Below are positions 1-64,000 of a stretch of DNA of 64,000 nt, piece after piece. Origin of the DNA: Thermodesulfobacteriota bacterium (GTDB lineage Bacteria > Desulfobacterota > WTBG01 > CAIYCZ01 > CAIRTM01); assembly GCA_028278025.1 (NCBI GenBank), contig JANQFE010000024.1:11128-75127 (forward strand). Reading direction: 5' to 3'. The position numbers and the translations under genes were made by a program. Below the pieces are notes generated by a model, which was given only the letters and a program-made list of their open reading frames with translations, made no database searches and was not told the DNA's origin. Numbering within the stretch: the stretch's first letter is position 1; every line of letters starts with the position of its first letter.

Positions 1-693
1 CCGACTTATCAGTCCGTTATCATGGAAGTTTTGCAGCGTATCCGGGTCATAACCATTAGTTTTGATCCACAGACTAAGCCCTGTCCATGAGGAGGTTCCC
101 GCAACTCCATAGAGATATATATTCTTTAGGCACAGGGCACACAACGGCAGCAGTACGATCATAGAATACAGGCCGAACTGCTTTGTAAGTTTTTGCACTT
201 TACAGACTGTATGCAGGTACAAACCCATGAACAATATAACCATCAGAAAAAAAACAGGATGAAACAGCGAGCGCACCATCCCGAGACATAACAGTGCAAA
301 CCAGAACAGCAGAATGTCACAACGCTTATGCTGTCCTGCCCAGCGAACAAGAAAGAACAGCGCCAGCAGAATTAAAAAAATTTCTATATAGGTGTAATAC
401 AACAGGTTCTCATAAAGGATAAGGGTTGGATTGAGCATAAAGACAAGCGTAAGGGCAAGCGCTCCAAGACGAACGATGCCCACTTGTACTAAAATGCTGA
501 AAAGAAGAAGCGGGATAAGCGCTCCGGCGGTTTTATAAAGCAGTCCATAGACAATGTCCGGGGCTGGAGACAGTTTCAGGACTGTGCCTAAAAAAAAGTT
601 AAACAGGGGCGGCTGGGCATGCAGATATAAAAGACTTTCCAGCAGATCCTCTTTCAGGAGCACCGGGTCCAGGTACTGCTTTGCAAACATAAG
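1..693 (-). CDS. Partial polytopic membrane glycosyltransferase, GT39/GT83 (ArnT/PMT-like); the 3' end runs off the window and the 5' end may be frameshifted
   Basis: Uninterrupted minus-strand frame from the window edge to ~790; hydrophobic TM segments; 'HAQPPLFNFF' resembles the (E/H)KPPL motif of ArnT/PMT_2 enzymes. The first in-frame ATG (MFAKQY) lies downstream of a TM helix, and an out-of-frame ATG (793..791, MGKGSLA*) would fuse after one base is deleted. Confidence 0.4.
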
Positions 694-827
694 CGGCCGT
701 GCCAGGAACGTGCCGCCCTTGAGCCAAAAAATGTAGCGCGAAATAATATATACTGCCAGGATCGTCAGCTCAGGCCAGGCTTCCTTTACCCATCGGGAAG
801 GCCTTGCCGTAGCGTTATGCGTGTTTT

Positions 828-956
828 TCAACGTTTTACTTCCACGAAAAGCGGACCTGGTTTCATTGATTTATGCATATGGCACACAGGACATTGATCC
901 GGGGGAATATCTCCCGTATAAATATACCCACAAGCCGTGCATCTCCATTTTTTCAT
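828..956 (-). CDS. Small 4-Cys zinc-ribbon (rubredoxin-like) protein, 42 aa
   Basis: [16 protein letters not shown]...CPVCHM has two CxxC pairs. A GGAGGA ribosome-binding site lies 8 nt upstream of the internal ATG. The 66-aa version in the ORF track starts at a TTG. Confidence 0.45.
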
Positions 957-1141
957 TTTACGTCCTCCTGATAAACAATCAGCCAAAGTATCTATCATTT
1001 CATTAACGTATAGCTGCTTAAATTTCAATAAAAATCAATTTATCTTTGGTTGCACCCGGATAGACTTTTGACATGCATACAATATTGATGTATAGGGAAA
1101 GTGTTTCAAGTAATATAACCTGTCAAAAAAAGGTAAGACGT

Positions 1142-1642
1142 ATGAATGTTTACAAGCATATTACTTTGGGGGGGCTGCTGATTATTTTGTTTTGTGCCTT
1201 CACCGCTTGTGCCCGCTACGGGTGTGTGCGGGGCAGCTGTGAGTATGGGCAGGGAATTTTTAAATGGCCTGAAGGTTCAAAATATATCGGAGAGTGGAAA
1301 GACAGCTTCAGGCATGGTAAGGGAATGTACGTATGGTCCGACAACACTAAATATGTTGGCGAATGGGTATTTGGCGAAGAGCACGGTCAGGGCACGCGCA
1401 TATGGCCTGATGGATCACAGTACGCCGGCGAGTGGCAACAGGGCAAAGAGGAAGGTCTGGGTATGCGCACATGGCCGGACGGCAGAAAATTCATCGGGGA
1501 ATGGAAAGCAGGTGTAATACACGGACGGGGAATGCGCGTATGGCCCAACGGCCGAAAATATATCGGCACATGGAAAAATGGTAAACGGGACGGCGAAGGC
1601 ACATTCATCCCCCCTGACGGCGAGTTGCCCGTTCTCGAATAG
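1142..1642 (+). CDS. MORN-repeat lipoprotein
   Basis: Signal peptide with lipobox (LFCAFTAC). Five or six tandem ~23-aa MORN repeats (YxGEWKdgxxHGxGxxxWPDG). Confidence 0.7.
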   Translation: MNVYKHITLGGLLIILFCAFTACARYGCVRGSCEYGQGIFKWPEGSKYIGEWKDSFRHGKGMYVWSDNTKYVGEWVFGEEHGQGTRIWPDGSQYAGEWQQGKEEGLGMRTWPDGRKFIGEWKAGVIHGRGMRVWPNGRKYIGTWKNGKRDGEGTFIPPDGELPVLE

Positions 1643-1710
1643 CTGTCAAACATATGATCTAATGATACTAAAAGCAAAGCCTGATTTCCTACAAAAAACA
1701 GACCCAATAG

Positions 1711-3033
1711 TTAAGCAACACCAGCCTGCCTTTCAAAGTCCACCGGGGATTCCTTCAGGAAAAAAGCCGAGACGGCCGCGCAGAAGGCCAGCAACGACCA
1801 GAACAAAAATACCCTGCTGAAATCATATGCCCCGTCCGGCAGGCTGATGACCAGGTAGCCCGATATCAGAGGAGACACAAAGGAGCCGAACTGACCGATG
1901 CCGTTGGTGATGCCCATGGCCCGTCCCACAACCTCCTTGGGATAGCGCAGAGAGGGGAATGCCTGCATAACGCCCCAGGGAAAATTTACAAAAAATCCGC
2001 CAAACGCCAGCGCCAGCAGAAGGAGGCCGGTTTCGCCTTTGGGTACCTGCCCGATAAAGTAAAGGACCGGAATACAGCCCAGAAAACCGATTATGGAAAC
2101 GGCCTTCATGCGGCCCTGAAACAGTTTGTCGGCCACAAAGCCCCCCAGCCACATGGCAAAGCCGGCAATGAGGTAAGGCATGGCAGCGAAAAAGCCCATA
2201 GTTTTGACGTCCATGCCGTGCTGCTTAACGAGGAAAGTACTGATCCAGGTGGTCATCCCCCAGTAGATCATCAACAGAATGAAAAAATTCAGGGTAAAAA
2301 GGTAGTACTGTAAATCGGTCAAAAAAATCTTCGTGCTGAATTGTTTACCGTGGATTTCAGCCCCTTCGCCTACTGATGAGGTTATCAGTTCGTATTCATC
2401 CTGGGTCATTTTACCTTTCTGCAGCATTTCTCCGGGAACGTCGGCCATAAATTTTTGCAGCAGGTAGATGCCCACTAGACCGGGAACAGCCAGAACGAAA
2501 AAAACGGGGCGCCAGGCACCGTCAAAGATTTCAGCAGAAAGCCAGGTAACAACAATCGGAATGATGGCCGGACCGAACGCCCAGGTTGTCGTAAAGTATC
2601 CGTTGGCCTGCCCCTTTTCGTGGCGGGGAAACCAGTTGGCAATGGTCCGCACGGCCGGCACATAGTGGTGTCCTTCTCCGAGGGCCAGGCTGATGCGCAG
2701 GATAATAAACTGCCAGAAGGTCCGTACAAAACCGGTCAAAAAGGTAACGGCCGTAAACACCCATATGGCAATGTTCATGGTTTTTTTGGGGCCGATTTTA
2801 TCTGAAAGATAACCCGATGAGAGCTGAGCTACCGCATAACCGAAAAAGAAGATGGAGCCCAGCCAGCCGATTTCCACAGGGGTCAGGTTAAGGTCTTTCT
2901 GAATATAGGGCAGGAAAATCAGGACGCTGATACGGTCAAAGTAATTAATGATATAGAGCAGCCAGATAATAAATAAAATCGTCCAGCGATATCCCCAAAG
3001 TCGTTTTGTCTCCGACACTACGGTATTACCCAT
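1711..3033 (-). CDS. MFS transporter (anion:cation symporter-like)
   Basis: Twelve TM helices; MFS signature GYLSDKIGPKK; GAGGGAGG ribosome-binding site before the ATG at 3033 (the track start at 3054 is a TTG). Confidence 0.8.
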   Translation of the reverse strand: MGNTVVSETKRLWGYRWTILFIIWLLYIINYFDRISVLIFLPYIQKDLNLTPVEIGWLGSIFFFGYAVAQLSSGYLSDKIGPKKTMNIAIWVFTAVTFLTGFVRTFWQFIILRISLALGEGHHYVPAVRTIANWFPRHEKGQANGYFTTTWAFGPAIIPIVVTWLSAEIFDGAWRPVFFVLAVPGLVGIYLLQKFMADVPGEMLQKGKMTQDEYELITSSVGEGAEIHGKQFSTKIFLTDLQYYLFTLNFFILLMIYWGMTTWISTFLVKQHGMDVKTMGFFAAMPYLIAGFAMWLGGFVADKLFQGRMKAVSIIGFLGCIPVLYFIGQVPKGETGLLLLALAFGGFFVNFPWGVMQAFPSLRYPKEVVGRAMGITNGIGQFGSFVSPLISGYLVISLPDGAYDFSRVFLFWSLLAFCAAVSAFFLKESPVDFERQAGVA

Positions 3034-3657
3034 TAAAACCTCCCTCGGGCGCAATAGCCACTATTTATTTGTTAGAGACTATGATAACATTTAGTTGAAA
3101 GGAGCATCCTTGTCGGGCTAGAGCATGCTTCTGTTCTCTATAGCCCTTGAGCACTGCGAAGGCTGAGGTGGTAAGAGCAACTGCGGTGGTGCCAGCGATG
3201 GACGATATAGTTAATTCTGGATACTCCGGCGAGCACATAGCCGCATGTAATCTAACCGCATCAGCCTTCACAGTGCTCAACTGTGAGGCTACACTTTTTT
3301 GCAAAATGCTCTAAAAAACCCATAAATCTTTAAACATAATTTCTAAAACAAGGAAAAACTCTCTAATTCTCTAGAATCTATCATAGTCTCTACCCCTTAT
3401 CCATCTTTTTAACGATCCAATGTGGATTTCACAAAAGGAATTATTATGTATCACAAACCAGCTACTCCGGCAGCATCTGGATTCATCTCCACATAAAAAA
3501 CTCATTTTACATGCAATAGGTATTATTACTTATGAAAAAATGAGCTTTTATACGCATAGAAAATGCCCGGAAATACAAGTAAACAAATTAAAATAACATA
3601 CAGCCTGCACGACCGGCACTTAAGAAACTTTGTAGCAGTTATATTACTGTGAGAAAT

Positions 3658-5808
3658 ATGCAAAGCATTCTTTCCAGCAATACAGTGAAATCATTTATAG
3701 ATTATATTTCATTTCTGCGTGAAGATTTAGTGCTTACCAAAGATGTGTGCCTGGCCCGCAGCACTCCACAGGGTCCGGAAAAAATTGATGTGCTTTTTCC
3801 CAAAGGGAAAATAGAAGAAAATAAAATAGATGAAGCGTTCAGGCTACAGGAGGCAGACAAATGTGTACTTTTCTTTGAGAGTGATCTTTTCGATTACTTC
3901 AGTTTTAAAGAAAAAGCCCTGCTGAAATGTTTATACAGTGATGCAAAACAGGTGTTTACCTCTTATCCGCTTGCAGCAATTGACGTTGAAGAAATCAAGC
4001 AGGATTTTCTGGCCTTTATTGAAAACATGGATCATAAAAGCCCTACCCTTACCGATCTTCACAGAATCAAAGTTCTGGCCCCTTCAATGTATACCTCTGC
4101 TTTAGCAACCTCGCTCATCAGTATAATGATAAGTAAATACTTTGGTGAAACTACAGGCAGCATTTACTGGGATAAAAACAAAATTGCTTATGTTGGATAC
4201 GCAGGTCTCCTATGCAATATAAGTTTAAGTAAAGCAGGCATGTATGAGCTTCTTGACCTTGATTGTCAGGACCGAGATACTATTGAAAAAAAATATTCCT
4301 GGATAAGGATTAAGAATCACCCCAAGGAAAGTGCGGCTATTATTCTCAACGAGTTAACCCGGAGAACTCATGATGATGAAAGCAACAGGGAAATAAGTAA
4401 GGCGGTAGAGTTGCATCATGAAAACCTTGACGGGAGTGGTTATTATGGATTGACAGAAGAGTCTGTTCCTCCTGTCTCAAGAATACTCCGGGTTGCGGAA
4501 TGTTATAGTGCTATGACCAATGCAGGCTATATCAAAGCTAAAAATAAGATCAAACACATCTCTGAGGCCCTCGCCGAACTGCATCGTAGATCAGGTGCCT
4601 GGTATGATCCTGCAATAGTGGCTGTTTTTACCCATTTTTTTAAAGATAATAAAAAACTGCGCAAAGCCAATCCTTCTGAAAAAAGTGTTCTTTTCAAAAA
4701 TTACTTTCTTTTGGAAGATGCCCTTGTCAGGCAGGCAGAAAAGCTGAAAGGCAAAACAGAACAAAGGGAATTACATCATTTCAGATTGTCATTAAAGGAT
4801 CGATTAAAGCTCACCCATAACGCCCTGCTTAACCTGGAACACACGTATATAGCCAAACTGGTTACAGAAGCTGCTTTCATAGCTGCAAGTCATATTTTTC
4901 ATGAAGTAAATAATGCAACATCCATGATAACAGGCAGTTTTGATATGTTCTATGAGGACTTTTTACAGGACAATAAACACTGTATTGAAGATGAACGGGT
5001 GATGAGGGTAGCCGACGAATTAAAACACGTTATTTTCCTCATTAAAACTTCTTCACGGCTGAAGCAAGATCACCCCTGCCATACGAAATCAGATAAGCTG
5101 CTTGCCTTAAGAGGTTTAGAAATCGAGCAGCAACTTGAAAGCCTGCGCCGCTGTCTGATGCTGATAGACAAGATGTGCAGAACACTGCAAGCTCAACTCT
5201 ATTCAGATGCTGCTCAAGCCGGTTGCCCAAGGTTAGCCACTATAAGTGCTGAAGGCAAAAATTATCTCCAGGCTATGTTGTTAGGTGTACAGTCGGCATT
5301 AGAAAAAACCTATTTCTTTACTGAGCAGACAAAAAAAGAGTGTAATATTAATGTATTATTAGAACAGGCCCTCAAACTGATTCAGCGCAACCCCCTTTAT
5401 AGCACTCAAAGTCGTATCATCAACATAGAAAAAAACTTCAGTCCTGATATTATCGTTTCTATTTATCCGGTTCAGATTATGTGTGTTATTGAGAACATAC
5501 TCTACAATGCGTATCATGCCATGAAAGAATCGGGCGGCATACTGCAGGTCAGCACAGAATATAATGGTAAAACCGTTATCGTCATGATAAAAAATACCGG
5601 TCCTCGCATACCGACCCATGTGCTTGTTAACATGTTTACCCCCGGCTTTACAACTAAGCAAGAAAAAGAAGGCCGGGTTGGTGGTCGTGGATTTGGTCTT
5701 TCAAATTCACTGAATATCATGCGTGCTCATGGCGGAGATCTACGCTGTGTTTCAACCGATAGTGAAAAAACAGCGTTTTATCTGATTCTGCCTGGCAGGC
5801 TTCAATAA
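3658..5808 (+). CDS. Sensor histidine kinase fused to a degenerate HD-GYP-like domain
   Basis: Central 'THDDE...ELHHENLDGSGYYGL' matches the HD-GYP signature HHExxDGSGYP with GYY in place of GYP. Downstream H-box (SHIFHEVNNATS) and C-terminal HATPase_c (G-boxes: GGRGFGLSNS...AHGGDL). Confidence 0.7.
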   Translation: MQSILSSNTVKSFIDYISFLREDLVLTKDVCLARSTPQGPEKIDVLFPKGKIEENKIDEAFRLQEADKCVLFFESDLFDYFSFKEKALLKCLYSDAKQVFTSYPLAAIDVEEIKQDFLAFIENMDHKSPTLTDLHRIKVLAPSMYTSALATSLISIMISKYFGETTGSIYWDKNKIAYVGYAGLLCNISLSKAGMYELLDLDCQDRDTIEKKYSWIRIKNHPKESAAIILNELTRRTHDDESNREISKAVELHHENLDGSGYYGLTEESVPPVSRILRVAECYSAMTNAGYIKAKNKIKHISEALAELHRRSGAWYDPAIVAVFTHFFKDNKKLRKANPSEKSVLFKNYFLLEDALVRQAEKLKGKTEQRELHHFRLSLKDRLKLTHNALLNLEHTYIAKLVTEAAFIAASHIFHEVNNATSMITGSFDMFYEDFLQDNKHCIEDERVMRVADELKHVIFLIKTSSRLKQDHPCHTKSDKLLALRGLEIEQQLESLRRCLMLIDKMCRTLQAQLYSDAAQAGCPRLATISAEGKNYLQAMLLGVQSALEKTYFFTEQTKKECNINVLLEQALKLIQRNPLYSTQSRIINIEKNFSPDIIVSIYPVQIMCVIENILYNAYHAMKESGGILQVSTEYNGKTVIVMIKNTGPRIPTHVLVNMFTPGFTTKQEKEGRVGGRGFGLSNSLNIMRAHGGDLRCVSTDSEKTAFYLILPGRLQ

Positions 5809-5849
5809 AACAAGGAAAAGGACGGAATTTTCTATTGCTTCTACACCCG

Positions 5850-6506
5850 CTAAGGGAATACAGCCACATATCCCTTGGAGATAGCATATTTAACAAGATC
5901 GGCAGTGTTTTTTAAATGTAGTTTGCCGAGCAGATTAGCACGGTGTCTTTCTACGGTTCGCACACTAATAAAAAGAAGTTCCGCAATCTCCTTGTTGCTT
6001 TTACCCTCGGCAATCAGTTTTAAAACCTCCCTCTCGCGGGGTGTGAGCGGCTCTGAAGGAAGTTGTGTGTTGCCTTGATACAGCTGAGATAAGTCCTCTG
6101 CCAGCTCCCCTGCGAGCAGACGAGTCACGTAAATACCGCCTTTTCTGATGGTCTCTATTGCAGCAAAAAGTTCAACATCAGAGTCCTCCTTCACCAGATA
6201 TCCCTGGGCCCCGGCTGAAATGCAATGATAGAGATATTCTTTGTTTCTGTGCATGGTCAGTATTAACACCTTTACATCAGGGTATAACATCCTTATTTCC
6301 CGCGTGGCTTCAATTCCCCGGAGGCTTGGCATTGAGATATCAAGGATAACCATGTCCGTTCCTGCTGTTTTCAAAAGGCTCATAAGTTCAAGACCGTCAC
6401 TTGCTTCTCCCGCCACCTCCAGACCGGGTATTTCTTCAATTATTTTTCGCATGCCGTGCCGAAAAATTACATGATCATCGGCAAGCACAACACGATACGG
6501 ATTCAT
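5850..6506 (-). CDS. Response regulator, NarL/FixJ family (REC + LuxR-type HTH)
   Basis: Receiver domain (VVLADDH...DMVILDISMP...LILT); C-terminal LuxR HTH (LTPREREVLKLIAEGKSNKEIA...SVRTVERHR); AGGAGG ribosome-binding site; 4-bp overlap with the upstream kinase. Confidence 0.9.
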   Translation of the reverse strand: MNPYRVVLADDHVIFRHGMRKIIEEIPGLEVAGEASDGLELMSLLKTAGTDMVILDISMPSLRGIEATREIRMLYPDVKVLILTMHRNKEYLYHCISAGAQGYLVKEDSDVELFAAIETIRKGGIYVTRLLAGELAEDLSQLYQGNTQLPSEPLTPREREVLKLIAEGKSNKEIAELLFISVRTVERHRANLLGKLHLKNTADLVKYAISKGYVAVFP

Positions 6507-8014
6507 ATACTGCCTCCTGTATTTTCTATAGGGACCGTTAGCGTAATTCTGGTCCCTCTATCCGGTTTGCTCCACACATCACACGTTCCACCGACCATGT
6601 ATGAACGCTCCCGCATGGTAGCTAACCCCATACCCTTATCGGCAGCCCCTCTGCTTATTAAACCATTCAGGTCAAACCCTTTGCCGTCGTCCTCTACCAC
6701 AAAGACTATCTGCCGGTTCTGCTGTTCCACGGTGATGAAGATATTTTTCGCCAGGGCATGTTTCACTATATTAGTAAGTGTCTCTTGAAAAATTCTGTAC
6801 AGGTTAATCTGGACATCCTCAGAGAAAAGGTGATCAATATCCTGCACGTCTAAAGAAATCTTGAAAGAATGCTGCTTGGCAAAATTTTCTACCTGCCACC
6901 GAAGGGCGGCGGTAAGACCAAGATCTTTCAGAACCGACGGGCTCAAATCTCTGGAGAGGCGGCGGACATTTTCGATGATTTCATCCACATATCTGCTTGT
7001 TTCCTGACAGTCTTTTATGAGTGCTGCCTGGTGTTCAGCAAGCTTTCTTGTAATCGATCTCAGTCGTAACTTTAAAAGAGCCAAATCTTGCCCCAGTTCA
7101 TCATGCAGCTCTATTGCCAGCCGTTTTCTTTCTTCCTCCTGTGCCTGCAAAAGCTTTGAGGACAAAACCCGCAGCCGTTCTTCTGATTTGCGCAATTCCA
7201 CCTCACGAGCCTGTAATGACTGCGTCATCGCATTGAAGGCTTGGGCAAGTTTTCCGATTTCATCATCAGTCTCAACGGGAAGCATGTCTACTGTGCTACC
7301 TTTTCCTAAAGCTTTCACACCATCTGTTAACCGGTTTAAAGGACGTGTTATCCCCCGTGATACAAGATAGGCAACTCCGGCACTAAGCAATAAAAAAAGT
7401 GTTCCTATGAGAATACTTTGAAACAATAAATCGTTGAGTTGTTTGCTTAATATTTTTTTATCAACAGTAATCCCGACAAAGCCTATTATACGGTTCCTTC
7501 TTTGCAGATACTCATCTCTGAAAAAAAGGGCTTCCTCCTGCATATAGTGTAAACCTGTCATTACCGGTTTCCAGAATTCAAATGTATCCCTATTCTCACG
7601 TAGCACAGAAGACCCGGCTTGTTTAAGATCTGCAAAAAGATGCCGGTTGTTTTTTCTATCTGCCGTTGTTTGTTTTTCCGGCCAATATGTACCTGGCCGT
7701 TCCAGCTTCTTAAGCACTTTTCCTTCCAGATTACAGATAATTACTTGCAGAACCGCGTCCTGTTGAAAAACTCCGTCAGCAGGGGCATTGAGCAGTTCCA
7801 AGTTTTCGGAAAACACACCAATACGTGAGTTGTGGGCCAGGATGCCTACAAGCAGGTGGCCTTTATGTATCAGACTGTCTGTCAGGGTTTTTCTCTGATT
7901 GTGGATAAAAAAAATTGAAAGGCAACAATAAATGGTGACAATAAAAACAGCAAGTTTAACAAAGACCTTTATAGCAAAATTTTCATTGAAGGCCTTCATG
8001 AAATTTAAATTCAT
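6503..8014 (-). CDS. Sensor histidine kinase, NarX/DegS-like (HAMP + HisKA_3 + HATPase_c)
   Basis: N-terminal TM, HAMP, HisKA_3 H-box (LAIELHDELGQDLALLKLRL), HATPase (VVEDDGKGF...GMGLATMRERSYMVGG); operonic with the response regulator. Confidence 0.85.
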   Translation of the reverse strand: MNLNFMKAFNENFAIKVFVKLAVFIVTIYCCLSIFFIHNQRKTLTDSLIHKGHLLVGILAHNSRIGVFSENLELLNAPADGVFQQDAVLQVIICNLEGKVLKKLERPGTYWPEKQTTADRKNNRHLFADLKQAGSSVLRENRDTFEFWKPVMTGLHYMQEEALFFRDEYLQRRNRIIGFVGITVDKKILSKQLNDLLFQSILIGTLFLLLSAGVAYLVSRGITRPLNRLTDGVKALGKGSTVDMLPVETDDEIGKLAQAFNAMTQSLQAREVELRKSEERLRVLSSKLLQAQEEERKRLAIELHDELGQDLALLKLRLRSITRKLAEHQAALIKDCQETSRYVDEIIENVRRLSRDLSPSVLKDLGLTAALRWQVENFAKQHSFKISLDVQDIDHLFSEDVQINLYRIFQETLTNIVKHALAKNIFITVEQQNRQIVFVVEDDGKGFDLNGLISRGAADKGMGLATMRERSYMVGGTCDVWSKPDRGTRITLTVPIENTGGSI

Positions 8015-9032
8015 TTATAGTCCCTCGTTTTACTATACGGGTTGTCCCCATTATTTTTTCATTAATCGGGACATTTAATTTATGAACAATCTTTTGGTTA
8101 ACTGATATAACAGCTTTTCGGGCAATTTGCTGATTAATGGAGACCACTGCCAAACGGGCGTCAGCCTGCGCAACCTTATGTGCTTTAATTCCTGAAAGTA
8201 TTGCTGCCGCCATCTCCCCTGCCTGAGCGCCCATATCAAAGGCGTCTATACCTATTGACATTAACGCTCCCAGCTCTACATACTTTTCTGAAAAAGCAAG
8301 AATAGGTATATTGTGTTCAAGGGAGAAAAGAAGCATAAACTCAATTGTCTCCGGCGTAATAAGGGTGGTATCGGGCAACATCCAAAAAACGTCTATTTTT
8401 TCTTTCATCTCCATGAGTGCTGAAGGGACAACGCCGGAGTTGTGAACTTGCCCTGCAACCAGCACAACACCGTTTATTGCCGCTGCAATGCGGGCTTTAT
8501 CTGCAAGATGACCTGTCTTATCCGGGTCATACAAAAGACCGATAGTTTTTATGTCAGGCAAAACATTAATAAGTGAAAATAATTGTCTTTCTATCGGTAT
8601 ATGCATACTGACACCGGTGATATTCTCTTCTTGAGAAAGGATGGTGTGGGGATTCAGTACCATAAGGTACACAACCGGTAGGTCTTTAATCCTTTTTACA
8701 AGGGAGAGGGCATCGGGACCTATGGCAAGAATAATATCGGGCCTCCTTGCCCTGAGCTCCTTGACCACATCGGCACCTCCCGATTCGGAGATAACCAGCC
8801 TGGAAACAACAGCGTTGCTGACACTCTTAAACCCTTTAAGGGCTTCCTCATATGGCGCTATCCTGCTGCTTTGAACGGCCACGATCTCCTGGCGGGCTTC
8901 CACCGACAGTGCCCAAAGAAGTATAATAAATATTATTGAAAAAAGAACCCTAGGTCTTGTATTCCTAGATTCGCACTTCCTCTTAATGTTTAACCTGAAA
9001 TCTGCTTTGAACGATATTTTCGCATTACCCAT
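7983..9032 (-). CDS. Periplasmic substrate-binding protein (ABC_sub_bind/PF04392-like) associated with the two-component system
   Basis: Signal peptide, periplasmic-binding-fold pattern, overlaps the start of the kinase gene; AAGGAGGG ribosome-binding site before the ATG at 9032. Confidence 0.65.
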   Translation of the reverse strand: MGNAKISFKADFRLNIKRKCESRNTRPRVLFSIIFIILLWALSVEARQEIVAVQSSRIAPYEEALKGFKSVSNAVVSRLVISESGGADVVKELRARRPDIILAIGPDALSLVKRIKDLPVVYLMVLNPHTILSQEENITGVSMHIPIERQLFSLINVLPDIKTIGLLYDPDKTGHLADKARIAAAINGVVLVAGQVHNSGVVPSALMEMKEKIDVFWMLPDTTLITPETIEFMLLFSLEHNIPILAFSEKYVELGALMSIGIDAFDMGAQAGEMAAAILSGIKAHKVAQADARLAVVSINQQIARKAVISVNQKIVHKLNVPINEKIMGTTRIVKRGTINEFKFHEGLQ

Positions 9033-9183
9033 CACACATTTCCCTCCTTTATTATTACATAATGTGTAGTTTCAATTTTGTATTTAGTATAAAAGACTGA
9101 TTTAATCGCTTGTATAAAAAAACTATATTTATTACTATACGGTAAGGCCCGCTTGCGTATAATTGTAAACAATAAAAGGTTAC

Positions 9184-11136
9184 ATGTACAGGGTTTTATT
9201 CAAAAAACGAACTTCGCTGGCAGGTTTTGCTTTAAGCATTATTTTTTTATGTCAATGTCAAAATGCCGGTGCTCAGTCTGAAGAAGAACTGAAAACGCTT
9301 CTTATGTTCTATAATGAAAAGGACCTTGTTATTTCACCCACCCGATCTCCAAAACCGGTATCCCTGGTTGCAGAAAATATCACCGTCATTACAGCTAAAG
9401 AGATAAAACAGCTTAATGCTCATACTGTTGCCGAAGCTCTCAACAGAATACCAGGCCTTTTTGTCGATTCTTTTGGTAATGATTTCGGCAGTGTTTCTTT
9501 TCTCAATATTCAGGGGTCCGAACCCAGGCATGTCCTGGTCCTGGTGGATGGAGTTCGCTGGAATTTTCTTTCAGACGGGTTTGCCGAGACTAATTCCATT
9601 CCCGTGGGCATTATCGAGCGGATTGAAATCATTAAAGGCCCTGCTTCATCAACCTGGGGCTCATCTCTGGGGGGTGTCGTTAATATTCTTACAAAACCTG
9701 CCGGTAAAGGCGTGAAGCCGACCGGTTTAATCCAGGCCTCCTACGGCAGAAGCAAATCGCAGGATTATCGGGCAGAGGTGGACGGCCGGGTTGGCTCTGT
9801 CGGGTATTACCTCCACGCAGCCCTGCAGGATTCCAGGGGCCTGAGATCTTCCAGAGCTTTTGAGAACGAAAGTCTTTATGCAAAATTCGACATACCGCTT
9901 TCACATTACGGCGACATCACCTTAAGCGCAGGGTATAGTGCCCCGCGCAATCATTTTGGGAAATTTCCAAGTGAAGGCTTGACTTCAAAGGGAACCATTC
10001 GTACTTTTTTCGCAACTGCTTCCCTGGATGTCCCGCTCACTAAAAAATTAGAGCTGCACATGTCACTGCATACAACCAGGCAGAAACACGCACAGGCCCA
10101 TGATGTCTTGGAAACCGGCTCTAAAGGCTCGTCAGGGGAACGTTATTTGGACAATATTCATGATGAAACAACAATCGGGGTCCGGGCTAAACTTGTCTGG
10201 AACCATAGGCAACACTTGATTGTGTGTGGAGCCGACTTTGATCACGGGCATCTTGAGCAGAAGCTTAAGGCCGGCCAAGCTCTTCAACTGGCCAGAGTTC
10301 CGGCAGTAAAGCGCTCCCACCCCCATATTGACCGGTGGGCCCTCTATGCTAATGATACGCTGAGCCTGGGCCGGTGGTCCTTCACCCCCGGCTTCAGGTA
10401 TGACCATGACGATATTACCGGCTCTTTCTTTAGTCCGAGCCTGGGTATTACCTGGAGACTTGGCGATAATACAATCTTTAAAGCTTCCATCGCCCGGGGG
10501 TTTTCCAGTCCTGCGCTCTCGTGGACATCGGCAGGGGGGCTGTTCCTGGAGCCGAATCCTTCTCTGGAACCGGAAACAGTGTGGTCATACCAGGCTGGAA
10601 TAGAATCAGCCGTGGCTGACTACCTGTGGCTAAAGGCCGTTGCTTTTCGCCATGATGTAAAAAATGCCATAACCGGGGAACGTTTTGCTACCGGACCGCC
10701 AACATTTAATGACCGCCTTGTGAATGGAGGGAAAACAAGACGGCAGGGCTTTGAGCTGGAGGCGGAAACACTGCCGCTGTATCATGTATCATTTCGGGCA
10801 GGAGTTTCCCTGGCACACATTACACCTTCCAATGAACGGGGCGCGCGTCACGTGTACACCTATAATATCGGGCTTGTATATGATGATATGCACTCGCTGA
10901 CTGTCCACCTTTCAGGCTATTATATATGGTGGAACTACGATTCCATATATCAGGCCGAGTACAAAAATTTTATCTGGGATATTAATCTCATCAAGACGGT
11001 TTTTACAAACAGAAAGTATTCCGGGGAATTTTTTTGTACAGCACACAACATTTTTAACGGCTCACAGTATACTCTGGGTGATTATAAGAATCCCGGTAAA
11101 TGGTTGGAAGTCGGGATGAGATTCATGTTTAACTAG
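9184..11136 (+). CDS. TonB-dependent outer-membrane receptor
   Basis: Signal peptide; plug domain with a TonB-box-like region; NRIPGLFVD...IERIEIIKGPASSTWGSSLGGVVNILTK is the classic TBDR plug motif; ~650 aa beta-barrel. Confidence 0.85.
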   Translation: MYRVLFKKRTSLAGFALSIIFLCQCQNAGAQSEEELKTLLMFYNEKDLVISPTRSPKPVSLVAENITVITAKEIKQLNAHTVAEALNRIPGLFVDSFGNDFGSVSFLNIQGSEPRHVLVLVDGVRWNFLSDGFAETNSIPVGIIERIEIIKGPASSTWGSSLGGVVNILTKPAGKGVKPTGLIQASYGRSKSQDYRAEVDGRVGSVGYYLHAALQDSRGLRSSRAFENESLYAKFDIPLSHYGDITLSAGYSAPRNHFGKFPSEGLTSKGTIRTFFATASLDVPLTKKLELHMSLHTTRQKHAQAHDVLETGSKGSSGERYLDNIHDETTIGVRAKLVWNHRQHLIVCGADFDHGHLEQKLKAGQALQLARVPAVKRSHPHIDRWALYANDTLSLGRWSFTPGFRYDHDDITGSFFSPSLGITWRLGDNTIFKASIARGFSSPALSWTSAGGLFLEPNPSLEPETVWSYQAGIESAVADYLWLKAVAFRHDVKNAITGERFATGPPTFNDRLVNGGKTRRQGFELEAETLPLYHVSFRAGVSLAHITPSNERGARHVYTYNIGLVYDDMHSLTVHLSGYYIWWNYDSIYQAEYKNFIWDINLIKTVFTNRKYSGEFFCTAHNIFNGSQYTLGDYKNPGKWLEVGMRFMFN

Positions 11137-11156
11137 AGCCTGTGAATAAGTAGTTT

Positions 11157-11190
11157 TACGTATAAAAAAATGCGTATTTTTACGCATAGA
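11157..11190. promoter_or_regulatory. Operator-like repeat array TACGTATA-N6-TGCGTAtttttACGCAtaga
   Basis: Palindrome TGCGT-N7-ACGCA plus a third half-site, ~130 bp upstream of the precursor ORF. Related TGCGTATA motifs occur at 9151 (TonB-dependent receptor promoter), 3549 (minus strand) and 45871. Confidence 0.3.
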
Positions 11191-11318
11191 CCTTGCAATA
11201 AAAAATTTAGTATGGTTAGTACCATCAAACAGGCAACTCTTGAACAAACAAATGCTGTACCCCTGCTCAATATGGGCGGGGATATCCTCATAATCATTAC
11301 ACAAGAAAGGAGACGTTT

Positions 11319-11441
11319 ATGAAGGAAAAGAAAAATGAATCCCAGGAAATCGTCGTCCTTGATGAAGGTATTGATATCAACAGTATAGACGACAGCCCGG
11401 ATGCTTGCTGTTATTCTTCAATAGGCCCCATAAGGGTTTAA
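11319..11441 (+). CDS. Candidate RiPP precursor peptide (40 aa: MKEKKNESQEIVVLDEGIDINSIDDSPDACCYSSIGPIRV)
   Basis: Missed by the ORF track because it is under 60 aa. AAGGAG ribosome-binding site 6 nt upstream; acidic leader-like N-terminus; C-terminal core with adjacent cysteines; a stem-loop with a U-run (possible attenuator) follows directly; ~50 nt upstream of an rSAM-SPASM maturase gene. Confidence 0.45.
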   Translation: MKEKKNESQEIVVLDEGIDINSIDDSPDACCYSSIGPIRV

Positions 11442-11450
11442 CCCTTCAGA

Positions 11451-11480
11451 ACAGAGGGCGATAAGGACCTCTGTTTTTTT
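11451..11480 (+). terminator. Intrinsic terminator/attenuator-like hairpin between the precursor ORF and the rSAM gene
   Basis: ACAGAGG-GCGATAAGGA-CCTCTGT followed by TTTTTTT. Confidence 0.5.
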
Positions 11481-11491
11481 ATCTTACCTAT

Positions 11492-13672
11492 ATGCAGTAT
11501 TCTCATTACCTTAAAGTATTTCCTTCCGAGGGAAATTCTGACCATCTACTGCTCTATTCGACAAAAAAGGCTTCATTGATTTCACTCAAGAAAGCAACCT
11601 ATAAAGCCGTCAAGGACGGCAAGCTGACCCTTGCTCATGAAGCCTTACTGACAAAACACGGCATGCTTGTTGAGGATCAACACAATGAAAAGCTCAGGAT
11701 GCTCGGTTTTATCAGTGAACGTAATGCTACAAGCACCTGTCTGCACATGACCGTCGTCTTAAACCTGGATTGCAACTTTGCCTGCCGCTACTGTTTTGAA
11801 GAAGAGGTGAAAGGCAAACATTACATGTCGGATGCAACAGTAAATCATCTGATACATTTCATCAAAGAGAAATTTACTGAAGATAAAAAATCTGTCGTCG
11901 TAGATTTTTATGGGGGGGAACCGCTGCTCAGTATTGAACATATAAAGACCATTTCCCGGGCAATAAATTGTTTGACTGAAACCCGGGGGGCTTCTTACAG
12001 ATTTATGCTTGTCACCAACGGTTCACTTTTTACAAGGCCGGTTGCAGAAGACCTGGTTCCCCTTGGGCTTGAAAGTGTAAAAGTAACTCTGGATGGTCCG
12101 GCTGAGGTCCACAACAAATCCCGACCTTTCAAATCGGGTGCCGGCAGCTTTAATACCATCATTCATAACATAACCCGGACCTGCAATCTGGTAAAAATCA
12201 TTATAGGAGGAAATTTCAATAAAAATACTTTTGCTAAGTTCCCGGCACTTCTTGATCATCTGGAAAAAAAGGGCCTTGCTCCTGATACATTAGCCAGTGT
12301 GAAGTTTGATCCGATAATGAAGAACCCTCAGTCTTCTGCAGCACCTTTTAGCTGTTTCGAAGGGTGCCTGTCCATTAATGAACCGTGGATTTCAAAGGCC
12401 GAGAAACTCTTGCGTGAAGAAATTTTAAAAAGAGGCTACAACACTCCCAAACCACGACCTATGCATTGTATGATAGAAACGTTACATTCCTATGTTGTGA
12501 ACTTTGATGGTGTTATCTATAAGTGCCCTGGGTTTATCGGAAAAAAGGACTTTGCAATTGGTGATGTTCATAAAGGCATACAAGATTATACATCCATTTA
12601 CAAAATAGGGTTCTGGAAAAACACAGAATGCGTTGAATGCACCTATCTGCCTATGTGCTATGGGGGCTGTAGGTACATGGCATTTATACGTGATGGGCAT
12701 ATAGACAACATTGATTGCAAAAAAGAATATCTTGACGGGTCCCTTGAAAGGCTAATCAAGCAGGACTTGAAATACAGAGAAAAGGCCGGCTGCAACATAT
12801 CAAATCCAGACAATAGTGATGTACTTATGATTAACGATCTGTTTGAACAGCTTGGTCGGGTGTGTGCCCATCATTTTCCAACCCAATTTAAACAGTTTAT
12901 CCCCCCTTCACTAGAGAGAATAATTAAATCCTATAATACTATTGATAACGTAATTCAAACCTATATATATGGTAACAGCGCCGCTACGGCAAACAACTCG
13001 AGTTTTGTTGAACGTGCATTTATGGCAGTTGCCTCCATACGCTATCTTGACGATTTTATCGATAAGGCCCTGTGGCCCCACATTCCCAAATGCAATCCGG
13101 AAAAGCTGTCCCGGTTGTTTGATACATTTTTACAAAAAGCATTGGATACTGCCAGAAAATTTGATCCTTTCATGCCGGAAACTATAATTGAGCTTCCTCG
13201 CCTGGAAATGTATCTGGCCTTGAATCCCGGTCAGGAAAACTTTGACCGGTTTTTTAAAAAATTATTTATATATAAATCTTATGATATGTTTTACACCTAT
13301 CAGATTATCCATGAGGATAGTCTTGAGAGTATTAATCATACCAGACTGGTTAGACTTGCCTTAATTGATTATATCCGTGATTTCTCGGCTGATCATATAG
13401 CAACAGATACCGATCTTAATCTGTACAAGTATATTCGCGATAATAATATTAATCCACGAAAATTCATTGCATATTTAATGGATTGTTACCGACAGGAAGA
13501 CCCGCGCGGTTACAGGAAGGCTAAGAAACGTGGTTTTATTGATAGTGCAAACGATAGCAGACCTGCTGATGATGAAAACAAAAAGGCCGCTACCTCTCTT
13601 TCTTTTCATGAATCATTCCCCCTGCTTTTTAATAGAGCTATATCTCTGCTGCAAAAGCTTTTACCCGACTAA
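11492..13672 (+). CDS. Radical SAM/SPASM-domain peptide-modifying enzyme with an N-terminal RRE-like domain and a ~300-aa C-terminal extension of unknown function
   Basis: CNFACRYC (Cx3Cx2C) radical SAM motif; C-terminal SPASM-like Cys cluster (CPGF...CVECTYLPMCYGGCRY); ~85 aa winged-helix-like N-terminus before the rSAM core (PqqD/RRE-like); residues ~430-726 have no recognisable motif. Confidence 0.8.
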   Translation: MQYSHYLKVFPSEGNSDHLLLYSTKKASLISLKKATYKAVKDGKLTLAHEALLTKHGMLVEDQHNEKLRMLGFISERNATSTCLHMTVVLNLDCNFACRYCFEEEVKGKHYMSDATVNHLIHFIKEKFTEDKKSVVVDFYGGEPLLSIEHIKTISRAINCLTETRGASYRFMLVTNGSLFTRPVAEDLVPLGLESVKVTLDGPAEVHNKSRPFKSGAGSFNTIIHNITRTCNLVKIIIGGNFNKNTFAKFPALLDHLEKKGLAPDTLASVKFDPIMKNPQSSAAPFSCFEGCLSINEPWISKAEKLLREEILKRGYNTPKPRPMHCMIETLHSYVVNFDGVIYKCPGFIGKKDFAIGDVHKGIQDYTSIYKIGFWKNTECVECTYLPMCYGGCRYMAFIRDGHIDNIDCKKEYLDGSLERLIKQDLKYREKAGCNISNPDNSDVLMINDLFEQLGRVCAHHFPTQFKQFIPPSLERIIKSYNTIDNVIQTYIYGNSAATANNSSFVERAFMAVASIRYLDDFIDKALWPHIPKCNPEKLSRLFDTFLQKALDTARKFDPFMPETIIELPRLEMYLALNPGQENFDRFFKKLFIYKSYDMFYTYQIIHEDSLESINHTRLVRLALIDYIRDFSADHIATDTDLNLYKYIRDNNINPRKFIAYLMDCYRQEDPRGYRKAKKRGFIDSANDSRPADDENKKAATSLSFHESFPLLFNRAISLLQKLLPD

Positions 13673-13735
13673 AAAACATTTTTCCCGTCAAGTTTATCAT
13701 CCAAGGGCTCCAATCAAAACATCTAATAGTGTGTC

Positions 13736-14485
13736 TCACGTTTTCCCCCGACAGACGCCCAACGTGCACAGCTGTTTTCTGACCGTTCCAAACCAGTCCG
13801 TGTTGGCCCGGGGGTTTGCCGGGCTGGGATGCAGGATAACACCGCTACGGATGTCACCTGCATCGACCGCAGGCCCGCAGGCCGCTTGGATCCGTTTCTC
13901 GGCAAAGCCGCCGACACCAATCACCCATCGGGGCTCCAAAAGACCGACAATTCGCTGCAGGTAGTTATCGCAGGCTGCAAACACACCTTCCTTTTCCCGG
14001 ACGGGAAGTTTATCGGGCGTGCGGTTGCGTCCGCTTTCTTCCATAAACACCAAAGGGCAGTAGTTGGCTATAAAAAAATCTTTAAAAAAAACATCCAGCT
14101 CACCAAACTGCTCGGCAATAGCTCCCCACAGGCGCTTGCCACTCACCTCGCTGCGCGTGCATGCAAACCCGAGTACCGGCCGCTTGGGATGCTCGTGCAC
14201 CGGTTTGTCAATCCGCTGCTCAATACCGAGCCAGCTTTGCACCATCTGCACCTCACCGAACGGCACACCGGTCTGGGCCATTCCATACGGACCGGGATTC
14301 ATGCCGAGCAGCAGGACCCTTTTTTTCGTATTCCCATAGCGCGTTACATACTCTTCGTGGGACCGGCGGGCATATTCCAGGGGGTTATAGACATGCGTGA
14401 CGGGCAGTTCAAAGCGAAGCGGGGCAAGCTCTCTGCACAGCCTTCTGCCGGCTGCATTAATTTGTGAAGAAATGGATCTTGTCAT
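13736..14485 (-). CDS. Uracil-DNA glycosylase, SMUG1 family
   Basis: LLLGMNPGPYGMAQTGVPFG matches the SMUG1 active-site motif (GMNPGPxGMxQTGVPFG). Confidence 0.75.
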   Translation of the reverse strand: MTRSISSQINAAGRRLCRELAPLRFELPVTHVYNPLEYARRSHEEYVTRYGNTKKRVLLLGMNPGPYGMAQTGVPFGEVQMVQSWLGIEQRIDKPVHEHPKRPVLGFACTRSEVSGKRLWGAIAEQFGELDVFFKDFFIANYCPLVFMEESGRNRTPDKLPVREKEGVFAACDNYLQRIVGLLEPRWVIGVGGFAEKRIQAACGPAVDAGDIRSGVILHPSPANPRANTDWFGTVRKQLCTLGVCRGKT

Positions 14486-14516
14486 AGCTCATCAGGGTAA
14501 ATAATGCCGGGGCTTA

Positions 14517-14568
14517 AAAAAAGAGTATCCCATTATAGCAATGCAATGGAATACCCTTTTTTCTGTTC
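14517..14568. terminator. Bidirectional intrinsic terminator downstream of csp
   Basis: Imperfect ~12-bp hairpin flanked by an A-run and a T-run (aaaaaaagagtatcccatt...aatggaataccctttttttc). Confidence 0.45.
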
Positions 14569-14579
14569 AAAACAACCGG

Positions 14580-14780
14580 TTAATCTATGGTAACATTAAC
14601 CGCTGCAGGACCTTTTTTCCCTTGCTCTATCTCAAAGGAAACCCGGTCGCCTTCATTGAGTGTTTTGAATCCGGTTGATTGGATTGCTGAATAATGCACA
14701 AACACATCCGGACCTTCTGCTTGCTCAATGAATCCGTAGCCCTTGCTGGAATTAAACCATTTCACCGTTCCATTAGCCAT
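14580..14780 (-). CDS. Cold-shock protein, CspA family
   Basis: [15 protein letters not shown]...VFVHYSAI: the RNP1/RNP2 motifs of a cold-shock domain. Confidence 0.9.
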
Positions 14781-15062
14781 CGTGGCATCCTCCTTTCATA
14801 AAAAATTCTTATGGTTCCAAACTTCAGGCCGCCACTTTGTCAAATGGAATCTTTCCTGCAGAACGAAACCACGCCCGTCAATAAGGACGTACTTTTATAG
14901 TTTTCGGTTATGTTTATGATCATACTATAAAAATTTTGATAAAACAAGCTATTCTAAAACAAAAAAGGGGTATTGTTCTGCCTTTTGAACGGTTCCGCCA
15001 TTGACTTTTATAACAGCCAACGGTAGACTCTTTGACCCGTTTCTCTGAACAAAAGGAATGTT

Positions 15063-16238
15063 GTGAATAAAAAAACATTTTGCGCACTGCTGCTGGCTGC
15101 ATTTTCCTCTATGCTGGGCCTGGGTATCATTTCCCCTTTTTTACCCCGCATGGCAGATGAACTGCATGCGAGCGGTTTCTGGCTCGGCACTATTTTTTCC
15201 GGGTTTGTCATCACACGCATGGCCGCAACACTCATGAGTGATTTCGTGTCTGGCAAAATGGGAATGAAAAGACTCCTGGTAGCCGGTCTTATCCTGTATG
15301 CAGTTACGTTTCCGTTCTATCCTTTTGCAGGAAGTATATACTCCCTGACCCTGGTCCGCCTGGTTCACGGTTTTGCTTCGGGCCTGGTATTGCCGGTAGT
15401 GATATCCTTTGTCGGCAACCTGGTACAGCCTGGCAGGGAAGGCACGACCATGGCAACCTATAATATGATCTGCTATCTTGGTGTGGCCTCCGGTCCGTTT
15501 TTGGGCTCTCTGTTTAACAGCCTGTTGGGGTTCACAGCAGTATTCTATGCAATGCTGTTTCTGGGCCTGGGTGCCTGCGCGGCAGCACTCTGTTTCGTGC
15601 CGGCAGCAGACACCCCTAAAGAAGTACAGGGGGCTACCCACATGCCGCTGCGGGAGCTTCTCAGTCATGACATTGTAAAAGCCGTTTTGATTATCGCGAT
15701 TATCCGCACATTGGGATCAGCAGTGCTTATGTCATTTGTGCCCCTGCATGCGGTCAAAATTCACATCAGCGTTTCTGAGATCGGAATAATAATATTTGCC
15801 GGTTTGCTCACCGCGGCCCTGCTGCAAATCCCGTTCGGAAGGTTTGCGGACAGGATTAGTAAATTTCAAAAACTCTACCAGATCCTGGGCGGCTCATTTT
15901 TCGGTACCTTTGCTCTTTTTTGTGTACCATTCTGTACAGGGTTTACCGGCCTGCTTACAACTGGTGTAGCAATCGGACTGGGAACTGCAATTTCAGTACC
16001 GGCTCTCATGAGTGTAGCTGTTTTGATCGGTCATAAAACAGGGATGAGTTTCTGGATGGGGATATTCACGGCAAGCCTGTCATCGGGATTTGTTATTGCA
16101 CCCCTGACCTCAGGGGTTGTTATGGATACCCTAGGGCTTGATAATGTTTTCTACATTATAGCCTCAGTGTCCCTTCTGGGCACACTGCTGTGTACTTATT
16201 ATATCAGAAAACGGCTGAAAGAATACCCGGTTGCATAG
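15063..16238 (+). CDS. MFS transporter
   Basis: Twelve predicted TM helices, MFS-like loop motifs; GTG start with AAGGA 7 nt upstream. Confidence 0.75.
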   Translation: MNKKTFCALLLAAFSSMLGLGIISPFLPRMADELHASGFWLGTIFSGFVITRMAATLMSDFVSGKMGMKRLLVAGLILYAVTFPFYPFAGSIYSLTLVRLVHGFASGLVLPVVISFVGNLVQPGREGTTMATYNMICYLGVASGPFLGSLFNSLLGFTAVFYAMLFLGLGACAAALCFVPAADTPKEVQGATHMPLRELLSHDIVKAVLIIAIIRTLGSAVLMSFVPLHAVKIHISVSEIGIIIFAGLLTAALLQIPFGRFADRISKFQKLYQILGGSFFGTFALFCVPFCTGFTGLLTTGVAIGLGTAISVPALMSVAVLIGHKTGMSFWMGIFTASLSSGFVIAPLTSGVVMDTLGLDNVFYIIASVSLLGTLLCTYYIRKRLKEYPVA

Positions 16239-16316
16239 CGGCCGGGCTTTGGTTATAATCCATAATAGAGATAAGCAAGAAACTTCCTCCTTAAAAAACA
16301 ATAAGAGGTTACTGCA

Positions 16317-17021
16317 ATGAAAAAGTTTAACACTCATCTGCAAAAAATTTTCAAGTCCACTGCAATATATTTCAGTCTGATAGCCTTTGCGGGCCTGGTT
16401 TTCTGCTCTGCGATCGGATACGGTGCTCCCCGAACACCTGAAGATCTGATTGAGATCAGCTGCGGAGAAAAGAATCAAAGTTCCCTTAAGATCCTGATTG
16501 CCTATGACACTATCCACGGCTCAACAGCAGAGGTTGCCGAATTTATCGGCGAGGATCTGTGCGACCGCGGATATCAGGCAGATGTCCGTTTTGTGGCTAA
16601 TGTTCCAGACTCGTCGCTGTATGACGCTGTCATTATCGGCAGCGGCATCTACCAGACAAACTGGCTGCCGGATGCCCTGGAGTATATTAATCAAAATTAT
16701 GAAGCCTTGACCCGGGTTCCAACCGCCCTGTTTATCGTGTGCGCTGCCATGAGTGAGGATACCCCTGAAAGCCGTGAATCCGCCCGGCAAAACTTTGTTG
16801 ATCCGCTGCTTGCCCAATACCCCGACCTTGAACCGGTGTCAATCGGGCCTTTCGGCGGGGCGGTAGATTTTAACACCAACCAGTACAATACATTTGAAAA
16901 GATTGTACTGCGGATCCTGGGACTCATCCTGGGCTATAAGGACAGCGCTGACTGGCGCAACTGGGAAGCAATCAGCGACTGGACAGCAGGGCTTGACGCA
17001 CAGCTGGCTGAAGAGGAGTAA
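16317..17021 (+). CDS. Flavodoxin-like domain protein (HemG/Flavodoxin_5-like)
   Basis: KILIAYDTIHGSTAEVAEFI...VIIGSGIY flavodoxin fold signature; N-terminal hydrophobic segment. Confidence 0.55.
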   Translation: MKKFNTHLQKIFKSTAIYFSLIAFAGLVFCSAIGYGAPRTPEDLIEISCGEKNQSSLKILIAYDTIHGSTAEVAEFIGEDLCDRGYQADVRFVANVPDSSLYDAVIIGSGIYQTNWLPDALEYINQNYEALTRVPTALFIVCAAMSEDTPESRESARQNFVDPLLAQYPDLEPVSIGPFGGAVDFNTNQYNTFEKIVLRILGLILGYKDSADWRNWEAISDWTAGLDAQLAEEE

Positions 17022-17184
17022 TGTTGAAAAAAAGAGGACGGTTCCCTCTCCCAGGGTCATTAGTTCCTTACAATTCTGATTTTGATACCAAAAGTGATCC
17101 TCTAAGGTGTGAAAACAGATATTTTGGGAGCAATTGTTACGTTTTAACAATGTGTTACTTGAGTTCGACTTCGGTACTCGTAAC

Positions 17185-17252
17185 GATGCTGTTTTAACAT
17201 GACGATAGTCATGTTAAAAATCATGTCAATCCGGTTCATCCTGTCAGAAAAA
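17185..17252. repeat. Palindromic MITE/REP-like element, partial copy (family A, subtype 1)
   Basis: ttaacatgacgatagtcatgttaaaaatcatgtcaatccggttcatcctgtcagaaaaa matches the right half of the 20269 and 40132 copies. Confidence 0.6.
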
Positions 17253-17376
17253 GTTCCACTGAACAAAAAGGCTCCTCCCAACCCGTTCCGATTGAGAGAA
17301 GCCTTGGTAAACTCTTTCTGTACTATAACCACACCCCTCCATTTTTGATTAATGTCGCAAGAACCCCTTGTTAAGA

Positions 17377-18255
17377 CTACAGCAGCCCGTCCCGGCGCAG
17401 CCGCCCGACAATTTCAACCGAGGCCCGGCTGCGGTCCATCGTGTAGATATGAATCCCGGGCACACCCTTTTCGATCAGCTCAGCGCACTGCCGGGTTGCC
17501 AGGTCAATACCGAATTGCTCCAGGGTCTCCTTGTCATCAGGGAGCAGCTTTGCCAGGCCGTCAGTAATTTCCGGCGTAATGGTGGCCCCGCACAGTGTGG
17601 CCAGCATGTTCATCATCTTGATGCTGTAGATGGGCATCACGCCCGGCAGGATAGGCACCGCGATACCGATAGCCCTACACTGCTCCACAAAATCAAAAAA
17701 GTACTGATTATCATAGCAATAGTTTGCAATAATATACTCAGCCCCTTTTTCAACTTTCTGCTTGAGATAGGCCAGGTCCTGTTGCTTACTTTCAGCTTCA
17801 ATATGCCCCTCCGGGTAGCCTGCTGCTCCGATGCAAAAATCATAACGCTCTTTTATAAAGGAAATCAGGTCTAAAGCATAGGGCAGACTGTCCGGGTGGG
17901 GTGTGAAACCCTCCTGCTCCGGAGCATCCCCACGCACGGCAAATATCGTTTTGATCCCCATGTCGCGGTAACTGCCAAGCACTGCTGTAATGTCGTCAGG
18001 GCCCAGACCAAAGCAGGCAAAGTAGGCGATCACGTCCAGGCCCTTTGTGTTCATCAGGCTGTCCACTAGCTGACGCGATCCGTCCTGCGTAGAGCCCCCG
18101 GCTCCAAATGTCACGGACACAAAATCCGGCTTCAATGCAGCCAATTCATCAATAACCTGTTCCAGCTTTGCAGCGGCCTTTTCGCTGCGGGCCGGAAACA
18201 GCTCAAAAGAGATTGTCGGTTTTTGATTGTCCTGCCACAAATCAACTACACGCAT
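17377..18255 (-). CDS. metF: 5,10-methylenetetrahydrofolate reductase
   Basis: FSFELFPARS...VSVTFGAGGST...: MetF family motifs throughout; AAGGAG ribosome-binding site 5 nt before the ATG at 18255. Confidence 0.9.
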   Translation of the reverse strand: MRVVDLWQDNQKPTISFELFPARSEKAAAKLEQVIDELAALKPDFVSVTFGAGGSTQDGSRQLVDSLMNTKGLDVIAYFACFGLGPDDITAVLGSYRDMGIKTIFAVRGDAPEQEGFTPHPDSLPYALDLISFIKERYDFCIGAAGYPEGHIEAESKQQDLAYLKQKVEKGAEYIIANYCYDNQYFFDFVEQCRAIGIAVPILPGVMPIYSIKMMNMLATLCGATITPEITDGLAKLLPDDKETLEQFGIDLATRQCAELIEKGVPGIHIYTMDRSRASVEIVGRLRRDGLL

Positions 18256-18497
18256 AACTGCTCCTTTCATTGAATTCATAGAAGTAGTTAGTATAGTTAA
18301 ATAATATCCATGTGTCAATCAAACCGGCGTAACAAAACATTTTTCAGATTAAAAAAAGAGAGCCAGCTTCTTTTTTTATACCTGATATGGTATAAAATCA
18401 ATTAATCCCGTGAGTTGATAATTTCTTTAGCAAACATTTCATAACCAAAGACCCCTTTAGCTTTATTAAAAGTCAAAACAACATTACAGGTTACACT

Positions 18498-19529
18498 ATG
18501 AGAAAAGCACGCTTGGGAAGAACTAATCTTGAAGTCAGCCGCTGGGCGTTAGGCGGCATCCCGCTTTCTACTGTCATGGGCGGCAAAGATGAAGAGACAA
18601 TCAGCAGGGTCATGCACACCGCGCTTGATTACGGCATAAATTTTGTCGACACCTCACGGGTATACATGGATTCTGAGGCAAACATCGGCGAGGTCATGAA
18701 AACCAGGCGAAAAGAATGCATTATTGCCACTAAATCCCACAGCAGGCTCTATGATGAAGTCATGGCAGACCTGGAAGAAAGCCTGACCCAGCTGCAGACA
18801 GACAAGATAGAGCTTTACCAGATACATGAGCTTTACCCGGATGAGGCCGCCACAGTTATGGGCAAAGGCGGCGCCCTGGAAGCCTTTCAAAAAGCAAAAG
18901 ATCAGGGCATGATTGATTATATCGGATTGACCGGCCACCATGTAGATCTTCTCGCCGACCTGATGAAAACCGACGAGTTTGACACGGTCATGTTTCCCTT
19001 TAACGTGATTGAGCGCGAACCTGAAAAGGAGCTGCTGAACCTTGCTAAAAAAAAAGATATCGGGACCATCATAATGAAGCCCATTGCCGGCGGCGCAATC
19101 AGAAATATTGAAAAAGCGTTCCGGTTCTTCAACGGGTATCCGGTCGACACTATTCTGAATGGTGTTGCAACCCTCGAAGAACTGCGAGGCAACCTGAAAT
19201 GTGCTGAAAATAGTGTACCCCTGTCACCTGAAGAACTGGCCGACTTTGAAGCTGAGGTGGCACCGTTGGGCAAAGAGTTTTGCCGGCGCTGCAGCTACTG
19301 TATGCCCTGCCCCAATGATATCATTATTCCGGTAATGGTTCATGTCTACTGGCAGCAGATAAAAGACTGTAAGCTTGAGGACCTGTCACCCGAGAGAAAG
19401 CAAACCGGCCAGAACCTTACAATCTGGTGGCAGGCCTGCAGTGAGTGCGGTGAGTGTGAAAAAAAATGTCCCTATGATCTGCCAACAATAAAACGCAAAA
19501 ATGAATTGATGAAGATGTTTGAAGGGTAG
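18498..19529 (+). CDS. Aldo/keto reductase with a C-terminal 4Fe-4S ferredoxin-like domain
   Basis: AKR N-terminus (LGRTNLEVSRWALGG...GINFVDTSRVY); C-terminal CRRCSYCMPCP...CSECGECEKKCP cluster motifs. Confidence 0.8.
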   Translation: MRKARLGRTNLEVSRWALGGIPLSTVMGGKDEETISRVMHTALDYGINFVDTSRVYMDSEANIGEVMKTRRKECIIATKSHSRLYDEVMADLEESLTQLQTDKIELYQIHELYPDEAATVMGKGGALEAFQKAKDQGMIDYIGLTGHHVDLLADLMKTDEFDTVMFPFNVIEREPEKELLNLAKKKDIGTIIMKPIAGGAIRNIEKAFRFFNGYPVDTILNGVATLEELRGNLKCAENSVPLSPEELADFEAEVAPLGKEFCRRCSYCMPCPNDIIIPVMVHVYWQQIKDCKLEDLSPERKQTGQNLTIWWQACSECGECEKKCPYDLPTIKRKNELMKMFEG

Positions 19530-19546
19530 ACAGTCAGCCGTGAACT

Positions 19547-20182
19547 TCAGTCACTTCCTTTGTCTCTTTTGCGCAGCAAACCTGCCCAGGCCCGGGGCTG
19601 ACTCCCGGGCGGCAGTCCCAACGCCTCACGTTGTTCCTGGCTGGGCTCATCAAGCTTGGTTGCTATCAGGCATAAAATTTCAAAATAGGGCTCGGTAGCA
19701 TGGGTAATATCCCGGGCCGTGCGCCGGGGAGGACCCATCTCGGGTCCGTCACAGCTGCCGCTCACGCTCAGCCAGTGCCCGCCCGTGACCAGACACTCCG
19801 CTACAAGTCGAGCAAAACGCTCCCGCTGTGCTGCTTCATCAAACAAATGGAAACAGCCCAGGTCGAAAACAAATTCGAAATCATTGCCCGGTAGGGGTGC
19901 TTCAAAAAAATCCGCGTGGATAAATGTACATTTCTCAGCTCCACTCTTTGCACGAGCCAGTTTGAGAGCACTCTCGGACAGGTCTGTTGCGGTCACCTCA
20001 AAGCCCTGGTCGGCCAACCAGATGGCGTTTGATCCAGTACCGCAGCCCACATCCAAGGCCTTGCAGGGCCGTATAGGAGTTTCCCTGACCACCCGCACCA
20101 AGTGGCTGTCTGCCCCGCCGGTATCCCACGGCATAAAATCATCACGGTAGAGTTGTTCCCAGTCAGTCTTATTTTCACTCAT
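19547..20182 (-). CDS. Class I SAM-dependent methyltransferase (TPMT-like)
   Basis: Motif I LDVGCGTGSNAIWLADQGFEVTATDLS; ATG at 20182 (the track start is a TTG). Confidence 0.7.
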   Translation of the reverse strand: MSENKTDWEQLYRDDFMPWDTGGADSHLVRVVRETPIRPCKALDVGCGTGSNAIWLADQGFEVTATDLSESALKLARAKSGAEKCTFIHADFFEAPLPGNDFEFVFDLGCFHLFDEAAQRERFARLVAECLVTGGHWLSVSGSCDGPEMGPPRRTARDITHATEPYFEILCLIATKLDEPSQEQREALGLPPGSQPRAWAGLLRKRDKGSD

Positions 20183-20268
20183 ATGTATTGTCTCGTGGGG
20201 GCGGGAATGACAAAGCAATTAAATTTGTATATTTTTTTCTCAGCCCTCATGACTGATTAGTATTATTA

Positions 20269-20360
20269 GACCGGATTAATTGGATAAACAGGATTTTGTT
20301 TTCAACATGGCAGAAGCCATATTGAAAAATCATGTCAATCCCGTATATCCTGTCAAAAAT
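20269..20360. repeat. Palindromic MITE/REP-like element, full copy (family A, subtype 1)
   Basis: gaccggattaat...gataaacaggat.ttgttttcaa.atggc...gccatattgaaaaatcatgtcaatcccgtatatcctgtcaaaaat; the termini are inverted repeats (accggattaacatgat / atcatgtcaatccggt); ~90% identical to 40132..40222. Confidence 0.7.
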
Positions 20361-20432
20361 ATCCAGCTCCCAATAGTTGTTTTGTAGTCACTACTACATA
20401 TGTCAGCATCTCTTTGCAACCTTACACGTGCT

Positions 20433-21362
20433 CTAACTCTCCAGCCCGCGTTTGATATCAGCGATGTCAATGTCAAGCAGGCAGGCAATTGCAGCAGAGC
20501 CTAAAACTGTCTGCAGCGTACAATCTTCGGGCAGTGTCATTGTAATATCCACAGTCTTTTTCCTGACCTTCAGGGTAAAGGTGGTGCGGCCGTCTTTTTG
20601 CCGGCGGACATTTTCGGCACATATATCCCCTTTCTTAAGGCCAAAGGTCAGCACACGGGCTTTGGTCACTTTTTTCAGCCCTGCCGATTGGGGATTATCG
20701 CTGTTCAGTATGGCGGTGTTGTTTTTATGCAGGTTTCTCAGAAGCTCGGCCTGCTCTTTACGGTCCTGCTTTTGAGTTCCGGTAATAAGAACCGCGGTGG
20801 GTTCACAGATGTCCGCGAGACGTTTAAGCTCACCGGGCTGATCCATTTCCAGGGCAAACAGCACAGCCTCATGTTCAGCATTTAACTTCATGAGTGTCAA
20901 GGGCAGTTCCTGCAGCCTGTTGCCGCTTAGCGGATTGGTAAGCACCCGGCGGTGCTCCCCGATAATTGAGTCTGCAATGCGGCCTGTTTCTGACACTCCA
21001 CTGCTTCCCGTGACAATCAAAAGCTCGGGGGTGAATTTATAGCGCCACAGGCTGGCAAGATTACCCAGGGCCGTCAGGGTATCATCCACTTCTATCAGGA
21101 TTTTACGTTTATATTTTTTCTGCAGGCCCGCGAGCACTCCGCTGTCACTGCCGACAAGGGTTGCCACCGCACCCTTGCTGAGGGCATCTTCTATAAAACG
21201 GTGTCCGTCCCTTCGGGTTCCTTTAAGCGGTACAAAGAGGCAGTTGGACGTTGTCTTGCGTGAATCAATACAGACAGACTCGATCATGGTCAGCCCAATC
21301 CCGCCGGCAAAGCGTCCTCCGGTAGCCTTTATGATTTCATTGGGTATTATTCTGATATGCAT
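20433..21362 (-). CDS. Mur ligase family protein (MurF-like N-terminal and central domains; P-loop lysine missing, C-terminal domain absent)
   Basis: IDSRKTTSNCLFVPLKGTRRDGHRFIEDA aligns with the MurF N-domain. The P-loop position reads VTGSSGVSETG rather than TGSxGKT, and the 309-aa protein lacks the C-terminal Mur ligase domain. Confidence 0.5.
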   Translation of the reverse strand: MHIRIIPNEIIKATGGRFAGGIGLTMIESVCIDSRKTTSNCLFVPLKGTRRDGHRFIEDALSKGAVATLVGSDSGVLAGLQKKYKRKILIEVDDTLTALGNLASLWRYKFTPELLIVTGSSGVSETGRIADSIIGEHRRVLTNPLSGNRLQELPLTLMKLNAEHEAVLFALEMDQPGELKRLADICEPTAVLITGTQKQDRKEQAELLRNLHKNNTAILNSDNPQSAGLKKVTKARVLTFGLKKGDICAENVRRQKDGRTTFTLKVRKKTVDITMTLPEDCTLQTVLGSAAIACLLDIDIADIKRGLES

Positions 21363-21529
21363 GCGTATCCTGTTACTATATTTACCGTTCAGTTGATTGT
21401 ATGAGGATTGCTGAATATTTGCAATATTTAATTAGGTCATGGTGTGAACTGTAATTCGTAATTCGTGATTAGCAGGTAAAAAACTGAGAACATAGTAAAA
21501 CACCAGTGAAGAAAGAACGCTTATCAACT

Positions 21530-21880
21530 CTATTCAAACTCTTTCGGAACAGCACAGATCATGACCAGAGGCTCAGAGTCTGATGTGTTGCGGTACCGGT
21601 GTTTTTCGTGGGGCAGCACCAGCACGAAGTCTCCCTTATGAATATTCTTCTCCTGGCCGCTTTCCATGACCAGGGCGCCATTACCCTCTATAACATAATT
21701 CAGGTGTTCAAAGGGATGAACATGATAGGGTGTATGACCATGGGGCTCAATGGTAAAAACACGAAAAGAAAACAGCGGAGAGCCGTCACCGCCCCCCAGG
21801 GGCACCTGTTTCCAGACATTTCGGGCCCCCTCCATTGCGACTGCTTTCTTTTCAGCTTCTGCCAGGCTGATTACCTTCAT
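21530..21880 (-). CDS. Cupin domain protein
   Basis: HGHTPYHVHPFEHLNYVIEGNG...HRYRN: the two cupin His motifs; AAGGAG ribosome-binding site. Confidence 0.75.
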   Translation of the reverse strand: MKVISLAEAEKKAVAMEGARNVWKQVPLGGGDGSPLFSFRVFTIEPHGHTPYHVHPFEHLNYVIEGNGALVMESGQEKNIHKGDFVLVLPHEKHRYRNTSDSEPLVMICAVPKEFE

Positions 21881-22166
21881 AGTATAGTCTCCTTAAAAAT
21901 AATCCTGCAGGTAGTATTGTACTGCTCTTACATGTACCATAGCAGCTGTGGCCCTGCAAGTAAGGCTTTTTCCATCTGGTAATTTTATTCGCCCATAGGA
22001 GAAAATTTAATATGCTCCCCCAAAGGGGATCTTAAAAAATATTGTCACTATTTATAGAAAAAATACTTACAAAGGGATTGAAATTTATGTGTCAATGTAT
22101 TACTACAAAACTAACCTGGTTTAGTAAACACTAGAACTGCAAACCGGTATTTTCTGTGAAAAATCC

Positions 22167-23912
22167 ATGAGCAATAAGATCATTTATTCCAAACAGCAGG
22201 AAGATTTCGATTACATAGCGGTTAATATCCCCTGTCAGCATGCCTGTCCGGTCAATACCAATATTCCTGCCTATATCCGGGCCCTGTTTGAATCTCACCA
22301 CAGCTCATCATATGCTATCAACGCTATGGCAAATATTTTCCCGGGCGTGCTGGGTAGAATATGTTCACGGCCCTGTGAAGATATGTGCCGCCATGGCGAA
22401 AAAGAACTGGGTAACCCGGTCAACATCTGTCATATCAAACGTGCTGCAGCAGATCTGAATAAAACTCCCGCAGAACCGCTAAAACCGCTTCCGCCCTGCG
22501 GTAAAAAAGTTGCCGTTATAGGGGCCGGACCTGCCGGACTGGCGGCTGCCCATGATCTGGCCCTGGCGGGTATTGACGTAACCGTCTTTGAGTCCTTTGA
22601 CAAACCGGGCGGCATGCTCAGGTACGGTATCCCCCGGTTCAGACTGCCCCGTACTATCCTTGAAAAAGAGATTAACAGAATTTTGAAACTTGGTATCATC
22701 TTGAAAACAGGCGTTCACATCGGAGACACGCTAAGCCTTACGAGCCTGCTGGAAAACCACGACTGCGTTCTGGTGGCAGCCGGCTGCTACACGGCCAACC
22801 AGCTTAATACAGATGGTGAAGACCTTAAGGGAGTTTTTTCAGGACTTGATTTTATGATTGATGTCTGCTCAGGCCGAAAGCCTGCGGTAGGCAAAAGAGT
22901 GCTGGTTGCAGGCGCGGGCTTTACGGCGTTTGACTGTGCCCGTTCAGCCCTGCGGCTGGGTGCTGAAGAAGTCACCATCTGCCTGCGGCGCACAGAGGAG
23001 GACCTGACCGTCACCGCGGATGAAATTTTTCAGACAAAACTGGAAGGCGTTAAATTTAATGCACTCATGCTGTCGCGCCGTATCCTTGGCACACAAAAAG
23101 TTGAAGCAGTTGAGTTTGTACGCACCAGGTCCGGTGTCCTGCGTCCGGACGGCAAACGCGAAATCTCTGAAATTAAAGGCAGTGAATTTGTTTTGCCGGC
23201 CGACAGTCTGATTGTGGCTACAGGGCAGACTCCGCTGGAGCTGACAACCGGTGACGGAAAACTTGCCGTTACGGATACAGCCTCCTTTACAACAAGCATG
23301 TCGGGAGTATATGCAACCGGCGATTATCTTTCCGGCCCCTCAACAGTGATTGAGGCCATCTCTATGGGAAGAAAGGCTGCTGAGGTTATTGCCCGTCGCC
23401 TGACCGGTAAAAAATACCGTAAAAAAGTTGTACGTATGCAAGAAACACAGGTTACGGATCGCTTGCGGGCCTGGGATTTTGTGCCCAGGCAGGCAATGCC
23501 TGCCATACAAGGCACAACTGCCCGCCTTAAAAGCTGGGCAGTTGAGGTGGAAACAGGCTTTACGGCACAACAGGCTGCCGAAGAATCAAAACGCTGTTAC
23601 CTGTGCTATCTTCATTATGAAATAGACATTGACCGCTGTATTTACTGCCGCTACTGCATTGATGTTGCGCCACGAGACTGTATAAAACTGGTTGACCGCA
23701 TAGAAACCAATGAGCACGGGGCAGTCACCGGTCTGCATGAAACTTCCGTGTGGAAAGATGTTAATGCTGTTGTTATAGACAATGCCCGCTGCATTCGCTG
23801 CGGTGAGTGCCTGCGGGTCTGTCCGGTAGACTGTATCTCCGTCACCAGGGTAGAGCTGATGGAACAGGGACCCCCTTCTGATTCTTCGATAGCGGAGCAT
23901 AAAAATGCGTGA
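22167..23912 (+). CDS. NAD(P)H-dependent FAD oxidoreductase, glutamate-synthase small-subunit-like, with a C-terminal 2x[4Fe-4S] ferredoxin domain
   Basis: N-terminal Fe-S Cys motif (CQHACPVNT...), Rossmann GAGPAGLAAAHDLA, second NAD site VLVAGAGFTAFDCA; C-terminal CIYCRYCIDVAP...CIRCGECLRVCP. Confidence 0.8.
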   Translation: MSNKIIYSKQQEDFDYIAVNIPCQHACPVNTNIPAYIRALFESHHSSSYAINAMANIFPGVLGRICSRPCEDMCRHGEKELGNPVNICHIKRAAADLNKTPAEPLKPLPPCGKKVAVIGAGPAGLAAAHDLALAGIDVTVFESFDKPGGMLRYGIPRFRLPRTILEKEINRILKLGIILKTGVHIGDTLSLTSLLENHDCVLVAAGCYTANQLNTDGEDLKGVFSGLDFMIDVCSGRKPAVGKRVLVAGAGFTAFDCARSALRLGAEEVTICLRRTEEDLTVTADEIFQTKLEGVKFNALMLSRRILGTQKVEAVEFVRTRSGVLRPDGKREISEIKGSEFVLPADSLIVATGQTPLELTTGDGKLAVTDTASFTTSMSGVYATGDYLSGPSTVIEAISMGRKAAEVIARRLTGKKYRKKVVRMQETQVTDRLRAWDFVPRQAMPAIQGTTARLKSWAVEVETGFTAQQAAEESKRCYLCYLHYEIDIDRCIYCRYCIDVAPRDCIKLVDRIETNEHGAVTGLHETSVWKDVNAVVIDNARCIRCGECLRVCPVDCISVTRVELMEQGPPSDSSIAEHKNA

Positions 23913-24921
23913 GGATCATTTCATTGTGATTGGTAATGGGCCGGCCGGCAGTCAGGCGGCCTTCACACTGAAGGAAAAAGCTCCTGAAGCCCGCGTGACC
24001 ATTGTTACAAAAGAGCGTGAAGGCTGCTGTCATTCGCATTTGCTGCCCGGATTTCTGGCCGGCAGCATTTCTGAAAAAAAAGTGTTTGCCATTTCTCTTG
24101 ATCACTACACGAAAAGCGGCATTAAACTGCGCACTGGCCAGAGTGTTGTTGATGTAAATCCTCAGCGCAAAGAAATACTGCTGGAGCACAAGGAGACTAT
24201 ATCCTACAGCGGTCTTATTATTGCCGTGGGCGGACGACCGTACATTCCCGAGCCGCTGCTTGCATACCGGGAGCACCTGTGCACTCTGAAAACCTTTCAG
24301 GATACCGGAACATGGCGACAGCTGCTGCCCGCGGCTGACTCCATTTTGATTATGGGTGGTGATTTAACCTCCCTGGCAGTTACAAAATCCCTGCTTGCGC
24401 TCAAGAAAAAAATCTATTTTATGCTCACCGGGGAAGCTTTCTGGCCGCTGCGATTTGACAAAGCCCTCCAGGAGGAGGTCTCCGGCAAACTCACCAAAAG
24501 AGGTGTAACGGTCCTGGCCGGCAACAAACTGGTTGGTATTGAGCCTGTCCGTAGTGGTTCCTGCCGCGTTTATGTGGATGGTCAGAAAATAAAAGTTGAT
24601 ATGATCGGGGCGTTTTTCGGCCTGGTGCCGGATATCGGGTTCCTGAGGCGCAGCGGCCTGCAGCTTGACCGGGGTGTGCTGGTAGATGAATATCTTTGCA
24701 GCAGTCATGAGGGTATTTGTGCTGCCGGTGATTGTGCCCAAATTTATCACCCTGAAATAAAGGATTACTGGGTTTCAATTGGAACAAAAAATGCCCGCTC
24801 ACTCGGAAAGATCGCTGCGGTAAACCTTGCAGGAGGTAGAAAAAAAACGCGCGTAGACCGTGAACGAATTTTTGATATCCAGGGTGTCAAGGTAAACACC
24901 TCGTGGTGGATGGAGTTTTAA
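23905..24921 (+). CDS. FAD-dependent pyridine nucleotide-disulfide oxidoreductase family protein
   Basis: FIVIGNGPAGSQAA (FAD), CAAGDCAQ motif; 8-nt overlap with the upstream gene. Confidence 0.7.
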   Translation: MREDHFIVIGNGPAGSQAAFTLKEKAPEARVTIVTKEREGCCHSHLLPGFLAGSISEKKVFAISLDHYTKSGIKLRTGQSVVDVNPQRKEILLEHKETISYSGLIIAVGGRPYIPEPLLAYREHLCTLKTFQDTGTWRQLLPAADSILIMGGDLTSLAVTKSLLALKKKIYFMLTGEAFWPLRFDKALQEEVSGKLTKRGVTVLAGNKLVGIEPVRSGSCRVYVDGQKIKVDMIGAFFGLVPDIGFLRRSGLQLDRGVLVDEYLCSSHEGICAAGDCAQIYHPEIKDYWVSIGTKNARSLGKIAAVNLAGGRKKTRVDRERIFDIQGVKVNTSWWMEF

Positions 24922-24922
24922 G

Positions 24923-26698
24923 ATGCCCGGAGTTGATCTTACTATTGAAATATGCGGGATGTCCGGTGACGGCACCATTGCGGCAGGCACTCTTTTAAAT
25001 GAAGCCCTGTCAGGTGCCGGTTTTTCTATTATCGGTTTCGACTCCTATCCGGCTGAAATAAGGGGATTCGGCCGTTGTGTAACCAGGTCCCGTTTTGGCA
25101 CAAGCAGGATGCTGGCCCTAAGCGATCATACCCATGTCCTGATATCCCTTGACGATCAGCAGGCCATATCTCGAATCAGCATGCTGGGTAAAAACGCGAA
25201 AGTGCTGTTTGACAATAAACCCGCAGGTACTGTGCAGGAGGGAATGTCAATCGCGGCTCACACAGCACCCGATGCTGATCTGTACGGCATGCCCTTCACC
25301 GATCTTGCCTCAGAGGCCGCCGGAACAACCCGGGGCAAAAACCTTGCAGCGCTGGGTTGTTTTACAGGACTGGCTGGCATTGATCCCCGGTTTTTTTATA
25401 CTGTTATTGAAAAAAAATTCAGGGCCAAAGGCGAAACGGTTCTCAATGCCAATCTGAACAGTTTTAATGCCGGACTTACCTATGCGCACACACACTTTGA
25501 AGATGCTCCCCTGGTTATCACTGCTCCTGCTCCCGAAAAGAAAAAAGTCCAGCGGATCATGCTGTCCGGTAATGCTGCAATTGCGCGGGGAGCGCTGGAT
25601 GCAGGACTTGCTCTCTATTTCGGCTACCCCATAACACCGGCTACACCTATCATGGAATATCTTGCCAAAACCCTCCCGCAAAAAGGAGGCAAGGTTGTTC
25701 AGATGGAGGATGAAATTTCTTCCATTGGTGCGGTTCTGGGTTCTTTTTATGCGGGCAAACGGGCCATGACTGCCACTTCCGGTCCCGGACTGGCGCTTAT
25801 GGCAGAAATGATATCACTGGGGGTAATGAGTGAAACACCTGCAGTAATTGTAGACGCCCAGAGGGGTGGACCATCCACAGGACTGCCCACTAAAACAGAA
25901 CAGTCCGATCTGCATGCAGCCGTTTTTGGCGGCCCCGGTGATTCACCCCGGATAGTTATCGCCCCGACGGATGTAGCTGAATGTTATCAGTTTACCCTTA
26001 AAAGTTTTGAGCTTGCTGAAAAATATCAAACACCGGTCATAGTACTGACTGATTTCTTCCTGGACAACCGGGTTGAAAATGTTGCCGCAGCGGATATATC
26101 AGGCAAAAAACGAGTTGACGGCAATATCTATCCCCCCAAAAAAGAACAGGGGCGCTACCAGCGCTACCTGGTTACACCGTCCGGGATATCACCCCGTGCG
26201 CTTCCCGGTTCTGAAGGCTATATTTATCCCGCAACAGGCCTTGAGCACACTGAAGCCGGGCTGCCCGACTATTCTGAGCCGGTTCACATGCAGATGAATG
26301 CCAAACGCCATACAAAAATCCGTCAGGCCCTTGCAGACCTGCCACCACCAAAGGAGTTTTCGCAAAAAGGTCCACTTGATCTTGGCGTTATTGCCTGGGG
26401 TTCAAGCTTTGGAGCAGCCCTGGAAGCGGTCTTAAAGGCCCGCAAAAAAGGGCTGGCTGTCGGTGCGCTCAAGGTTATCTCTCTGTTTCCCTATCATGAA
26501 GAACAGATCAGGCAGTTCATGTCACGCTGTCGCCGGGTGTTGATTCCTGAACTGAATTTTCAGGGGCAGCTTGCTAACCTGATCGGTCATCTGCACCACG
26601 GTGACGTGGTGCGCTTCAACAGGACAACCGGCACGCCGCTGCTGCCATCGGAAATACTACTAAAGATTCAGGAACTGCTGCAAAAGGATAATACATGA
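24923..26698 (+). CDS. korA: 2-oxoacid:ferredoxin oxidoreductase, fused gamma-alpha subunit (KorA-like)
   Basis: N-terminal gamma domain; alpha-domain motifs GNAAIARGALDAGLALYFGYPITPAT...TSGPGLALMAE...VDAQRGGPSTGLPTKTEQSDL. Confidence 0.85.
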   Translation: MPGVDLTIEICGMSGDGTIAAGTLLNEALSGAGFSIIGFDSYPAEIRGFGRCVTRSRFGTSRMLALSDHTHVLISLDDQQAISRISMLGKNAKVLFDNKPAGTVQEGMSIAAHTAPDADLYGMPFTDLASEAAGTTRGKNLAALGCFTGLAGIDPRFFYTVIEKKFRAKGETVLNANLNSFNAGLTYAHTHFEDAPLVITAPAPEKKKVQRIMLSGNAAIARGALDAGLALYFGYPITPATPIMEYLAKTLPQKGGKVVQMEDEISSIGAVLGSFYAGKRAMTATSGPGLALMAEMISLGVMSETPAVIVDAQRGGPSTGLPTKTEQSDLHAAVFGGPGDSPRIVIAPTDVAECYQFTLKSFELAEKYQTPVIVLTDFFLDNRVENVAAADISGKKRVDGNIYPPKKEQGRYQRYLVTPSGISPRALPGSEGYIYPATGLEHTEAGLPDYSEPVHMQMNAKRHTKIRQALADLPPPKEFSQKGPLDLGVIAWGSSFGAALEAVLKARKKGLAVGALKVISLFPYHEEQIRQFMSRCRRVLIPELNFQGQLANLIGHLHHGDVVRFNRTTGTPLLPSEILLKIQELLQKDNT

Positions 26699-27492
26699 AA
26701 ACATCAGGTCGTATTCTGGCGCAAAAGGTACAGGACATTCAAACATCGGGCAGGCTTTCGATTCGTTCCGCCAGCCTGCCCACTTGGTGTCCGGGCTGCG
26801 GCTATTTTGGAATCCATCAGGGCTTAAACAATGCCATCCAGCAGCTGAGTCTGCCCCACCACAGCATTGTCACGGTTACCGGAATCGGCTGTGCCGGCCG
26901 CTATGCGTTTTTTAACAATACCTACAGTTTTCATGTTACTCACGGCAGGACTCTGCCGGTGGCCACCGGTGTGAAGCTGGCTAATCCGGCCCTGACGGTG
27001 TTTGCAATCGGCGGCGACGGCGACGGCCTGGCAATCGGCGGCGGGCATCTGCCCCATATGGCGCGCCGTAATATCAATGTAAACTACCTGCTCTTTGATA
27101 ATTCCATGTACGGCCTTACCAAAGGCCAGCCCTCACCCAGTTCACCGGTTGGAACCAAAACGAAGGTATCCCCTGCCGGTACATTCGAAATGCCCCTGAA
27201 TGCCAGCCTGTTGGGCCTTTCCTACGGTACAACCTTTGCGGCACGGCTTTTCGCAGGAGACCCTGAAAGCATCACACAAGCCCTTATTGAAGGCATTCGG
27301 CATGAAGGATTTTCTTTCTTTCACATTTACACCACCTGCCTGACCTTTGACAAAGAGAATAAAACCTGGGAACATCTCAAAGAACGGGTCCACCCCTTGC
27401 CACAAAAATATGACTGTTCCAATCTGAGCAAAGCCATGGCCCATATCCTTGAGGATGATTTCAGCACGGGCGTTATTTACAAAAAAAGTTGA
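26695..27492 (+). CDS. korB: 2-oxoacid:ferredoxin oxidoreductase beta subunit (TPP-binding)
   Basis: WCPGCGYFGI...GIGCAGRY...GGDGDGLAIGGGHL...LLFDNSMYGLTKGQ; 4-nt overlap with korA. Confidence 0.85.
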   Translation: MKTSGRILAQKVQDIQTSGRLSIRSASLPTWCPGCGYFGIHQGLNNAIQQLSLPHHSIVTVTGIGCAGRYAFFNNTYSFHVTHGRTLPVATGVKLANPALTVFAIGGDGDGLAIGGGHLPHMARRNINVNYLLFDNSMYGLTKGQPSPSSPVGTKTKVSPAGTFEMPLNASLLGLSYGTTFAARLFAGDPESITQALIEGIRHEGFSFFHIYTTCLTFDKENKTWEHLKERVHPLPQKYDCSNLSKAMAHILEDDFSTGVIYKKS

Positions 27493-27542
27493 TTAATTAT
27501 CTACGCCATAGGGTTAAGTTTTAGGGAGCTCCCAAAGGGGAG

Positions 27543-27580
27543 ATTTACTTTTCTTTGGAGCAAGCAAAGAAAAGTAAATT
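27543..27580. terminator. Bidirectional terminator hairpin between convergent korB and the GAF kinase (member of a hairpin repeat family)
   Basis: 15-bp perfect stem aatttacttttctttg-gagcaagc-caaagaaaagtaaatt with T-runs on both sides. Confidence 0.55.
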
Positions 27581-27581
27581 T

Positions 27582-28832
27582 TTATGATGAAGGCTGTTCT
27601 GTGTGAAGGGGTAACCTGACGGTAAAGACCGAACCCTCATTTTCGCGGCTCTGCAATTCCAGTTCCCCACCGAACCGCTCAACTATCTGTTTTACAGAGG
27701 AAAGCCCTACACCGGTTCCCAGTATACGGTTTTTCTTGGCATTAGAGGCACGATAGAATTCCCGGAAGAGTTTCGGGATTTCGTCTTCGGGGATGCCCAT
27801 CCCTGTATCGGCGACCGTGAACAGTGCCCAGGGATCGCTACGCTGCAGGGTGACGGTAACCGAGCCTTCCTGGGTATATTTTACAGCATTGGATACCAGG
27901 TTTGATATAATCAGGTTCAAGCCTTTGGAGTCAAAACGTACCGGGACAGGCTGCTCCGGAAGCTCTACATTCATTATAAGTTTTTTATTTTCAGCCTGGT
28001 CACGGTACAGGTTGCAAACATTTATAGTCTCATTGGCAACATCAAGCACGCTAACATCTCCCAGAGGGCTGCCCGATTTGACCCTGGACAGTTCCAGGAT
28101 ATCCTTAATCAGATCAAGCAGCTGGCTCATGCGGGAACCGATTTTTGATGTTATAGCAAGGATATCGGGATCACCGGAGCGATCCATCTCAAGCACATCT
28201 ATCATCATCTTGGAGGCTGATACCGGGGACTTAAGCTCATGCACCATGATCTTCATAAATTCTGCCTTTTCCTGATCAAGCCGCTTGAGCGTGGAAATAT
28301 CGTGCAGCATGCGGGCATGGTAAAGCGTGTAGCCCACCAGCCGAGAAACACTCTGCAGCGGGAGAAGGTCTGATTCCTGAAACGGCGCCCCTTTGCTGTT
28401 CATAACCTGCGCAACCCCGATAAGCTCACCTTTAAAAAGAGCCGGTGCGCACATAACATCACGGGTCCGAAAACTGTTGTGCTCATCCCATGTCTTGTCA
28501 AACCGGATCTGCGGGTCAATGCCGCTCAGGTCACCATAGGCATCCTCAACCACAAAAGAACGGCCCGTGAGAGCACAGTACCCGGCCAGGGAGGCACGGC
28601 TGATGGGGATGCGGATACTGCGGGTAACATTACCGATGGTGGCGGCCGATTCCAGCTCCTGGGTTTCCCGGTTAACCAGGTACATAGTGGTGCGTTCTGC
28701 ATTAAGCGCCTGGCACACCACCTCGGCTGCTTCTCTGAGAACTTCAGGCAGCTCATCATCGCTTATCATGCGGTCATACAGGGTAAAAAAACGTTCATTG
28801 ACTATAAGACTGTTTTTTAGCATTTCGGTCAT
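27582..28832 (-). CDS. GAF-domain sensor histidine kinase
   Basis: GAF region (residues ~30-180), HisKA H-box HELKSPVSA, HATPase N/G boxes (LISNLVSNAVKYT...DTGMGIPE...GTGVGLS); GAGGAA ribosome-binding site. Confidence 0.85.
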   Translation of the reverse strand: MTEMLKNSLIVNERFFTLYDRMISDDELPEVLREAAEVVCQALNAERTTMYLVNRETQELESAATIGNVTRSIRIPISRASLAGYCALTGRSFVVEDAYGDLSGIDPQIRFDKTWDEHNSFRTRDVMCAPALFKGELIGVAQVMNSKGAPFQESDLLPLQSVSRLVGYTLYHARMLHDISTLKRLDQEKAEFMKIMVHELKSPVSASKMMIDVLEMDRSGDPDILAITSKIGSRMSQLLDLIKDILELSRVKSGSPLGDVSVLDVANETINVCNLYRDQAENKKLIMNVELPEQPVPVRFDSKGLNLIISNLVSNAVKYTQEGSVTVTLQRSDPWALFTVADTGMGIPEDEIPKLFREFYRASNAKKNRILGTGVGLSSVKQIVERFGGELELQSRENEGSVFTVRLPLHTEQPSS

Positions 28833-28937
28833 GGCCGGAGTTCCTCAGGATGTTTGTATTAAAAAGCACCAAAAAAATTACAAAACTATAACACTATAGA
28901 GTAATTTTTCAAGGAAAAACAGGCTGGAATAAAAGCA

Positions 28938-29160
28938 AACAACAGTTTGGTGAACTGTAAACAGTACTTAGTGATTCGTGAACTGTATTTTGTACTCTAT
29001 TAGTCTTTTGACCTTTTTTTGCCAGTACTCAGTACTTTTCTTTCAGCTTGACAGCCATCAGCTGTGTTTAGTGTTTGGTCTTTAGTCTCAACATAGATAA
29101 TGTAACTTTAGGCATTTTAGCTCGCTTTAATGTACTTTAGGCACTTTCTTTACCTACTCA
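28938..29160. repeat. AT-rich repeat-containing 5' region (family B: aacagtacttagtgattcgt...; actttaggcactttctttacct)
   Basis: A 17-mer, aacagtacttagtgatt, is identical at 37402. A 21-mer, ctttaggcactttctttacct, is identical at 49768. Related gtgattcgtaa motifs occur at 21450 and 47112. Confidence 0.5.
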
Positions 29161-29169
29161 GCACTGTTT

Positions 29170-31113
29170 TTAGTTTATCAAATCACCAATCGCCGGGGCT
29201 TCCCCCTCGCCAAGTTTGCCCTTTTTACCAAGATGCTCGGCTGCATCCGCAAGGCCGATCTCTTCCAGCCGCTTGCGGGTGGGCCGGCCGTCACGGGAAC
29301 AGCCCCGGTAATGATAATACTCATCAAGCATGCCCGGGTGGTGAATCGGGTCTTCATCTCCCCGTCTGGTACCATGTCGGATGTCATCCTTTCTGGTAAT
29401 CCCCAGCAGCGCATTGAAACACTTTTCAATCTGGTAGGCCCGCTCGACTGACTCAAACAGTCCGGCAGGATCTTTACCGGTTGCCGCCTGATAGATTTCT
29501 CCCATTTCATCAAATAGCAGATGCGGGTCACCGAAAACATCGCTGGCCACTACCGGCACAAAACAGAGTCCCAGAGAATCCATCAACATCTTGTAGTTCT
29601 CGCTCCACCAAACAACCCGGCCTTTGGCGACCGGACTTGCATGATCAAGCATTTCCGGTGGAATCCCCTTGCCGAATATTTTCTCAAGCATCTCTTCCAG
29701 ACCGATCATGGCAGCAAATGGATGGCCTTTGAGGTGGTCGGCACCCCGGGTTGCTACTGATGAAGCCAAGCTCATGGCCACGGCCTGTGTACAGTTGTAG
29801 GTAAAGGACATTCCCTTGGTGTGAAACCCGTACGGTTCGGCCTCAGGGCTCAGCTGCGCCAGGATATCCGGCATACTTTCAGCCAGAAGGTTGCCGAAGC
29901 CCTGCCGGGCAGCCACCTGATGCATCACCCGGGCAATCATCTCTGCATCACCCCAGTTCAGGGGCACTCCGCCTGTTTCTTCAGTTGTTAAAATACCGCG
30001 TTGAAAGCACTCCATGGCCATGGCCATTATCCAGCCGAACTGAACACAGTCCATTCCCAGGCGGTTAACCACATCAGACAGATGGACAAGGGCCGGAAAA
30101 TCAAAGACTCCCAGCAGCGGTCCCATGTTTGTATAGTGACCGAACTCCAGTTTGTCGGAAGACTCTCCTGTGTAGGGCCCCTCGGGCACCTCCCATTTCT
30201 GCGTGCAGGCCATAGGACATTTGTAACAGGCTGTTTGTCCGGTCTTGTAGGTTTTTACAATATCATCAATGTCATAGCATTCAAGCTGTTCCGGTGTTAT
30301 TCTGACCTGCTGGTTTTTAATGCGCGTCTGCGAGCTGTTCTGCGCTATGAGCATTAATGACCCGTATTCCTTATGGGCAAACACGGCCTGGCCCTGCCCC
30401 CAGATTTTACGGTACCGTTTTGCCAGCACCTCAAACTGTTCGGTATCGGCCACCGGGACCGTACCCCTTGCTTTTACTATAACGGCCTTCAAGTTCTTGG
30501 AGCCCATAACGCAGCCCATACCTGCTTTACCGTTGCAGCTTATCCTCTTAGTACCGGATATGATATTGGCATACTTAACCAGGTTCTCCCCGGCCGGGCC
30601 GATACGGGCCGATTCACAATCACCGTATTTCTTCCGGATATCCTCACCTGTCTGGTAGGTGTCTCGTCCCCACAAATCGGCTGCATCAACCAGTTCCGGT
30701 TTTTTACCCTTTTCAATAAGCAGTGCAACAGGTTTCGCGGCACGGCCCTGTATGATTATGTGGTCATAGCCTGCCTGCTTAACCCGCGCCGGGAACCATC
30801 CTCCGCCGTTAGAATCGCCGAAGATGCCTGTCAGCGGGCTTTTGGCGGTAACCGTAAAACGGGAAGTACAGGGAAATGCTGTTCCCGTTAAGATACCAAA
30901 TCCAAAGATCAGGGGACTCTGGGGCGAAAGCGGATCTGCCTGCGGGTTACCGGCCATCAGGTCATATAACAGCCTGGCATTGATCCCGGCCCCGCCAATA
31001 TAGTGCTGCATGAGTTTATCAGGGAGGGCTTCCTCCTGTAGGGTTTCCTTTGAAAGGTCTACCTTCAGGAGGTTGCCTCTCCACCCGTATCTCAGAGATG
31101 GGTCGGTTTGCAT
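29170..31113 (-). CDS. aor: Aldehyde:ferredoxin oxidoreductase (tungsten/pterin AOR family)
   Basis: N-terminal YGWRGNLLKVDLS, AOR_N and AFOR_C hallmarks, Cys ligands for the 4Fe-4S cluster; AAGGAG ribosome-binding site. Confidence 0.88.
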   Translation of the reverse strand: MQTDPSLRYGWRGNLLKVDLSKETLQEEALPDKLMQHYIGGAGINARLLYDLMAGNPQADPLSPQSPLIFGFGILTGTAFPCTSRFTVTAKSPLTGIFGDSNGGGWFPARVKQAGYDHIIIQGRAAKPVALLIEKGKKPELVDAADLWGRDTYQTGEDIRKKYGDCESARIGPAGENLVKYANIISGTKRISCNGKAGMGCVMGSKNLKAVIVKARGTVPVADTEQFEVLAKRYRKIWGQGQAVFAHKEYGSLMLIAQNSSQTRIKNQQVRITPEQLECYDIDDIVKTYKTGQTACYKCPMACTQKWEVPEGPYTGESSDKLEFGHYTNMGPLLGVFDFPALVHLSDVVNRLGMDCVQFGWIMAMAMECFQRGILTTEETGGVPLNWGDAEMIARVMHQVAARQGFGNLLAESMPDILAQLSPEAEPYGFHTKGMSFTYNCTQAVAMSLASSVATRGADHLKGHPFAAMIGLEEMLEKIFGKGIPPEMLDHASPVAKGRVVWWSENYKMLMDSLGLCFVPVVASDVFGDPHLLFDEMGEIYQAATGKDPAGLFESVERAYQIEKCFNALLGITRKDDIRHGTRRGDEDPIHHPGMLDEYYHYRGCSRDGRPTRKRLEEIGLADAAEHLGKKGKLGEGEAPAIGDLIN

Positions 31114-31186
31114 GTGCTGCTCCTTTCCTCACTGTATGCCGTGTTGCCCGGCGTTAAACTGCATTTTACGTAGGACAATAAATATA

Positions 31187-31202
31187 TAGTTGTATAGGCA
31201 AC
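31187..31202. promoter_or_regulatory. Second copy of the MarR-type operator upstream of aor
   Basis: ATATATAGTTGTATAGGCAACTA matches the marR promoter box in ~17 of 20 positions. Confidence 0.4.
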
Positions 31203-31289
31203 TAATCTGAATCAATTATTATCCCTACCCATAGGGGAGCTTGAAATCTCCGATTCATCCATCTATGACTACAAACCTTTATGCTCTTT

Positions 31290-31420
31290 TCTTGATGGTT
31301 TTTCCGGGTCCCATTACAACGCAGCCGAGTGCAGGGATTTCAGGCGTGTCGGGACAAGTTGCAGGGTGCCTTTTCTTTCGTTGTTTTTCTTTGGAACACG
31401 CAAAGAAAAAGTAAATTTTA
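31290..31420. repeat. Composite hairpin repeat (family D): modules cccattacaacgcagccgagtgcag / caagttgcagggtgcctttcttt / ttttctttgg-N-caaagaaaag
   Basis: The same three modules recur at 59860..60052. The terminal hairpin module also occurs at 27543..27580. Confidence 0.55.
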
Positions 31421-31445
31421 AGTATAATCCCTGTGCTGCTGATAT

Positions 31446-31892
31446 CTATTGTTTTTGCATATTCCCGTAAATAGTAAAAAGCACTTCTCTGCAGATATCC
31501 AAATGTTCGCTGCTTACTCCCTGCTGTGCTTCCGTCTGGGCGCTGAGTGCCAGCGGCTTAAGCTGCTTTAGCAGTTTACGCCCCTTTGCATGCAGGCTGA
31601 TCCGTTTCTGCCGACGGTCAATCGTATCAGGCATACGGTTCACCAGCCCGTGCTTTTCAAGACCGTCAATCAGGCGGGCTACGGTTGTTTTATCCTTATA
31701 GGTATTCTCGGCAAGCTGCTGCTGGGTTTGACCGTTACGGCTCCGCAGGTTGACAAGCAACAGCCACTGCTCTACCGAAATAGTATAGCCCGCTTGTGCA
31801 AAACTTTTTTGCAGTCGGTTAAGAATAGCCCGTGATGTCCTGCCCAGCAGCATTCCCAGCGAATGCCTCAAATCGCTGTCATTACGGTACAT
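31446..31892 (-). CDS. MarR family transcriptional regulator
   Basis: Winged-helix MarR signature (QQQLAENTYKDKTTVARLIDGLEKHGLVNRMPDTIDRR). A palindromic operator overlaps the alternative upstream ATG, so the downstream ATG at 31892 is preferred. Confidence 0.75.
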   Translation of the reverse strand: MYRNDSDLRHSLGMLLGRTSRAILNRLQKSFAQAGYTISVEQWLLLVNLRSRNGQTQQQLAENTYKDKTTVARLIDGLEKHGLVNRMPDTIDRRQKRISLHAKGRKLLKQLKPLALSAQTEAQQGVSSEHLDICREVLFTIYGNMQKQ

Positions 31893-31910
31893 GCTATTTA
31901 GTTTAAATTT

Positions 31911-31927
31911 TGGTTGTATATACAACT
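31911..31927. promoter_or_regulatory. Perfect palindrome GTTGTATATACAAC (putative MarR autoregulatory operator)
   Basis: 14-bp perfect palindrome in the marR promoter. A near-copy AGTTGTATAGGCAACT lies at 31187..31202 in the AOR promoter region. Confidence 0.45.
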
Positions 31928-32213
31928 AATATAGTTAATTACGGGTCGCCTGTCAAGGGCTTATATGCAAAAAGACCTAGCCAGGTAATGTTCTGTTCGG
32001 TGTGGTTGCTAATGAGGTTACAGCAAATGAAAACCCGGAAAAACAAACTATTGTGAAGAAATGCTGAGAAGGGTCTTAAAACTACTCACAACAATAATCA
32101 AATTACAATCACTTGTGCAATTATTTTTTTCAAATAATATGCACAGTGCCGCAGGTATCAGCCGGTAAACCCGCAGTTTGAAGCAGTGGGGGCAAAGCCC
32201 CCACCGCCAAGCA

Positions 32214-33614
32214 TTATAGGGCTCTTAAGAATGCTACCAGAGCCTTTTTTTCATCCTCAGTGAGTTTAAGTTTTTGAATTAAGTTAAAAAATTCAATCGT
32301 GTCTTCCAGTGTCAGCAGCCTGCCGTCATGCAGGTAAGGCGGGGAATCCTTTATGCCGCGCAGCGGGAATGTTTTGATCGGTCCGTCTGCGGATGCCATC
32401 CTGCCGTTTATCATCTGGGGTTTATAGAACCGTTCGGTTTTCAAATTATGCATCATATTATCTGTATAATAAGGCGCCGGATGACAAACCATGCACTTTG
32501 CCTTGCCAAGAAAAAGCGCTTCGCCCTGTTTTTCCAGCTGGGTAGCTTTTGCTTTGTCCAGTTTTCCGTAAATATTCAGTTTGGGTGCAGGTGGGAAATC
32601 TAATATATTTTGGAACTCACCCATAAAATGGGCCTGGCTGCCCCGTTCAAGGACGTTGACGCCTTTTTTGGTGGCAATAACCGGGTCACCGTCAAAATAG
32701 GCCGCCCGCTGCTCAAATTCAGTAAAATCTTCAACAGATTTCAATCCGCGCTGGGAGCCAAACAACCTCTGAATGTTGACACCCCGCAGGCTGGGAGTAT
32801 CAATACGATGTCGAAATTTCTGGGGGCGTATGTCACCGACAAGATGGGTAGCCGCATTTGTATGTCCATTTACATGACAGTCAAAGCAGGTGACTCCCAG
32901 GCTCGGCTTTGCAGAACGCCGGTCTTCGGTTGCGTTAAACTGCTGCTGTGGAAACGGTGTCAGCAGCAGCCGGAGACCTTCAAGCTGTTTGGGATTCAGG
33001 ATACCGTTAAAAAGCTCAAAAAAGTTATCAGTCGTAACCACCTTACCCTGGGAAACGTCACCGAGGTCCGGTCGTGTTGTCAGGTAAATGGGCGGTGGAA
33101 AGTCCGGCAGCAGGTGATCGGGCAAATCAAAATCCAGGTCAAACCGTGTCAGATCGCGACCGGTCTGCTTTTTTATTTCCTGAATATGAAATACGGGGAA
33201 GACCATGCCGCCTTCAGAATGATGGGGGTGCGGTAGCGGCATGAATCCTTGCGGGAATAGCCCTTTTTGTCGAATCTCTTCCGGGCTCATGTTCCCCAGC
33301 TCCTGCCAGGTGATGCCTTTGGGCAGCTTGGCCCGGACACCCTCCTGGACAGGCTTACCCCCCGACATGGTAACATCTTTTGCCGGCCTGTTGCTGAGAT
33401 CATAGCGCTGATCCAGCAGTTTCTCCTGCCGTTTCATGACGTCACTTTTTTCGTCCTTCATTACGGCCATGGATTCTGAAAAGGGTTTCGTGATAACCAC
33501 GGGGGCATAGCTGCTTGCTGCCTTCTCAGCACCACAAGCAATGCCCGGTGCGGCCGCAGTAATAAGTACTGTACATACCAGAAAGACTCCTATCAATGGG
33601 CGTTTACGCTTCAT
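32214..33614 (-). CDS. Di-heme c-type cytochrome, cytochrome c peroxidase-like
   Basis: Signal peptide; two CxxCH motifs (CFDCH, CMVCH); AAGGAG ribosome-binding site before the ATG at 33614. Confidence 0.6.
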   Translation of the reverse strand: MKRKRPLIGVFLVCTVLITAAAPGIACGAEKAASSYAPVVITKPFSESMAVMKDEKSDVMKRQEKLLDQRYDLSNRPAKDVTMSGGKPVQEGVRAKLPKGITWQELGNMSPEEIRQKGLFPQGFMPLPHPHHSEGGMVFPVFHIQEIKKQTGRDLTRFDLDFDLPDHLLPDFPPPIYLTTRPDLGDVSQGKVVTTDNFFELFNGILNPKQLEGLRLLLTPFPQQQFNATEDRRSAKPSLGVTCFDCHVNGHTNAATHLVGDIRPQKFRHRIDTPSLRGVNIQRLFGSQRGLKSVEDFTEFEQRAAYFDGDPVIATKKGVNVLERGSQAHFMGEFQNILDFPPAPKLNIYGKLDKAKATQLEKQGEALFLGKAKCMVCHPAPYYTDNMMHNLKTERFYKPQMINGRMASADGPIKTFPLRGIKDSPPYLHDGRLLTLEDTIEFFNLIQKLKLTEDEKKALVAFLRAL

Positions 33615-34185
33615 CACCTATTCTCCTTTCTCTTACAGATTATTATACGGTTTTGTTGCTTCCCTATTCCTTATGATCCATCACCTCCTCTCTTAATCTG
33701 ACATTTGCATACTAAAACACGACACAGCGGACCGGTGTGCATCCGCCCTGAAAGAACAAGTCCGCACAGAGGCACTGTGCCGCTGTATGGTTTTTATGAA
33801 AACGATAAAAAGAATGTATTCATGTACCCCGTTTGCATGTATATCCTAGGTAGTCTGGTACTAACCGACAATCAAAACTGTGGATCAGAGGCTGGGCGCG
33901 TACCTGTTTGGGCGGCAAGGGCAGTGCGAGCCTCAGCCTGAACTATACTAATAGTCGTTCCAGCGAGCATGTTGCCCGCAGCAATCAAGCAGGGGCGCGC
34001 CCAGCTTACACCCAATGTTACTTGTCCAGAAGTACCAGAATGAATTTGAATGCAAGAACCCGCCAGAGCCTTTTTTGTTGCGCAGGTGGAAGCATCTGCA
34101 CGTCATAGGGCTTTTAATCACGTCTTCCTATTTATTAGTTATAAAAACTAAATAGTAGTAATTACTATTTTACAACCAAAAAAAT

Positions 34186-34623
34186 TTAGCTCTTTTTCCG
34201 GCATTGTTTGCAAATCCCCTCCAGGACGACCCGCTTCCCAAGCACGGTAAACCGGCTTTGAATATCTTGTGGAATTTTTACACTGTCATAATACCTGCTG
34301 TATACATCTATGATAGTGTTACAGCGTATGCATCTGAAATGATGGTGCTGTTTCAAATTAGGATCAAAACGCTTGGGGTCACCATGGCCCTCTACAACCT
34401 TGAGCAGGCCGATTGCAGAAAAGGTCAGCAGCGTCCTGTTTACTGTATCAAAGGACATGCTGGGAAACTTCCCTTTTATCTTCTTGAATATTTTATCTGC
34501 CGAAGGGTGGTCGGTCGTGTGGCATATGGCCTCATATATTGCAATACGCTGGGGGGTCAGCTTCAGGCCATGTTCTACACATTTTTCTCGCAATATTTCG
34601 ACGGCAGCGCGCTGGGTGTTCAT
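34186..34623 (-). CDS. Fur family transcriptional regulator (possibly PerR-type)
   Basis: HTH (KLTPQRIAIYEAI), HHHFxCxxC and CxxC metal-site motifs; adjacent to the peroxidase. Confidence 0.85.
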   Translation of the reverse strand: MNTQRAAVEILREKCVEHGLKLTPQRIAIYEAICHTTDHPSADKIFKKIKGKFPSMSFDTVNRTLLTFSAIGLLKVVEGHGDPKRFDPNLKQHHHFRCIRCNTIIDVYSRYYDSVKIPQDIQSRFTVLGKRVVLEGICKQCRKKS

Positions 34624-34790
34624 ATCTATTATTATATAGGATTAATTCTTAATTGCAAGGATTTTTTACTAAATGTTTTTTGACCAGCTTCAAGACTGTA
34701 ACGAATAAGGCCGGAAGCTACGATGCCGTTCGCTTTCTAATCCCCTCCCCTTGGCAGTGCTTGGCGGGATATGTTCTGGCCGTCCGGGGT

Positions 34791-34991
34791 CTATGTGTAG
34801 CGTCTGCGCAACCGGTCGAGCTTGTGCTGCCGCCGGGCCGCCTCCGTCTGTTTGCGCTTTTTTTTGACGCTGGGCTTTTCGTGGAATTTGCGCTGCTTGA
34901 GCTCTTTTTGCAGCCCATCCCTTTGAACCTTCCTTTTCAAAATCCTCAGTGCCTTATCTATATCACCGTCAACCTTTACAGAAATACTCAT
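34791..34991 (-). CDS. rpsU: 30S ribosomal protein S21
   Basis: MSISVKV...DKALRILKRKVQRDG...KPSVKKKRK: the S21 family pattern. Confidence 0.85.
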   Translation of the reverse strand: MSISVKVDGDIDKALRILKRKVQRDGLQKELKQRKFHEKPSVKKKRKQTEAARRQHKLDRLRRRYT

Positions 34992-35064
34992 ATAACCCCT
35001 TTCTAAAAGTACTGCTGCCCTGCACAGTATCTTAAACGTTCTATATCATCTGAAGACGCCTTTT

Positions 35065-36117
35065 TCAATGTGCCCCTTGACTATATTCTACCCTGGCTGT
35101 CTGCCGCAGTTTTTTCAAATAGTGCACAAAGGCCTTCTGTTCTTTTTGCTGCTTTAAATAAACCGTAATATCATCTTGAGCCTCTTTTACTGACAGCGCA
35201 CGGGCCTCCTGACGGTCGGTCACTTTAATTAAGTGAAAGCCCAGCTGCGTTTCCACAATAGAACTAACCTCTCCCGCCTTGAGGCTGAATGCCGATTCCT
35301 CAAAGGGCTTCACCATGTTGCCCCTGGGGAAAAACCCCAGGTCACCACCGCTGGATTTGCTGGGACATTGTGAGTTCTCACGGACCAGCTGGGCAAAGTC
35401 GGCGCCTTTTTGAACCTGAGCGCGCAGATCGGCAAGCTTTTTGCGCTTTTGTTTCCTGCTCTGCTGAGACTCATCCGGGGAAATCCTGAGCAGAATATGG
35501 CTTGCGCGAACCTGTTCCGGACTGTTAAAAATATCCATGTTTTCGTTATAGAAGCTCTTAATCTCTTCACCTGTTACCACGACAGGGCCATCCAGGTTTT
35601 TTTCCAGGAGCTTTTCAATTATAAGATCTTCCGCAACCCGGTCTTTCAGATCCTGTCTGGACAGCCCCTGCTCTGACAATTGCTGCTCAAACTGCTCCGG
35701 AGAACTAAAGCGGCCGACAATCTTGTCGACTCCGGTATCTATTTCTGCTGCCGACAGATCGATATTTTCTTGTTCGGCTATTTGCAGCAGCAGCGTTCTG
35801 TTGATGAGATTCTCAAGCGCCTGTTCCTGCACAACCTGCCTGAACTGATCCACTTGCTGCGGCTGCACGTTGTCCCGGTATTGCATCATTAGGTTATTAA
35901 TTTCGCGCTCAACCTCTGCAGTACTGATAACAGCACCGTTAACGCTGGCAGCCATGGTTGCTGCTGTGCCGGTTTTTGCTTTGCCTGCAACTGCCTGCAG
36001 ACTGCTTTCATTCCGGGCAGTCTGCAAAGGGGCTGCCGGAAGCCGTGTGTCAGGCAGCAAACTGCACATCATCAGCAGGCCTGCCGGTAAAAAGCATCGT
36101 ACCAAAACCCTCTGCAT
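35065..36117 (-). CDS. Periplasmic peptidyl-prolyl cis-trans isomerase (SurA/PpiD-like parvulin)
   Basis: Signal peptide after MQRVLVR; SurA N-domain; PpiC rotamase domain (SHILL...GGDLGFFPRGNMVKPFEESAF...GFHLIKV). Confidence 0.8.
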   Translation of the reverse strand: MQRVLVRCFLPAGLLMMCSLLPDTRLPAAPLQTARNESSLQAVAGKAKTGTAATMAASVNGAVISTAEVEREINNLMMQYRDNVQPQQVDQFRQVVQEQALENLINRTLLLQIAEQENIDLSAAEIDTGVDKIVGRFSSPEQFEQQLSEQGLSRQDLKDRVAEDLIIEKLLEKNLDGPVVVTGEEIKSFYNENMDIFNSPEQVRASHILLRISPDESQQSRKQKRKKLADLRAQVQKGADFAQLVRENSQCPSKSSGGDLGFFPRGNMVKPFEESAFSLKAGEVSSIVETQLGFHLIKVTDRQEARALSVKEAQDDITVYLKQQKEQKAFVHYLKKLRQTARVEYSQGAH

Positions 36118-36151
36118 ATTATGCTCCGGGAAAAATCTGCTTGTCAGCCTG

Positions 36152-36451
36152 TCACCTGAGATGTCTCTTAAACTCCTCCGCTGTTTGTGCCAGACTTTCC
36201 AGCTCGGGAATGGCCTTGGCCTGTTCGAGCATCCCGGCATCATTAATCAGCTGCTTCACACAAAAGCCAAACGTTGATATTAAAACCTTATCCCGTTCCT
36301 TATCACTGCCATCCGCCAGTTTGGGAATGTCTTCCCAACTGCAGCGTTTCCCGAACTCGTTTTTAAAGTGTGTAATAATCTTTTCCATCCGCTTTACGGC
36401 TGCTGTGCTTAGTGTTTCCTGGGGAAACATCTCCCCTGCATCAGTACTCAT
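36152..36451 (-). CDS. Hypothetical small acidic protein
   Basis: Intact ORF between same-strand genes with an AAGGAAA ribosome-binding site; no recognisable motif. Confidence 0.4.
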   Translation of the reverse strand: MSTDAGEMFPQETLSTAAVKRMEKIITHFKNEFGKRCSWEDIPKLADGSDKERDKVLISTFGFCVKQLINDAGMLEQAKAIPELESLAQTAEEFKRHLR

Positions 36452-36579
36452 GCTGCTGTTTCCTTGAGATATTGATCATTATTACGTAATAGTGCCTGTT
36501 TTACACAGTGTGACTTCCCTGATCCGTTTGTACCATGCCATTTTTTATTTTGCGCACTGCCGACACCTCGCTGCGGCAG

Positions 36580-37086
36580 TTATTCCCCGCAACTGCCGCA
36601 GCCGCTATCTCTGCAGCCCGCGTCCGGGGCACAGCCGCATTGCTCGTCGGGCTCAAGACCGGTTTCACAAATTTCTATATCAAATACGAGTGTCTTCCCG
36701 GCCAGGAAATGGTTCAGATCAAGCTTGATGGAATCATTACCCAGCTCTGTAATGGTTGCCGGAAGGGGATTGCCGTTCTGGTCGGTTAGCTGCACCGCCA
36801 TACCCACCTGCAGTTCCATCCCCTCGGGAACATTAGCTCTGGGCATATCAACCATGCGGTCTGCCAGATGCGGCCCGTAACCCTCTTCGGGTGTGATGGT
36901 CACTGTTTTCTTATCACCCACGATCATACCGACAGCCGCGTTGTCAAATCCCGGGATAAGCTGGCCCGCGCCGACAGTGAATTTGAGTGGTGATTGACCC
37001 TCGGATGAGTCAAACACATCTCCATTCTCCAGTTTGCCGGTATAGTGCACACTGATAGTATCGCCGGCTTTAATTGGTTCAGACAT
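36580..37086 (-). CDS. slyD: FKBP-type peptidyl-prolyl isomerase SlyD with a Cys/Gly-rich metal-binding tail
   Basis: GDTISVHYTGKLENGDVFDSS..., inserted flap domain, C-terminal CGCAPDAGCRDSGCGSCGE; AAGGAG ribosome-binding site. Confidence 0.85.
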   Translation of the reverse strand: MSEPIKAGDTISVHYTGKLENGDVFDSSEGQSPLKFTVGAGQLIPGFDNAAVGMIVGDKKTVTITPEEGYGPHLADRMVDMPRANVPEGMELQVGMAVQLTDQNGNPLPATITELGNDSIKLDLNHFLAGKTLVFDIEICETGLEPDEQCGCAPDAGCRDSGCGSCGE

Positions 37087-37375
37087 AATGCTATTTCTCC
37101 TTTAGCTGCTAATATGGATTTTTCTTCACAGCCGCGCATTTCAAACCGCAACAGCGCTACGGTCTTTTCAATCAAAACACCCTCTTCGTAGAGCATCCCC
37201 TGTTCTACAAACCTGGCAGCCGTTTCGGTGCGAAGGGGTGAAGTGTGATTTTAGAAAGGCACTTAATGACTGGCCCCTTGTTGTACAGACATATTAAGTA
37301 TAAGATAAACTAATTGATAAGTCAATGAGGTTTAGCAGTCAGATATACAGACAAAGAGGCTAATTTTATCAGCTA

Positions 37376-37545
37376 TTATTTAGTATTTGGTAAATTGTTA
37401 ACAGTACTTAGTGATTGGTTAATAGTTAATAGAGAACAGTGAGCTGTTAACAGTATTGAGTACTAAGCACTATTTTTTTGCTTATAAGCTTATCAGTTTA
37501 ATAGCCATTAGCTATGTTTAGTGGTTAAGCGCTCTAAAAAACCCG
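37376..37545. repeat. AT-rich repeat-containing intergenic region (family B)
   Basis: ttaacagtacttagtgattggttaatagttaatagagaacagtgagctgttaacagtattgagtactaag has internal direct and inverted repeats and shares a 17-mer with 28952. Confidence 0.5.
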
Positions 37546-37592
37546 TATCACGCTTTACGTTCTGTATCCAATATCCAGAAACATGCAACGAG

Positions 37593-38543
37593 TTACGGCT
37601 TTGCACCTGAAAAAAATCGCCGGGGATTCTCCTGCAGCACTGTCTGAATATGTTCATCAGCGGCACCGCCCTGTTTGAGCAGGGGGATAACCCGCTCGAA
37701 AAAGTTTGCAGGATGCCAGTTCTTATAGGGACCGGTACCGATTTTGGGTCCGCCTACCCAGTACCAGACCGAATCGTGGGAAACCATGAGGTGTGCGGCG
37801 CAGCCGGCTTCAATCAGCTTAAGCAGCGTGGCTGCGCGTACTTCATCGGACATACCGGGCATACCGAAACGGTCAAAGCCCAGATAGGAACCGCCCTGAA
37901 CGATGCCCATATGGTAGGCAAAATCGGTAGAGATACAGCTATGCCCGATCATAATACGGTGGGCCGGCACACCTGCGCTGCACAGTATCTGCTGCTGTTT
38001 GTCTCCAAGAATTCCTTCGGTATGGGTAATGATTGGTGCTCCGGTTTCCACCGAGGCTTTGGCCGCAGCCAGCAGCAACTCATGTTCAGCCTCACTGATC
38101 ACCGGCTGTCCGGTGACTACCTTAATGACAGCGGCTTTTACCCCGGTATCATTAATCCCCTCGGTAAGTTCCTTGATAAACAGAGCGGCTACCGCATCAG
38201 GGCTGTTGCCCAGGCGCTCGCGCACTTGTAAGTAGGTAGCTGTACTGTAAATGCCCGTAGCACAAAGAATATTATATCCTGTTTTTGTCGCAATCTCAAC
38301 CATCAGGGGAACGTTCCGGCCAAGATCAACAGTAGTGGGATCTACCAGGCTCTTTACTCCAAACCGGCTGATTTTTGAGACGTACTCGCAGCAGACAGAC
38401 ACAATCTCATCACGTTGGGGTCCGGGTTTGAGCATGTCGGCACCAGGCCCGCCGTACTGTACAAACACGTGCTCATGCATAAGCGTTCGACCGAGCTGAT
38501 CGGCCGTGATGGGTCCGGCAACAGTATTAACGGCATCATTCAT
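37593..38543 (-). CDS. Phosphotriesterase-family (PTE/Php) metal-dependent hydrolase
   Basis: GRTLMHEHV HxH motif, TIM-barrel amidohydrolase pattern; GGAGGAG ribosome-binding site before the ATG at 38543. Confidence 0.8.
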   Translation of the reverse strand: MNDAVNTVAGPITADQLGRTLMHEHVFVQYGGPGADMLKPGPQRDEIVSVCCEYVSKISRFGVKSLVDPTTVDLGRNVPLMVEIATKTGYNILCATGIYSTATYLQVRERLGNSPDAVAALFIKELTEGINDTGVKAAVIKVVTGQPVISEAEHELLLAAAKASVETGAPIITHTEGILGDKQQQILCSAGVPAHRIMIGHSCISTDFAYHMGIVQGGSYLGFDRFGMPGMSDEVRAATLLKLIEAGCAAHLMVSHDSVWYWVGGPKIGTGPYKNWHPANFFERVIPLLKQGGAADEHIQTVLQENPRRFFSGAKP

Positions 38544-38869
38544 ACAAATCTCCTCCAATATACCCGATAGGCTTTACATTGACAGAGCAAACCATATCAA
38601 AAGCTGTACTCTATAGCATACCTTCACTATGTTTGCTTTACTTATTTCACCATTGTTTATACCACTGTACAGATTAACGCAAAAAATATCAGTTTTTTTT
38701 CATTAATAGCAATGTATTTTCAAAGAATTTTACAATCTTTCACAACAGTAAGAACCCAGCTGGCTATATGCCGTGTCAGCTGTTTAGTTTTTTGTAGGAC
38801 TTGACCCGAATAAATTAATGCTTATTTTGTTAGTGAGGGAAATAAAAAACCCGTTAAGGAGGTAAAAAA

Positions 38870-39298
38870 ATGGCTTATTCATTAGTAAAATTAAAAAAGC
38901 CTTTTGATTTGCTGGCAAACTGGCCGGAATATATTAAAGTAATAAGTAATCATTTTGCCCAGCCTGAGGAAGCCGAGGTTTGGTCTCCAGCTATTGATGT
39001 AAAAGAAAGGGACGGAAAATATGTACTCAGGGCTGATTTGCCGGGTGTCAGAGCAGAGGACATTCAGGTTACCTATAAAAACGGCTACCTGACCATCAAG
39101 GGCAAAAGACGCAGGGACGAACGCAATGACTCTGACTTTAATCACATCAATGAACGATATTACGGCTCCTTTGAAAGAGTGCTGCAATTCCCTGGGGGAG
39201 TTAAAGAATCAGAAATTCAAAAAAAATACCAAAACGGCATTTTGGAACTTACCATTCCAATACCGCAGGAAGATTTCAAAGGAAATAAAGCTGTCTGA
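38870..39298 (+). CDS. Hsp20/alpha-crystallin small heat-shock protein
   Basis: Alpha-crystallin domain (DVKERDGKYVLRADLPGV...GILELTIP); AAGGAGG ribosome-binding site. Confidence 0.9.
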   Translation: MAYSLVKLKKPFDLLANWPEYIKVISNHFAQPEEAEVWSPAIDVKERDGKYVLRADLPGVRAEDIQVTYKNGYLTIKGKRRRDERNDSDFNHINERYYGSFERVLQFPGGVKESEIQKKYQNGILELTIPIPQEDFKGNKAV

Positions 39299-39318
39299 CA
39301 CACAGGAGGTTTTTTATT

Positions 39319-39579
39319 ATGAGAGATATTAAATACTACCTTCCCGGAATACTGTTAATTCTGATGGCTGTTGCAATTATAGCTATGCCTGAAATACTTG
39401 TAGCCCTTGTTGCAGCAATGGTTATCCTGGCCGGCATTGTTGCGCTGCGCATAGGGCACCTAATGAAAACATCACACGTAACTGTTGAGCCTAAAAGGGA
39501 TCTGTTTTTTGATGATGAGTTTTTTAACTGGCCCTTTGCAGCACGATCGGTATACAGCCGTTGGCGCAGAAGGCTCTAA
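39319..39579 (+). CDS. Small membrane protein co-transcribed with hsp20
   Basis: AGGAGG ribosome-binding site; two TM segments; followed by a strong terminator. Confidence 0.5.
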   Translation: MRDIKYYLPGILLILMAVAIIAMPEILVALVAAMVILAGIVALRIGHLMKTSHVTVEPKRDLFFDDEFFNWPFAARSVYSRWRRRL

Positions 39580-39621
39580 AACGCAACAATCTCTTTCCGG
39601 CTTACGGGAGAGTCTGAGATA

Positions 39622-39656
39622 TAAAAAAGGAACCATTTATGTGGTTCCTTTTTTAT
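39622..39656 (+). terminator. Rho-independent terminator of the hsp20 operon
   Basis: aaggaacca-tttatg-tggttcctt followed by ttttatt. Confidence 0.7.
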
Positions 39657-39796
39657 TAATACGGTTTTTTAAAACAAGAAACCGGACGCCTTCAACCGCA
39701 TTTACGGATTATATCAGCACCTCATTTATACAATGTTGTTAACATGCAAACAGTTTACTGATTGCTTCTTTACAAAAAGGGCCCCCGCTTCTACAG

Positions 39797-40081
39797 TTAA
39801 ATACCTTTTACCAGTTCATCAAACCTCTCAACCTCTACCGCAGGGGCCGTGGTAAAGCAGATTCCGGTCAGCCTGGTCAGGGCAACCGAGGCCTGCATGG
39901 CCTGTTCCAGGTCAGGCATATCCAGGATAAGAATCACGTCATGCACCCCCAGCATCGCATACATTGCCTTGAGCTCACCCCGGAGCTCTCTCACCAGACT
40001 GGCAACTGCTTCTGTACGCTCGGCACTGACTGCATTCAGTGATGCAACGGAATATTTGCCAAACATAAAAAAAGTAGCCAT
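39797..40081 (-). CDS. GYD-domain protein
   Basis: MATFFMFGKYS...DVILILDMPD...FTTAPAVEVERFDE matches the GYD family pattern; GAGGTG ribosome-binding site 7 nt upstream. Confidence 0.55.
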   Translation of the reverse strand: MATFFMFGKYSVASLNAVSAERTEAVASLVRELRGELKAMYAMLGVHDVILILDMPDLEQAMQASVALTRLTGICFTTAPAVEVERFDELVKGI

Positions 40082-40131
40082 AATAATCACCTCTGTGTTT
40101 TGTAAATTGTTATTAGCAATGAGAGTCATTA

Positions 40132-40222
40132 GACCGGATTAACATGATAAACAGGATATTGTTTTCAATAGGGCAACGGCCATATTGAAAAATCATGTCA
40201 ATCCGGTATGTCCTGTCAAAAA
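40132..40222. repeat. Palindromic MITE/REP-like element, full copy (family A, subtype 1)
   Basis: Near-identical to 20269..20360. Confidence 0.7.
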
Positions 40223-40252
40223 AATAAACATCTGTTTTCCGTTTCACGTGAC

Positions 40253-42553
40253 TCAACCAAACAGCTTGCGAAAAAGACCGGTTGCCGGACCGGGCCAGCG
40301 CCGTACCACCATAACCGGACCGGGGCAGGAGCGGGCAACTCTTTCAGGGATATCACCTGCCACCATCTTTACAAACGGCCGGCCGGCTGCCGCACCCACA
40401 ACTACCAGCTCAAACTCCTGCGAGGCTTTTGCAATGCCTGCGGCAATTGATCCTGATTTGACTATATAACGGCCGATCTTTACCTGTGGATCAAGCGTTT
40501 TCAATGACTTACTGATCCTTTCCAAGGCAGCCTCCTGTCCGGCCCGGTCTGCCTTTTCAGGCACGACCACGCATGCATCAACGCTGGCACCGTAGTGCCC
40601 GGCAATATCGCGGGCAAAGGCAGCTCCCAGAGTGGCATGCGGGCCGCCCGAGGTTGCCAGCAGAATACGGCTGATGGTATCTGCTGAGTCTGCCTTGATA
40701 ACGGCAACATCGCAGGGACAGTGCCGCAGCATATAGTCGGTAATCTCCCCAAAAATATGATGGTGCTGCTGAGGAAAACCCTTCCAGCCCATTACGAGCA
40801 GGTTACAGTGGTGATCTTGAACCGAATCAAGCATGGCATGACTGAGTGAGTGTGCCACCCTCAAATCGCCCCGCAGGTCCGCTCCAAGCTCCAGGGCGCA
40901 GGCCTGGGCCTCCCTGATCAGGGGACGGCGTTGATCAACCAAAACAACCCCCTCGTGTATAGGAAGCTGTTCAGGCACCACGGCCACTGTGAGGGCCACA
41001 ATCTCACCGTTGCGGGGAATGCTGAGGGCCGCTGCAATACTGATCAGGTAGCGTACCGTAGCCGGGTTGTGCAAGGGCACAAGTACACGGAAGCGCTCCC
41101 GCTGCTCCGGTGGTGTGGTTTTTTCCAGCCGCAGCACCAGCGGCCTACGGGCCTTAATCTTATGCTGAAACAGCGCAATATACAAAAAGAGCCCCACAGC
41201 AGTCCAGCCCCCCACTATAGTCCAGGGAATCCTGTCAAAGCGATACTGAAAGACAGCCAGCAGCAGATTAATAACGAAGCCCAGCAGGGGTAAAACCGGA
41301 TACAGGGGCATTGTGTAACGGCGTTTCAGAGCAGGTTGTTTACGGCGCAGCGCCACTACAGCCAAGTTGACCATCGCAAAAACCAGCAGAAACATGACGC
41401 TGGCTGCTGAGCCCAACAGGCTGATCGGCAAGCAAACCGCTACAATAAGAAACAGTACCCCAGTTATCAGGATGGCAATATGCGGGGTGCGCAGGCGTGC
41501 ATGGATTGCTGCAAGCCTGGGCGGCAGCCATTCGTTGCGAGCCATGGAAAACGCCACCCGGGAGGATGCCATGATCGTGGCATTAAGCGCACTCATGGTG
41601 GAGAGCAGACCGCCCATCACGATCAAAAACGCACCGGCCGCAGGCATCATCTTGGCTGCCACCCTGATTATGCCGGTTTCCTGATATTTGCCTAAAAACT
41701 CCCAGGAAGGCATGTCTCCGGGGTGAACCGCGCCGAGGGAGACAAAAATAACGCACAGGTATATCAGCACAGTTACGCCCACCGACACAAAAATAGCTCG
41801 GGGAATATTTTTTTCAGGCTCTTTTATCTCCTCGGCCACCGTGGCAATCAGATCATAGCCTTCAAAGGCAATAAAGGTAAGGCCCATGGCAATAAAAACG
41901 CTGCCGATTCCCTGCGGAAAAAACGGTTTAAACTCGGCTTTGGCTGCCGGCACATCACCGATAATTGCCTCAATACCAAAGATAATAAACACGACCAGTA
42001 CGGCAACCTTGGCGACCACAATCACATTTTCGGTCTTACCCGTAATCATGGCGCCCCGCACATTCAGGGACACAAAGGTAACGCCTCCCAGGATAATCAT
42101 TGCCACCACCGCAGCCTGCTCCCCGGCAAGGCCGACCAGCAGGCCGTGGGTACCGGGAAGGTAACAGCCCAAAAACTCCATCAGGTAGGCCCCGAATCCG
42201 GCTGCATACAAGGCGCAGGCCACCGTGTAGGCAAACCAGAGCCACCATCCGGCCACAAATGCAAAAACATCGGGGAATGCATATTTAACATAGGAATACC
42301 CCCCGCCGGACTCGGGAATTGAAGAGGCCAGCTCGGCATAGGCAAACGCCGTGATCAGGGTTATCAGTCCGTTCAGGGCGAACGCCAGCAGGGAAGCCGG
42401 TCCTGATACTCCGGCCGCAATACCCGTGAGCACAAAAATGCCGGCACCGATCATGGCGCCTATGCCGATCATCGTGGCGTCAAAAAAACCCAGGCTGCGG
42501 TCAAAGGTAACCTGCAGTTCTTTTCTGTCAGCCTTGTTGTTTTTTAGAGTCAT
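40253..42553 (-). CDS. APC-family amino-acid permease fused to C-terminal tandem universal stress protein (UspA) domains
   Basis: 12-TM APC core (GIGAMIGAGIFVLTG...); ~300-aa C-terminus with two Usp-like alpha/beta domains (VLVPLHNP..., ILLATSGGPHA...VVVGAAAG). Confidence 0.85.
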   Translation of the reverse strand: MTLKNNKADRKELQVTFDRSLGFFDATMIGIGAMIGAGIFVLTGIAAGVSGPASLLAFALNGLITLITAFAYAELASSIPESGGGYSYVKYAFPDVFAFVAGWWLWFAYTVACALYAAGFGAYLMEFLGCYLPGTHGLLVGLAGEQAAVVAMIILGGVTFVSLNVRGAMITGKTENVIVVAKVAVLVVFIIFGIEAIIGDVPAAKAEFKPFFPQGIGSVFIAMGLTFIAFEGYDLIATVAEEIKEPEKNIPRAIFVSVGVTVLIYLCVIFVSLGAVHPGDMPSWEFLGKYQETGIIRVAAKMMPAAGAFLIVMGGLLSTMSALNATIMASSRVAFSMARNEWLPPRLAAIHARLRTPHIAILITGVLFLIVAVCLPISLLGSAASVMFLLVFAMVNLAVVALRRKQPALKRRYTMPLYPVLPLLGFVINLLLAVFQYRFDRIPWTIVGGWTAVGLFLYIALFQHKIKARRPLVLRLEKTTPPEQRERFRVLVPLHNPATVRYLISIAAALSIPRNGEIVALTVAVVPEQLPIHEGVVLVDQRRPLIREAQACALELGADLRGDLRVAHSLSHAMLDSVQDHHCNLLVMGWKGFPQQHHHIFGEITDYMLRHCPCDVAVIKADSADTISRILLATSGGPHATLGAAFARDIAGHYGASVDACVVVPEKADRAGQEAALERISKSLKTLDPQVKIGRYIVKSGSIAAGIAKASQEFELVVVGAAAGRPFVKMVAGDIPERVARSCPGPVMVVRRWPGPATGLFRKLFG

Positions 42554-43323
42554 ATAGTAAATGTAGGGCTGGTCTCAGTACTGTGGGATCCCTTCCCAGC
42601 TACCCCGCTGACGCCATACCATGTTTCACCATGATGTATAGCGTCACACGTTACTGTGTCAGTTCATCGGTAAGGGTCTTTGGTTTTGAGCAGCAAGGGG
42701 TGTATCCCGGGTGCCGTCACTCTCCCGGTCCCACAACACAAACAGGGTCCTGATGAGGAAGGTGTCCAGTTTACACAGCCTGTTGTTGTATTACCGGCAG
42801 GAACCGTCACCTGTTTGGTACCTACAGAGACATTCCAATACCCAGTTCGGCGGCACCGAAGTTAAGCGACACTGTTTGGGAACTGCCGGTAGAATTCTGC
42901 GTTTCATAGCCCAGCTGTGTGCTTTGACCGGAGACCGCGGGTTCCGGATCAACTGAGATATCCTCATCAATGTATTCTGATATAACATATCCCTGTGCCG
43001 GACCGGCTGCCGTCAACAAAAAAAAGAGCGGCAGCCATTGTTACATGAAAAAGTGCTCTGCTTGTTTCCAGGGGCATCCCCTCCCCCTGTGTTCTTTATT
43101 TATAAGTGGTAATGTATACATTATGAAAACATTTTGTGCCTGAAAAGCGCTTTTTATACTAAAAAACAGCTTCCCCCTGATGCATTGTTTGGGCTGCTTC
43201 TCAATGCCGGCTAATAGTAGCAAAAAGGAATTTGGTTTGGCAAGAAAAAGAAATCAGAGGCAGATTATAGAAAAAAAGCCTTGCCTGAAAGCGAGGCTTT
43301 GAAAAAATCTCTGGAAAAGGATG

Positions 43324-43400
43324 TATTTTTTTTCGTTAAACTTAATTTGCTTTGCCTTTACTCATACCTTCCTTACTCCCTGGGTTGTATTAATAATACT
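43324..43400 (-). pseudogene. Duplicated 5' fragment of a csp gene (leader plus first ~6 codons, frameshifted)
   Basis: ~75 bp is ~90% identical to the 5' UTR and start of csp at 46775 (tttttttcgttaaac...tttgcctttactcata.cttc.ttactcc.t.ggttgt.ttaataatact); the coding remnant reads MSKGKAN*. Confidence 0.5.
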
Positions 43401-43431
43401 TTTATATCTCTGTGCCGAATCAAATCCGGTG

Positions 43432-43701
43432 CTACCGTCTTTTGTGCTTACTGTTCTGCGACCTGGCTTCGGCTACGATAAGCTTATTACCATCAAGTTC
43501 CACCCCTTTGCAAATTTTAACAACCTCCCGGGCCTCTTCGGCAGTGGCCATCTCAACAAAAGCAAAACCCTTCGAGCGGCCGGTCTCCTTGTCCCTGATA
43601 ATCTTTGCCGATATACAGTTCCCCAGATCACCAAAATTATCCAGGAGGTCCTCCTCAGTGGTTTCTTCGGTCAGATTGCCCACATATAGTCTATTAGTCA
43701 T
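43432..43701 (-). CDS. RRM-type RNA-binding protein
   Basis: RNP2 LYVGNL, RNP1 KGFAFVEM. Confidence 0.85.
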   Translation of the reverse strand: MTNRLYVGNLTEETTEEDLLDNFGDLGNCISAKIIRDKETGRSKGFAFVEMATAEEAREVVKICKGVELDGNKLIVAEARSQNSKHKRR

Positions 43702-43763
43702 ATCCCTTCCCCCATACTGTAAAAATTACCGGTTTGCATGGCGCATAGACCGGCGTATACTAT

Positions 43764-45716
43764 TCACACCAGGCTTGCTGCCAGCCCCTCAACATTTATG
43801 AACACCTCAAAATGACTCCGTGCATAGGCAATCACATCTGCCATATCTGTGCGCAGGGACTCAATACTGATGAAGGTAATTCGTTTTTGATATCCTCGCA
43901 ACTGCTTCAAAAACACAAGCAGCGCTGTGCGCTCCGTGGTGGTTACCCCGCTGAAATTAAGCGCCAGATTGCCCTTCTGCTCTTTTAAATACGTTTCGAT
44001 TCTGTTTTTCAGCTTCATGGCCGTCACCCTGTTAAAAACACCTTTCAGATCAACAATAAGGGGATGATGGGCCTTGTGCTGAGGTCTGTGCCGAATGCTC
44101 AAGATACCATTACCGCTAAGTTCTGCCGGAGCCAGCCGTGTGGCGGCCATGCGGTATTCAGTACGCTGGAGCCGTGCCTGGGGATAGGAACCATGGGCAA
44201 GCTTTACTTTTTCTGCAAACGCAAACAGTGGGACAAGTGTTGATAAAAACTTGTTTTTTACTCCGCCGGAACCTATTTCCTTCAAGATGGCCCGCTGAAC
44301 CTGTCTGATCTGCTGGGCAACCTCGTGCGTAGGGGCATAGCGCACTGCTGTGGGAAACAGGGGCAGAGCTTCAAGGCAGCCTGTGCGGTACTGATCAGCC
44401 CGCATCTGCAGCAGGGGGTCAGAAGAATCTCTGAACTTCAGGTATCCATTCAACTGGGTTGCCACATATCGTATTACCGAAGGCCCCAGCCGACGATATT
44501 CAGCCTCATAAACATCCAGAATCAGCTGCTCCATTTCCTGCTTGCTGATATGGGGATGGTCAAACACCAGATGAAAGCCGTCCCAATGCTTGTAGGGAAC
44601 ATCAGGCAGCAGCCTGCCTTCCCGCTTGAGCCGCTCAAACAGAGGTGTGCTGCAGGCTGCGCTCAGGATAAGAAACTGGCTCAGGCTCGGTCTGAGGGAT
44701 ATGAGATATTCAAAATCTTCCCACACTGATTCAACCGTATGGAAGTCATGCCCTATGATAAGTGAAGCCAGGGTATTGATACCGTGGGCCTGGAGCCGGT
44801 CAAAAATCTTTTTCAGATCGCGGCCCTGCAATTTGGCATAGGTTGCCCGGCTTGATTCCACTCCGATCCAGAGCGACTCAACACCCATGCTGACCAGATC
44901 CTCGGGGTCCCATTGCTCTACGGAGCATGCGCTGGCAAAACAGGAAATTTTTATCGGCTCCTGTCTATCCTCCCGCACACACGCCAAAAACTCACGGGCG
45001 CGCTTTTTCTGCATCAGAAAATCTTCTTCAATGATGCCGATGGGTAGATTTGGATTGTCCAGGGTCCTGTGGACCCTTCTGATTTCACGGTGCAAATCCC
45101 GGCCGGTTTCTAAAAGAGGAATATGGCGCTGCTTATGGAAGTGCGATGTTGCACAGAATTCACAGCCGTGGGGACAGCCGAGCCCTCCCAGCACAACGGC
45201 TCCCTTCATAATCGGGATGCCGGCAATTTTACCTCTGGTGGGATAGACAACATGCTGTGCGGGTTTATCAATGTGGTCCTCTCCCAAAAGCCGCCGCATA
45301 AAGCCGACTCCCTCTTCCCGGCAGATATAATCACCATACTGGTCGCATTCCGGCAGCATGGTTCCGTATCCGCCCAGAATTATACGAGCCTCCGGGGCCA
45401 CCCTGCGTACCATGCGACACATTTTTTTCATCTTGGCAAACGTCGCAATCACGAAGCTGATCCCGACATAATCATAGCCTTTGGCAAGCTCACGTTTAAA
45501 CTGTTGCATGGTGGGGTACTGCAGCACTGTTGTCGGAGTAGCTATATTATTGGCGATATATTCCAGGCCGTAGGAGATATAGGACACCCGGGGGCTGAAA
45601 ATTCCCTGGGCCCGTGTTACCTGGGCATGGAACAGTTCAGGCATGACATGCTCGGTGCAATCATCAGTATTAGCCCCGAATGGTCCGCATACTGTCGTCA
45701 GAAGTATTTTTTTCAT
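43764..45716 (-). CDS. B12-binding radical SAM protein with a C-terminal STAS (anti-sigma-antagonist-like) domain
   Basis: N-terminal cobalamin-binding Rossmann domain, CPHGCEFC radical SAM motif; last ~110 aa (LIVDLKGVF...LALNFSGVTTTERTALLVFLKQL...FEVFINVEGL) matches the SpoIIAA/STAS pattern. Confidence 0.75.
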   Translation of the reverse strand: MKKILLTTVCGPFGANTDDCTEHVMPELFHAQVTRAQGIFSPRVSYISYGLEYIANNIATPTTVLQYPTMQQFKRELAKGYDYVGISFVIATFAKMKKMCRMVRRVAPEARIILGGYGTMLPECDQYGDYICREEGVGFMRRLLGEDHIDKPAQHVVYPTRGKIAGIPIMKGAVVLGGLGCPHGCEFCATSHFHKQRHIPLLETGRDLHREIRRVHRTLDNPNLPIGIIEEDFLMQKKRAREFLACVREDRQEPIKISCFASACSVEQWDPEDLVSMGVESLWIGVESSRATYAKLQGRDLKKIFDRLQAHGINTLASLIIGHDFHTVESVWEDFEYLISLRPSLSQFLILSAACSTPLFERLKREGRLLPDVPYKHWDGFHLVFDHPHISKQEMEQLILDVYEAEYRRLGPSVIRYVATQLNGYLKFRDSSDPLLQMRADQYRTGCLEALPLFPTAVRYAPTHEVAQQIRQVQRAILKEIGSGGVKNKFLSTLVPLFAFAEKVKLAHGSYPQARLQRTEYRMAATRLAPAELSGNGILSIRHRPQHKAHHPLIVDLKGVFNRVTAMKLKNRIETYLKEQKGNLALNFSGVTTTERTALLVFLKQLRGYQKRITFISIESLRTDMADVIAYARSHFEVFINVEGLAASLV

Positions 45717-46053
45717 TATGCTTTTCCTTGTGCGCGAGAATCTGGAGCACAGGCATGCAGAACTGCAACAGGGACTGTTCAGCCCGGGGGGCTGTATCCG
45801 CGCGTCGGGGGCAGATCACCCCGGCCGCTGCGGCAATCACAGCTGCCCTGCTAGGCCTGTCTGTTAAGCGTGATGCGTATAGCACTTTTGGGGAAGGGTA
45901 AAAAGAGACCAGAAAAAAAGGGCGCTCAGAACCATTGGGCCAGGGATGTTTGTCATTCTCCTGCTCCGTTAGCCTGTAGAAAAAACAAAAAAGACAAAGA
46001 AGCCATTCCCTGAAAACAAAGTGTATACCAATAATGTTTGTAGCCGGCCCGGC

Positions 46054-46359
46054 TTAATACCGGCCGCGTCCTCTGGGGCCCCCACCCGATCTGCGGGAAG
46101 AGTCCCGGTCCCGTCTGGGTCTGGCTTCATTTACGGTGAGCTTTCGGCTGCCCAGCTCAGTACCATTTAATTTTTTGATAGCTTCCTGGGCATCCTCCTC
46201 ACGGGCCATTTCCACAAAGCCGAAACCTTTCGACTGTCCTGAGAATTTATCCGTGATAATGTTTACCGAGATACACTCTCCAATTTCTTCAAAGCTTTTC
46301 TTTAATGTCTCTTCGGTTACCTCATAGGACAGGTTCCCGACATACAGATTTTTGGCCAT
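46054..46359 (-). CDS. RRM-type RNA-binding protein with an RG-rich tail
   Basis: LYVGNLS / KGFGFVEM; C-terminal RRDRDSSRRSGGGPRGRGRY. Confidence 0.85.
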   Translation of the reverse strand: MAKNLYVGNLSYEVTEETLKKSFEEIGECISVNIITDKFSGQSKGFGFVEMAREEDAQEAIKKLNGTELGSRKLTVNEARPRRDRDSSRRSGGGPRGRGRY

Positions 46360-46574
46360 TGATGCTCCTTTATGCGTGTGTTGTTATCCTGTTGCTCCCG
46401 TACAAGGGAGCCGGCAGATTACCGATCGGATTGTCGCTCATTACCGCACCGATTAAGACAATCTCCTCGTCATCACCCCAATGCATACCGCCGTTTGAAA
46501 GCCCCGGTCGGTTGTGCCTTGTTAGGCTGCATGATTTTTTGCAGCATTTGCGGTTTGTTACTGCAATGTGTTGT

Positions 46575-46775
46575 TTATAAGGCCCTGACTTTTAATGCCT
46601 GCAGACCCTTGTTACCCTCGGTAACTTCAAAGGTTACCTCATCACCGTCTGACAGGCTTTTGAATCCCTGTCCTTCTATAGCGCTGTAGTGTACAAACAC
46701 ATCGCCATGCTCTTCAGATTCAATAAAGCCAAATCCTTTTTTTTCGTTAAACCATTTTACTTTGCCTTTACTCAT
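46575..46775 (-). CDS. Cold-shock protein, CspA family
   Basis: [16 protein letters not shown]...VFVHYSAI. Confidence 0.9.
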
Positions 46776-47340
46776 AACTTCTTACTCCTTAGGTTGTGTT
46801 AATAATACTGTAACATTCATACTGTTTTCCTTATTATATAAAAATGTTTGGTAAGTGCCGCCTGATCGTATAGTATTTCTTCCAAAAAAAAAACCCGCGG
46901 GATTATCAAAATCCCGTGGGCTCTAATATATTAAAACTTCCTGGATTTTAGACTAATACGGCACGATGCTTCTTTTTACTTAAGATAACATATACCTAAA
47001 AAAAAGACGTGTGTCAATGCATAATTTCCCCTGCCGAAGAAAAAGTCTTACTGTTTGTGAAAAACACTCCTGCAAAACAAAGCCGCCCTGCTAACCACTG
47101 GAAACCACTTTGTTGTTTGGTGATTCGTAATTAGAGAATCGTTAATAGATCGCTTTTCTTGGGGAGCATTCTGACTTTGTCAGAATTCGAGGAGCGCTGC
47201 GCTTCAGGTATGAGGGTTGTATCCTCAAGGCCAGAGGCCGATCTTTAAATCCCGCTTCAGCAGTATGATCCTCAAACTCAACCAGCAATCCCGCCTGTGG
47301 CGGGACCTATGCTCCGCTCCGGCCAGCAACAAATAAAACC

Positions 47341-47394
47341 AGTTCCGCTTCACACTTTACGCTTCTGGTTTGACGTTATTAATCCAGTATCCAG
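47341..47394. repeat. ~54-bp direct repeat copy 1 (family C)
   Basis: gttccgcttcacactttacgcttctggtttgacgttattaatccagtatccag is ~95% identical to 49657..49711. Confidence 0.65.
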
Positions 47395-47426
47395 TTTTCT
47401 CAATACTCGTTACTCGGTACTATTTT

Positions 47427-48755
47427 TTATTCCACCCCCCACACATGTACCACGGCTGCGTTTTCGTTGGTATGACCTCCAAAGCCCTTCTCTATCATAA
47501 AAACCCGCTGGCCTGCACTGTCTACGGCTATGCCGCCCACTTCCCCGCAGGTATGCCCGGCAGCATCGCCCAGGTGGAATTCCGCGGGTCTCCAGATTTC
47601 ATACGGCACAACACCCCAGGCATCACGGCTGCCCAGGGCAACCTCGCCCAGCTCATCTACATCATAGAAGATCACCTGGCGCTCGAAAGGATCACAGTGA
47701 TACCCCTGACTATCCTGACAGGCATCAGAACTCGAGGGAGCACCATAGCTGTTATCACCCAGTCCCTTAATACCCAGAAGCACTATAGACCTTTTGTCGC
47801 CGCTTTCTATAAAAGCGCCGCCTTCCCATTTATCGCACATGGTAAAATCAGGAAAGTCACACTGGGAGGGGTCTCCCACGTTGGGCCCGGCGCACTCCGG
47901 GTAGTATATGTTGTACCACAGCATCGGAACTGCATCCAAATCACCACTGGGCTCCTCGCTGTCCCAGGGACGAAAAGCAAACAGCGTGGGCCCCTGCGAG
48001 CCGTTAAATGCCCCGCGGGTTTTGCCCGTGACAAGTGTTCGGCCCCCGAGATACATATTAGCATAGGATTGGGGTACGCTGAAAAGGTAGTCTCCGCATT
48101 TGTTGCCGTGATAGGGCAACTCTTCAGGCCCCACATGATAGAGTCCGCGCGCATGTGATCCATCCATGTCGGAAATCCAGACAGTCCTGTGGCTGTCATC
48201 AACCACACCATACCAGTAATCCAGCGTTCCATAGAGTTTATCGCTTGTCTGGGAGCCCTGCCGCGGCACAACAGCTATACCGCTTACAACGGCAAACTCC
48301 GCATCAAAGTTTTCATTCTGCCTGCTGTACTGCTCCACCAGGCCCCCGTCAAAATTGGTCATTGCGGTAAGCACGGCAGCTTCAGGCAGATCCTGCCAGT
48401 TGGACGCGGTTGATGGTTGCGGAATTGAGAGTTCGGCAAACTCCGGTTCGTTCAGATCAAATCCGGTCACCAGCAGGGAACCAGAGCCCCCGTTGCCGGT
48501 TTCGTAGTAGGCCATACCTCGGGATCCCCAGTTGCACTCCTCCGGCAGACGAAAAGCTCCCTGATAGGTAAAATCTGTTGACTGGAGCCGCTCTGAAGGA
48601 GTTACCGTAACAGTTGTGGTGGTTGTTGTTGACAGGTCGCTGGTAGTGGTTGTCGTGGTTTCATTATCGGGACCGCCGCCCCAATCACAACCGGGGGAAA
48701 AAACAAACATACATACTGCGGGAATAATTGCAATAATTGTGGCCTTTGTTTTCAT
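47427..48755 (-). CDS. Secreted lipoprotein with a poly-Thr linker, function unknown
   Basis: Signal peptide plus lipobox (FSPGC), TTTTTTSDLSTTTTTT linker; GGAGG ribosome-binding site. Confidence 0.6.
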   Translation of the reverse strand: MKTKATIIAIIPAVCMFVFSPGCDWGGGPDNETTTTTTSDLSTTTTTTVTVTPSERLQSTDFTYQGAFRLPEECNWGSRGMAYYETGNGGSGSLLVTGFDLNEPEFAELSIPQPSTASNWQDLPEAAVLTAMTNFDGGLVEQYSRQNENFDAEFAVVSGIAVVPRQGSQTSDKLYGTLDYWYGVVDDSHRTVWISDMDGSHARGLYHVGPEELPYHGNKCGDYLFSVPQSYANMYLGGRTLVTGKTRGAFNGSQGPTLFAFRPWDSEEPSGDLDAVPMLWYNIYYPECAGPNVGDPSQCDFPDFTMCDKWEGGAFIESGDKRSIVLLGIKGLGDNSYGAPSSSDACQDSQGYHCDPFERQVIFYDVDELGEVALGSRDAWGVVPYEIWRPAEFHLGDAAGHTCGEVGGIAVDSAGQRVFMIEKGFGGHTNENAAVVHVWGVE

Positions 48756-49023
48756 AATATACCTCCTCTGGTATGTCTGTTTTTCGTATTAATTGACATA
48801 AAAGGGAACGGAAGCTGACAACGCCTGTAATTGTCTCTACAGATATCCCTTGTACAAGCATTGTAATAATTTTTACCATCTTCTTTCAAGCTTTTTGTAT
48901 ATCGCAAAAAGCCTGTGCTGTCCCTGTTTGTTACGACCGGCAATAATGTAATTTTATGTTTATAATATATACTGTCTATGATACATACATAAAAATCAGA
49001 ACACCCTATCATGAGGTAAAAAA

Positions 49024-49594
49024 AATGGTCACCTGTGAACGTGAAAAACTTGCCGAGGAAGAAAAAAGGCTCATAGCTCCCTGTGGAATCTATTGCGGAG
49101 CCTGTGATATTTTCCTGGGCAAAAGCATGCACCTGGCCAGGGAGCTGCACCGGATACTTGATGGGTTTAATCTCACCGACGTTGCTCCCTTTGTGCTGGA
49201 AGCAGAGCAGGAGCAGGCCAGGGATTTCCTGGCAATCCTTAAAAAATGGGGCAGCGGCAAACAATGTCCCGGCTGCATCAAGGGAGGCGGCAATCCCGAC
49301 TGCCCCATAGAGGCCTGTGCCAAGGAAAAGGGCCTATATACCTGTGCAGAATGCGAACGGATGCCCTGTTCACCGGACGAACGGAATGAGGACCCCTTCA
49401 GCCCGGAGTCACTGCTGGGCCTGATCACAAAACGATATTCGGGCTGGAATATTGAAAACCTGAAGCGTATCCGGGAAATCGGCTATCGCCGGTTTATCGA
49501 TGAAACGCAGGCAAAGGTAAGGGCCGGGTTTTTGACAAGCGATGTGATATCACCTGAAATGGTTATGACTGAGTGTTTTAATAAAATGAAATAA
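49024..49594 (+). CDS. Cys-rich protein, DUF3795-like
   Basis: APCGIYCGACDIF...CPGCIKGGGNPDCPIEACAKEKGLYTCAECERMPC; GAGGTAAAAAAA ribosome-binding site before the ATG at 49024. Confidence 0.5.
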
Positions 49595-49656
49595 GCCACC
49601 CGAACCACCTCACGGTGTGGTATTTGGTTTTTGGCAAATCGTTAACAGATCGCCTA

Positions 49657-49711
49657 GTTCCCGCTTCACACTTTACGCTTCTTGTTTGACGTTATTAATC
49701 CAGTATCTAGC
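49657..49711. repeat. ~54-bp direct repeat copy 2 (family C)
   Basis: gttcccgcttcacactttacgcttcttgtttgacgttattaatccagtatctag. Confidence 0.65.
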
Positions 49712-49995
49712 ATCCCCGACCCTATCGAGATCTTCGCTGCGCTCCGACAAGCAACTGACAACTGATGTTTTTATAACTTTAGGCACTTTCTTTACCTTTC
49801 TCATTACTACTTGTTTAAGCTTAGTAATTTTTGAACCCTCAAGGGTCAGGTTATACATAAGCCCTTTATTTGAGGCCACAACAGCAATAGTCGGCTTATT
49901 GAGCGTTTCTGTGTCCAGGGTACCGCCGGCACCGAATGTAGCTATGGCAACTGAGCCTTCAGCACCGACCTTCCAGCCTTCGCTTTCACGAAAAT
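49673..49995 (-). pseudogene. 3' fragment of a SYLF/Ysc84-domain gene with no start codon, abutting repeat elements
   Basis: The frame reads ...EGWKVGAEGSVAIATFGAGGTLDTETLNKPTIAVVASNKGLMYNLTLEGSKITKL (SYLF-like G-rich beta motifs) and opens directly after a TAG with no in-frame start. The C-terminus is encoded by repeat family C. A MITE copy lies immediately upstream. Confidence 0.3.
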
Positions 49996-50010
49996 GTAAC
50001 TACTTTTTCT

Positions 50011-50120
50011 GACCGGATTTACAGGATTAACATGATGTTTCAAAAGGGCTGACGCCATGTTGAAAACAGCAATCCTGTACAACTCTGAGTAAAGTCGCAG
50101 GATTATTCCTGTCTAACAGA
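50011..50120. repeat. Palindromic MITE/REP-like element (family A, subtype 2)
   Basis: gaccggatttacaggattaacatgatgtttcaaaagggctgacgccatgttgaaaacagcaatcctgtac...cctgtctaacag; shares both arms with the 58310 copy. Confidence 0.6.
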
Positions 50121-50315
50121 ATCAACGAACACCATCTGATATTTTATTATTAATTGTTATATTTTTTGTTGTTACATCCGATAGTTAGACTATTGAGCGT
50201 AACAGTGAAACGAGCCGCATCCAGTGATTGCGCGGGGCAGCATCTTGCAAAATACTGCAAAGGACTGTTCCCGTAAAACATACAATAAAATATTTCATGC
50301 ACAGAAAGGCTCATC

Positions 50316-53300
50316 ATGCATAAAAAACAAACAAAATGTTTTTTTCAGAAAGTTGTTTTTTTAGCGTTTTTTACTGTTTTTTTGATCTTTATGCTGCTTC
50401 CGGCTTCTTTCAGCTTTGCCCGGCAAACCATTAAAAAAAGCCGGGACATAACCGCACCGGCTGCCCAGCGTGACCCTACGACAACTACCACGACCAGGGA
50501 ATTAACCACTACCACGATCGGCCGTGAGACTACCACCACAACAACAACCAGGGAATTAAGCACCACGACGTCTGTACCCGATACTACTACCACTATTGTA
50601 TTTGATACCTCCACTACGACCTCGGTAGCAACACTGCCGACCACAACAACAACTGCGTCCCGTGATACCTCTACTACCACAACTGCGGTCCTTGATACCA
50701 CCACGACAACTACCGCGGCCGTGGCAGCGGCCACAGATTGCCAGTCAGCCAAAGATAACGCTCAGATCATCTGCTGCACGGATGCTGTATCCGCTCCTGT
50801 TCCTGACAACCTCGACTATGTATCACTGACAAACTGCGAAACCGGTGAAGTTGAGTCGTTTGCCTGTGTCCATGATCCCGCTACCGGATCAGAGCTGGCT
50901 ACCGAGACCACCGTGACTGAAGGGGCCGCTGAGGATTATTCCAGCCCTGAATGTCAGGCAGCCCTTGATGATGTTGCAGACTACTGTGCTGAGCAAGATG
51001 AAAACTGGCATGAGGATCATACCTATACCCTTGAATGCGAATCCGTAAAAACCGCGGTTTACCCGCTCTGTGATGACCTGCAGATGATCAGCGAAATCGG
51101 TTGTCCCGAATGGCCGGGCCTGGAAGTACTGCAACGTATTTTTGAAGGCACCACCGAAGGCCCGCCGATCCAGATACCGATTCCCACGCCTGAGGAAACG
51201 CCGTTTGAAGAACTGGAGAGCGACGCTGCCGCAAAACCCGGCGCCGACATGGATCAGTTTACCCAGCTTATGGATAATGAGACCGCTTTGAAAGAAAAGG
51301 AAGACCAGAAGCTCAGGATCGAAATACCGGGTAATTTCATACGCTATATGATGGCACGGACGTTCTTTAAAAAAGCCCTTGAAATGATGGATGGCCAGGA
51401 TGGTTTTGAATGCGAGCCGGATGAGCTGGAGTGCTCCATCGATCCCCTTGAGCTTGCTGATTTATCTCCCTTTTTAACGATTGATAAAGAGAACTTTAAG
51501 CTGTCAGCCAAAAAAGCCTCCTATGGCTACCGATTATACGACCTGTGGGCCGGTGAGGAGGATTCTGTATACATACAGTGGTCCGGGGAAATCAGGGTTG
51601 AAACCAGCTCTAAAATGAAGCTTGACTTGAAGGATAATGCTACCCTGGCGGTTATACCGCTGCATGAACCCGACGCGGCAAACGGATACTCAACCGATGT
51701 TGAGGTCTCTGAGCGCTGGCTTGACCGGGCACAGTTGGTACTCGAGCTGCCTGATGACCGGTGCAGTCCGCTCCAGGGTAACCAATATAACGATAAGTAC
51801 ATTACCTGGACGACACCCTTTTCATGCAACTGCACGGGAAATGACGCCGGTAAGACCAACTATTGTGTTGTGGACCCGTATGAACGGGAGGAATCAGAAA
51901 TTAACATAGATGATCTTGAAAGCGCGGGTGCTGATCTGGTTGAAGTCGTCTGCACCGATCCGCTCACAACGGCTGAAGGTGAAAACCTGTCCGAATATCT
52001 TTCTAACCAGGGATATTCCGATGAGTTTGTTGCCCAGGTCATCACCACGCTGCGGGATTTTGGCTGTGCCGGCCGGACCGTTACCCGTGTAGCTACCGAG
52101 GAGGGTTTGATAACCTCGGCCATCGGTCTTGAGTTTACCAATATTATGGACCTCGGCGCACTGCAGGCCACCATGGAGCCCGGTATTTTCACGATCAAAT
52201 TTCCGTTTTTCGGTACTGCCATTCAGTATCTCGAAAAAACCTGGTGGGGCTGGCTGTTCAGCTGGATTATCGAGATCATTCAAAAACTGCTTGAAGCTAT
52301 TATCAGTGCCAAGGGAACACTTCTCTTAAATGTCCTTGTCAATACGGCAAGTGCTTCCCTGGGCGACCAGGAAATGCTGCTCCACGGCGTGATCAGCCAC
52401 AGCCTGGGCACAGATGACAGTGATCCTGATATAAGCATCGGGCTGCGGCGGCTGGCAACGGATGCGCCTGAAGTGAAGATCACCAATTTCGGTTTTTCCT
52501 GGGAAACGCCCTCATGTGACAGTATGGACGGCCCCGAGGACCTCCTGAACCTGATTACCTGTCCATTTGAAATCCTGGTCAATCTGCTGAAATATGTGCT
52601 GTCCCCCATCACCAATCTGCTGCTCACCCTGGCAGATCATATGTTTGATCTGATGAATTTTATTAATGATGAAATTTCAGGTGTCGTTATTAATGAAGTG
52701 GCTAAAATAGAAGACAGTAACCAGATAGCCGCGCTCATCAAAGGCACGGTTGTCTCAACCAGCACCAATCCCTATTATCTGGCCGAAGAATACGCTGATC
52801 AGGAACAGCTGGGCCAGCTGCTGGGAGTTGTGACGGATTCCCTGCCCGTTCTGCAGGATCTGGCCAAAACCATTCCTCCGCCGCTGGTGCAGCTTTGTCT
52901 GCTGGCTGGAAACAGCGACACTGCCGGCGGCGTTGCCTGCCAGATTGTCAAGATTTTTGCCGGCGGCTTTGATGTCGACTCCGGCAGCAAGGGGGTCAAT
53001 GAGGTCCGGGTCGATATACCGCGCCTGGGCGCCAAAACACATTACCGCAGCATGGCTGATTTTGAAGAACTGTCAAGTATGCTCAATGACGACCTGCCGC
53101 CGGTACGGTTCTGTCTGCCGGGAGACAATCCTCCCGGGTCCGAGGTATATGATCAGGATGACCTGCTGATCCTGACCGATTTTAATGAAATTGATATCTC
53201 CGATGAGGAAAGCGCCAAACCGCATGACTGGCGAACCCAGTCGGCCCTGTTCCTGGATCTCAAGGCCCACGGACAGCTCTCCATCCCGGGCCTGGCATCA

Positions 53301-54044
53301 CTGCTGATAAAACCCACCGAGCGTACAAACCTGCTCATTAACGAGGTTTTTGTCTGCAAGGATAATGAGTACTGCAACCCCGCTAAAAATTATATCAGAG
53401 ACCGCGCAGAGCTCGCGCTTTGCTCCATGGCTTCAGACATCTGGTACTCCCTGGCCTTTAGCGAAGAGGAGCAGCAATACTATAACCTGGCCGCGGACAT
53501 GGAGCCCGAGCTTATCGCCACGCTGATGGTATTTGCTGAACCAGTGGAAGGCGATCTGCCGGATGATTTCAGTGAAGATCTGGAAGCGGTGGCCGAGTGG
53601 CTCTCGCAATGCCAGGAAGCGTTGAGTGAGCTGGAATGGGCGCTGCCGGGACCGTCAATCTGCGAGGACCTGGCCGGAAGCAGTGCGAAAACTTTAAGTG
53701 CGCTCTACCAATTCCGTGATACCGTGCTGAGCACAGATGAAAAAGGTATATTCTACCGCACGGCCTATTACCGCCTGCGGACCGACCTGGTGGCTCTTTT
53801 TGACGCCCACCCGCATCTGTTAAACCGCACGGCAACATTCATTAACCGGGTAGCGCCCCGGCTGCAGACTGCCGGTCCGCAAGAGATCATTGTCCTGTCA
53901 GCCGGTGATCTTGCTGAATGCCGCTCACTGCTACATGATATGATTAAAGTGTCAAACGGGCCGCTGAAGCAGACCCTTACCCGGCTGCGAACCGATCTGG
54001 AAACGGGCACCCTGCTGCCTGCTCTGGGCATCCGCGTTGAGTAA
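50316..54044 (+). CDS. Very large (1242 aa) secreted or surface protein with N-terminal signal-anchor, a ~100-aa Thr-rich repeat region and a large Cys-containing domain of unknown function
   Basis: Long intact ORF with a GAAAGG ribosome-binding site and signal/TM segment (VVFLAFFTVFLIFMLL); TTTTTRELTTTTIGRETTTTTTTRELSTTT repeats; no recognisable catalytic motif. Confidence 0.7.
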   Translation: MHKKQTKCFFQKVVFLAFFTVFLIFMLLPASFSFARQTIKKSRDITAPAAQRDPTTTTTTRELTTTTIGRETTTTTTTRELSTTTSVPDTTTTIVFDTSTTTSVATLPTTTTTASRDTSTTTTAVLDTTTTTTAAVAAATDCQSAKDNAQIICCTDAVSAPVPDNLDYVSLTNCETGEVESFACVHDPATGSELATETTVTEGAAEDYSSPECQAALDDVADYCAEQDENWHEDHTYTLECESVKTAVYPLCDDLQMISEIGCPEWPGLEVLQRIFEGTTEGPPIQIPIPTPEETPFEELESDAAAKPGADMDQFTQLMDNETALKEKEDQKLRIEIPGNFIRYMMARTFFKKALEMMDGQDGFECEPDELECSIDPLELADLSPFLTIDKENFKLSAKKASYGYRLYDLWAGEEDSVYIQWSGEIRVETSSKMKLDLKDNATLAVIPLHEPDAANGYSTDVEVSERWLDRAQLVLELPDDRCSPLQGNQYNDKYITWTTPFSCNCTGNDAGKTNYCVVDPYEREESEINIDDLESAGADLVEVVCTDPLTTAEGENLSEYLSNQGYSDEFVAQVITTLRDFGCAGRTVTRVATEEGLITSAIGLEFTNIMDLGALQATMEPGIFTIKFPFFGTAIQYLEKTWWGWLFSWIIEIIQKLLEAIISAKGTLLLNVLVNTASASLGDQEMLLHGVISHSLGTDDSDPDISIGLRRLATDAPEVKITNFGFSWETPSCDSMDGPEDLLNLITCPFEILVNLLKYVLSPITNLLLTLADHMFDLMNFINDEISGVVINEVAKIEDSNQIAALIKGTVVSTSTNPYYLAEEYADQEQLGQLLGVVTDSLPVLQDLAKTIPPPLVQLCLLAGNSDTAGGVACQIVKIFAGGFDVDSGSKGVNEVRVDIPRLGAKTHYRSMADFEELSSMLNDDLPPVRFCLPGDNPPGSEVYDQDDLLILTDFNEIDISDEESAKPHDWRTQSALFLDLKAHGQLSIPGLASLLIKPTERTNLLINEVFVCKDNEYCNPAKNYIRDRAELALCSMASDIWYSLAFSEEEQQYYNLAADMEPELIATLMVFAEPVEGDLPDDFSEDLEAVAEWLSQCQEALSELEWALPGPSICEDLAGSSAKTLSALYQFRDTVLSTDEKGIFYRTAYYRLRTDLVALFDAHPHLLNRTATFINRVAPRLQTAGPQEIIVLSAGDLAECRSLLHDMIKVSNGPLKQTLTRLRTDLETGTLLPALGIRVE

Positions 54045-54047
54045 CAC

Positions 54048-54827
54048 ATGCAACGGTATCTAAGAAAAATCTTGTGCAATGTCCTGTCGGTGCTGCTACT
54101 GAGCGCGTTGTTATATGCGGAAGAGACTTGCCCTGCTCCCACCCTGTCCCCGCCGGCCCGGGCCGCACAGGTTGAGGTTAATCTTGATAAATTCAACGGT
54201 GAGATTTCACTCAATATATCCTCAGCCGAAGGGCTCATCATTGACTGCAATTCCTTTTACCTGCTGCAAAACAGTGTTCGCTATGATGTGCGTGATTGCG
54301 GCCTGGTGGATGCCGCTGATGTATGCGGCGTGCCCATAATGTTTCAGGAGCTTACTGTTGAGGTTACGTATATTGAAGGATTTGATTTTCTGGGCGCTTT
54401 TACGCTTGTTCTCAACGACAGCTCCATAGATATCCCTGCGGATAATGCTGATGCATATGATGCCGCCTGGGTGTATGCATCAACAATCGCGCAAGCCTTT
54501 TCGCCGGTACCGGGCTGCCTGACACTGCCTGAGGCCCAATATGTTTTTAACCGGGGAGATGCTATCTGCATCTTTGCTGTTCTGCCGTTTCTTGATGCGG
54601 GTGATGAAATCCGTATTGAGACATCTACGGTTAAGAGACTCTATCGACATACTGTTATAGAACACCAGGAGACCTGGGACAGTCGGGGGATAAGCTCGAT
54701 TTATAGAGTTCTGAACCTGAATGGTCCGCTGTCATACGGGGACTGGAAAGCCACTATCTATGTAAATGATACGGAGGCTGTCAGTGAATCCTTTACCGTA
54801 CAGATGAGAAAGAGAGGCAGCAGTTAA
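54048..54827 (+). CDS. Secreted hypothetical protein co-transcribed with the 1242-aa protein
   Basis: Starts 4 nt after the upstream stop; signal peptide (VLSVLLLSALLYA); several Cys residues. Confidence 0.55.
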   Translation: MQRYLRKILCNVLSVLLLSALLYAEETCPAPTLSPPARAAQVEVNLDKFNGEISLNISSAEGLIIDCNSFYLLQNSVRYDVRDCGLVDAADVCGVPIMFQELTVEVTYIEGFDFLGAFTLVLNDSSIDIPADNADAYDAAWVYASTIAQAFSPVPGCLTLPEAQYVFNRGDAICIFAVLPFLDAGDEIRIETSTVKRLYRHTVIEHQETWDSRGISSIYRVLNLNGPLSYGDWKATIYVNDTEAVSESFTVQMRKRGSS

Positions 54828-55033
54828 AGACTTATAAATGGCAGTTTTTCTTCTCAATTCATTTATTTAACCGCAGACTGTCGCGGAACCTTTTGCTCCC
54901 GCGACAGTGCGGAAGCAAAAACTGCATTCGCTTCACGATATTAGTTGTTTAGTGAATCTGCTTAAAATTTGCAAAGGTATAGCAGAATTCTTTTTTAGAT
55001 TGCAATGACGAATGGTGAGCACAACGCAGTAGA

Positions 55034-55927
55034 ATGGACGTTTTTCAACAGCCCCGCTTTCTGGCAAACCATATGACGCTGAATAACTCCATAATGATCG
55101 GCCTTGCTTGCGGTGTCTTATCGTATATTACCCTGTATATCGGCAAAGGGCTCCAGAAATATGCCATTGAGGGCTTTAAAACAAAAAAATCCATAAAGAA
55201 CAAACATTCGGGAATCTGGATTTTCGGAACCATACTCACGGTTTTATTTACGCTTATCCACTGGATTGCCTTAAACTTTGCCCCTATCAACCTGATCGCC
55301 CCCCTTGAAGGCACAGGCCTTGTAACACTTCTTTTTTTCTCATACTATGCCCTTAAAGAATCCATGACAGGTAAGGAAATAACGGGCGTCGTTTTCATTA
55401 TCATTGGCACGGTTCTGGCCGCCCTTTACAATACCAATGCAGGAGAGGTTGATACATCCCGTTTCAGCATGACGATGTTTTTAATTATATCCGTCCCGCT
55501 TGTCCTTATGGAGATCATTCTGATTATTATTTCAAGATTCAGCGGCTATAAATTCGCCGGATTGGTCATAGGCTTTAGCGGGGGCACCATGATGGCACTG
55601 CAGACCCTGACAAAACGCCTGTCATTCATGGATGATTACGCCCTGATTTTTATACCGCTGGCCCTCTTGTTTGCCACTGCAACCCTTGTATTTACTCAAC
55701 TGGCCTTTGCCAAGGCAAAGGCCACTCAGGTTGTACCCTGCTTCACGTCGGCCAGCATCATTATCGCCTCTTTGTCAGGGAAAATGGTTCTGAATGAAAG
55801 ACTCGTCACTATACAGATCCTTGGTATTGTTACCATTGTTATCGGTGTGATTCTGTTAACCGCGTTCCAGAAAGAGCAGGCAAATAGCAGGCTTAACGGC
55901 AATCTGTTCCGGTTGAAACGTTTTTAA
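55034..55927 (+). CDS. DMT-superfamily (NIPA/EamA-like) integral membrane transporter
   Basis: ~9-10 TM helices in two half-repeats; GKGLQKYA-type motif. Confidence 0.55.
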   Translation: MDVFQQPRFLANHMTLNNSIMIGLACGVLSYITLYIGKGLQKYAIEGFKTKKSIKNKHSGIWIFGTILTVLFTLIHWIALNFAPINLIAPLEGTGLVTLLFFSYYALKESMTGKEITGVVFIIIGTVLAALYNTNAGEVDTSRFSMTMFLIISVPLVLMEIILIIISRFSGYKFAGLVIGFSGGTMMALQTLTKRLSFMDDYALIFIPLALLFATATLVFTQLAFAKAKATQVVPCFTSASIIIASLSGKMVLNERLVTIQILGIVTIVIGVILLTAFQKEQANSRLNGNLFRLKRF

Positions 55928-57062
55928 TTGCATAATCATCGCTGCGCTGATAACCGGCCGATTTCCCGGATGTGGTCAGTTCCTCATACAGTGAAGAAAT
56001 ACCGTCAATCATTTTGGTCTCATCAAACAGCAATTCTGCCCGTGCCCGACTGGCCCTGCCCATCTCCTGAGCTTTGCGGGGATTGTCAAGCAGCTGAGCA
56101 ATCGCCCGGGCCAGGGCCTGGGAATCGCCCGGCGGAACAAGTATGCCGTTCTTGCCGTTTTCCACGGCTTCCGGAATACCTCCTACCCTGGTGGCGACGA
56201 TCGGTTTTCCGGACGCCATTGCCTCTATCAGTGACCTCCCGAGCCCCTCTGCCAGCGAGGGTAGGATAAAGACATCAAGGAGCGAAAGTATGTCCGGAAT
56301 ATCATTTCTTTTGCCGGTAGCAACAATGTACCGTGTGACACCCAGGGATTCTGCATGACTTCTCAGCACGTCAATCTTCTTTTGGCTGGCGCCGCCGCCC
56401 ACAACGAGGCACATAAGCCGTCTTTTTTCATCAGTTAATATTTTAACCGCCTCAAAAAGAGTCTTAAACCCCTTGCGCTCTGTCAGCCTGGCAACAATGC
56501 CGATGATGGCGCAATCCGCAGAGAGGCCCAGAGCCTTCAAAAGCTCCTGGTTCTTTTCCTGCGGAGCAAACTGGCTGAGATTGACGGCCGTATGGATCGT
56601 GGTGACATGACGGGGAGGCAGGCCTGATTGGATCATAACATCCCTGATATGCTCAGATATTGCGATGATCCGGTTGGTGAGCGTGCCGTAGAGGTAGCGG
56701 CTTAATGCGCCTCCTTTAAGCGGCACATGATTATGCTTTGTTCTAACATGGGCTTGAACGCCCGCGATTTTTCCGGCAAGCACACTCAGCAAATGATCAA
56801 CATACCCATGAGCATTGATCAGATTGACCTGCTCCCGCCGCAAAAAAAGGCTGAGCTTTATGAGCGCCGGCACGAAATGCTTCATGCTGAGGGGAACTAC
56901 TTCAAGGCAGCGCTCCCGGGCGCTGAGTTCAATGAATGAATGCGGCTGACACACAACTATCACCCGGTATCCTCTCTTGTGGAGTTCCTGAGCCTCCTTC
57001 AGTGTCCGCATGGTCTGTCCGGTAAGATGTGTTTGCCTGTCGATCTGTACAACGGTAATCAT
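55893..57062 (-). CDS. Glycosyltransferase family 4 (GT-B, group 1)
   Basis: C-terminal EX7E-type motif region GLGRSLIEAMASGKPIVATRVGGIPE; AGGAGC ribosome-binding site. Confidence 0.85.
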   Translation of the reverse strand: MITVVQIDRQTHLTGQTMRTLKEAQELHKRGYRVIVVCQPHSFIELSARERCLEVVPLSMKHFVPALIKLSLFLRREQVNLINAHGYVDHLLSVLAGKIAGVQAHVRTKHNHVPLKGGALSRYLYGTLTNRIIAISEHIRDVMIQSGLPPRHVTTIHTAVNLSQFAPQEKNQELLKALGLSADCAIIGIVARLTERKGFKTLFEAVKILTDEKRRLMCLVVGGGASQKKIDVLRSHAESLGVTRYIVATGKRNDIPDILSLLDVFILPSLAEGLGRSLIEAMASGKPIVATRVGGIPEAVENGKNGILVPPGDSQALARAIAQLLDNPRKAQEMGRASRARAELLFDETKMIDGISSLYEELTTSGKSAGYQRSDDYAIKNVSTGTDCR

Positions 57063-57099
57063 AGTGGAGCTCCTGCTCAGAGCATCTTACTGCTGCCGG

Positions 57100-57966
57100 T
57101 TAGAACAGGTATTGCTGAACAATTTTTGGTATGCGCAGAAAGACACTGTTTGGTGAGATATGTCGCTTGCCTGCATACGCTTCATACTTTCTTAAAATCT
57201 CCAGATGATTCTCAACATAGGTACTGATATCATCAGGATGAACTTTTTTGTAATCGCATTCCTTAACGACTGTCGCCTTAATCTCTTCATCTGTGATTTC
57301 AATGGAGAGTTTTTGCAAAAGCTGCTTGAAGTAGAAGAATCTATTATTGCAGAAATCTTCATAATACAGGGGAAAAGCATCAACACCAGCGCACCGTAAG
57401 TCCTGGAAAAATCCCTTTCGATAGGCAATTCTTTCTTCACACTTTCTGATTATTCTCTTTAAAACCATCCAGTTTACTTTTATTTTAGGTAAATCATTGA
57501 TGGTGACATCATAAAACTGCAGATGCCCGCTGTTGCCTTTCCCATTGCCGTGATATTTCGACAATGCCCATCTCAGCACATCCTGCCTGATGAGAACAAA
57601 AGCAGTAACATCATATTTTTTCAGCAGGGAAAAAATTTCTGCATTCCACTGCTTTCTTAACCTCATCTTGAATCCGTGACTGGTGTGCGGCGCAAACTTA
57701 AATTTACAAACACTATTGTATGTGGAATAGATTGCGTTAAGTGCTGCAAGATGGTTTTCTGATGTGTCGTAGATCATTGACAGACATTTTAAAAAATCTT
57801 CTTTTGTAATGTCTTTGCCTAAGGCCCCTTGATTATTAAGAAACATATGTCTGTCAAACGGTTCAATAAAATCAGAGATAATTTCGGTTTGCTTGAAATT
57901 ATTCAAAATGCTGACAAGGGCGCACGAGCCTTCTTTTTCGGAATTAAAAATAATAAAGTTTTTCAT
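57100..57966 (-). CDS. Sulfotransferase-family protein (Stf0-like)
   Basis: 5'-PSB-like FIIFNSEKEGSCAL and 3'-PB-like RQDVLRWALS motifs. Confidence 0.45.
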   Translation of the reverse strand: MKNFIIFNSEKEGSCALVSILNNFKQTEIISDFIEPFDRHMFLNNQGALGKDITKEDFLKCLSMIYDTSENHLAALNAIYSTYNSVCKFKFAPHTSHGFKMRLRKQWNAEIFSLLKKYDVTAFVLIRQDVLRWALSKYHGNGKGNSGHLQFYDVTINDLPKIKVNWMVLKRIIRKCEERIAYRKGFFQDLRCAGVDAFPLYYEDFCNNRFFYFKQLLQKLSIEITDEEIKATVVKECDYKKVHPDDISTYVENHLEILRKYEAYAGKRHISPNSVFLRIPKIVQQYLF

Positions 57967-58309
57967 GCATAATCCTGCAAAATGAGGAACATGATCCTTT
58001 TATGCACGGCAAGACAACAGCCCCCCCGATGCATCGGAGTGGCTTTACTAGGCCTTTTGTCGCCGGATCCCGCTTTATTACGGGACGCCGGGGGTTTTTA
58101 TGAAGACAATAAACCTATTCTAATATGCCGGGGTTATGTTTTTGTTAGGATAGATTTAGGTTTATGTTAATTAAGGTGTTGAGGAGAAAATAAGAATTTG
58201 AGTAGTGAGTGCTGAAAGAGGGAGGCTGATAGAAATCCAGTGGTTTTCATGAAACGTGATTATTGATATTCGGAAAGCAATGGAGCCGGGCATAGGTAGT
58301 GAACTGTTT

Positions 58310-58406
58310 TTCTGACTGGATTTACCGGATTGACATGATTTTTCAATATGGCTTGAGCCATATTGAAAATAACATCCCGTTCATCCGGTTAATCCTGTCT
58401 AACAAT
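58310..58406. repeat. Palindromic MITE/REP-like element (family A, subtype 2) overlapping the 3' end of the PHP gene
   Basis: ctgactggatttaccggattgacatgatttttcaatatggcttgagccatattgaaaataacatcccgttcatccggttaatcctgtctaaca is a long imperfect palindrome. Confidence 0.65.
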
Positions 58407-58780
58407 AAAAACCCGGGACCTCGTACTTCAGAAATGCAAAAGGAGGGTTTAATATCAATGCCGAGTATGTGATACTTCTCATGATCATTGGTAATCTCCG
58501 AGCCGGGCAGGAGCAGCATATTATACTGTTCCCACGCTTTTCCGGCACCGGCCCATAGCTGCTGCAAATACTCATGAAAATCTTCCTGGAGCACGTAATA
58601 GGGCCGCCCGTTAGCAAGCCGGTTGTTTTCCCGCGTGCGCCTGTCGAAAGTATGGTCTGTAATGGCTATGGCATCAAAACCGTTTGCTCCGTAGAGATCA
58701 ATTACTTCATCCAGCGATAACAGACCGTCGCTATGATTCGTATGGATGTGAAAATCGCACAGCAGCCATTCGCCGAACAT
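58343..58780 (-). CDS. PHP-domain metal-dependent phosphoesterase; the 3' end is encoded by a repeat element
   Basis: LCDFHIHTNHSDG...AIAITDHT PHP motifs; the last ~25 codons fall inside the palindromic repeat at 58310..58406. Confidence 0.65.
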   Translation of the reverse strand: MFGEWLLCDFHIHTNHSDGLLSLDEVIDLYGANGFDAIAITDHTFDRRTRENNRLANGRPYYVLQEDFHEYLQQLWAGAGKAWEQYNMLLLPGSEITNDHEKYHILGIDIKPSFCISEVRGPGFLLLDRINRMNGMLFSIWLKPY

Positions 58781-58839
58781 GGGGAGTATCCTTTCAATGA
58801 TGTGTTACTGTAAAACAGCAGATAGCAGACGCCGTAACC

Positions 58840-59127
58840 ATGAAAACAGCCTGCAGCCTGTTCTGTATTCTTATTATGTTTATGAGCGGATGTGCCCCGG
58901 CTATCAGGGTGATGCATTTTACTGACAGCACATATTCACCAACCGGCAGGGTTGAGGTATTCAGAACCGCTCTGCCGCAGCGCCCCTATACCGAGATTGC
59001 CCAGCTTGAGACATCCGCACATGATGAAAAGGCTGTTTCACTGTTGAGAGCAAAGGCCCGGGAAATTGGGGCTGATGCTATTATCCTGATTGGTGAGGCA
59101 TACCGCGGGACCTCTTATGGATATTAA
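58840..59127 (+). CDS. Small lipoprotein, hypothetical
   Basis: Signal peptide plus lipobox (FMSGC). Confidence 0.45.
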   Translation: MKTACSLFCILIMFMSGCAPAIRVMHFTDSTYSPTGRVEVFRTALPQRPYTEIAQLETSAHDEKAVSLLRAKAREIGADAIILIGEAYRGTSYGY

Positions 59128-59859
59128 CCACTTGGTCGATCAAAAAACTGATTGCTATCGCTGCCAAGTACAATAAGTAAACGGCTCGATGGTTGTCTTG
59201 TTCCCGTCAGAGTAAGTGTCACAATTTTTTCAAAGCTCCTCATCGCTCATGCAAGCATACCCTTGTACTGTTCACCACAGCTTCTTCCTTTAAAGTGCTA
59301 CATAGTATCAAATCCTATCAGAAGACAAGGGCCTGATCAACCGCAGATGTGGTTTGAAAGGGTGAGCATACAAAGTTTTAACAATATATTAACAGTACAT
59401 TAACTGTCTCACCTTTCCATTTCAAAATGTCATCTTATTCCCGTAATTAATCATTATTTTATCATAGTCTAACAAACCATTAACAGAGTTCTGCGATCAT
59501 AGTTAAATCCGAAAAACAATATCTAACCAGCTGAAAAGGGGGTGATAGTCGCAACTCTGATTTCATACATTATTTTACGTCTAGCCCGCATTATTCATCA
59601 GCATGTAGTGAACGCACTATCCCCTGGTGTTTACTACAAAAAAACCTTCCGGCACGCCTGCCGCCGGTGGCATCGGATTGGGCTGCAAAGGCGGTGCGAG
59701 CGATGTCTGGTAATCAAGAAAACAGCTGTTTTTGCGAGCACATAGCCTGAAGCACGCAGCCCGATGCCGCAGGCCGACCGCTAATAATCATGAATAATGC
59801 GGGCTAGCAATGACCCTCGCTTAAAAGGCGAAGCTTTAAGCTGCCCCCTGTACGGGGGC

Positions 59860-60052
59860 TTTTGATCCCATTGCAACGCAGCCGAGTGCAGTGGTTGCTC
59901 TGCGGATCAAGGAGGCAAACTGTTTGAGCGTAGTGAGTTTTTGCCTCCGCCGCAGGCAAGCACTGCATGAGGGTATCCGTCTTTGGCGGGCAAGTTGCAG
60001 GGTGGCCTTTCTTTTGCATACTTTTCTTTGGCCAAACAAAGAAAAGTATGGG
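59860..60052. repeat. Composite hairpin repeat (family D), longer copy with an internal insertion
   Basis: cccattgcaacgcagccgagtgcag ... caagttgcagggtggcctttctttt ... catacttttctttggccaaacaaagaaaagtatg (14-bp stem). Confidence 0.55.
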
Positions 60053-60244
60053 TGTTGAAAGCGATCTTTTCTTTTAACAACTTTAATGTTCCTCCCCGAA
60101 TCGTTCAAAACGATTCTGTTTAAGACCCTGAGCTATGACGAAGGGGCGCACGGTTGAAAGTCGCAGATCCGCCTCGGGAGAGCCGTGAGTTTAGAAATTT
60201 AACTAACCTTTTAAATCATAAATTTCTCAAAAGGAGAAGAACCA

Positions 60245-63200
60245 ATGAAAAAAAGTTTCTCTACTATAATCGCAGTCCTGTTATGTGTGCTGCTGCCGGC
60301 AACATACGTCTTCGGACAACCCATATCAGCTGCAAAAATAGCCGGCTTTGCAATTGAAGATGCCGAGATTGCAACCTATTCCGCTGAACACCAGGCTGTG
60401 TACATCTCTGCCAAGTCAACCATAGAAATCATCAGCATTGCTGACCCTGCCGCCCCTGATGTAAGCAGCAAGATCAGCATTGACATTTCAGCGTACGGAA
60501 GCGCAGTAAACAGCGTTGCGGTCTATGGCGATCTTGTGGCCGCAGCAGTTGAAAATGAAGATGCACAGGCCAACGGCAGCGTTGTCTTCTTTGATCATGC
60601 CGGCACCTTCCTGGCCGGTTTCGATGCCGGGGCCCTGCCCGATATGGTCACGTTCACACCCGACGGGAACTATGTGCTCGTGGCAAACGAAGGCGAGCCC
60701 AATGATGAATACACGCTTGATCCGGAAGGCAGCCTTACCGTTATTGACATCTCCCAGGGCTTGGCGCAGGCACAGGTTACCCAGGTCGGATTCACATCCT
60801 TCAACAGCAGTAAAGACGACCTCATTGCTGAAGGCATACGTATTTTCGGTCCCGGGGCAACCGTGGCACAGGATTTGGAACCTGAATATATTGCTGTTTC
60901 TGATGATTCACATACCGCCTGGGTCACACTCCAGGAAAATAACGCTGTTGCAGAGCTTGATATTGCCACTAAAACTGTTAGCGCCATCCATCCGCTTGGT
61001 TATAAAAGTTACGACTCCCGGAGCAGGGGGATTGATGCAAGCGATAAAGACGGCGCTATCAATATCCGGCGCTACCCGGTCCTGGGGATGTACCAGCCCG
61101 ATGCAATTGCGGCTTTCAATCACGCAGGACGTACCTACCTGATAACAGCAAATGAGGGCGATGCCCGGGATTACGACGGCTTCAGCGAAGAGGCCCGTGT
61201 TGAAGACCTGACCCTTGATCCTGAGGCTTTTCCTGAAGCCGGAGCGCTGCAGGCAGCGGATGTGCTGGGACGACTGAAAACGTCAACAGTCATGGGCGAT
61301 ACCGACAGTGATGGCGATAATGATCTGATTTACAGTTACGGCGCACGGTCCTTTTCCGTTTGGAAGCCTCACAAAGGTACATTGAAACAACAATATGACA
61401 GCGGAAACAAACTGGCCAAAATCACAGCAGCACTTCATCCTGAAGCATTCAACTGCAATGACGGAATAATAAGCGAATTCGACAAGCGCAGCGATGACAA
61501 AGGCATTGAGCCGGAAGGGGTCACCGTCGGTACAATCGGCGATAGACGCTATGCCTTCATCGGCCTTGAGCGTGGTCTCGGCGGTATCATGATATTTGAT
61601 ATCACTAACCCGCGGGAGCCCGCCTTTGTCACCTGGGTACTCTCCAATAACGGCAGCGGAGCAGACGGGAACGACATTGCACCCGAGGGTATAGCGTTCA
61701 TCGCTCCGGAAAGCAGTCCTAACGGCAAAGCGCTGCTGGTCGGTACGTTTGAAGAAAGCGGCTCGGTAGCAATCTATGAACTGTCATTGCAACAGGACAC
61801 GCAGATATCCATTGCTCCGCAGGCCGGAACTATCGGCACCTCCCTCATCATAACGGGCCACAATTTCGGCAGCAAATCCGGCAAGGTACGGATCGGCAAT
61901 AAAAGCGCAAAAACAATCCTGTGGACTGACACGCTGATTCAGTGCACACTCTTTAATCAGATGAAGCCCGGCACATACGATGTAACCATAACACCTTACA
62001 AAGCTGAACCGATCCTTTTCAGTGATTATTATACTGTCAGTCTTCCCGAGGTATCTACCATCGATCCCCCGCAGGGGGCTGCTGCCGGAGAATCCGTTAT
62101 GCTGACCGGAAAGTATTTCGGTTCGGCAAAGGCCAAACTGAGAGTGTATCTATACGACGGCTGCTCAAAAACGATTGCACCAGACCTGACGTATACAATG
62201 GACCCGCTTACCGGCGAAAGCACCTGTACGTTCACTATGCCCGATCTGCCGCCCAGCACTTATGATCTCAAGCTACGCACCTTGATTGGATGGTCGGAAC
62301 CGATCCCGTACGAATGCATCAACCCTGATTACCAGGACCTGCGCACCATCTCTGTCGTCAGCACCAATGATTTTCACGGTGCCCTTGTCGGCAGGGTACA
62401 CTCCTGGTCAAACGGTGATGCGGTTGGAGGTGCCGACTGGCTGGCAGGCTACCTGAACATTATCCGTGATGAAAATCCCAAAGGCTATCTGTTTGTTGAC
62501 GCCGGAGATATGATGCAGGGTACGCTCACCTCAAACTACTTTTATGGTGAACCGACCATTGACGTGTTCAACGAAATGGACCTGAAAGCTACCGCACTGG
62601 GCAATCACGAGTTTGACTGGGGATTGAGTATACTGGCTGACCGCATGGCGCAGGCTGGTTTCCCGTTTATATCCGCCAACATTATGTACCGCGATCATAA
62701 AGACCGTTTGCGGCACTGGTGCACCCCCTACATCATTAAGAAGATCAACGGTATTAAGGTCGGCATTATCGGACTCACCACTACCGACACTCCCATTATT
62801 ACCAATCCGGTTCATGTGGCCGACCTGGAGTTCGTTGAACCCGCTGCTGCCGTAACCGGCCTTATCCCCGAACTGCAACAAAAGGGGGTAACCATGGTTG
62901 TTGTCGTTGCTCACATGGGCGGGTTCTGGAACAGCAGCAGTGCAGCAGTGGAAGGAGAAGTTGCCGACCTGGCCTGTGCGCTTGATGCCGATGATGTTGA
63001 TCTTATTGTCTCAGGGCATACCCACTCACGCATTGACGAGGTGATTTGTGACATACCGGTCGTCCAGGCCTATTCAGGCGGTACGGCCTTTGCCCGGGTC
63101 GACGTTAGCGTGGATGTGTACAATAAAAGGGTTGTCGGATATGACATGAACGAATTCCCAACCACAACATACCAGACATACAGCGGCAGTCCGGCAACCT

Positions 63201-63871
63201 ATGAGGGAGTTACGGTTTCTCCGGACCCGAACGTTGCTGCAATTGTCGGCTTGTATGAAGCCCAGATAGACGATATCAAAAACCAGGTGCTGGGCCAAAC
63301 AACAGCCCCAATTACCCGCCAGTACAGATATGAGTCCGTCATGGGCGACTGGGTCACGGACATCATGCGCACCTATGAGTCCGGTATTGACTTCGCGCTC
63401 ACCAACAGCGGCGGCCTGCGTACGGATATTGATGCCGGCGACATTACCTTTGGTGAGGTCTACGAAGCACTTCCCTTTGACAACTCGCTGGTTGTGGTAG
63501 AGCTTGACGGAAATGAAGTACGTCAGGTGTTGGAAGAAGGTGTCACCGGTGCCCACGGTGTTGTCCAGGTGTCAGGCCTGCAGTTTACCTTCGATTATGA
63601 CGCACCCGCCGGAAGCCGCATTATCGGAGATATTATTGACCTGAACACCAGCTTGCCGATCGATCCGGTCGCCTTGTACCAGGTTGCCGTAAATGACTTC
63701 ATGGCAAACGGCGGTGACGGCTATGCTACCCTGGCTGCCAACCCGCAAACAAATACCTTCTTTCTGGTGCGGGATATCGTTGTCAGCTGGATCATGGCCA
63801 ACTCACCCTTCACAGCACCTGACCCGACGGTTGAGCAGCGTATGACTGCCTTAGGCACACCACCATCATAA
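60245..63871 (+). CDS. Large secreted multidomain protein: N-terminal beta-propeller-like domain, IPT/TIG domains and a C-terminal calcineurin-like 5'-nucleotidase/phosphodiesterase (UshA-like)
   Basis: AAGGAGAAGAA ribosome-binding site, signal peptide; IPT/TIG patterns (GTSLIITGHNFGSKSG...YDVTITP; GESVMLTGKYFGSAKA); metallophosphatase motifs (STNDFHG, GNHEFD, VVAHMG, SGHTHS); 5'-nucleotidase C-domain. Confidence 0.8.
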   Translation: MKKSFSTIIAVLLCVLLPATYVFGQPISAAKIAGFAIEDAEIATYSAEHQAVYISAKSTIEIISIADPAAPDVSSKISIDISAYGSAVNSVAVYGDLVAAAVENEDAQANGSVVFFDHAGTFLAGFDAGALPDMVTFTPDGNYVLVANEGEPNDEYTLDPEGSLTVIDISQGLAQAQVTQVGFTSFNSSKDDLIAEGIRIFGPGATVAQDLEPEYIAVSDDSHTAWVTLQENNAVAELDIATKTVSAIHPLGYKSYDSRSRGIDASDKDGAINIRRYPVLGMYQPDAIAAFNHAGRTYLITANEGDARDYDGFSEEARVEDLTLDPEAFPEAGALQAADVLGRLKTSTVMGDTDSDGDNDLIYSYGARSFSVWKPHKGTLKQQYDSGNKLAKITAALHPEAFNCNDGIISEFDKRSDDKGIEPEGVTVGTIGDRRYAFIGLERGLGGIMIFDITNPREPAFVTWVLSNNGSGADGNDIAPEGIAFIAPESSPNGKALLVGTFEESGSVAIYELSLQQDTQISIAPQAGTIGTSLIITGHNFGSKSGKVRIGNKSAKTILWTDTLIQCTLFNQMKPGTYDVTITPYKAEPILFSDYYTVSLPEVSTIDPPQGAAAGESVMLTGKYFGSAKAKLRVYLYDGCSKTIAPDLTYTMDPLTGESTCTFTMPDLPPSTYDLKLRTLIGWSEPIPYECINPDYQDLRTISVVSTNDFHGALVGRVHSWSNGDAVGGADWLAGYLNIIRDENPKGYLFVDAGDMMQGTLTSNYFYGEPTIDVFNEMDLKATALGNHEFDWGLSILADRMAQAGFPFISANIMYRDHKDRLRHWCTPYIIKKINGIKVGIIGLTTTDTPIITNPVHVADLEFVEPAAAVTGLIPELQQKGVTMVVVVAHMGGFWNSSSAAVEGEVADLACALDADDVDLIVSGHTHSRIDEVICDIPVVQAYSGGTAFARVDVSVDVYNKRVVGYDMNEFPTTTYQTYSGSPATYEGVTVSPDPNVAAIVGLYEAQIDDIKNQVLGQTTAPITRQYRYESVMGDWVTDIMRTYESGIDFALTNSGGLRTDIDAGDITFGEVYEALPFDNSLVVVELDGNEVRQVLEEGVTGAHGVVQVSGLQFTFDYDAPAGSRIIGDIIDLNTSLPIDPVALYQVAVNDFMANGGDGYATLAANPQTNTFFLVRDIVVSWIMANSPFTAPDPTVEQRMTALGTPPS

Positions 63872-63888
63872 ACGTTTTCAATAACAAT

Positions 63889-63926
63889 AACGGAGCAGGG
63901 TTTCATCTAACCCTGCTCCGTTTTAT
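63889..63926 (+). terminator. Rho-independent terminator
   Basis: cggagcaggg-tttcatctaa-ccctgctccg followed by ttttatt. Confidence 0.7.
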
Positions 63927-63957
63927 TCGTTACCCGGCACTCAGAACTCAACACTTA

Positions 63958-63990
63958 TCTATCATCCTGTCTAACAAGTGTCTGCCTCAT
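63958..63990. repeat. Partial family A element at the window edge
   Basis: tatcatcctgtctaacaag matches the 3' arm of subtype 2 (atcctgtctaaca). Confidence 0.35.
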
Positions 63991-64000
63991 TTTATTTAAA

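Follow-up and report, generated by a model that had tools for sequence, protein, structure and literature searches.

A conserved radical SAM–STAS fusion family linked to cold-shock genes, with membrane-lipid tails as its possible target

We found that a 650-residue protein encoded in the window (the whole 64-kb stretch of DNA that was analysed) belongs to a real, conserved and uncharacterised enzyme family, rSAM-STAS, whose single chain begins with a Rossmann domain of B12-like type, continues through a radical SAM barrel and a helical domain, and ends in a STAS fold. Across many anaerobic sediment bacteria the gene lies beside cold-shock-type or ether-lipid-synthase-like genes, and the enzyme is therefore probably cold-regulated. 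Our best reading, to which we assign a probability of roughly 40%, is that this cold-regulated radical SAM enzyme acts on membrane-lipid tails and that the STAS domain is a docking or regulatory module. The features of the locus are listed below in the direction of transcription.

46575..46775, (-) strand: CspA-type cold-shock-domain gene (66 aa; PF00313 3.1e-28)
46054..46359, (-) strand: RRM RNA-binding protein gene with an RGG-rich tail (101 aa; PF00076 1.5e-25)
43764..45716, (-) strand: rSAM-STAS gene (650 aa; ATG start; AAGGAAAAG, a Shine-Dalgarno-like sequence, upstream)
45267..45716, (-) strand: N-terminal Rossmann / B12-binding-like domain (about aa 1-150)
44547..45266, (-) strand: radical SAM core (about aa 151-390)
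45153..45176, (-) strand: cluster-binding CxxxCxxC motif (C181-P-H-G-C185-E-F-C188), with the cysteines unchanged in all 88 homologues aligned
44187..44546, (-) strand: helical domain in the predicted model, common to the STAS-less clade too (about aa 391-510)
43767..44126, (-) strand: C-terminal STAS domain (about aa 531-650)
43432..43701, (-) strand: RRM RNA-binding protein gene (89 aa; PF00076 E 6.6e-21)
43327..43407, (-) strand: truncated csp leader copy with the first codons (MSKGKAN*), from a sequence reading of repeats D1/D2
43271..43300, (-) strand: hairpin resembling a terminator (AAAGCCT...AGGCTTT) with a T-run after it, identified by eye

The open reading frames and the Pfam matches agree with the initial annotation, which had placed the 650-residue radical SAM protein among two RRM genes and a CspA-like gene on the same strand. 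This run opens with the CspA-type gene and has at its 3' end the truncated csp leader, which is about 80% identical to 46737-46816; the rSAM-STAS gene is separated by 337 nt from the RRM gene upstream of it and by 62 nt from the one downstream. A sigma-70 promoter/terminator scan, whose counts were at the level of shuffled sequence, called no minus-strand terminator-like site in any of the three gaps between these genes. The hairpin at 43271..43300 was left uncalled by the scan because its loop is long. Rfam scans, by E-value over 42500-47600 and at the gathering threshold over the whole window, returned no csp thermosensor, riboswitch or other known RNA element. A second csp gene of the window is located at 14592-14780.

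The protein belongs to the radical SAM superfamily by its CxxxCxxC motif, a match to PF04055 (34.9 bits against a gathering score of 29.5, residues 179-338) and a partial TIM-barrel fold. The assignment of the N-terminal domain comes from its fold, since the PF02310 B12-binding score of 29.5 bits falls just under the gathering score of 32.1. The architecture proposed in the initial annotation, a B12-like domain followed by a radical SAM core and a STAS domain, is upheld. The fold of this domain resembles those of TsrM, CysS, TokK and OxsB and of corrinoid-binding domains, and its best match is AprD4. Because AprD4, to our knowledge, does not use cobalamin, the rSAM-STAS protein cannot be assumed to be cobalamin-dependent. 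The Rossmann domain carries a highly conserved insert, CGPFG...DDCT.H.MPELFHAQVTRAQGIFS, and residues C10 and C20 are invariant throughout the fusion clade; outside the CxxxCxxC motif, C132 is the sole universally conserved cysteine. The protein has no membrane segment, and domain searches revealed neither an RNA-binding domain (TRAM, KH, S1 or other) nor a SPASM domain or RiPP recognition element. The computed pI averages 8.7 over the family and reaches 10.3 for residues 511-650, the STAS region.

The fusion is conserved and is not an assembly or open-reading-frame artefact. It forms a tight family of about 70 full-length clusters with 60-80% identity, found at loci in 25 GTDB species and at 41 metagenome loci. 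At 50% identity clustering, one full-length sequence represents the tight family, and two divergent full-length fusions stand at 37% and 33%. The hosts are Thermodesulfobacteriota, Fibrobacterota and Chitinivibrionales MAGs, and all fusion-clade hosts in the genome scan are MAGs or single-cell genomes. A sister clade without the STAS domain, found in Solibacteraceae, Bryobacteraceae and Desulfobacterales, is 36-43% identical to the fusion over the first ~525 residues (tblastn, with coverage ending at about residue 523) and has many invariant residues in common with it. The STAS HMM of the family found no match in this clade even at E 10, and the 75-115-aa tails of its long forms have no Pfam match. 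The fusion family would have either acquired or retained its STAS domain. As the initial annotation had suspected, this is not a described architecture in the literature that we searched, where no describing paper was found; a 2026 review of lipid-modifying radical SAM enzymes that covers work up to 2025 lists nothing like it (PMC13459092). Several members bear the JGI name "haloalkane dehalogenase," which no domain or fold result backs.

The STAS call rests on the predicted structure, because the Pfam scores of the window protein alone are below threshold. PF01740 reached 15.8 bits on the whole protein and 19.5 bits on the last 128 residues, against a gathering score of 22.6, and PF13466 (STAS_2) gave no match. 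The orthologues, on the other hand, do match: 10 of 21 C-termini matched PF01740 and 4 of 21 matched PF13466 at E <= 0.01, and precomputed PF13466 matches are listed for many orthologues. In a search of PDB sequences with a profile of the orthologue C-termini, the top three matches were all SpoIIAA (best E 1.3e-4). The predicted structure of the domain is a four- to five-stranded β-sheet in STAS order with flanking helices. Consequently, the domain that had been called a clear STAS stands as a STAS by its fold and its orthologues, and the clarity of the call does not extend to the Pfam result on the window protein.

We compared the gene neighborhoods of the fusion and STAS-less clades. Of the 66 fusion loci, 36 have a same-strand gene for a cold-shock-domain (CSD), RRM or DEAD-box protein no more than 2.1 kb away; the count is 0 of 94 for the STAS-less loci, which come partly from the same phyla (Fisher p 6.6e-18). 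The link therefore belongs to the STAS-bearing clade only, and these neighbors are always on the same strand as the fusion gene. A cold-shock-type gene or a Ger-like gene (described below) is present in 24 of the 31 fusion loci that have at least 1.5 kb of both flanks, and in 16 of the 25 fusion clusters at 85% identity. No cold-shock-type neighbor was seen in 30 of the 66 fusion loci, and neither context was seen in 21; many of these are short contigs. In the largest sub-clade, most loci have the rSAM-STAS gene 1-157 nt downstream of a gene for a DEAD-box helicase. At least five gene orders occur (CSD-DEAD-rSAM, rSAM-CSD, RRM-rSAM, rSAM-RRM and, at locus L083, rSAM-RRM-CSD-DEAD), and the persistence of the linkage across these differing orders argues for selection on the linkage over simple inheritance. 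The conservation of an RNA-chaperone neighborhood, which the initial annotation had only guessed at, is thus stronger than expected, and it extends to DEAD-box helicases and to rearranged orders. A blastn-short comparison across loci showed no leader motif shared by the upstream regions of rSAM, csp, RRM and DEAD genes and matched only coding-sequence overlaps. Judging from the neighboring genes, the rSAM-STAS gene would be induced by cold and may be co-expressed with the cold-shock genes. Elsewhere among bacteria, RNA chaperones and helicases share cold regulons with modifiers of lipid tails, as in cyanobacterial rbp/crhR/des, B. subtilis des and E. coli lpxP.

The link to lipids was drawn from three independent contexts. 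In 12 fusion loci a ~1450-aa gene lies immediately downstream of the fusion gene, often with a 4-nt stop/start overlap, so that in some loci the fusion gene is translationally coupled to it. Its product contains two BcrAD_BadFG domains, a DUF2229 domain and a weak HGD-D match; in the 1450-aa protein of locus L006 these are two PF01869 matches (3.6e-63), PF09989 (3e-39) and a weak PF06050 match (E 0.0057) in the C-terminal 499 aa. This is the architecture of Ger/PlsA, the ester-to-ether lipid reductases, whose BBD(H) proteins have two BcrAD_BadFG domains, DUF2229 and small HGD-D segments (PMC13159169) within about 1400-1600 aa (PMC12838417), and the downstream gene may accordingly be called Ger/PlsA-like by domain architecture. 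Another role that this protein could have is that of an ATP-driven low-potential reductase serving the radical SAM cluster. The second context is the STAS-less clade, in which 31 of the 94 loci carry CMAS, DUF1365, FAD amine-oxidase, DUF1295 or DUF2177 genes (19 loci with at least two), and a CMAS gene overlaps the stop codon of the rSAM gene at locus L032. UfaM (CMAS-type), UfaD and UfaO (DUF1365) have phospholipid acyl chains as their site of action (PMC7380195). The third is the fusion that is 37% identical (P0139), which is preceded by arnC/A/D/T-like lipid A modification genes. In the window itself no lipid gene adjoins the rSAM-STAS gene, and neither a second rSAM-STAS paralogue nor a Ger-like gene was found in its 64 kb.

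The neighbors in the cold-linked loci are all RNA-binding, so an RNA target would fit this part of the evidence equally well. As the initial annotation had suggested, the enzyme might act on RNA: it would methylate or otherwise modify rRNA, tRNA or a ribonucleoprotein component in the cold, beside Csp, RRM and DEAD-box proteins; the linkage in 36 of 66 fusion loci, the closely spaced helicase gene of the largest sub-clade and the basic charge of the protein and of its STAS region are all consistent with this. However, the C-terminus is a STAS fold and no RNA-binding domain was detected, the closest folds (AprD4, TsrM, CysS and MgmA) belong to enzymes that do not act on RNA, and we know of no class-B-type radical SAM enzyme that does. 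The Ger/PlsA-like partner gene and the fatty-acyl operons of the 36-43%-identical STAS-less clade argue against an RNA target, which would leave both unexplained, but we consider an RNA or ribosome target a serious rival, though less probable than the lipid reading. A protein target, such as a small neighboring Csp or RRM protein or another cold-shock or ribosomal protein, modified in the manner of RimO, Mmp10 or MgmA, appears less probable still. MgmA and RimO do rank among the best structural matches, peptide-modifying systems typically have small open reading frames beside the rSAM gene, and NCBIfam gives a weak match to ApyD, a RiPP enzyme (E 2e-8, far under cutoff), but the neighbor varies by lineage among CSD, RRM, DEAD-box and Ger-like genes, which leaves no single conserved candidate substrate, and neither the recognition element of RiPP systems nor a SPASM domain was detected.

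The initial annotation had also raised regulation of the radical SAM enzyme by partner switching. In such a module an RsbW/SpoIIAB-type kinase would phosphorylate the STAS domain and couple the activity or the cluster redox state of the enzyme to a sigma factor. SpoIIAA is indeed the closest sequence to the STAS fold, some members carry the IMG label "anti-anti-sigma regulatory factor," and two loci have single-domain response regulators just upstream. Yet in the HMM alignment Ser58 of SpoIIAA aligns with R596, in a column that is R, Q, H, N or P in 21 of 21 aligned orthologues and never Ser or Thr. Neither an RsbW/SpoIIAB-like kinase nor a stand-alone SpoIIAA-like open reading frame was found in the 64-kb window or at about 160 loci, by a crude phmmer search of limited sensitivity with SpoIIAB and RsbW queries, and clustering of the neighboring genes gave no conserved kinase or PP2C. 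With no phosphorylatable residue at this position and no such kinase found nearby, classical partner switching is unlikely, and this part of the earlier proposal is not supported. Even less credit is due to the view that the protein is a housekeeping radical SAM enzyme of unrelated function that lies by chance near abundant small RNA-chaperone genes. This view draws on the 30 of 66 fusion loci that lack a cold-shock-type neighbor and on the multiple copies of csp and RRM genes per genome, of which the csp gene at 14592-14780 is an example; it is opposed by the contrast with the sister clade, by the invariant strand and by the retention of the linkage through several rearrangements.

Under the preferred reading, action on membrane-lipid tails, a soluble, basic, class-B-like enzyme would generate a 5'-deoxyadenosyl radical, and with it attack an unactivated C-H bond in the hydrocarbon tail of a membrane lipid. 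The outcome would be methyl-branching if the enzyme carries cobalamin, and desaturation or another change if it works without cobalamin like AprD4. Strict anaerobes would thereby gain an O2-independent means of making existing membranes fluid again at low temperature. The STAS domain would dock or regulate the enzyme towards a carrier or partner protein or an anionic membrane surface, and would not be a phospho-switch; the docking role is suggested by the missing phospho-site Ser/Thr, by the fact that no kinase was found nearby and by the domain pI of 10.3. The assignment of the substrate to lipid is drawn from guilt by association among genes. Counting against it are the absence of an adjoining lipid gene in the window, the lack of a membrane segment and the fact that no known lipid radical SAM family was matched (HpnJ, 25.3 bits against a cutoff of 577.6). 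The more specific version, in which a cold-induced enzyme alters lipid tails after synthesis and independently of O2, together with a Ger/PlsA-type enzyme, while STAS recruits a carrier or partner, is tentative and rather unlikely.

The O2-independent cold adjustment, in strict anaerobes, of membranes that are already made is poorly understood, and a radical SAM enzyme beside cold-shock genes is a concrete, testable candidate for it. In the literature that we searched, this would be the first fusion of a STAS domain to a radical SAM enzyme, and a STAS domain that lacks the phospho-switch residue offers a clean case for studying the role of non-phosphorylated STAS domains on enzymes. Whatever the substrate, the csp-DEAD-rSAM and RRM-rSAM modules represent a new component of cold acclimation in lineages that have no cultured model, and the position of the STAS-less clade inside UfaM/UfaD/UfaO-type operons suggests that fatty-acyl modification in bacteria includes a radical step not recognised so far. 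The published brGDGT pathway proposals consulted here name no methylase (PMC13023045), and our literature searches on brGDGT with rSAM methylase, on rSAM with cold shock and on rSAM with DUF1365 returned no description of the rSAM-STAS family. If the reaction is alkyl-chain methylation, the family and its STAS-less relatives would be candidates for the temperature-dependent extra methylation of the brGDGT palaeothermometer.

AprD4, a radical SAM 1,2-diol dehydratase (PDB 6fd2), has the N-terminal domain in common with the rSAM-STAS protein, but is only 14% identical, lacks a STAS domain and has an aminoglycoside as its substrate. The cobalamin-dependent class B enzymes TsrM (6wte), CysS (9n1b), MgmA (9ccb) and TokK (7kdx) are 13-16% identical and none has a STAS domain. 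The curated class-B models BchE, PhpK, HpnJ and ApyD scored 25-34 bits against cutoffs of 480-750 (BchE, 33.6 against 481). Membership in the MiaB/RimO methylthiotransferases was rejected, as the C-terminus is STAS and not TRAM, only C132 is additionally conserved and there is no NCBIfam MTTase match. Class-B-type radical SAM enzymes have substrates that include lipids (hopanoids and GDGTs), antibiotics and proteins. The likeness to HpnJ/HpnP/HpnR, Tes/Mss, GrsA/B and Gmm lies in the proposed radical attack on inert hydrocarbon tails, B12-dependent in some, and in the co-location of their genes with other lipid genes; rSAM-STAS is not a member of these families, however, and none of them has a STAS domain or a cold-shock context. 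With SpoIIAA and RsbV the domain has in common the fold, the β-α-β order, the conserved domain start "L.G.LD...A..L" and the best profile matches, but they differ in the phosphorylatable Ser58, in the fusion to an enzyme, in the strongly basic character of the rSAM-STAS domain and in the kinase, for which no counterpart was found. The STAS domain of the SLC26 protein YchM/DauA, bound to acyl carrier protein (PDB 3ny7), counts among the closest known systems. B. subtilis Des, cyanobacterial DesA/B/D and E. coli LpxP are remodellers of the membrane that belong to cold regulons alongside Csp or Rbp proteins and DEAD-box helicases; their folds are unrelated and the analogy is functional only. The desaturases of aerobes require O2, whereas rSAM-STAS would operate in strict anaerobes and, if the lipid reading is true, would be the anaerobic counterpart of the cold-induced desaturases.

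Pfam places Radical_SAM above the gathering score over residues 179–338 of the 650-aa rSAM-STAS protein, B12-binding just below the gathering score over residues 79–141, and STAS below the gathering score (15.8 bits over the full length, 19.5 bits when the last 128 aa are scored by themselves). NCBIfam returned remote matches only, 10- to 20-fold under their cutoffs, to BchE, ApyD, PhpK and HpnJ, and the tail likewise gave a remote, below-cutoff match to an anti-sigma-factor antagonist model. The AlphaFold model, built on 88 homologues, is a confident one (pLDDT 90.3, pTM 0.77) and has four parts: a Rossmann-like N-terminal domain, the radical SAM barrel, a five-helix domain (391–508) and a C-terminal β-α-β-α-β-α-β-α unit. 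Foldseek retrieved MgmA, AprD4, CysS, TsrM and TokK at E values of 1e-13 to 1e-9 and, ranking after them, the methylthiotransferases RimO and MiaB; this structural comparison places the predicted core with the class-B-type enzymes. AprD4 has the class-B-type architecture yet is not known to use cobalamin, and for this reason we term the protein "class-B-like" and do not assume cobalamin use. The initial annotation had described a cobalamin radical SAM enzyme fused to a STAS domain; the class-B-like core and the STAS domain stand, and the enzyme may use cobalamin.

Although the assignment of the last residues to STAS (PF01740/PF13466) is sub-threshold on the protein itself, the orthologues, a profile and a separate model together establish it as a genuine STAS domain. 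Among 21 orthologue C-termini, 10 match PF01740 and 4 match PF13466; the three best PDB sequences for a profile made from these C-termini are SpoIIAA (best E 1.3e-4). The last 140 residues, modelled separately (pLDDT 87), retrieve almost only STAS structures, including SpoIIAA, TM1442, RsfB, RsbV, RsbS, stressosome RsbR and SLC26 STAS domains, with target-normalised TM values of 0.64–0.73. The domain is unusually basic (pI 10.3). In the HMM alignment R596 stands opposite Ser58, the phospho-site of SpoIIAA, and the residue in this column is R, Q, H, N or P in all 21 aligned orthologues, with no Ser or Thr among them. By this alignment the phospho-site has been lost, and the domain is predicted not to be a classical phospho-switch.

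A large protein database holds ~70 full-length clusters at 60–80% identity, from Thermodesulfobacteriota, Chitinivibrionales/Chitinispirillaceae and Fibrobacterota MAGs. Proteins of 520–570 aa form a second tier, with 42–47% identity across the first ~80% of the query, and the family's own STAS HMM detected no STAS in these short relatives even at E 10. The GTDB species genomes carry the fusion in 25 loci and the shorter relative in 55 (Acidobacteriota, Myxococcota, Desulfobacterales, Nitrospirota, Planctomycetota and one Thermoplasmatales); JGI metagenomes add 41 fusion loci and 39 STAS-less loci. All fusion-clade hosts found are MAGs or single-cell genomes. A STAS-profile search of 1.84 billion representatives gave 69 matches only, among which one full-length sequence stands for the tight family at the 50% identity level; the others include C-terminal fragments of family members, other shorter sequences and two divergent full-length fusions (37% and 33% identity), and the remainder are ordinary 100–125-aa STAS proteins. 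With this distribution, the rSAM-STAS fusion is a conserved family. Some longer STAS-less homologues (L064, L037, L071, L075, L078, L061, L039, L047, L056) continue past "...QQPGLLR(I/T)EHR" with a tail, "RLQGGF.......L.EDL...", that has no Pfam match and is similar in sequence to strand 1 and helix 1 of the fusion STAS ("VDL.G.F....A..L"); this tail is possibly what remains of an ancestral STAS domain.

Database names are generic ("B12-binding domain-containing radical SAM protein", "anti-anti-sigma regulatory factor"). The JGI/IMG name "haloalkane dehalogenase" (P0003, P0006, P0024, P0033 and others) has no support from the domain and fold results and looks like a propagated mis-annotation. 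We found no published description of the family in the literature searched, and it is absent from a 2026 review of lipid-modifying radical SAM enzymes (PMC13459092), in keeping with the earlier remark that the fusion was not recognised as a described architecture. It is a known kind of enzyme in a new domain variant, whose genomic context is conserved and unusually informative.

In the window the gene belongs to a single minus-strand run of four ORFs, in which Pfam CSD (cold-shock domain) and RRM_1 (RNA-binding) matches confirm the two RRM genes and the CspA paralog previously noticed on the same strand.

Features of the run and its borders (window positions)
47010–47016 (near), minus: TTGACA-like, promoter-like box (sequence)
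46898–46916, minus: terminator-like hairpin with a long T-run (sequence)
46575–46775, minus: cspA-type gene (Pfam CSD, 3.1e-28)
46054–46359, minus: RRM gene (Pfam RRM_1, 1.5e-25)
43764–45716, minus: rSAM-STAS gene, 650 aa (ORF call and Pfam)
43432–43701, minus: second RRM gene (Pfam RRM_1, 6.6e-21)
43327–43407, minus: ~80-nt duplicate of the csp leader and first codons (~80% identical to 46737–46816)

The gaps between the four genes are 215, 337 and 62 nt, a terminator scan called no minus-strand terminator-like site within them, and the gene calls are identical in an independent assembly of the same organism. The ~200-nt region from the promoter-like sequence to the cspA start codon contains the hairpin, for which Rfam gave no match. 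Csp proteins are known antiterminators of leader attenuators, and the hairpin could be a candidate attenuator of this type. The leader duplicate, which reads MSKGKAN-stop, comes right after the last RRM gene, and beyond it inspection by eye shows a hairpin with a T-run; the duplicate is the remnant of a second csp gene or else a regulatory leader retained at the end of the run.

We searched all loci with the CSD and RRM proteins of the window, and then with a DEAD-box helicase and a large downstream protein that came from neighbour clustering. Within 2.1 kb and on the same strand, 36 of 66 fusion loci have a CSD, RRM or DEAD-box gene, versus 0 of 94 STAS-less loci (Fisher p = 6.6e-18); among loci with at least 1.5 kb on both flanks the counts are 18 of 31 versus 0 of 53. 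The large downstream gene is present in 9 of these 31 fusion loci and in 0 of 94 STAS-less loci overall. Either context occurs in 24 of the 31, and in 16 of 25 fusion clusters (single-linkage, 85% identity). The RRM/csp neighbourhood is therefore conserved, and it is confined to the STAS-bearing clade. The order CSD-DEAD-rSAM characterizes the largest sub-clade; other lineages have rSAM-CSD, RRM-rSAM or rSAM-RRM, and the closest relative of the window (L083, 80% identity) has rSAM-RRM-CSD-DEAD. The persistence of linkage despite rearranged orders argues for selection on co-expression. The RNA chaperones classically associated with cold acclimation are of the CSD, RRM and DEAD-box helicase types, and we therefore infer that the enzyme belongs to a cold or stress regulon. 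In two Fibrobacterota loci a receiver-only response-regulator gene lies directly upstream (L008 7519–8004, overlapping the rSAM start; L018 7586–7978). One sub-clade has BioF-, BioH- and BioC-like genes (aminotransferase, α/β-hydrolase, methyltransferase) downstream (L015 9999–12865, L022 12960–15792), probably an unrelated biotin operon.

The large gene, directly downstream in 12 fusion loci and often with a 4-nt stop/start overlap, encodes a ~1450-aa protein that combines a pair of BcrAD_BadFG activase domains with DUF2229 and a weakly matching HGD-D segment. Its architecture and size agree with those reported for the glycerol ester reductase Ger and the anaerobic plasmalogen synthase PlsA (PMC13159169, PMC12838417), a likeness at the level of architecture; the protein could instead be an ATP-driven low-potential reductase serving the radical SAM cluster. 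The two contexts meet in L008/L092 and L019, where the rSAM gene is flanked by the large gene as well as by an RRM gene; in L018 a csp gene occurs 7.4 kb upstream. Of the STAS-less loci, 31 of 94 carry CMAS, DUF1365, FAD amine-oxidase, DUF1295 or DUF2177 genes (19 with at least two), accompanied by MFS_2 and DUF1499 genes, and in L032 the rSAM stop codon lies within the CMAS gene; none of these genes occurs in any fusion locus. UfaM (CMAS-type), UfaD and UfaO (DUF1365) modify phospholipid acyl chains (PMC7380195). Two conserved proteins lacking a Pfam match, c10 (~270 aa; L033, L046, L050, L066) and c16 (~110 aa; L031, L033, L065, L074), adjoin the STAS-less rSAM inside such CMAS-type clusters and are possible dedicated partners. 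The divergent fusion P0139 (37% identity; L164 1–7980) follows arnC/arnA/arnD/arnT-like lipid A aminoarabinose genes on the same strand; genes for the outer-membrane lipoproteins Slp, LpoB and DUF1425 come after it. Thus three independent contexts (the Ger-like gene, the STAS-less lipid clusters and the arn genes at P0139) favour envelope lipids as the target, a reading that the cold-shock context also allows.

Beyond the domain anatomy, the conserved fusion, the phospho-site loss and the two linkage patterns, we propose that the gene is co-expressed with the cold-shock genes and that the C181/C185/C188 cluster would cleave SAM reductively, yielding a 5'-deoxyadenosyl radical that takes hydrogen from a lipid hydrocarbon tail. 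If the N-terminal domain binds B12, methyl transfer from methylcobalamin would follow; otherwise the outcome would be desaturation or rearrangement. The STAS domain might gate the enzyme, or serve to dock the membrane, a carrier or a partner protein. Other bacteria place lipid-tail modifiers in cold regulons. We give this lipid version a probability of roughly 0.4. An RNA or ribosome target is less likely but a serious rival. In its favour, every cold-linked neighbour binds RNA, the protein has a basic character, and the structural matches to RimO and MiaB are respectable; lipids, however, are known targets of class-B-type enzymes, none of which is known to act on RNA.

A protein target appears improbable, and classical partner switching through the STAS domain, which had been suggested as a mode of regulation, is very improbable, given the loss of the phospho-site in all 21 orthologues and the kinase searches. 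In a crude search of limited sensitivity, SpoIIAB, RsbW and SpoIIAA sequences matched neither a small kinase nor a stand-alone STAS protein across the 64-kb window and ~160 fetched loci, and neighbour clustering of the loci gave no conserved kinase neighbour. That the enzyme is functionally unlinked to its neighbours, among which the cold-shock genes recur in the fusion clade, we consider more doubtful still.

Beyond the run, the window holds general-stress genes.

General-stress genes (window positions)
38870–39298, plus: Hsp20 gene
39797–40129, minus: GYD-domain protein gene
40253–42553, minus: amino-acid permease fused to Usp domains, 766 aa

A second CSD gene at 14592–14780 (minus) is 59% identical to the copy at 46575–46775. 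Two large predicted secreted proteins, of 442 aa (47427–48755, minus; no family in the precomputed Pfam record) and 1242 aa (50316–54044, plus), have long Thr-rich (TTTTT) stretches near the N-terminus. At 27582–31113 (minus) an aldehyde:ferredoxin oxidoreductase gene (AFOR_N/AFOR_C, 647 aa) adjoins a GAF-HisKA-HATPase sensor kinase gene, and the oxidoreductase is consistent with a strictly anaerobic host.
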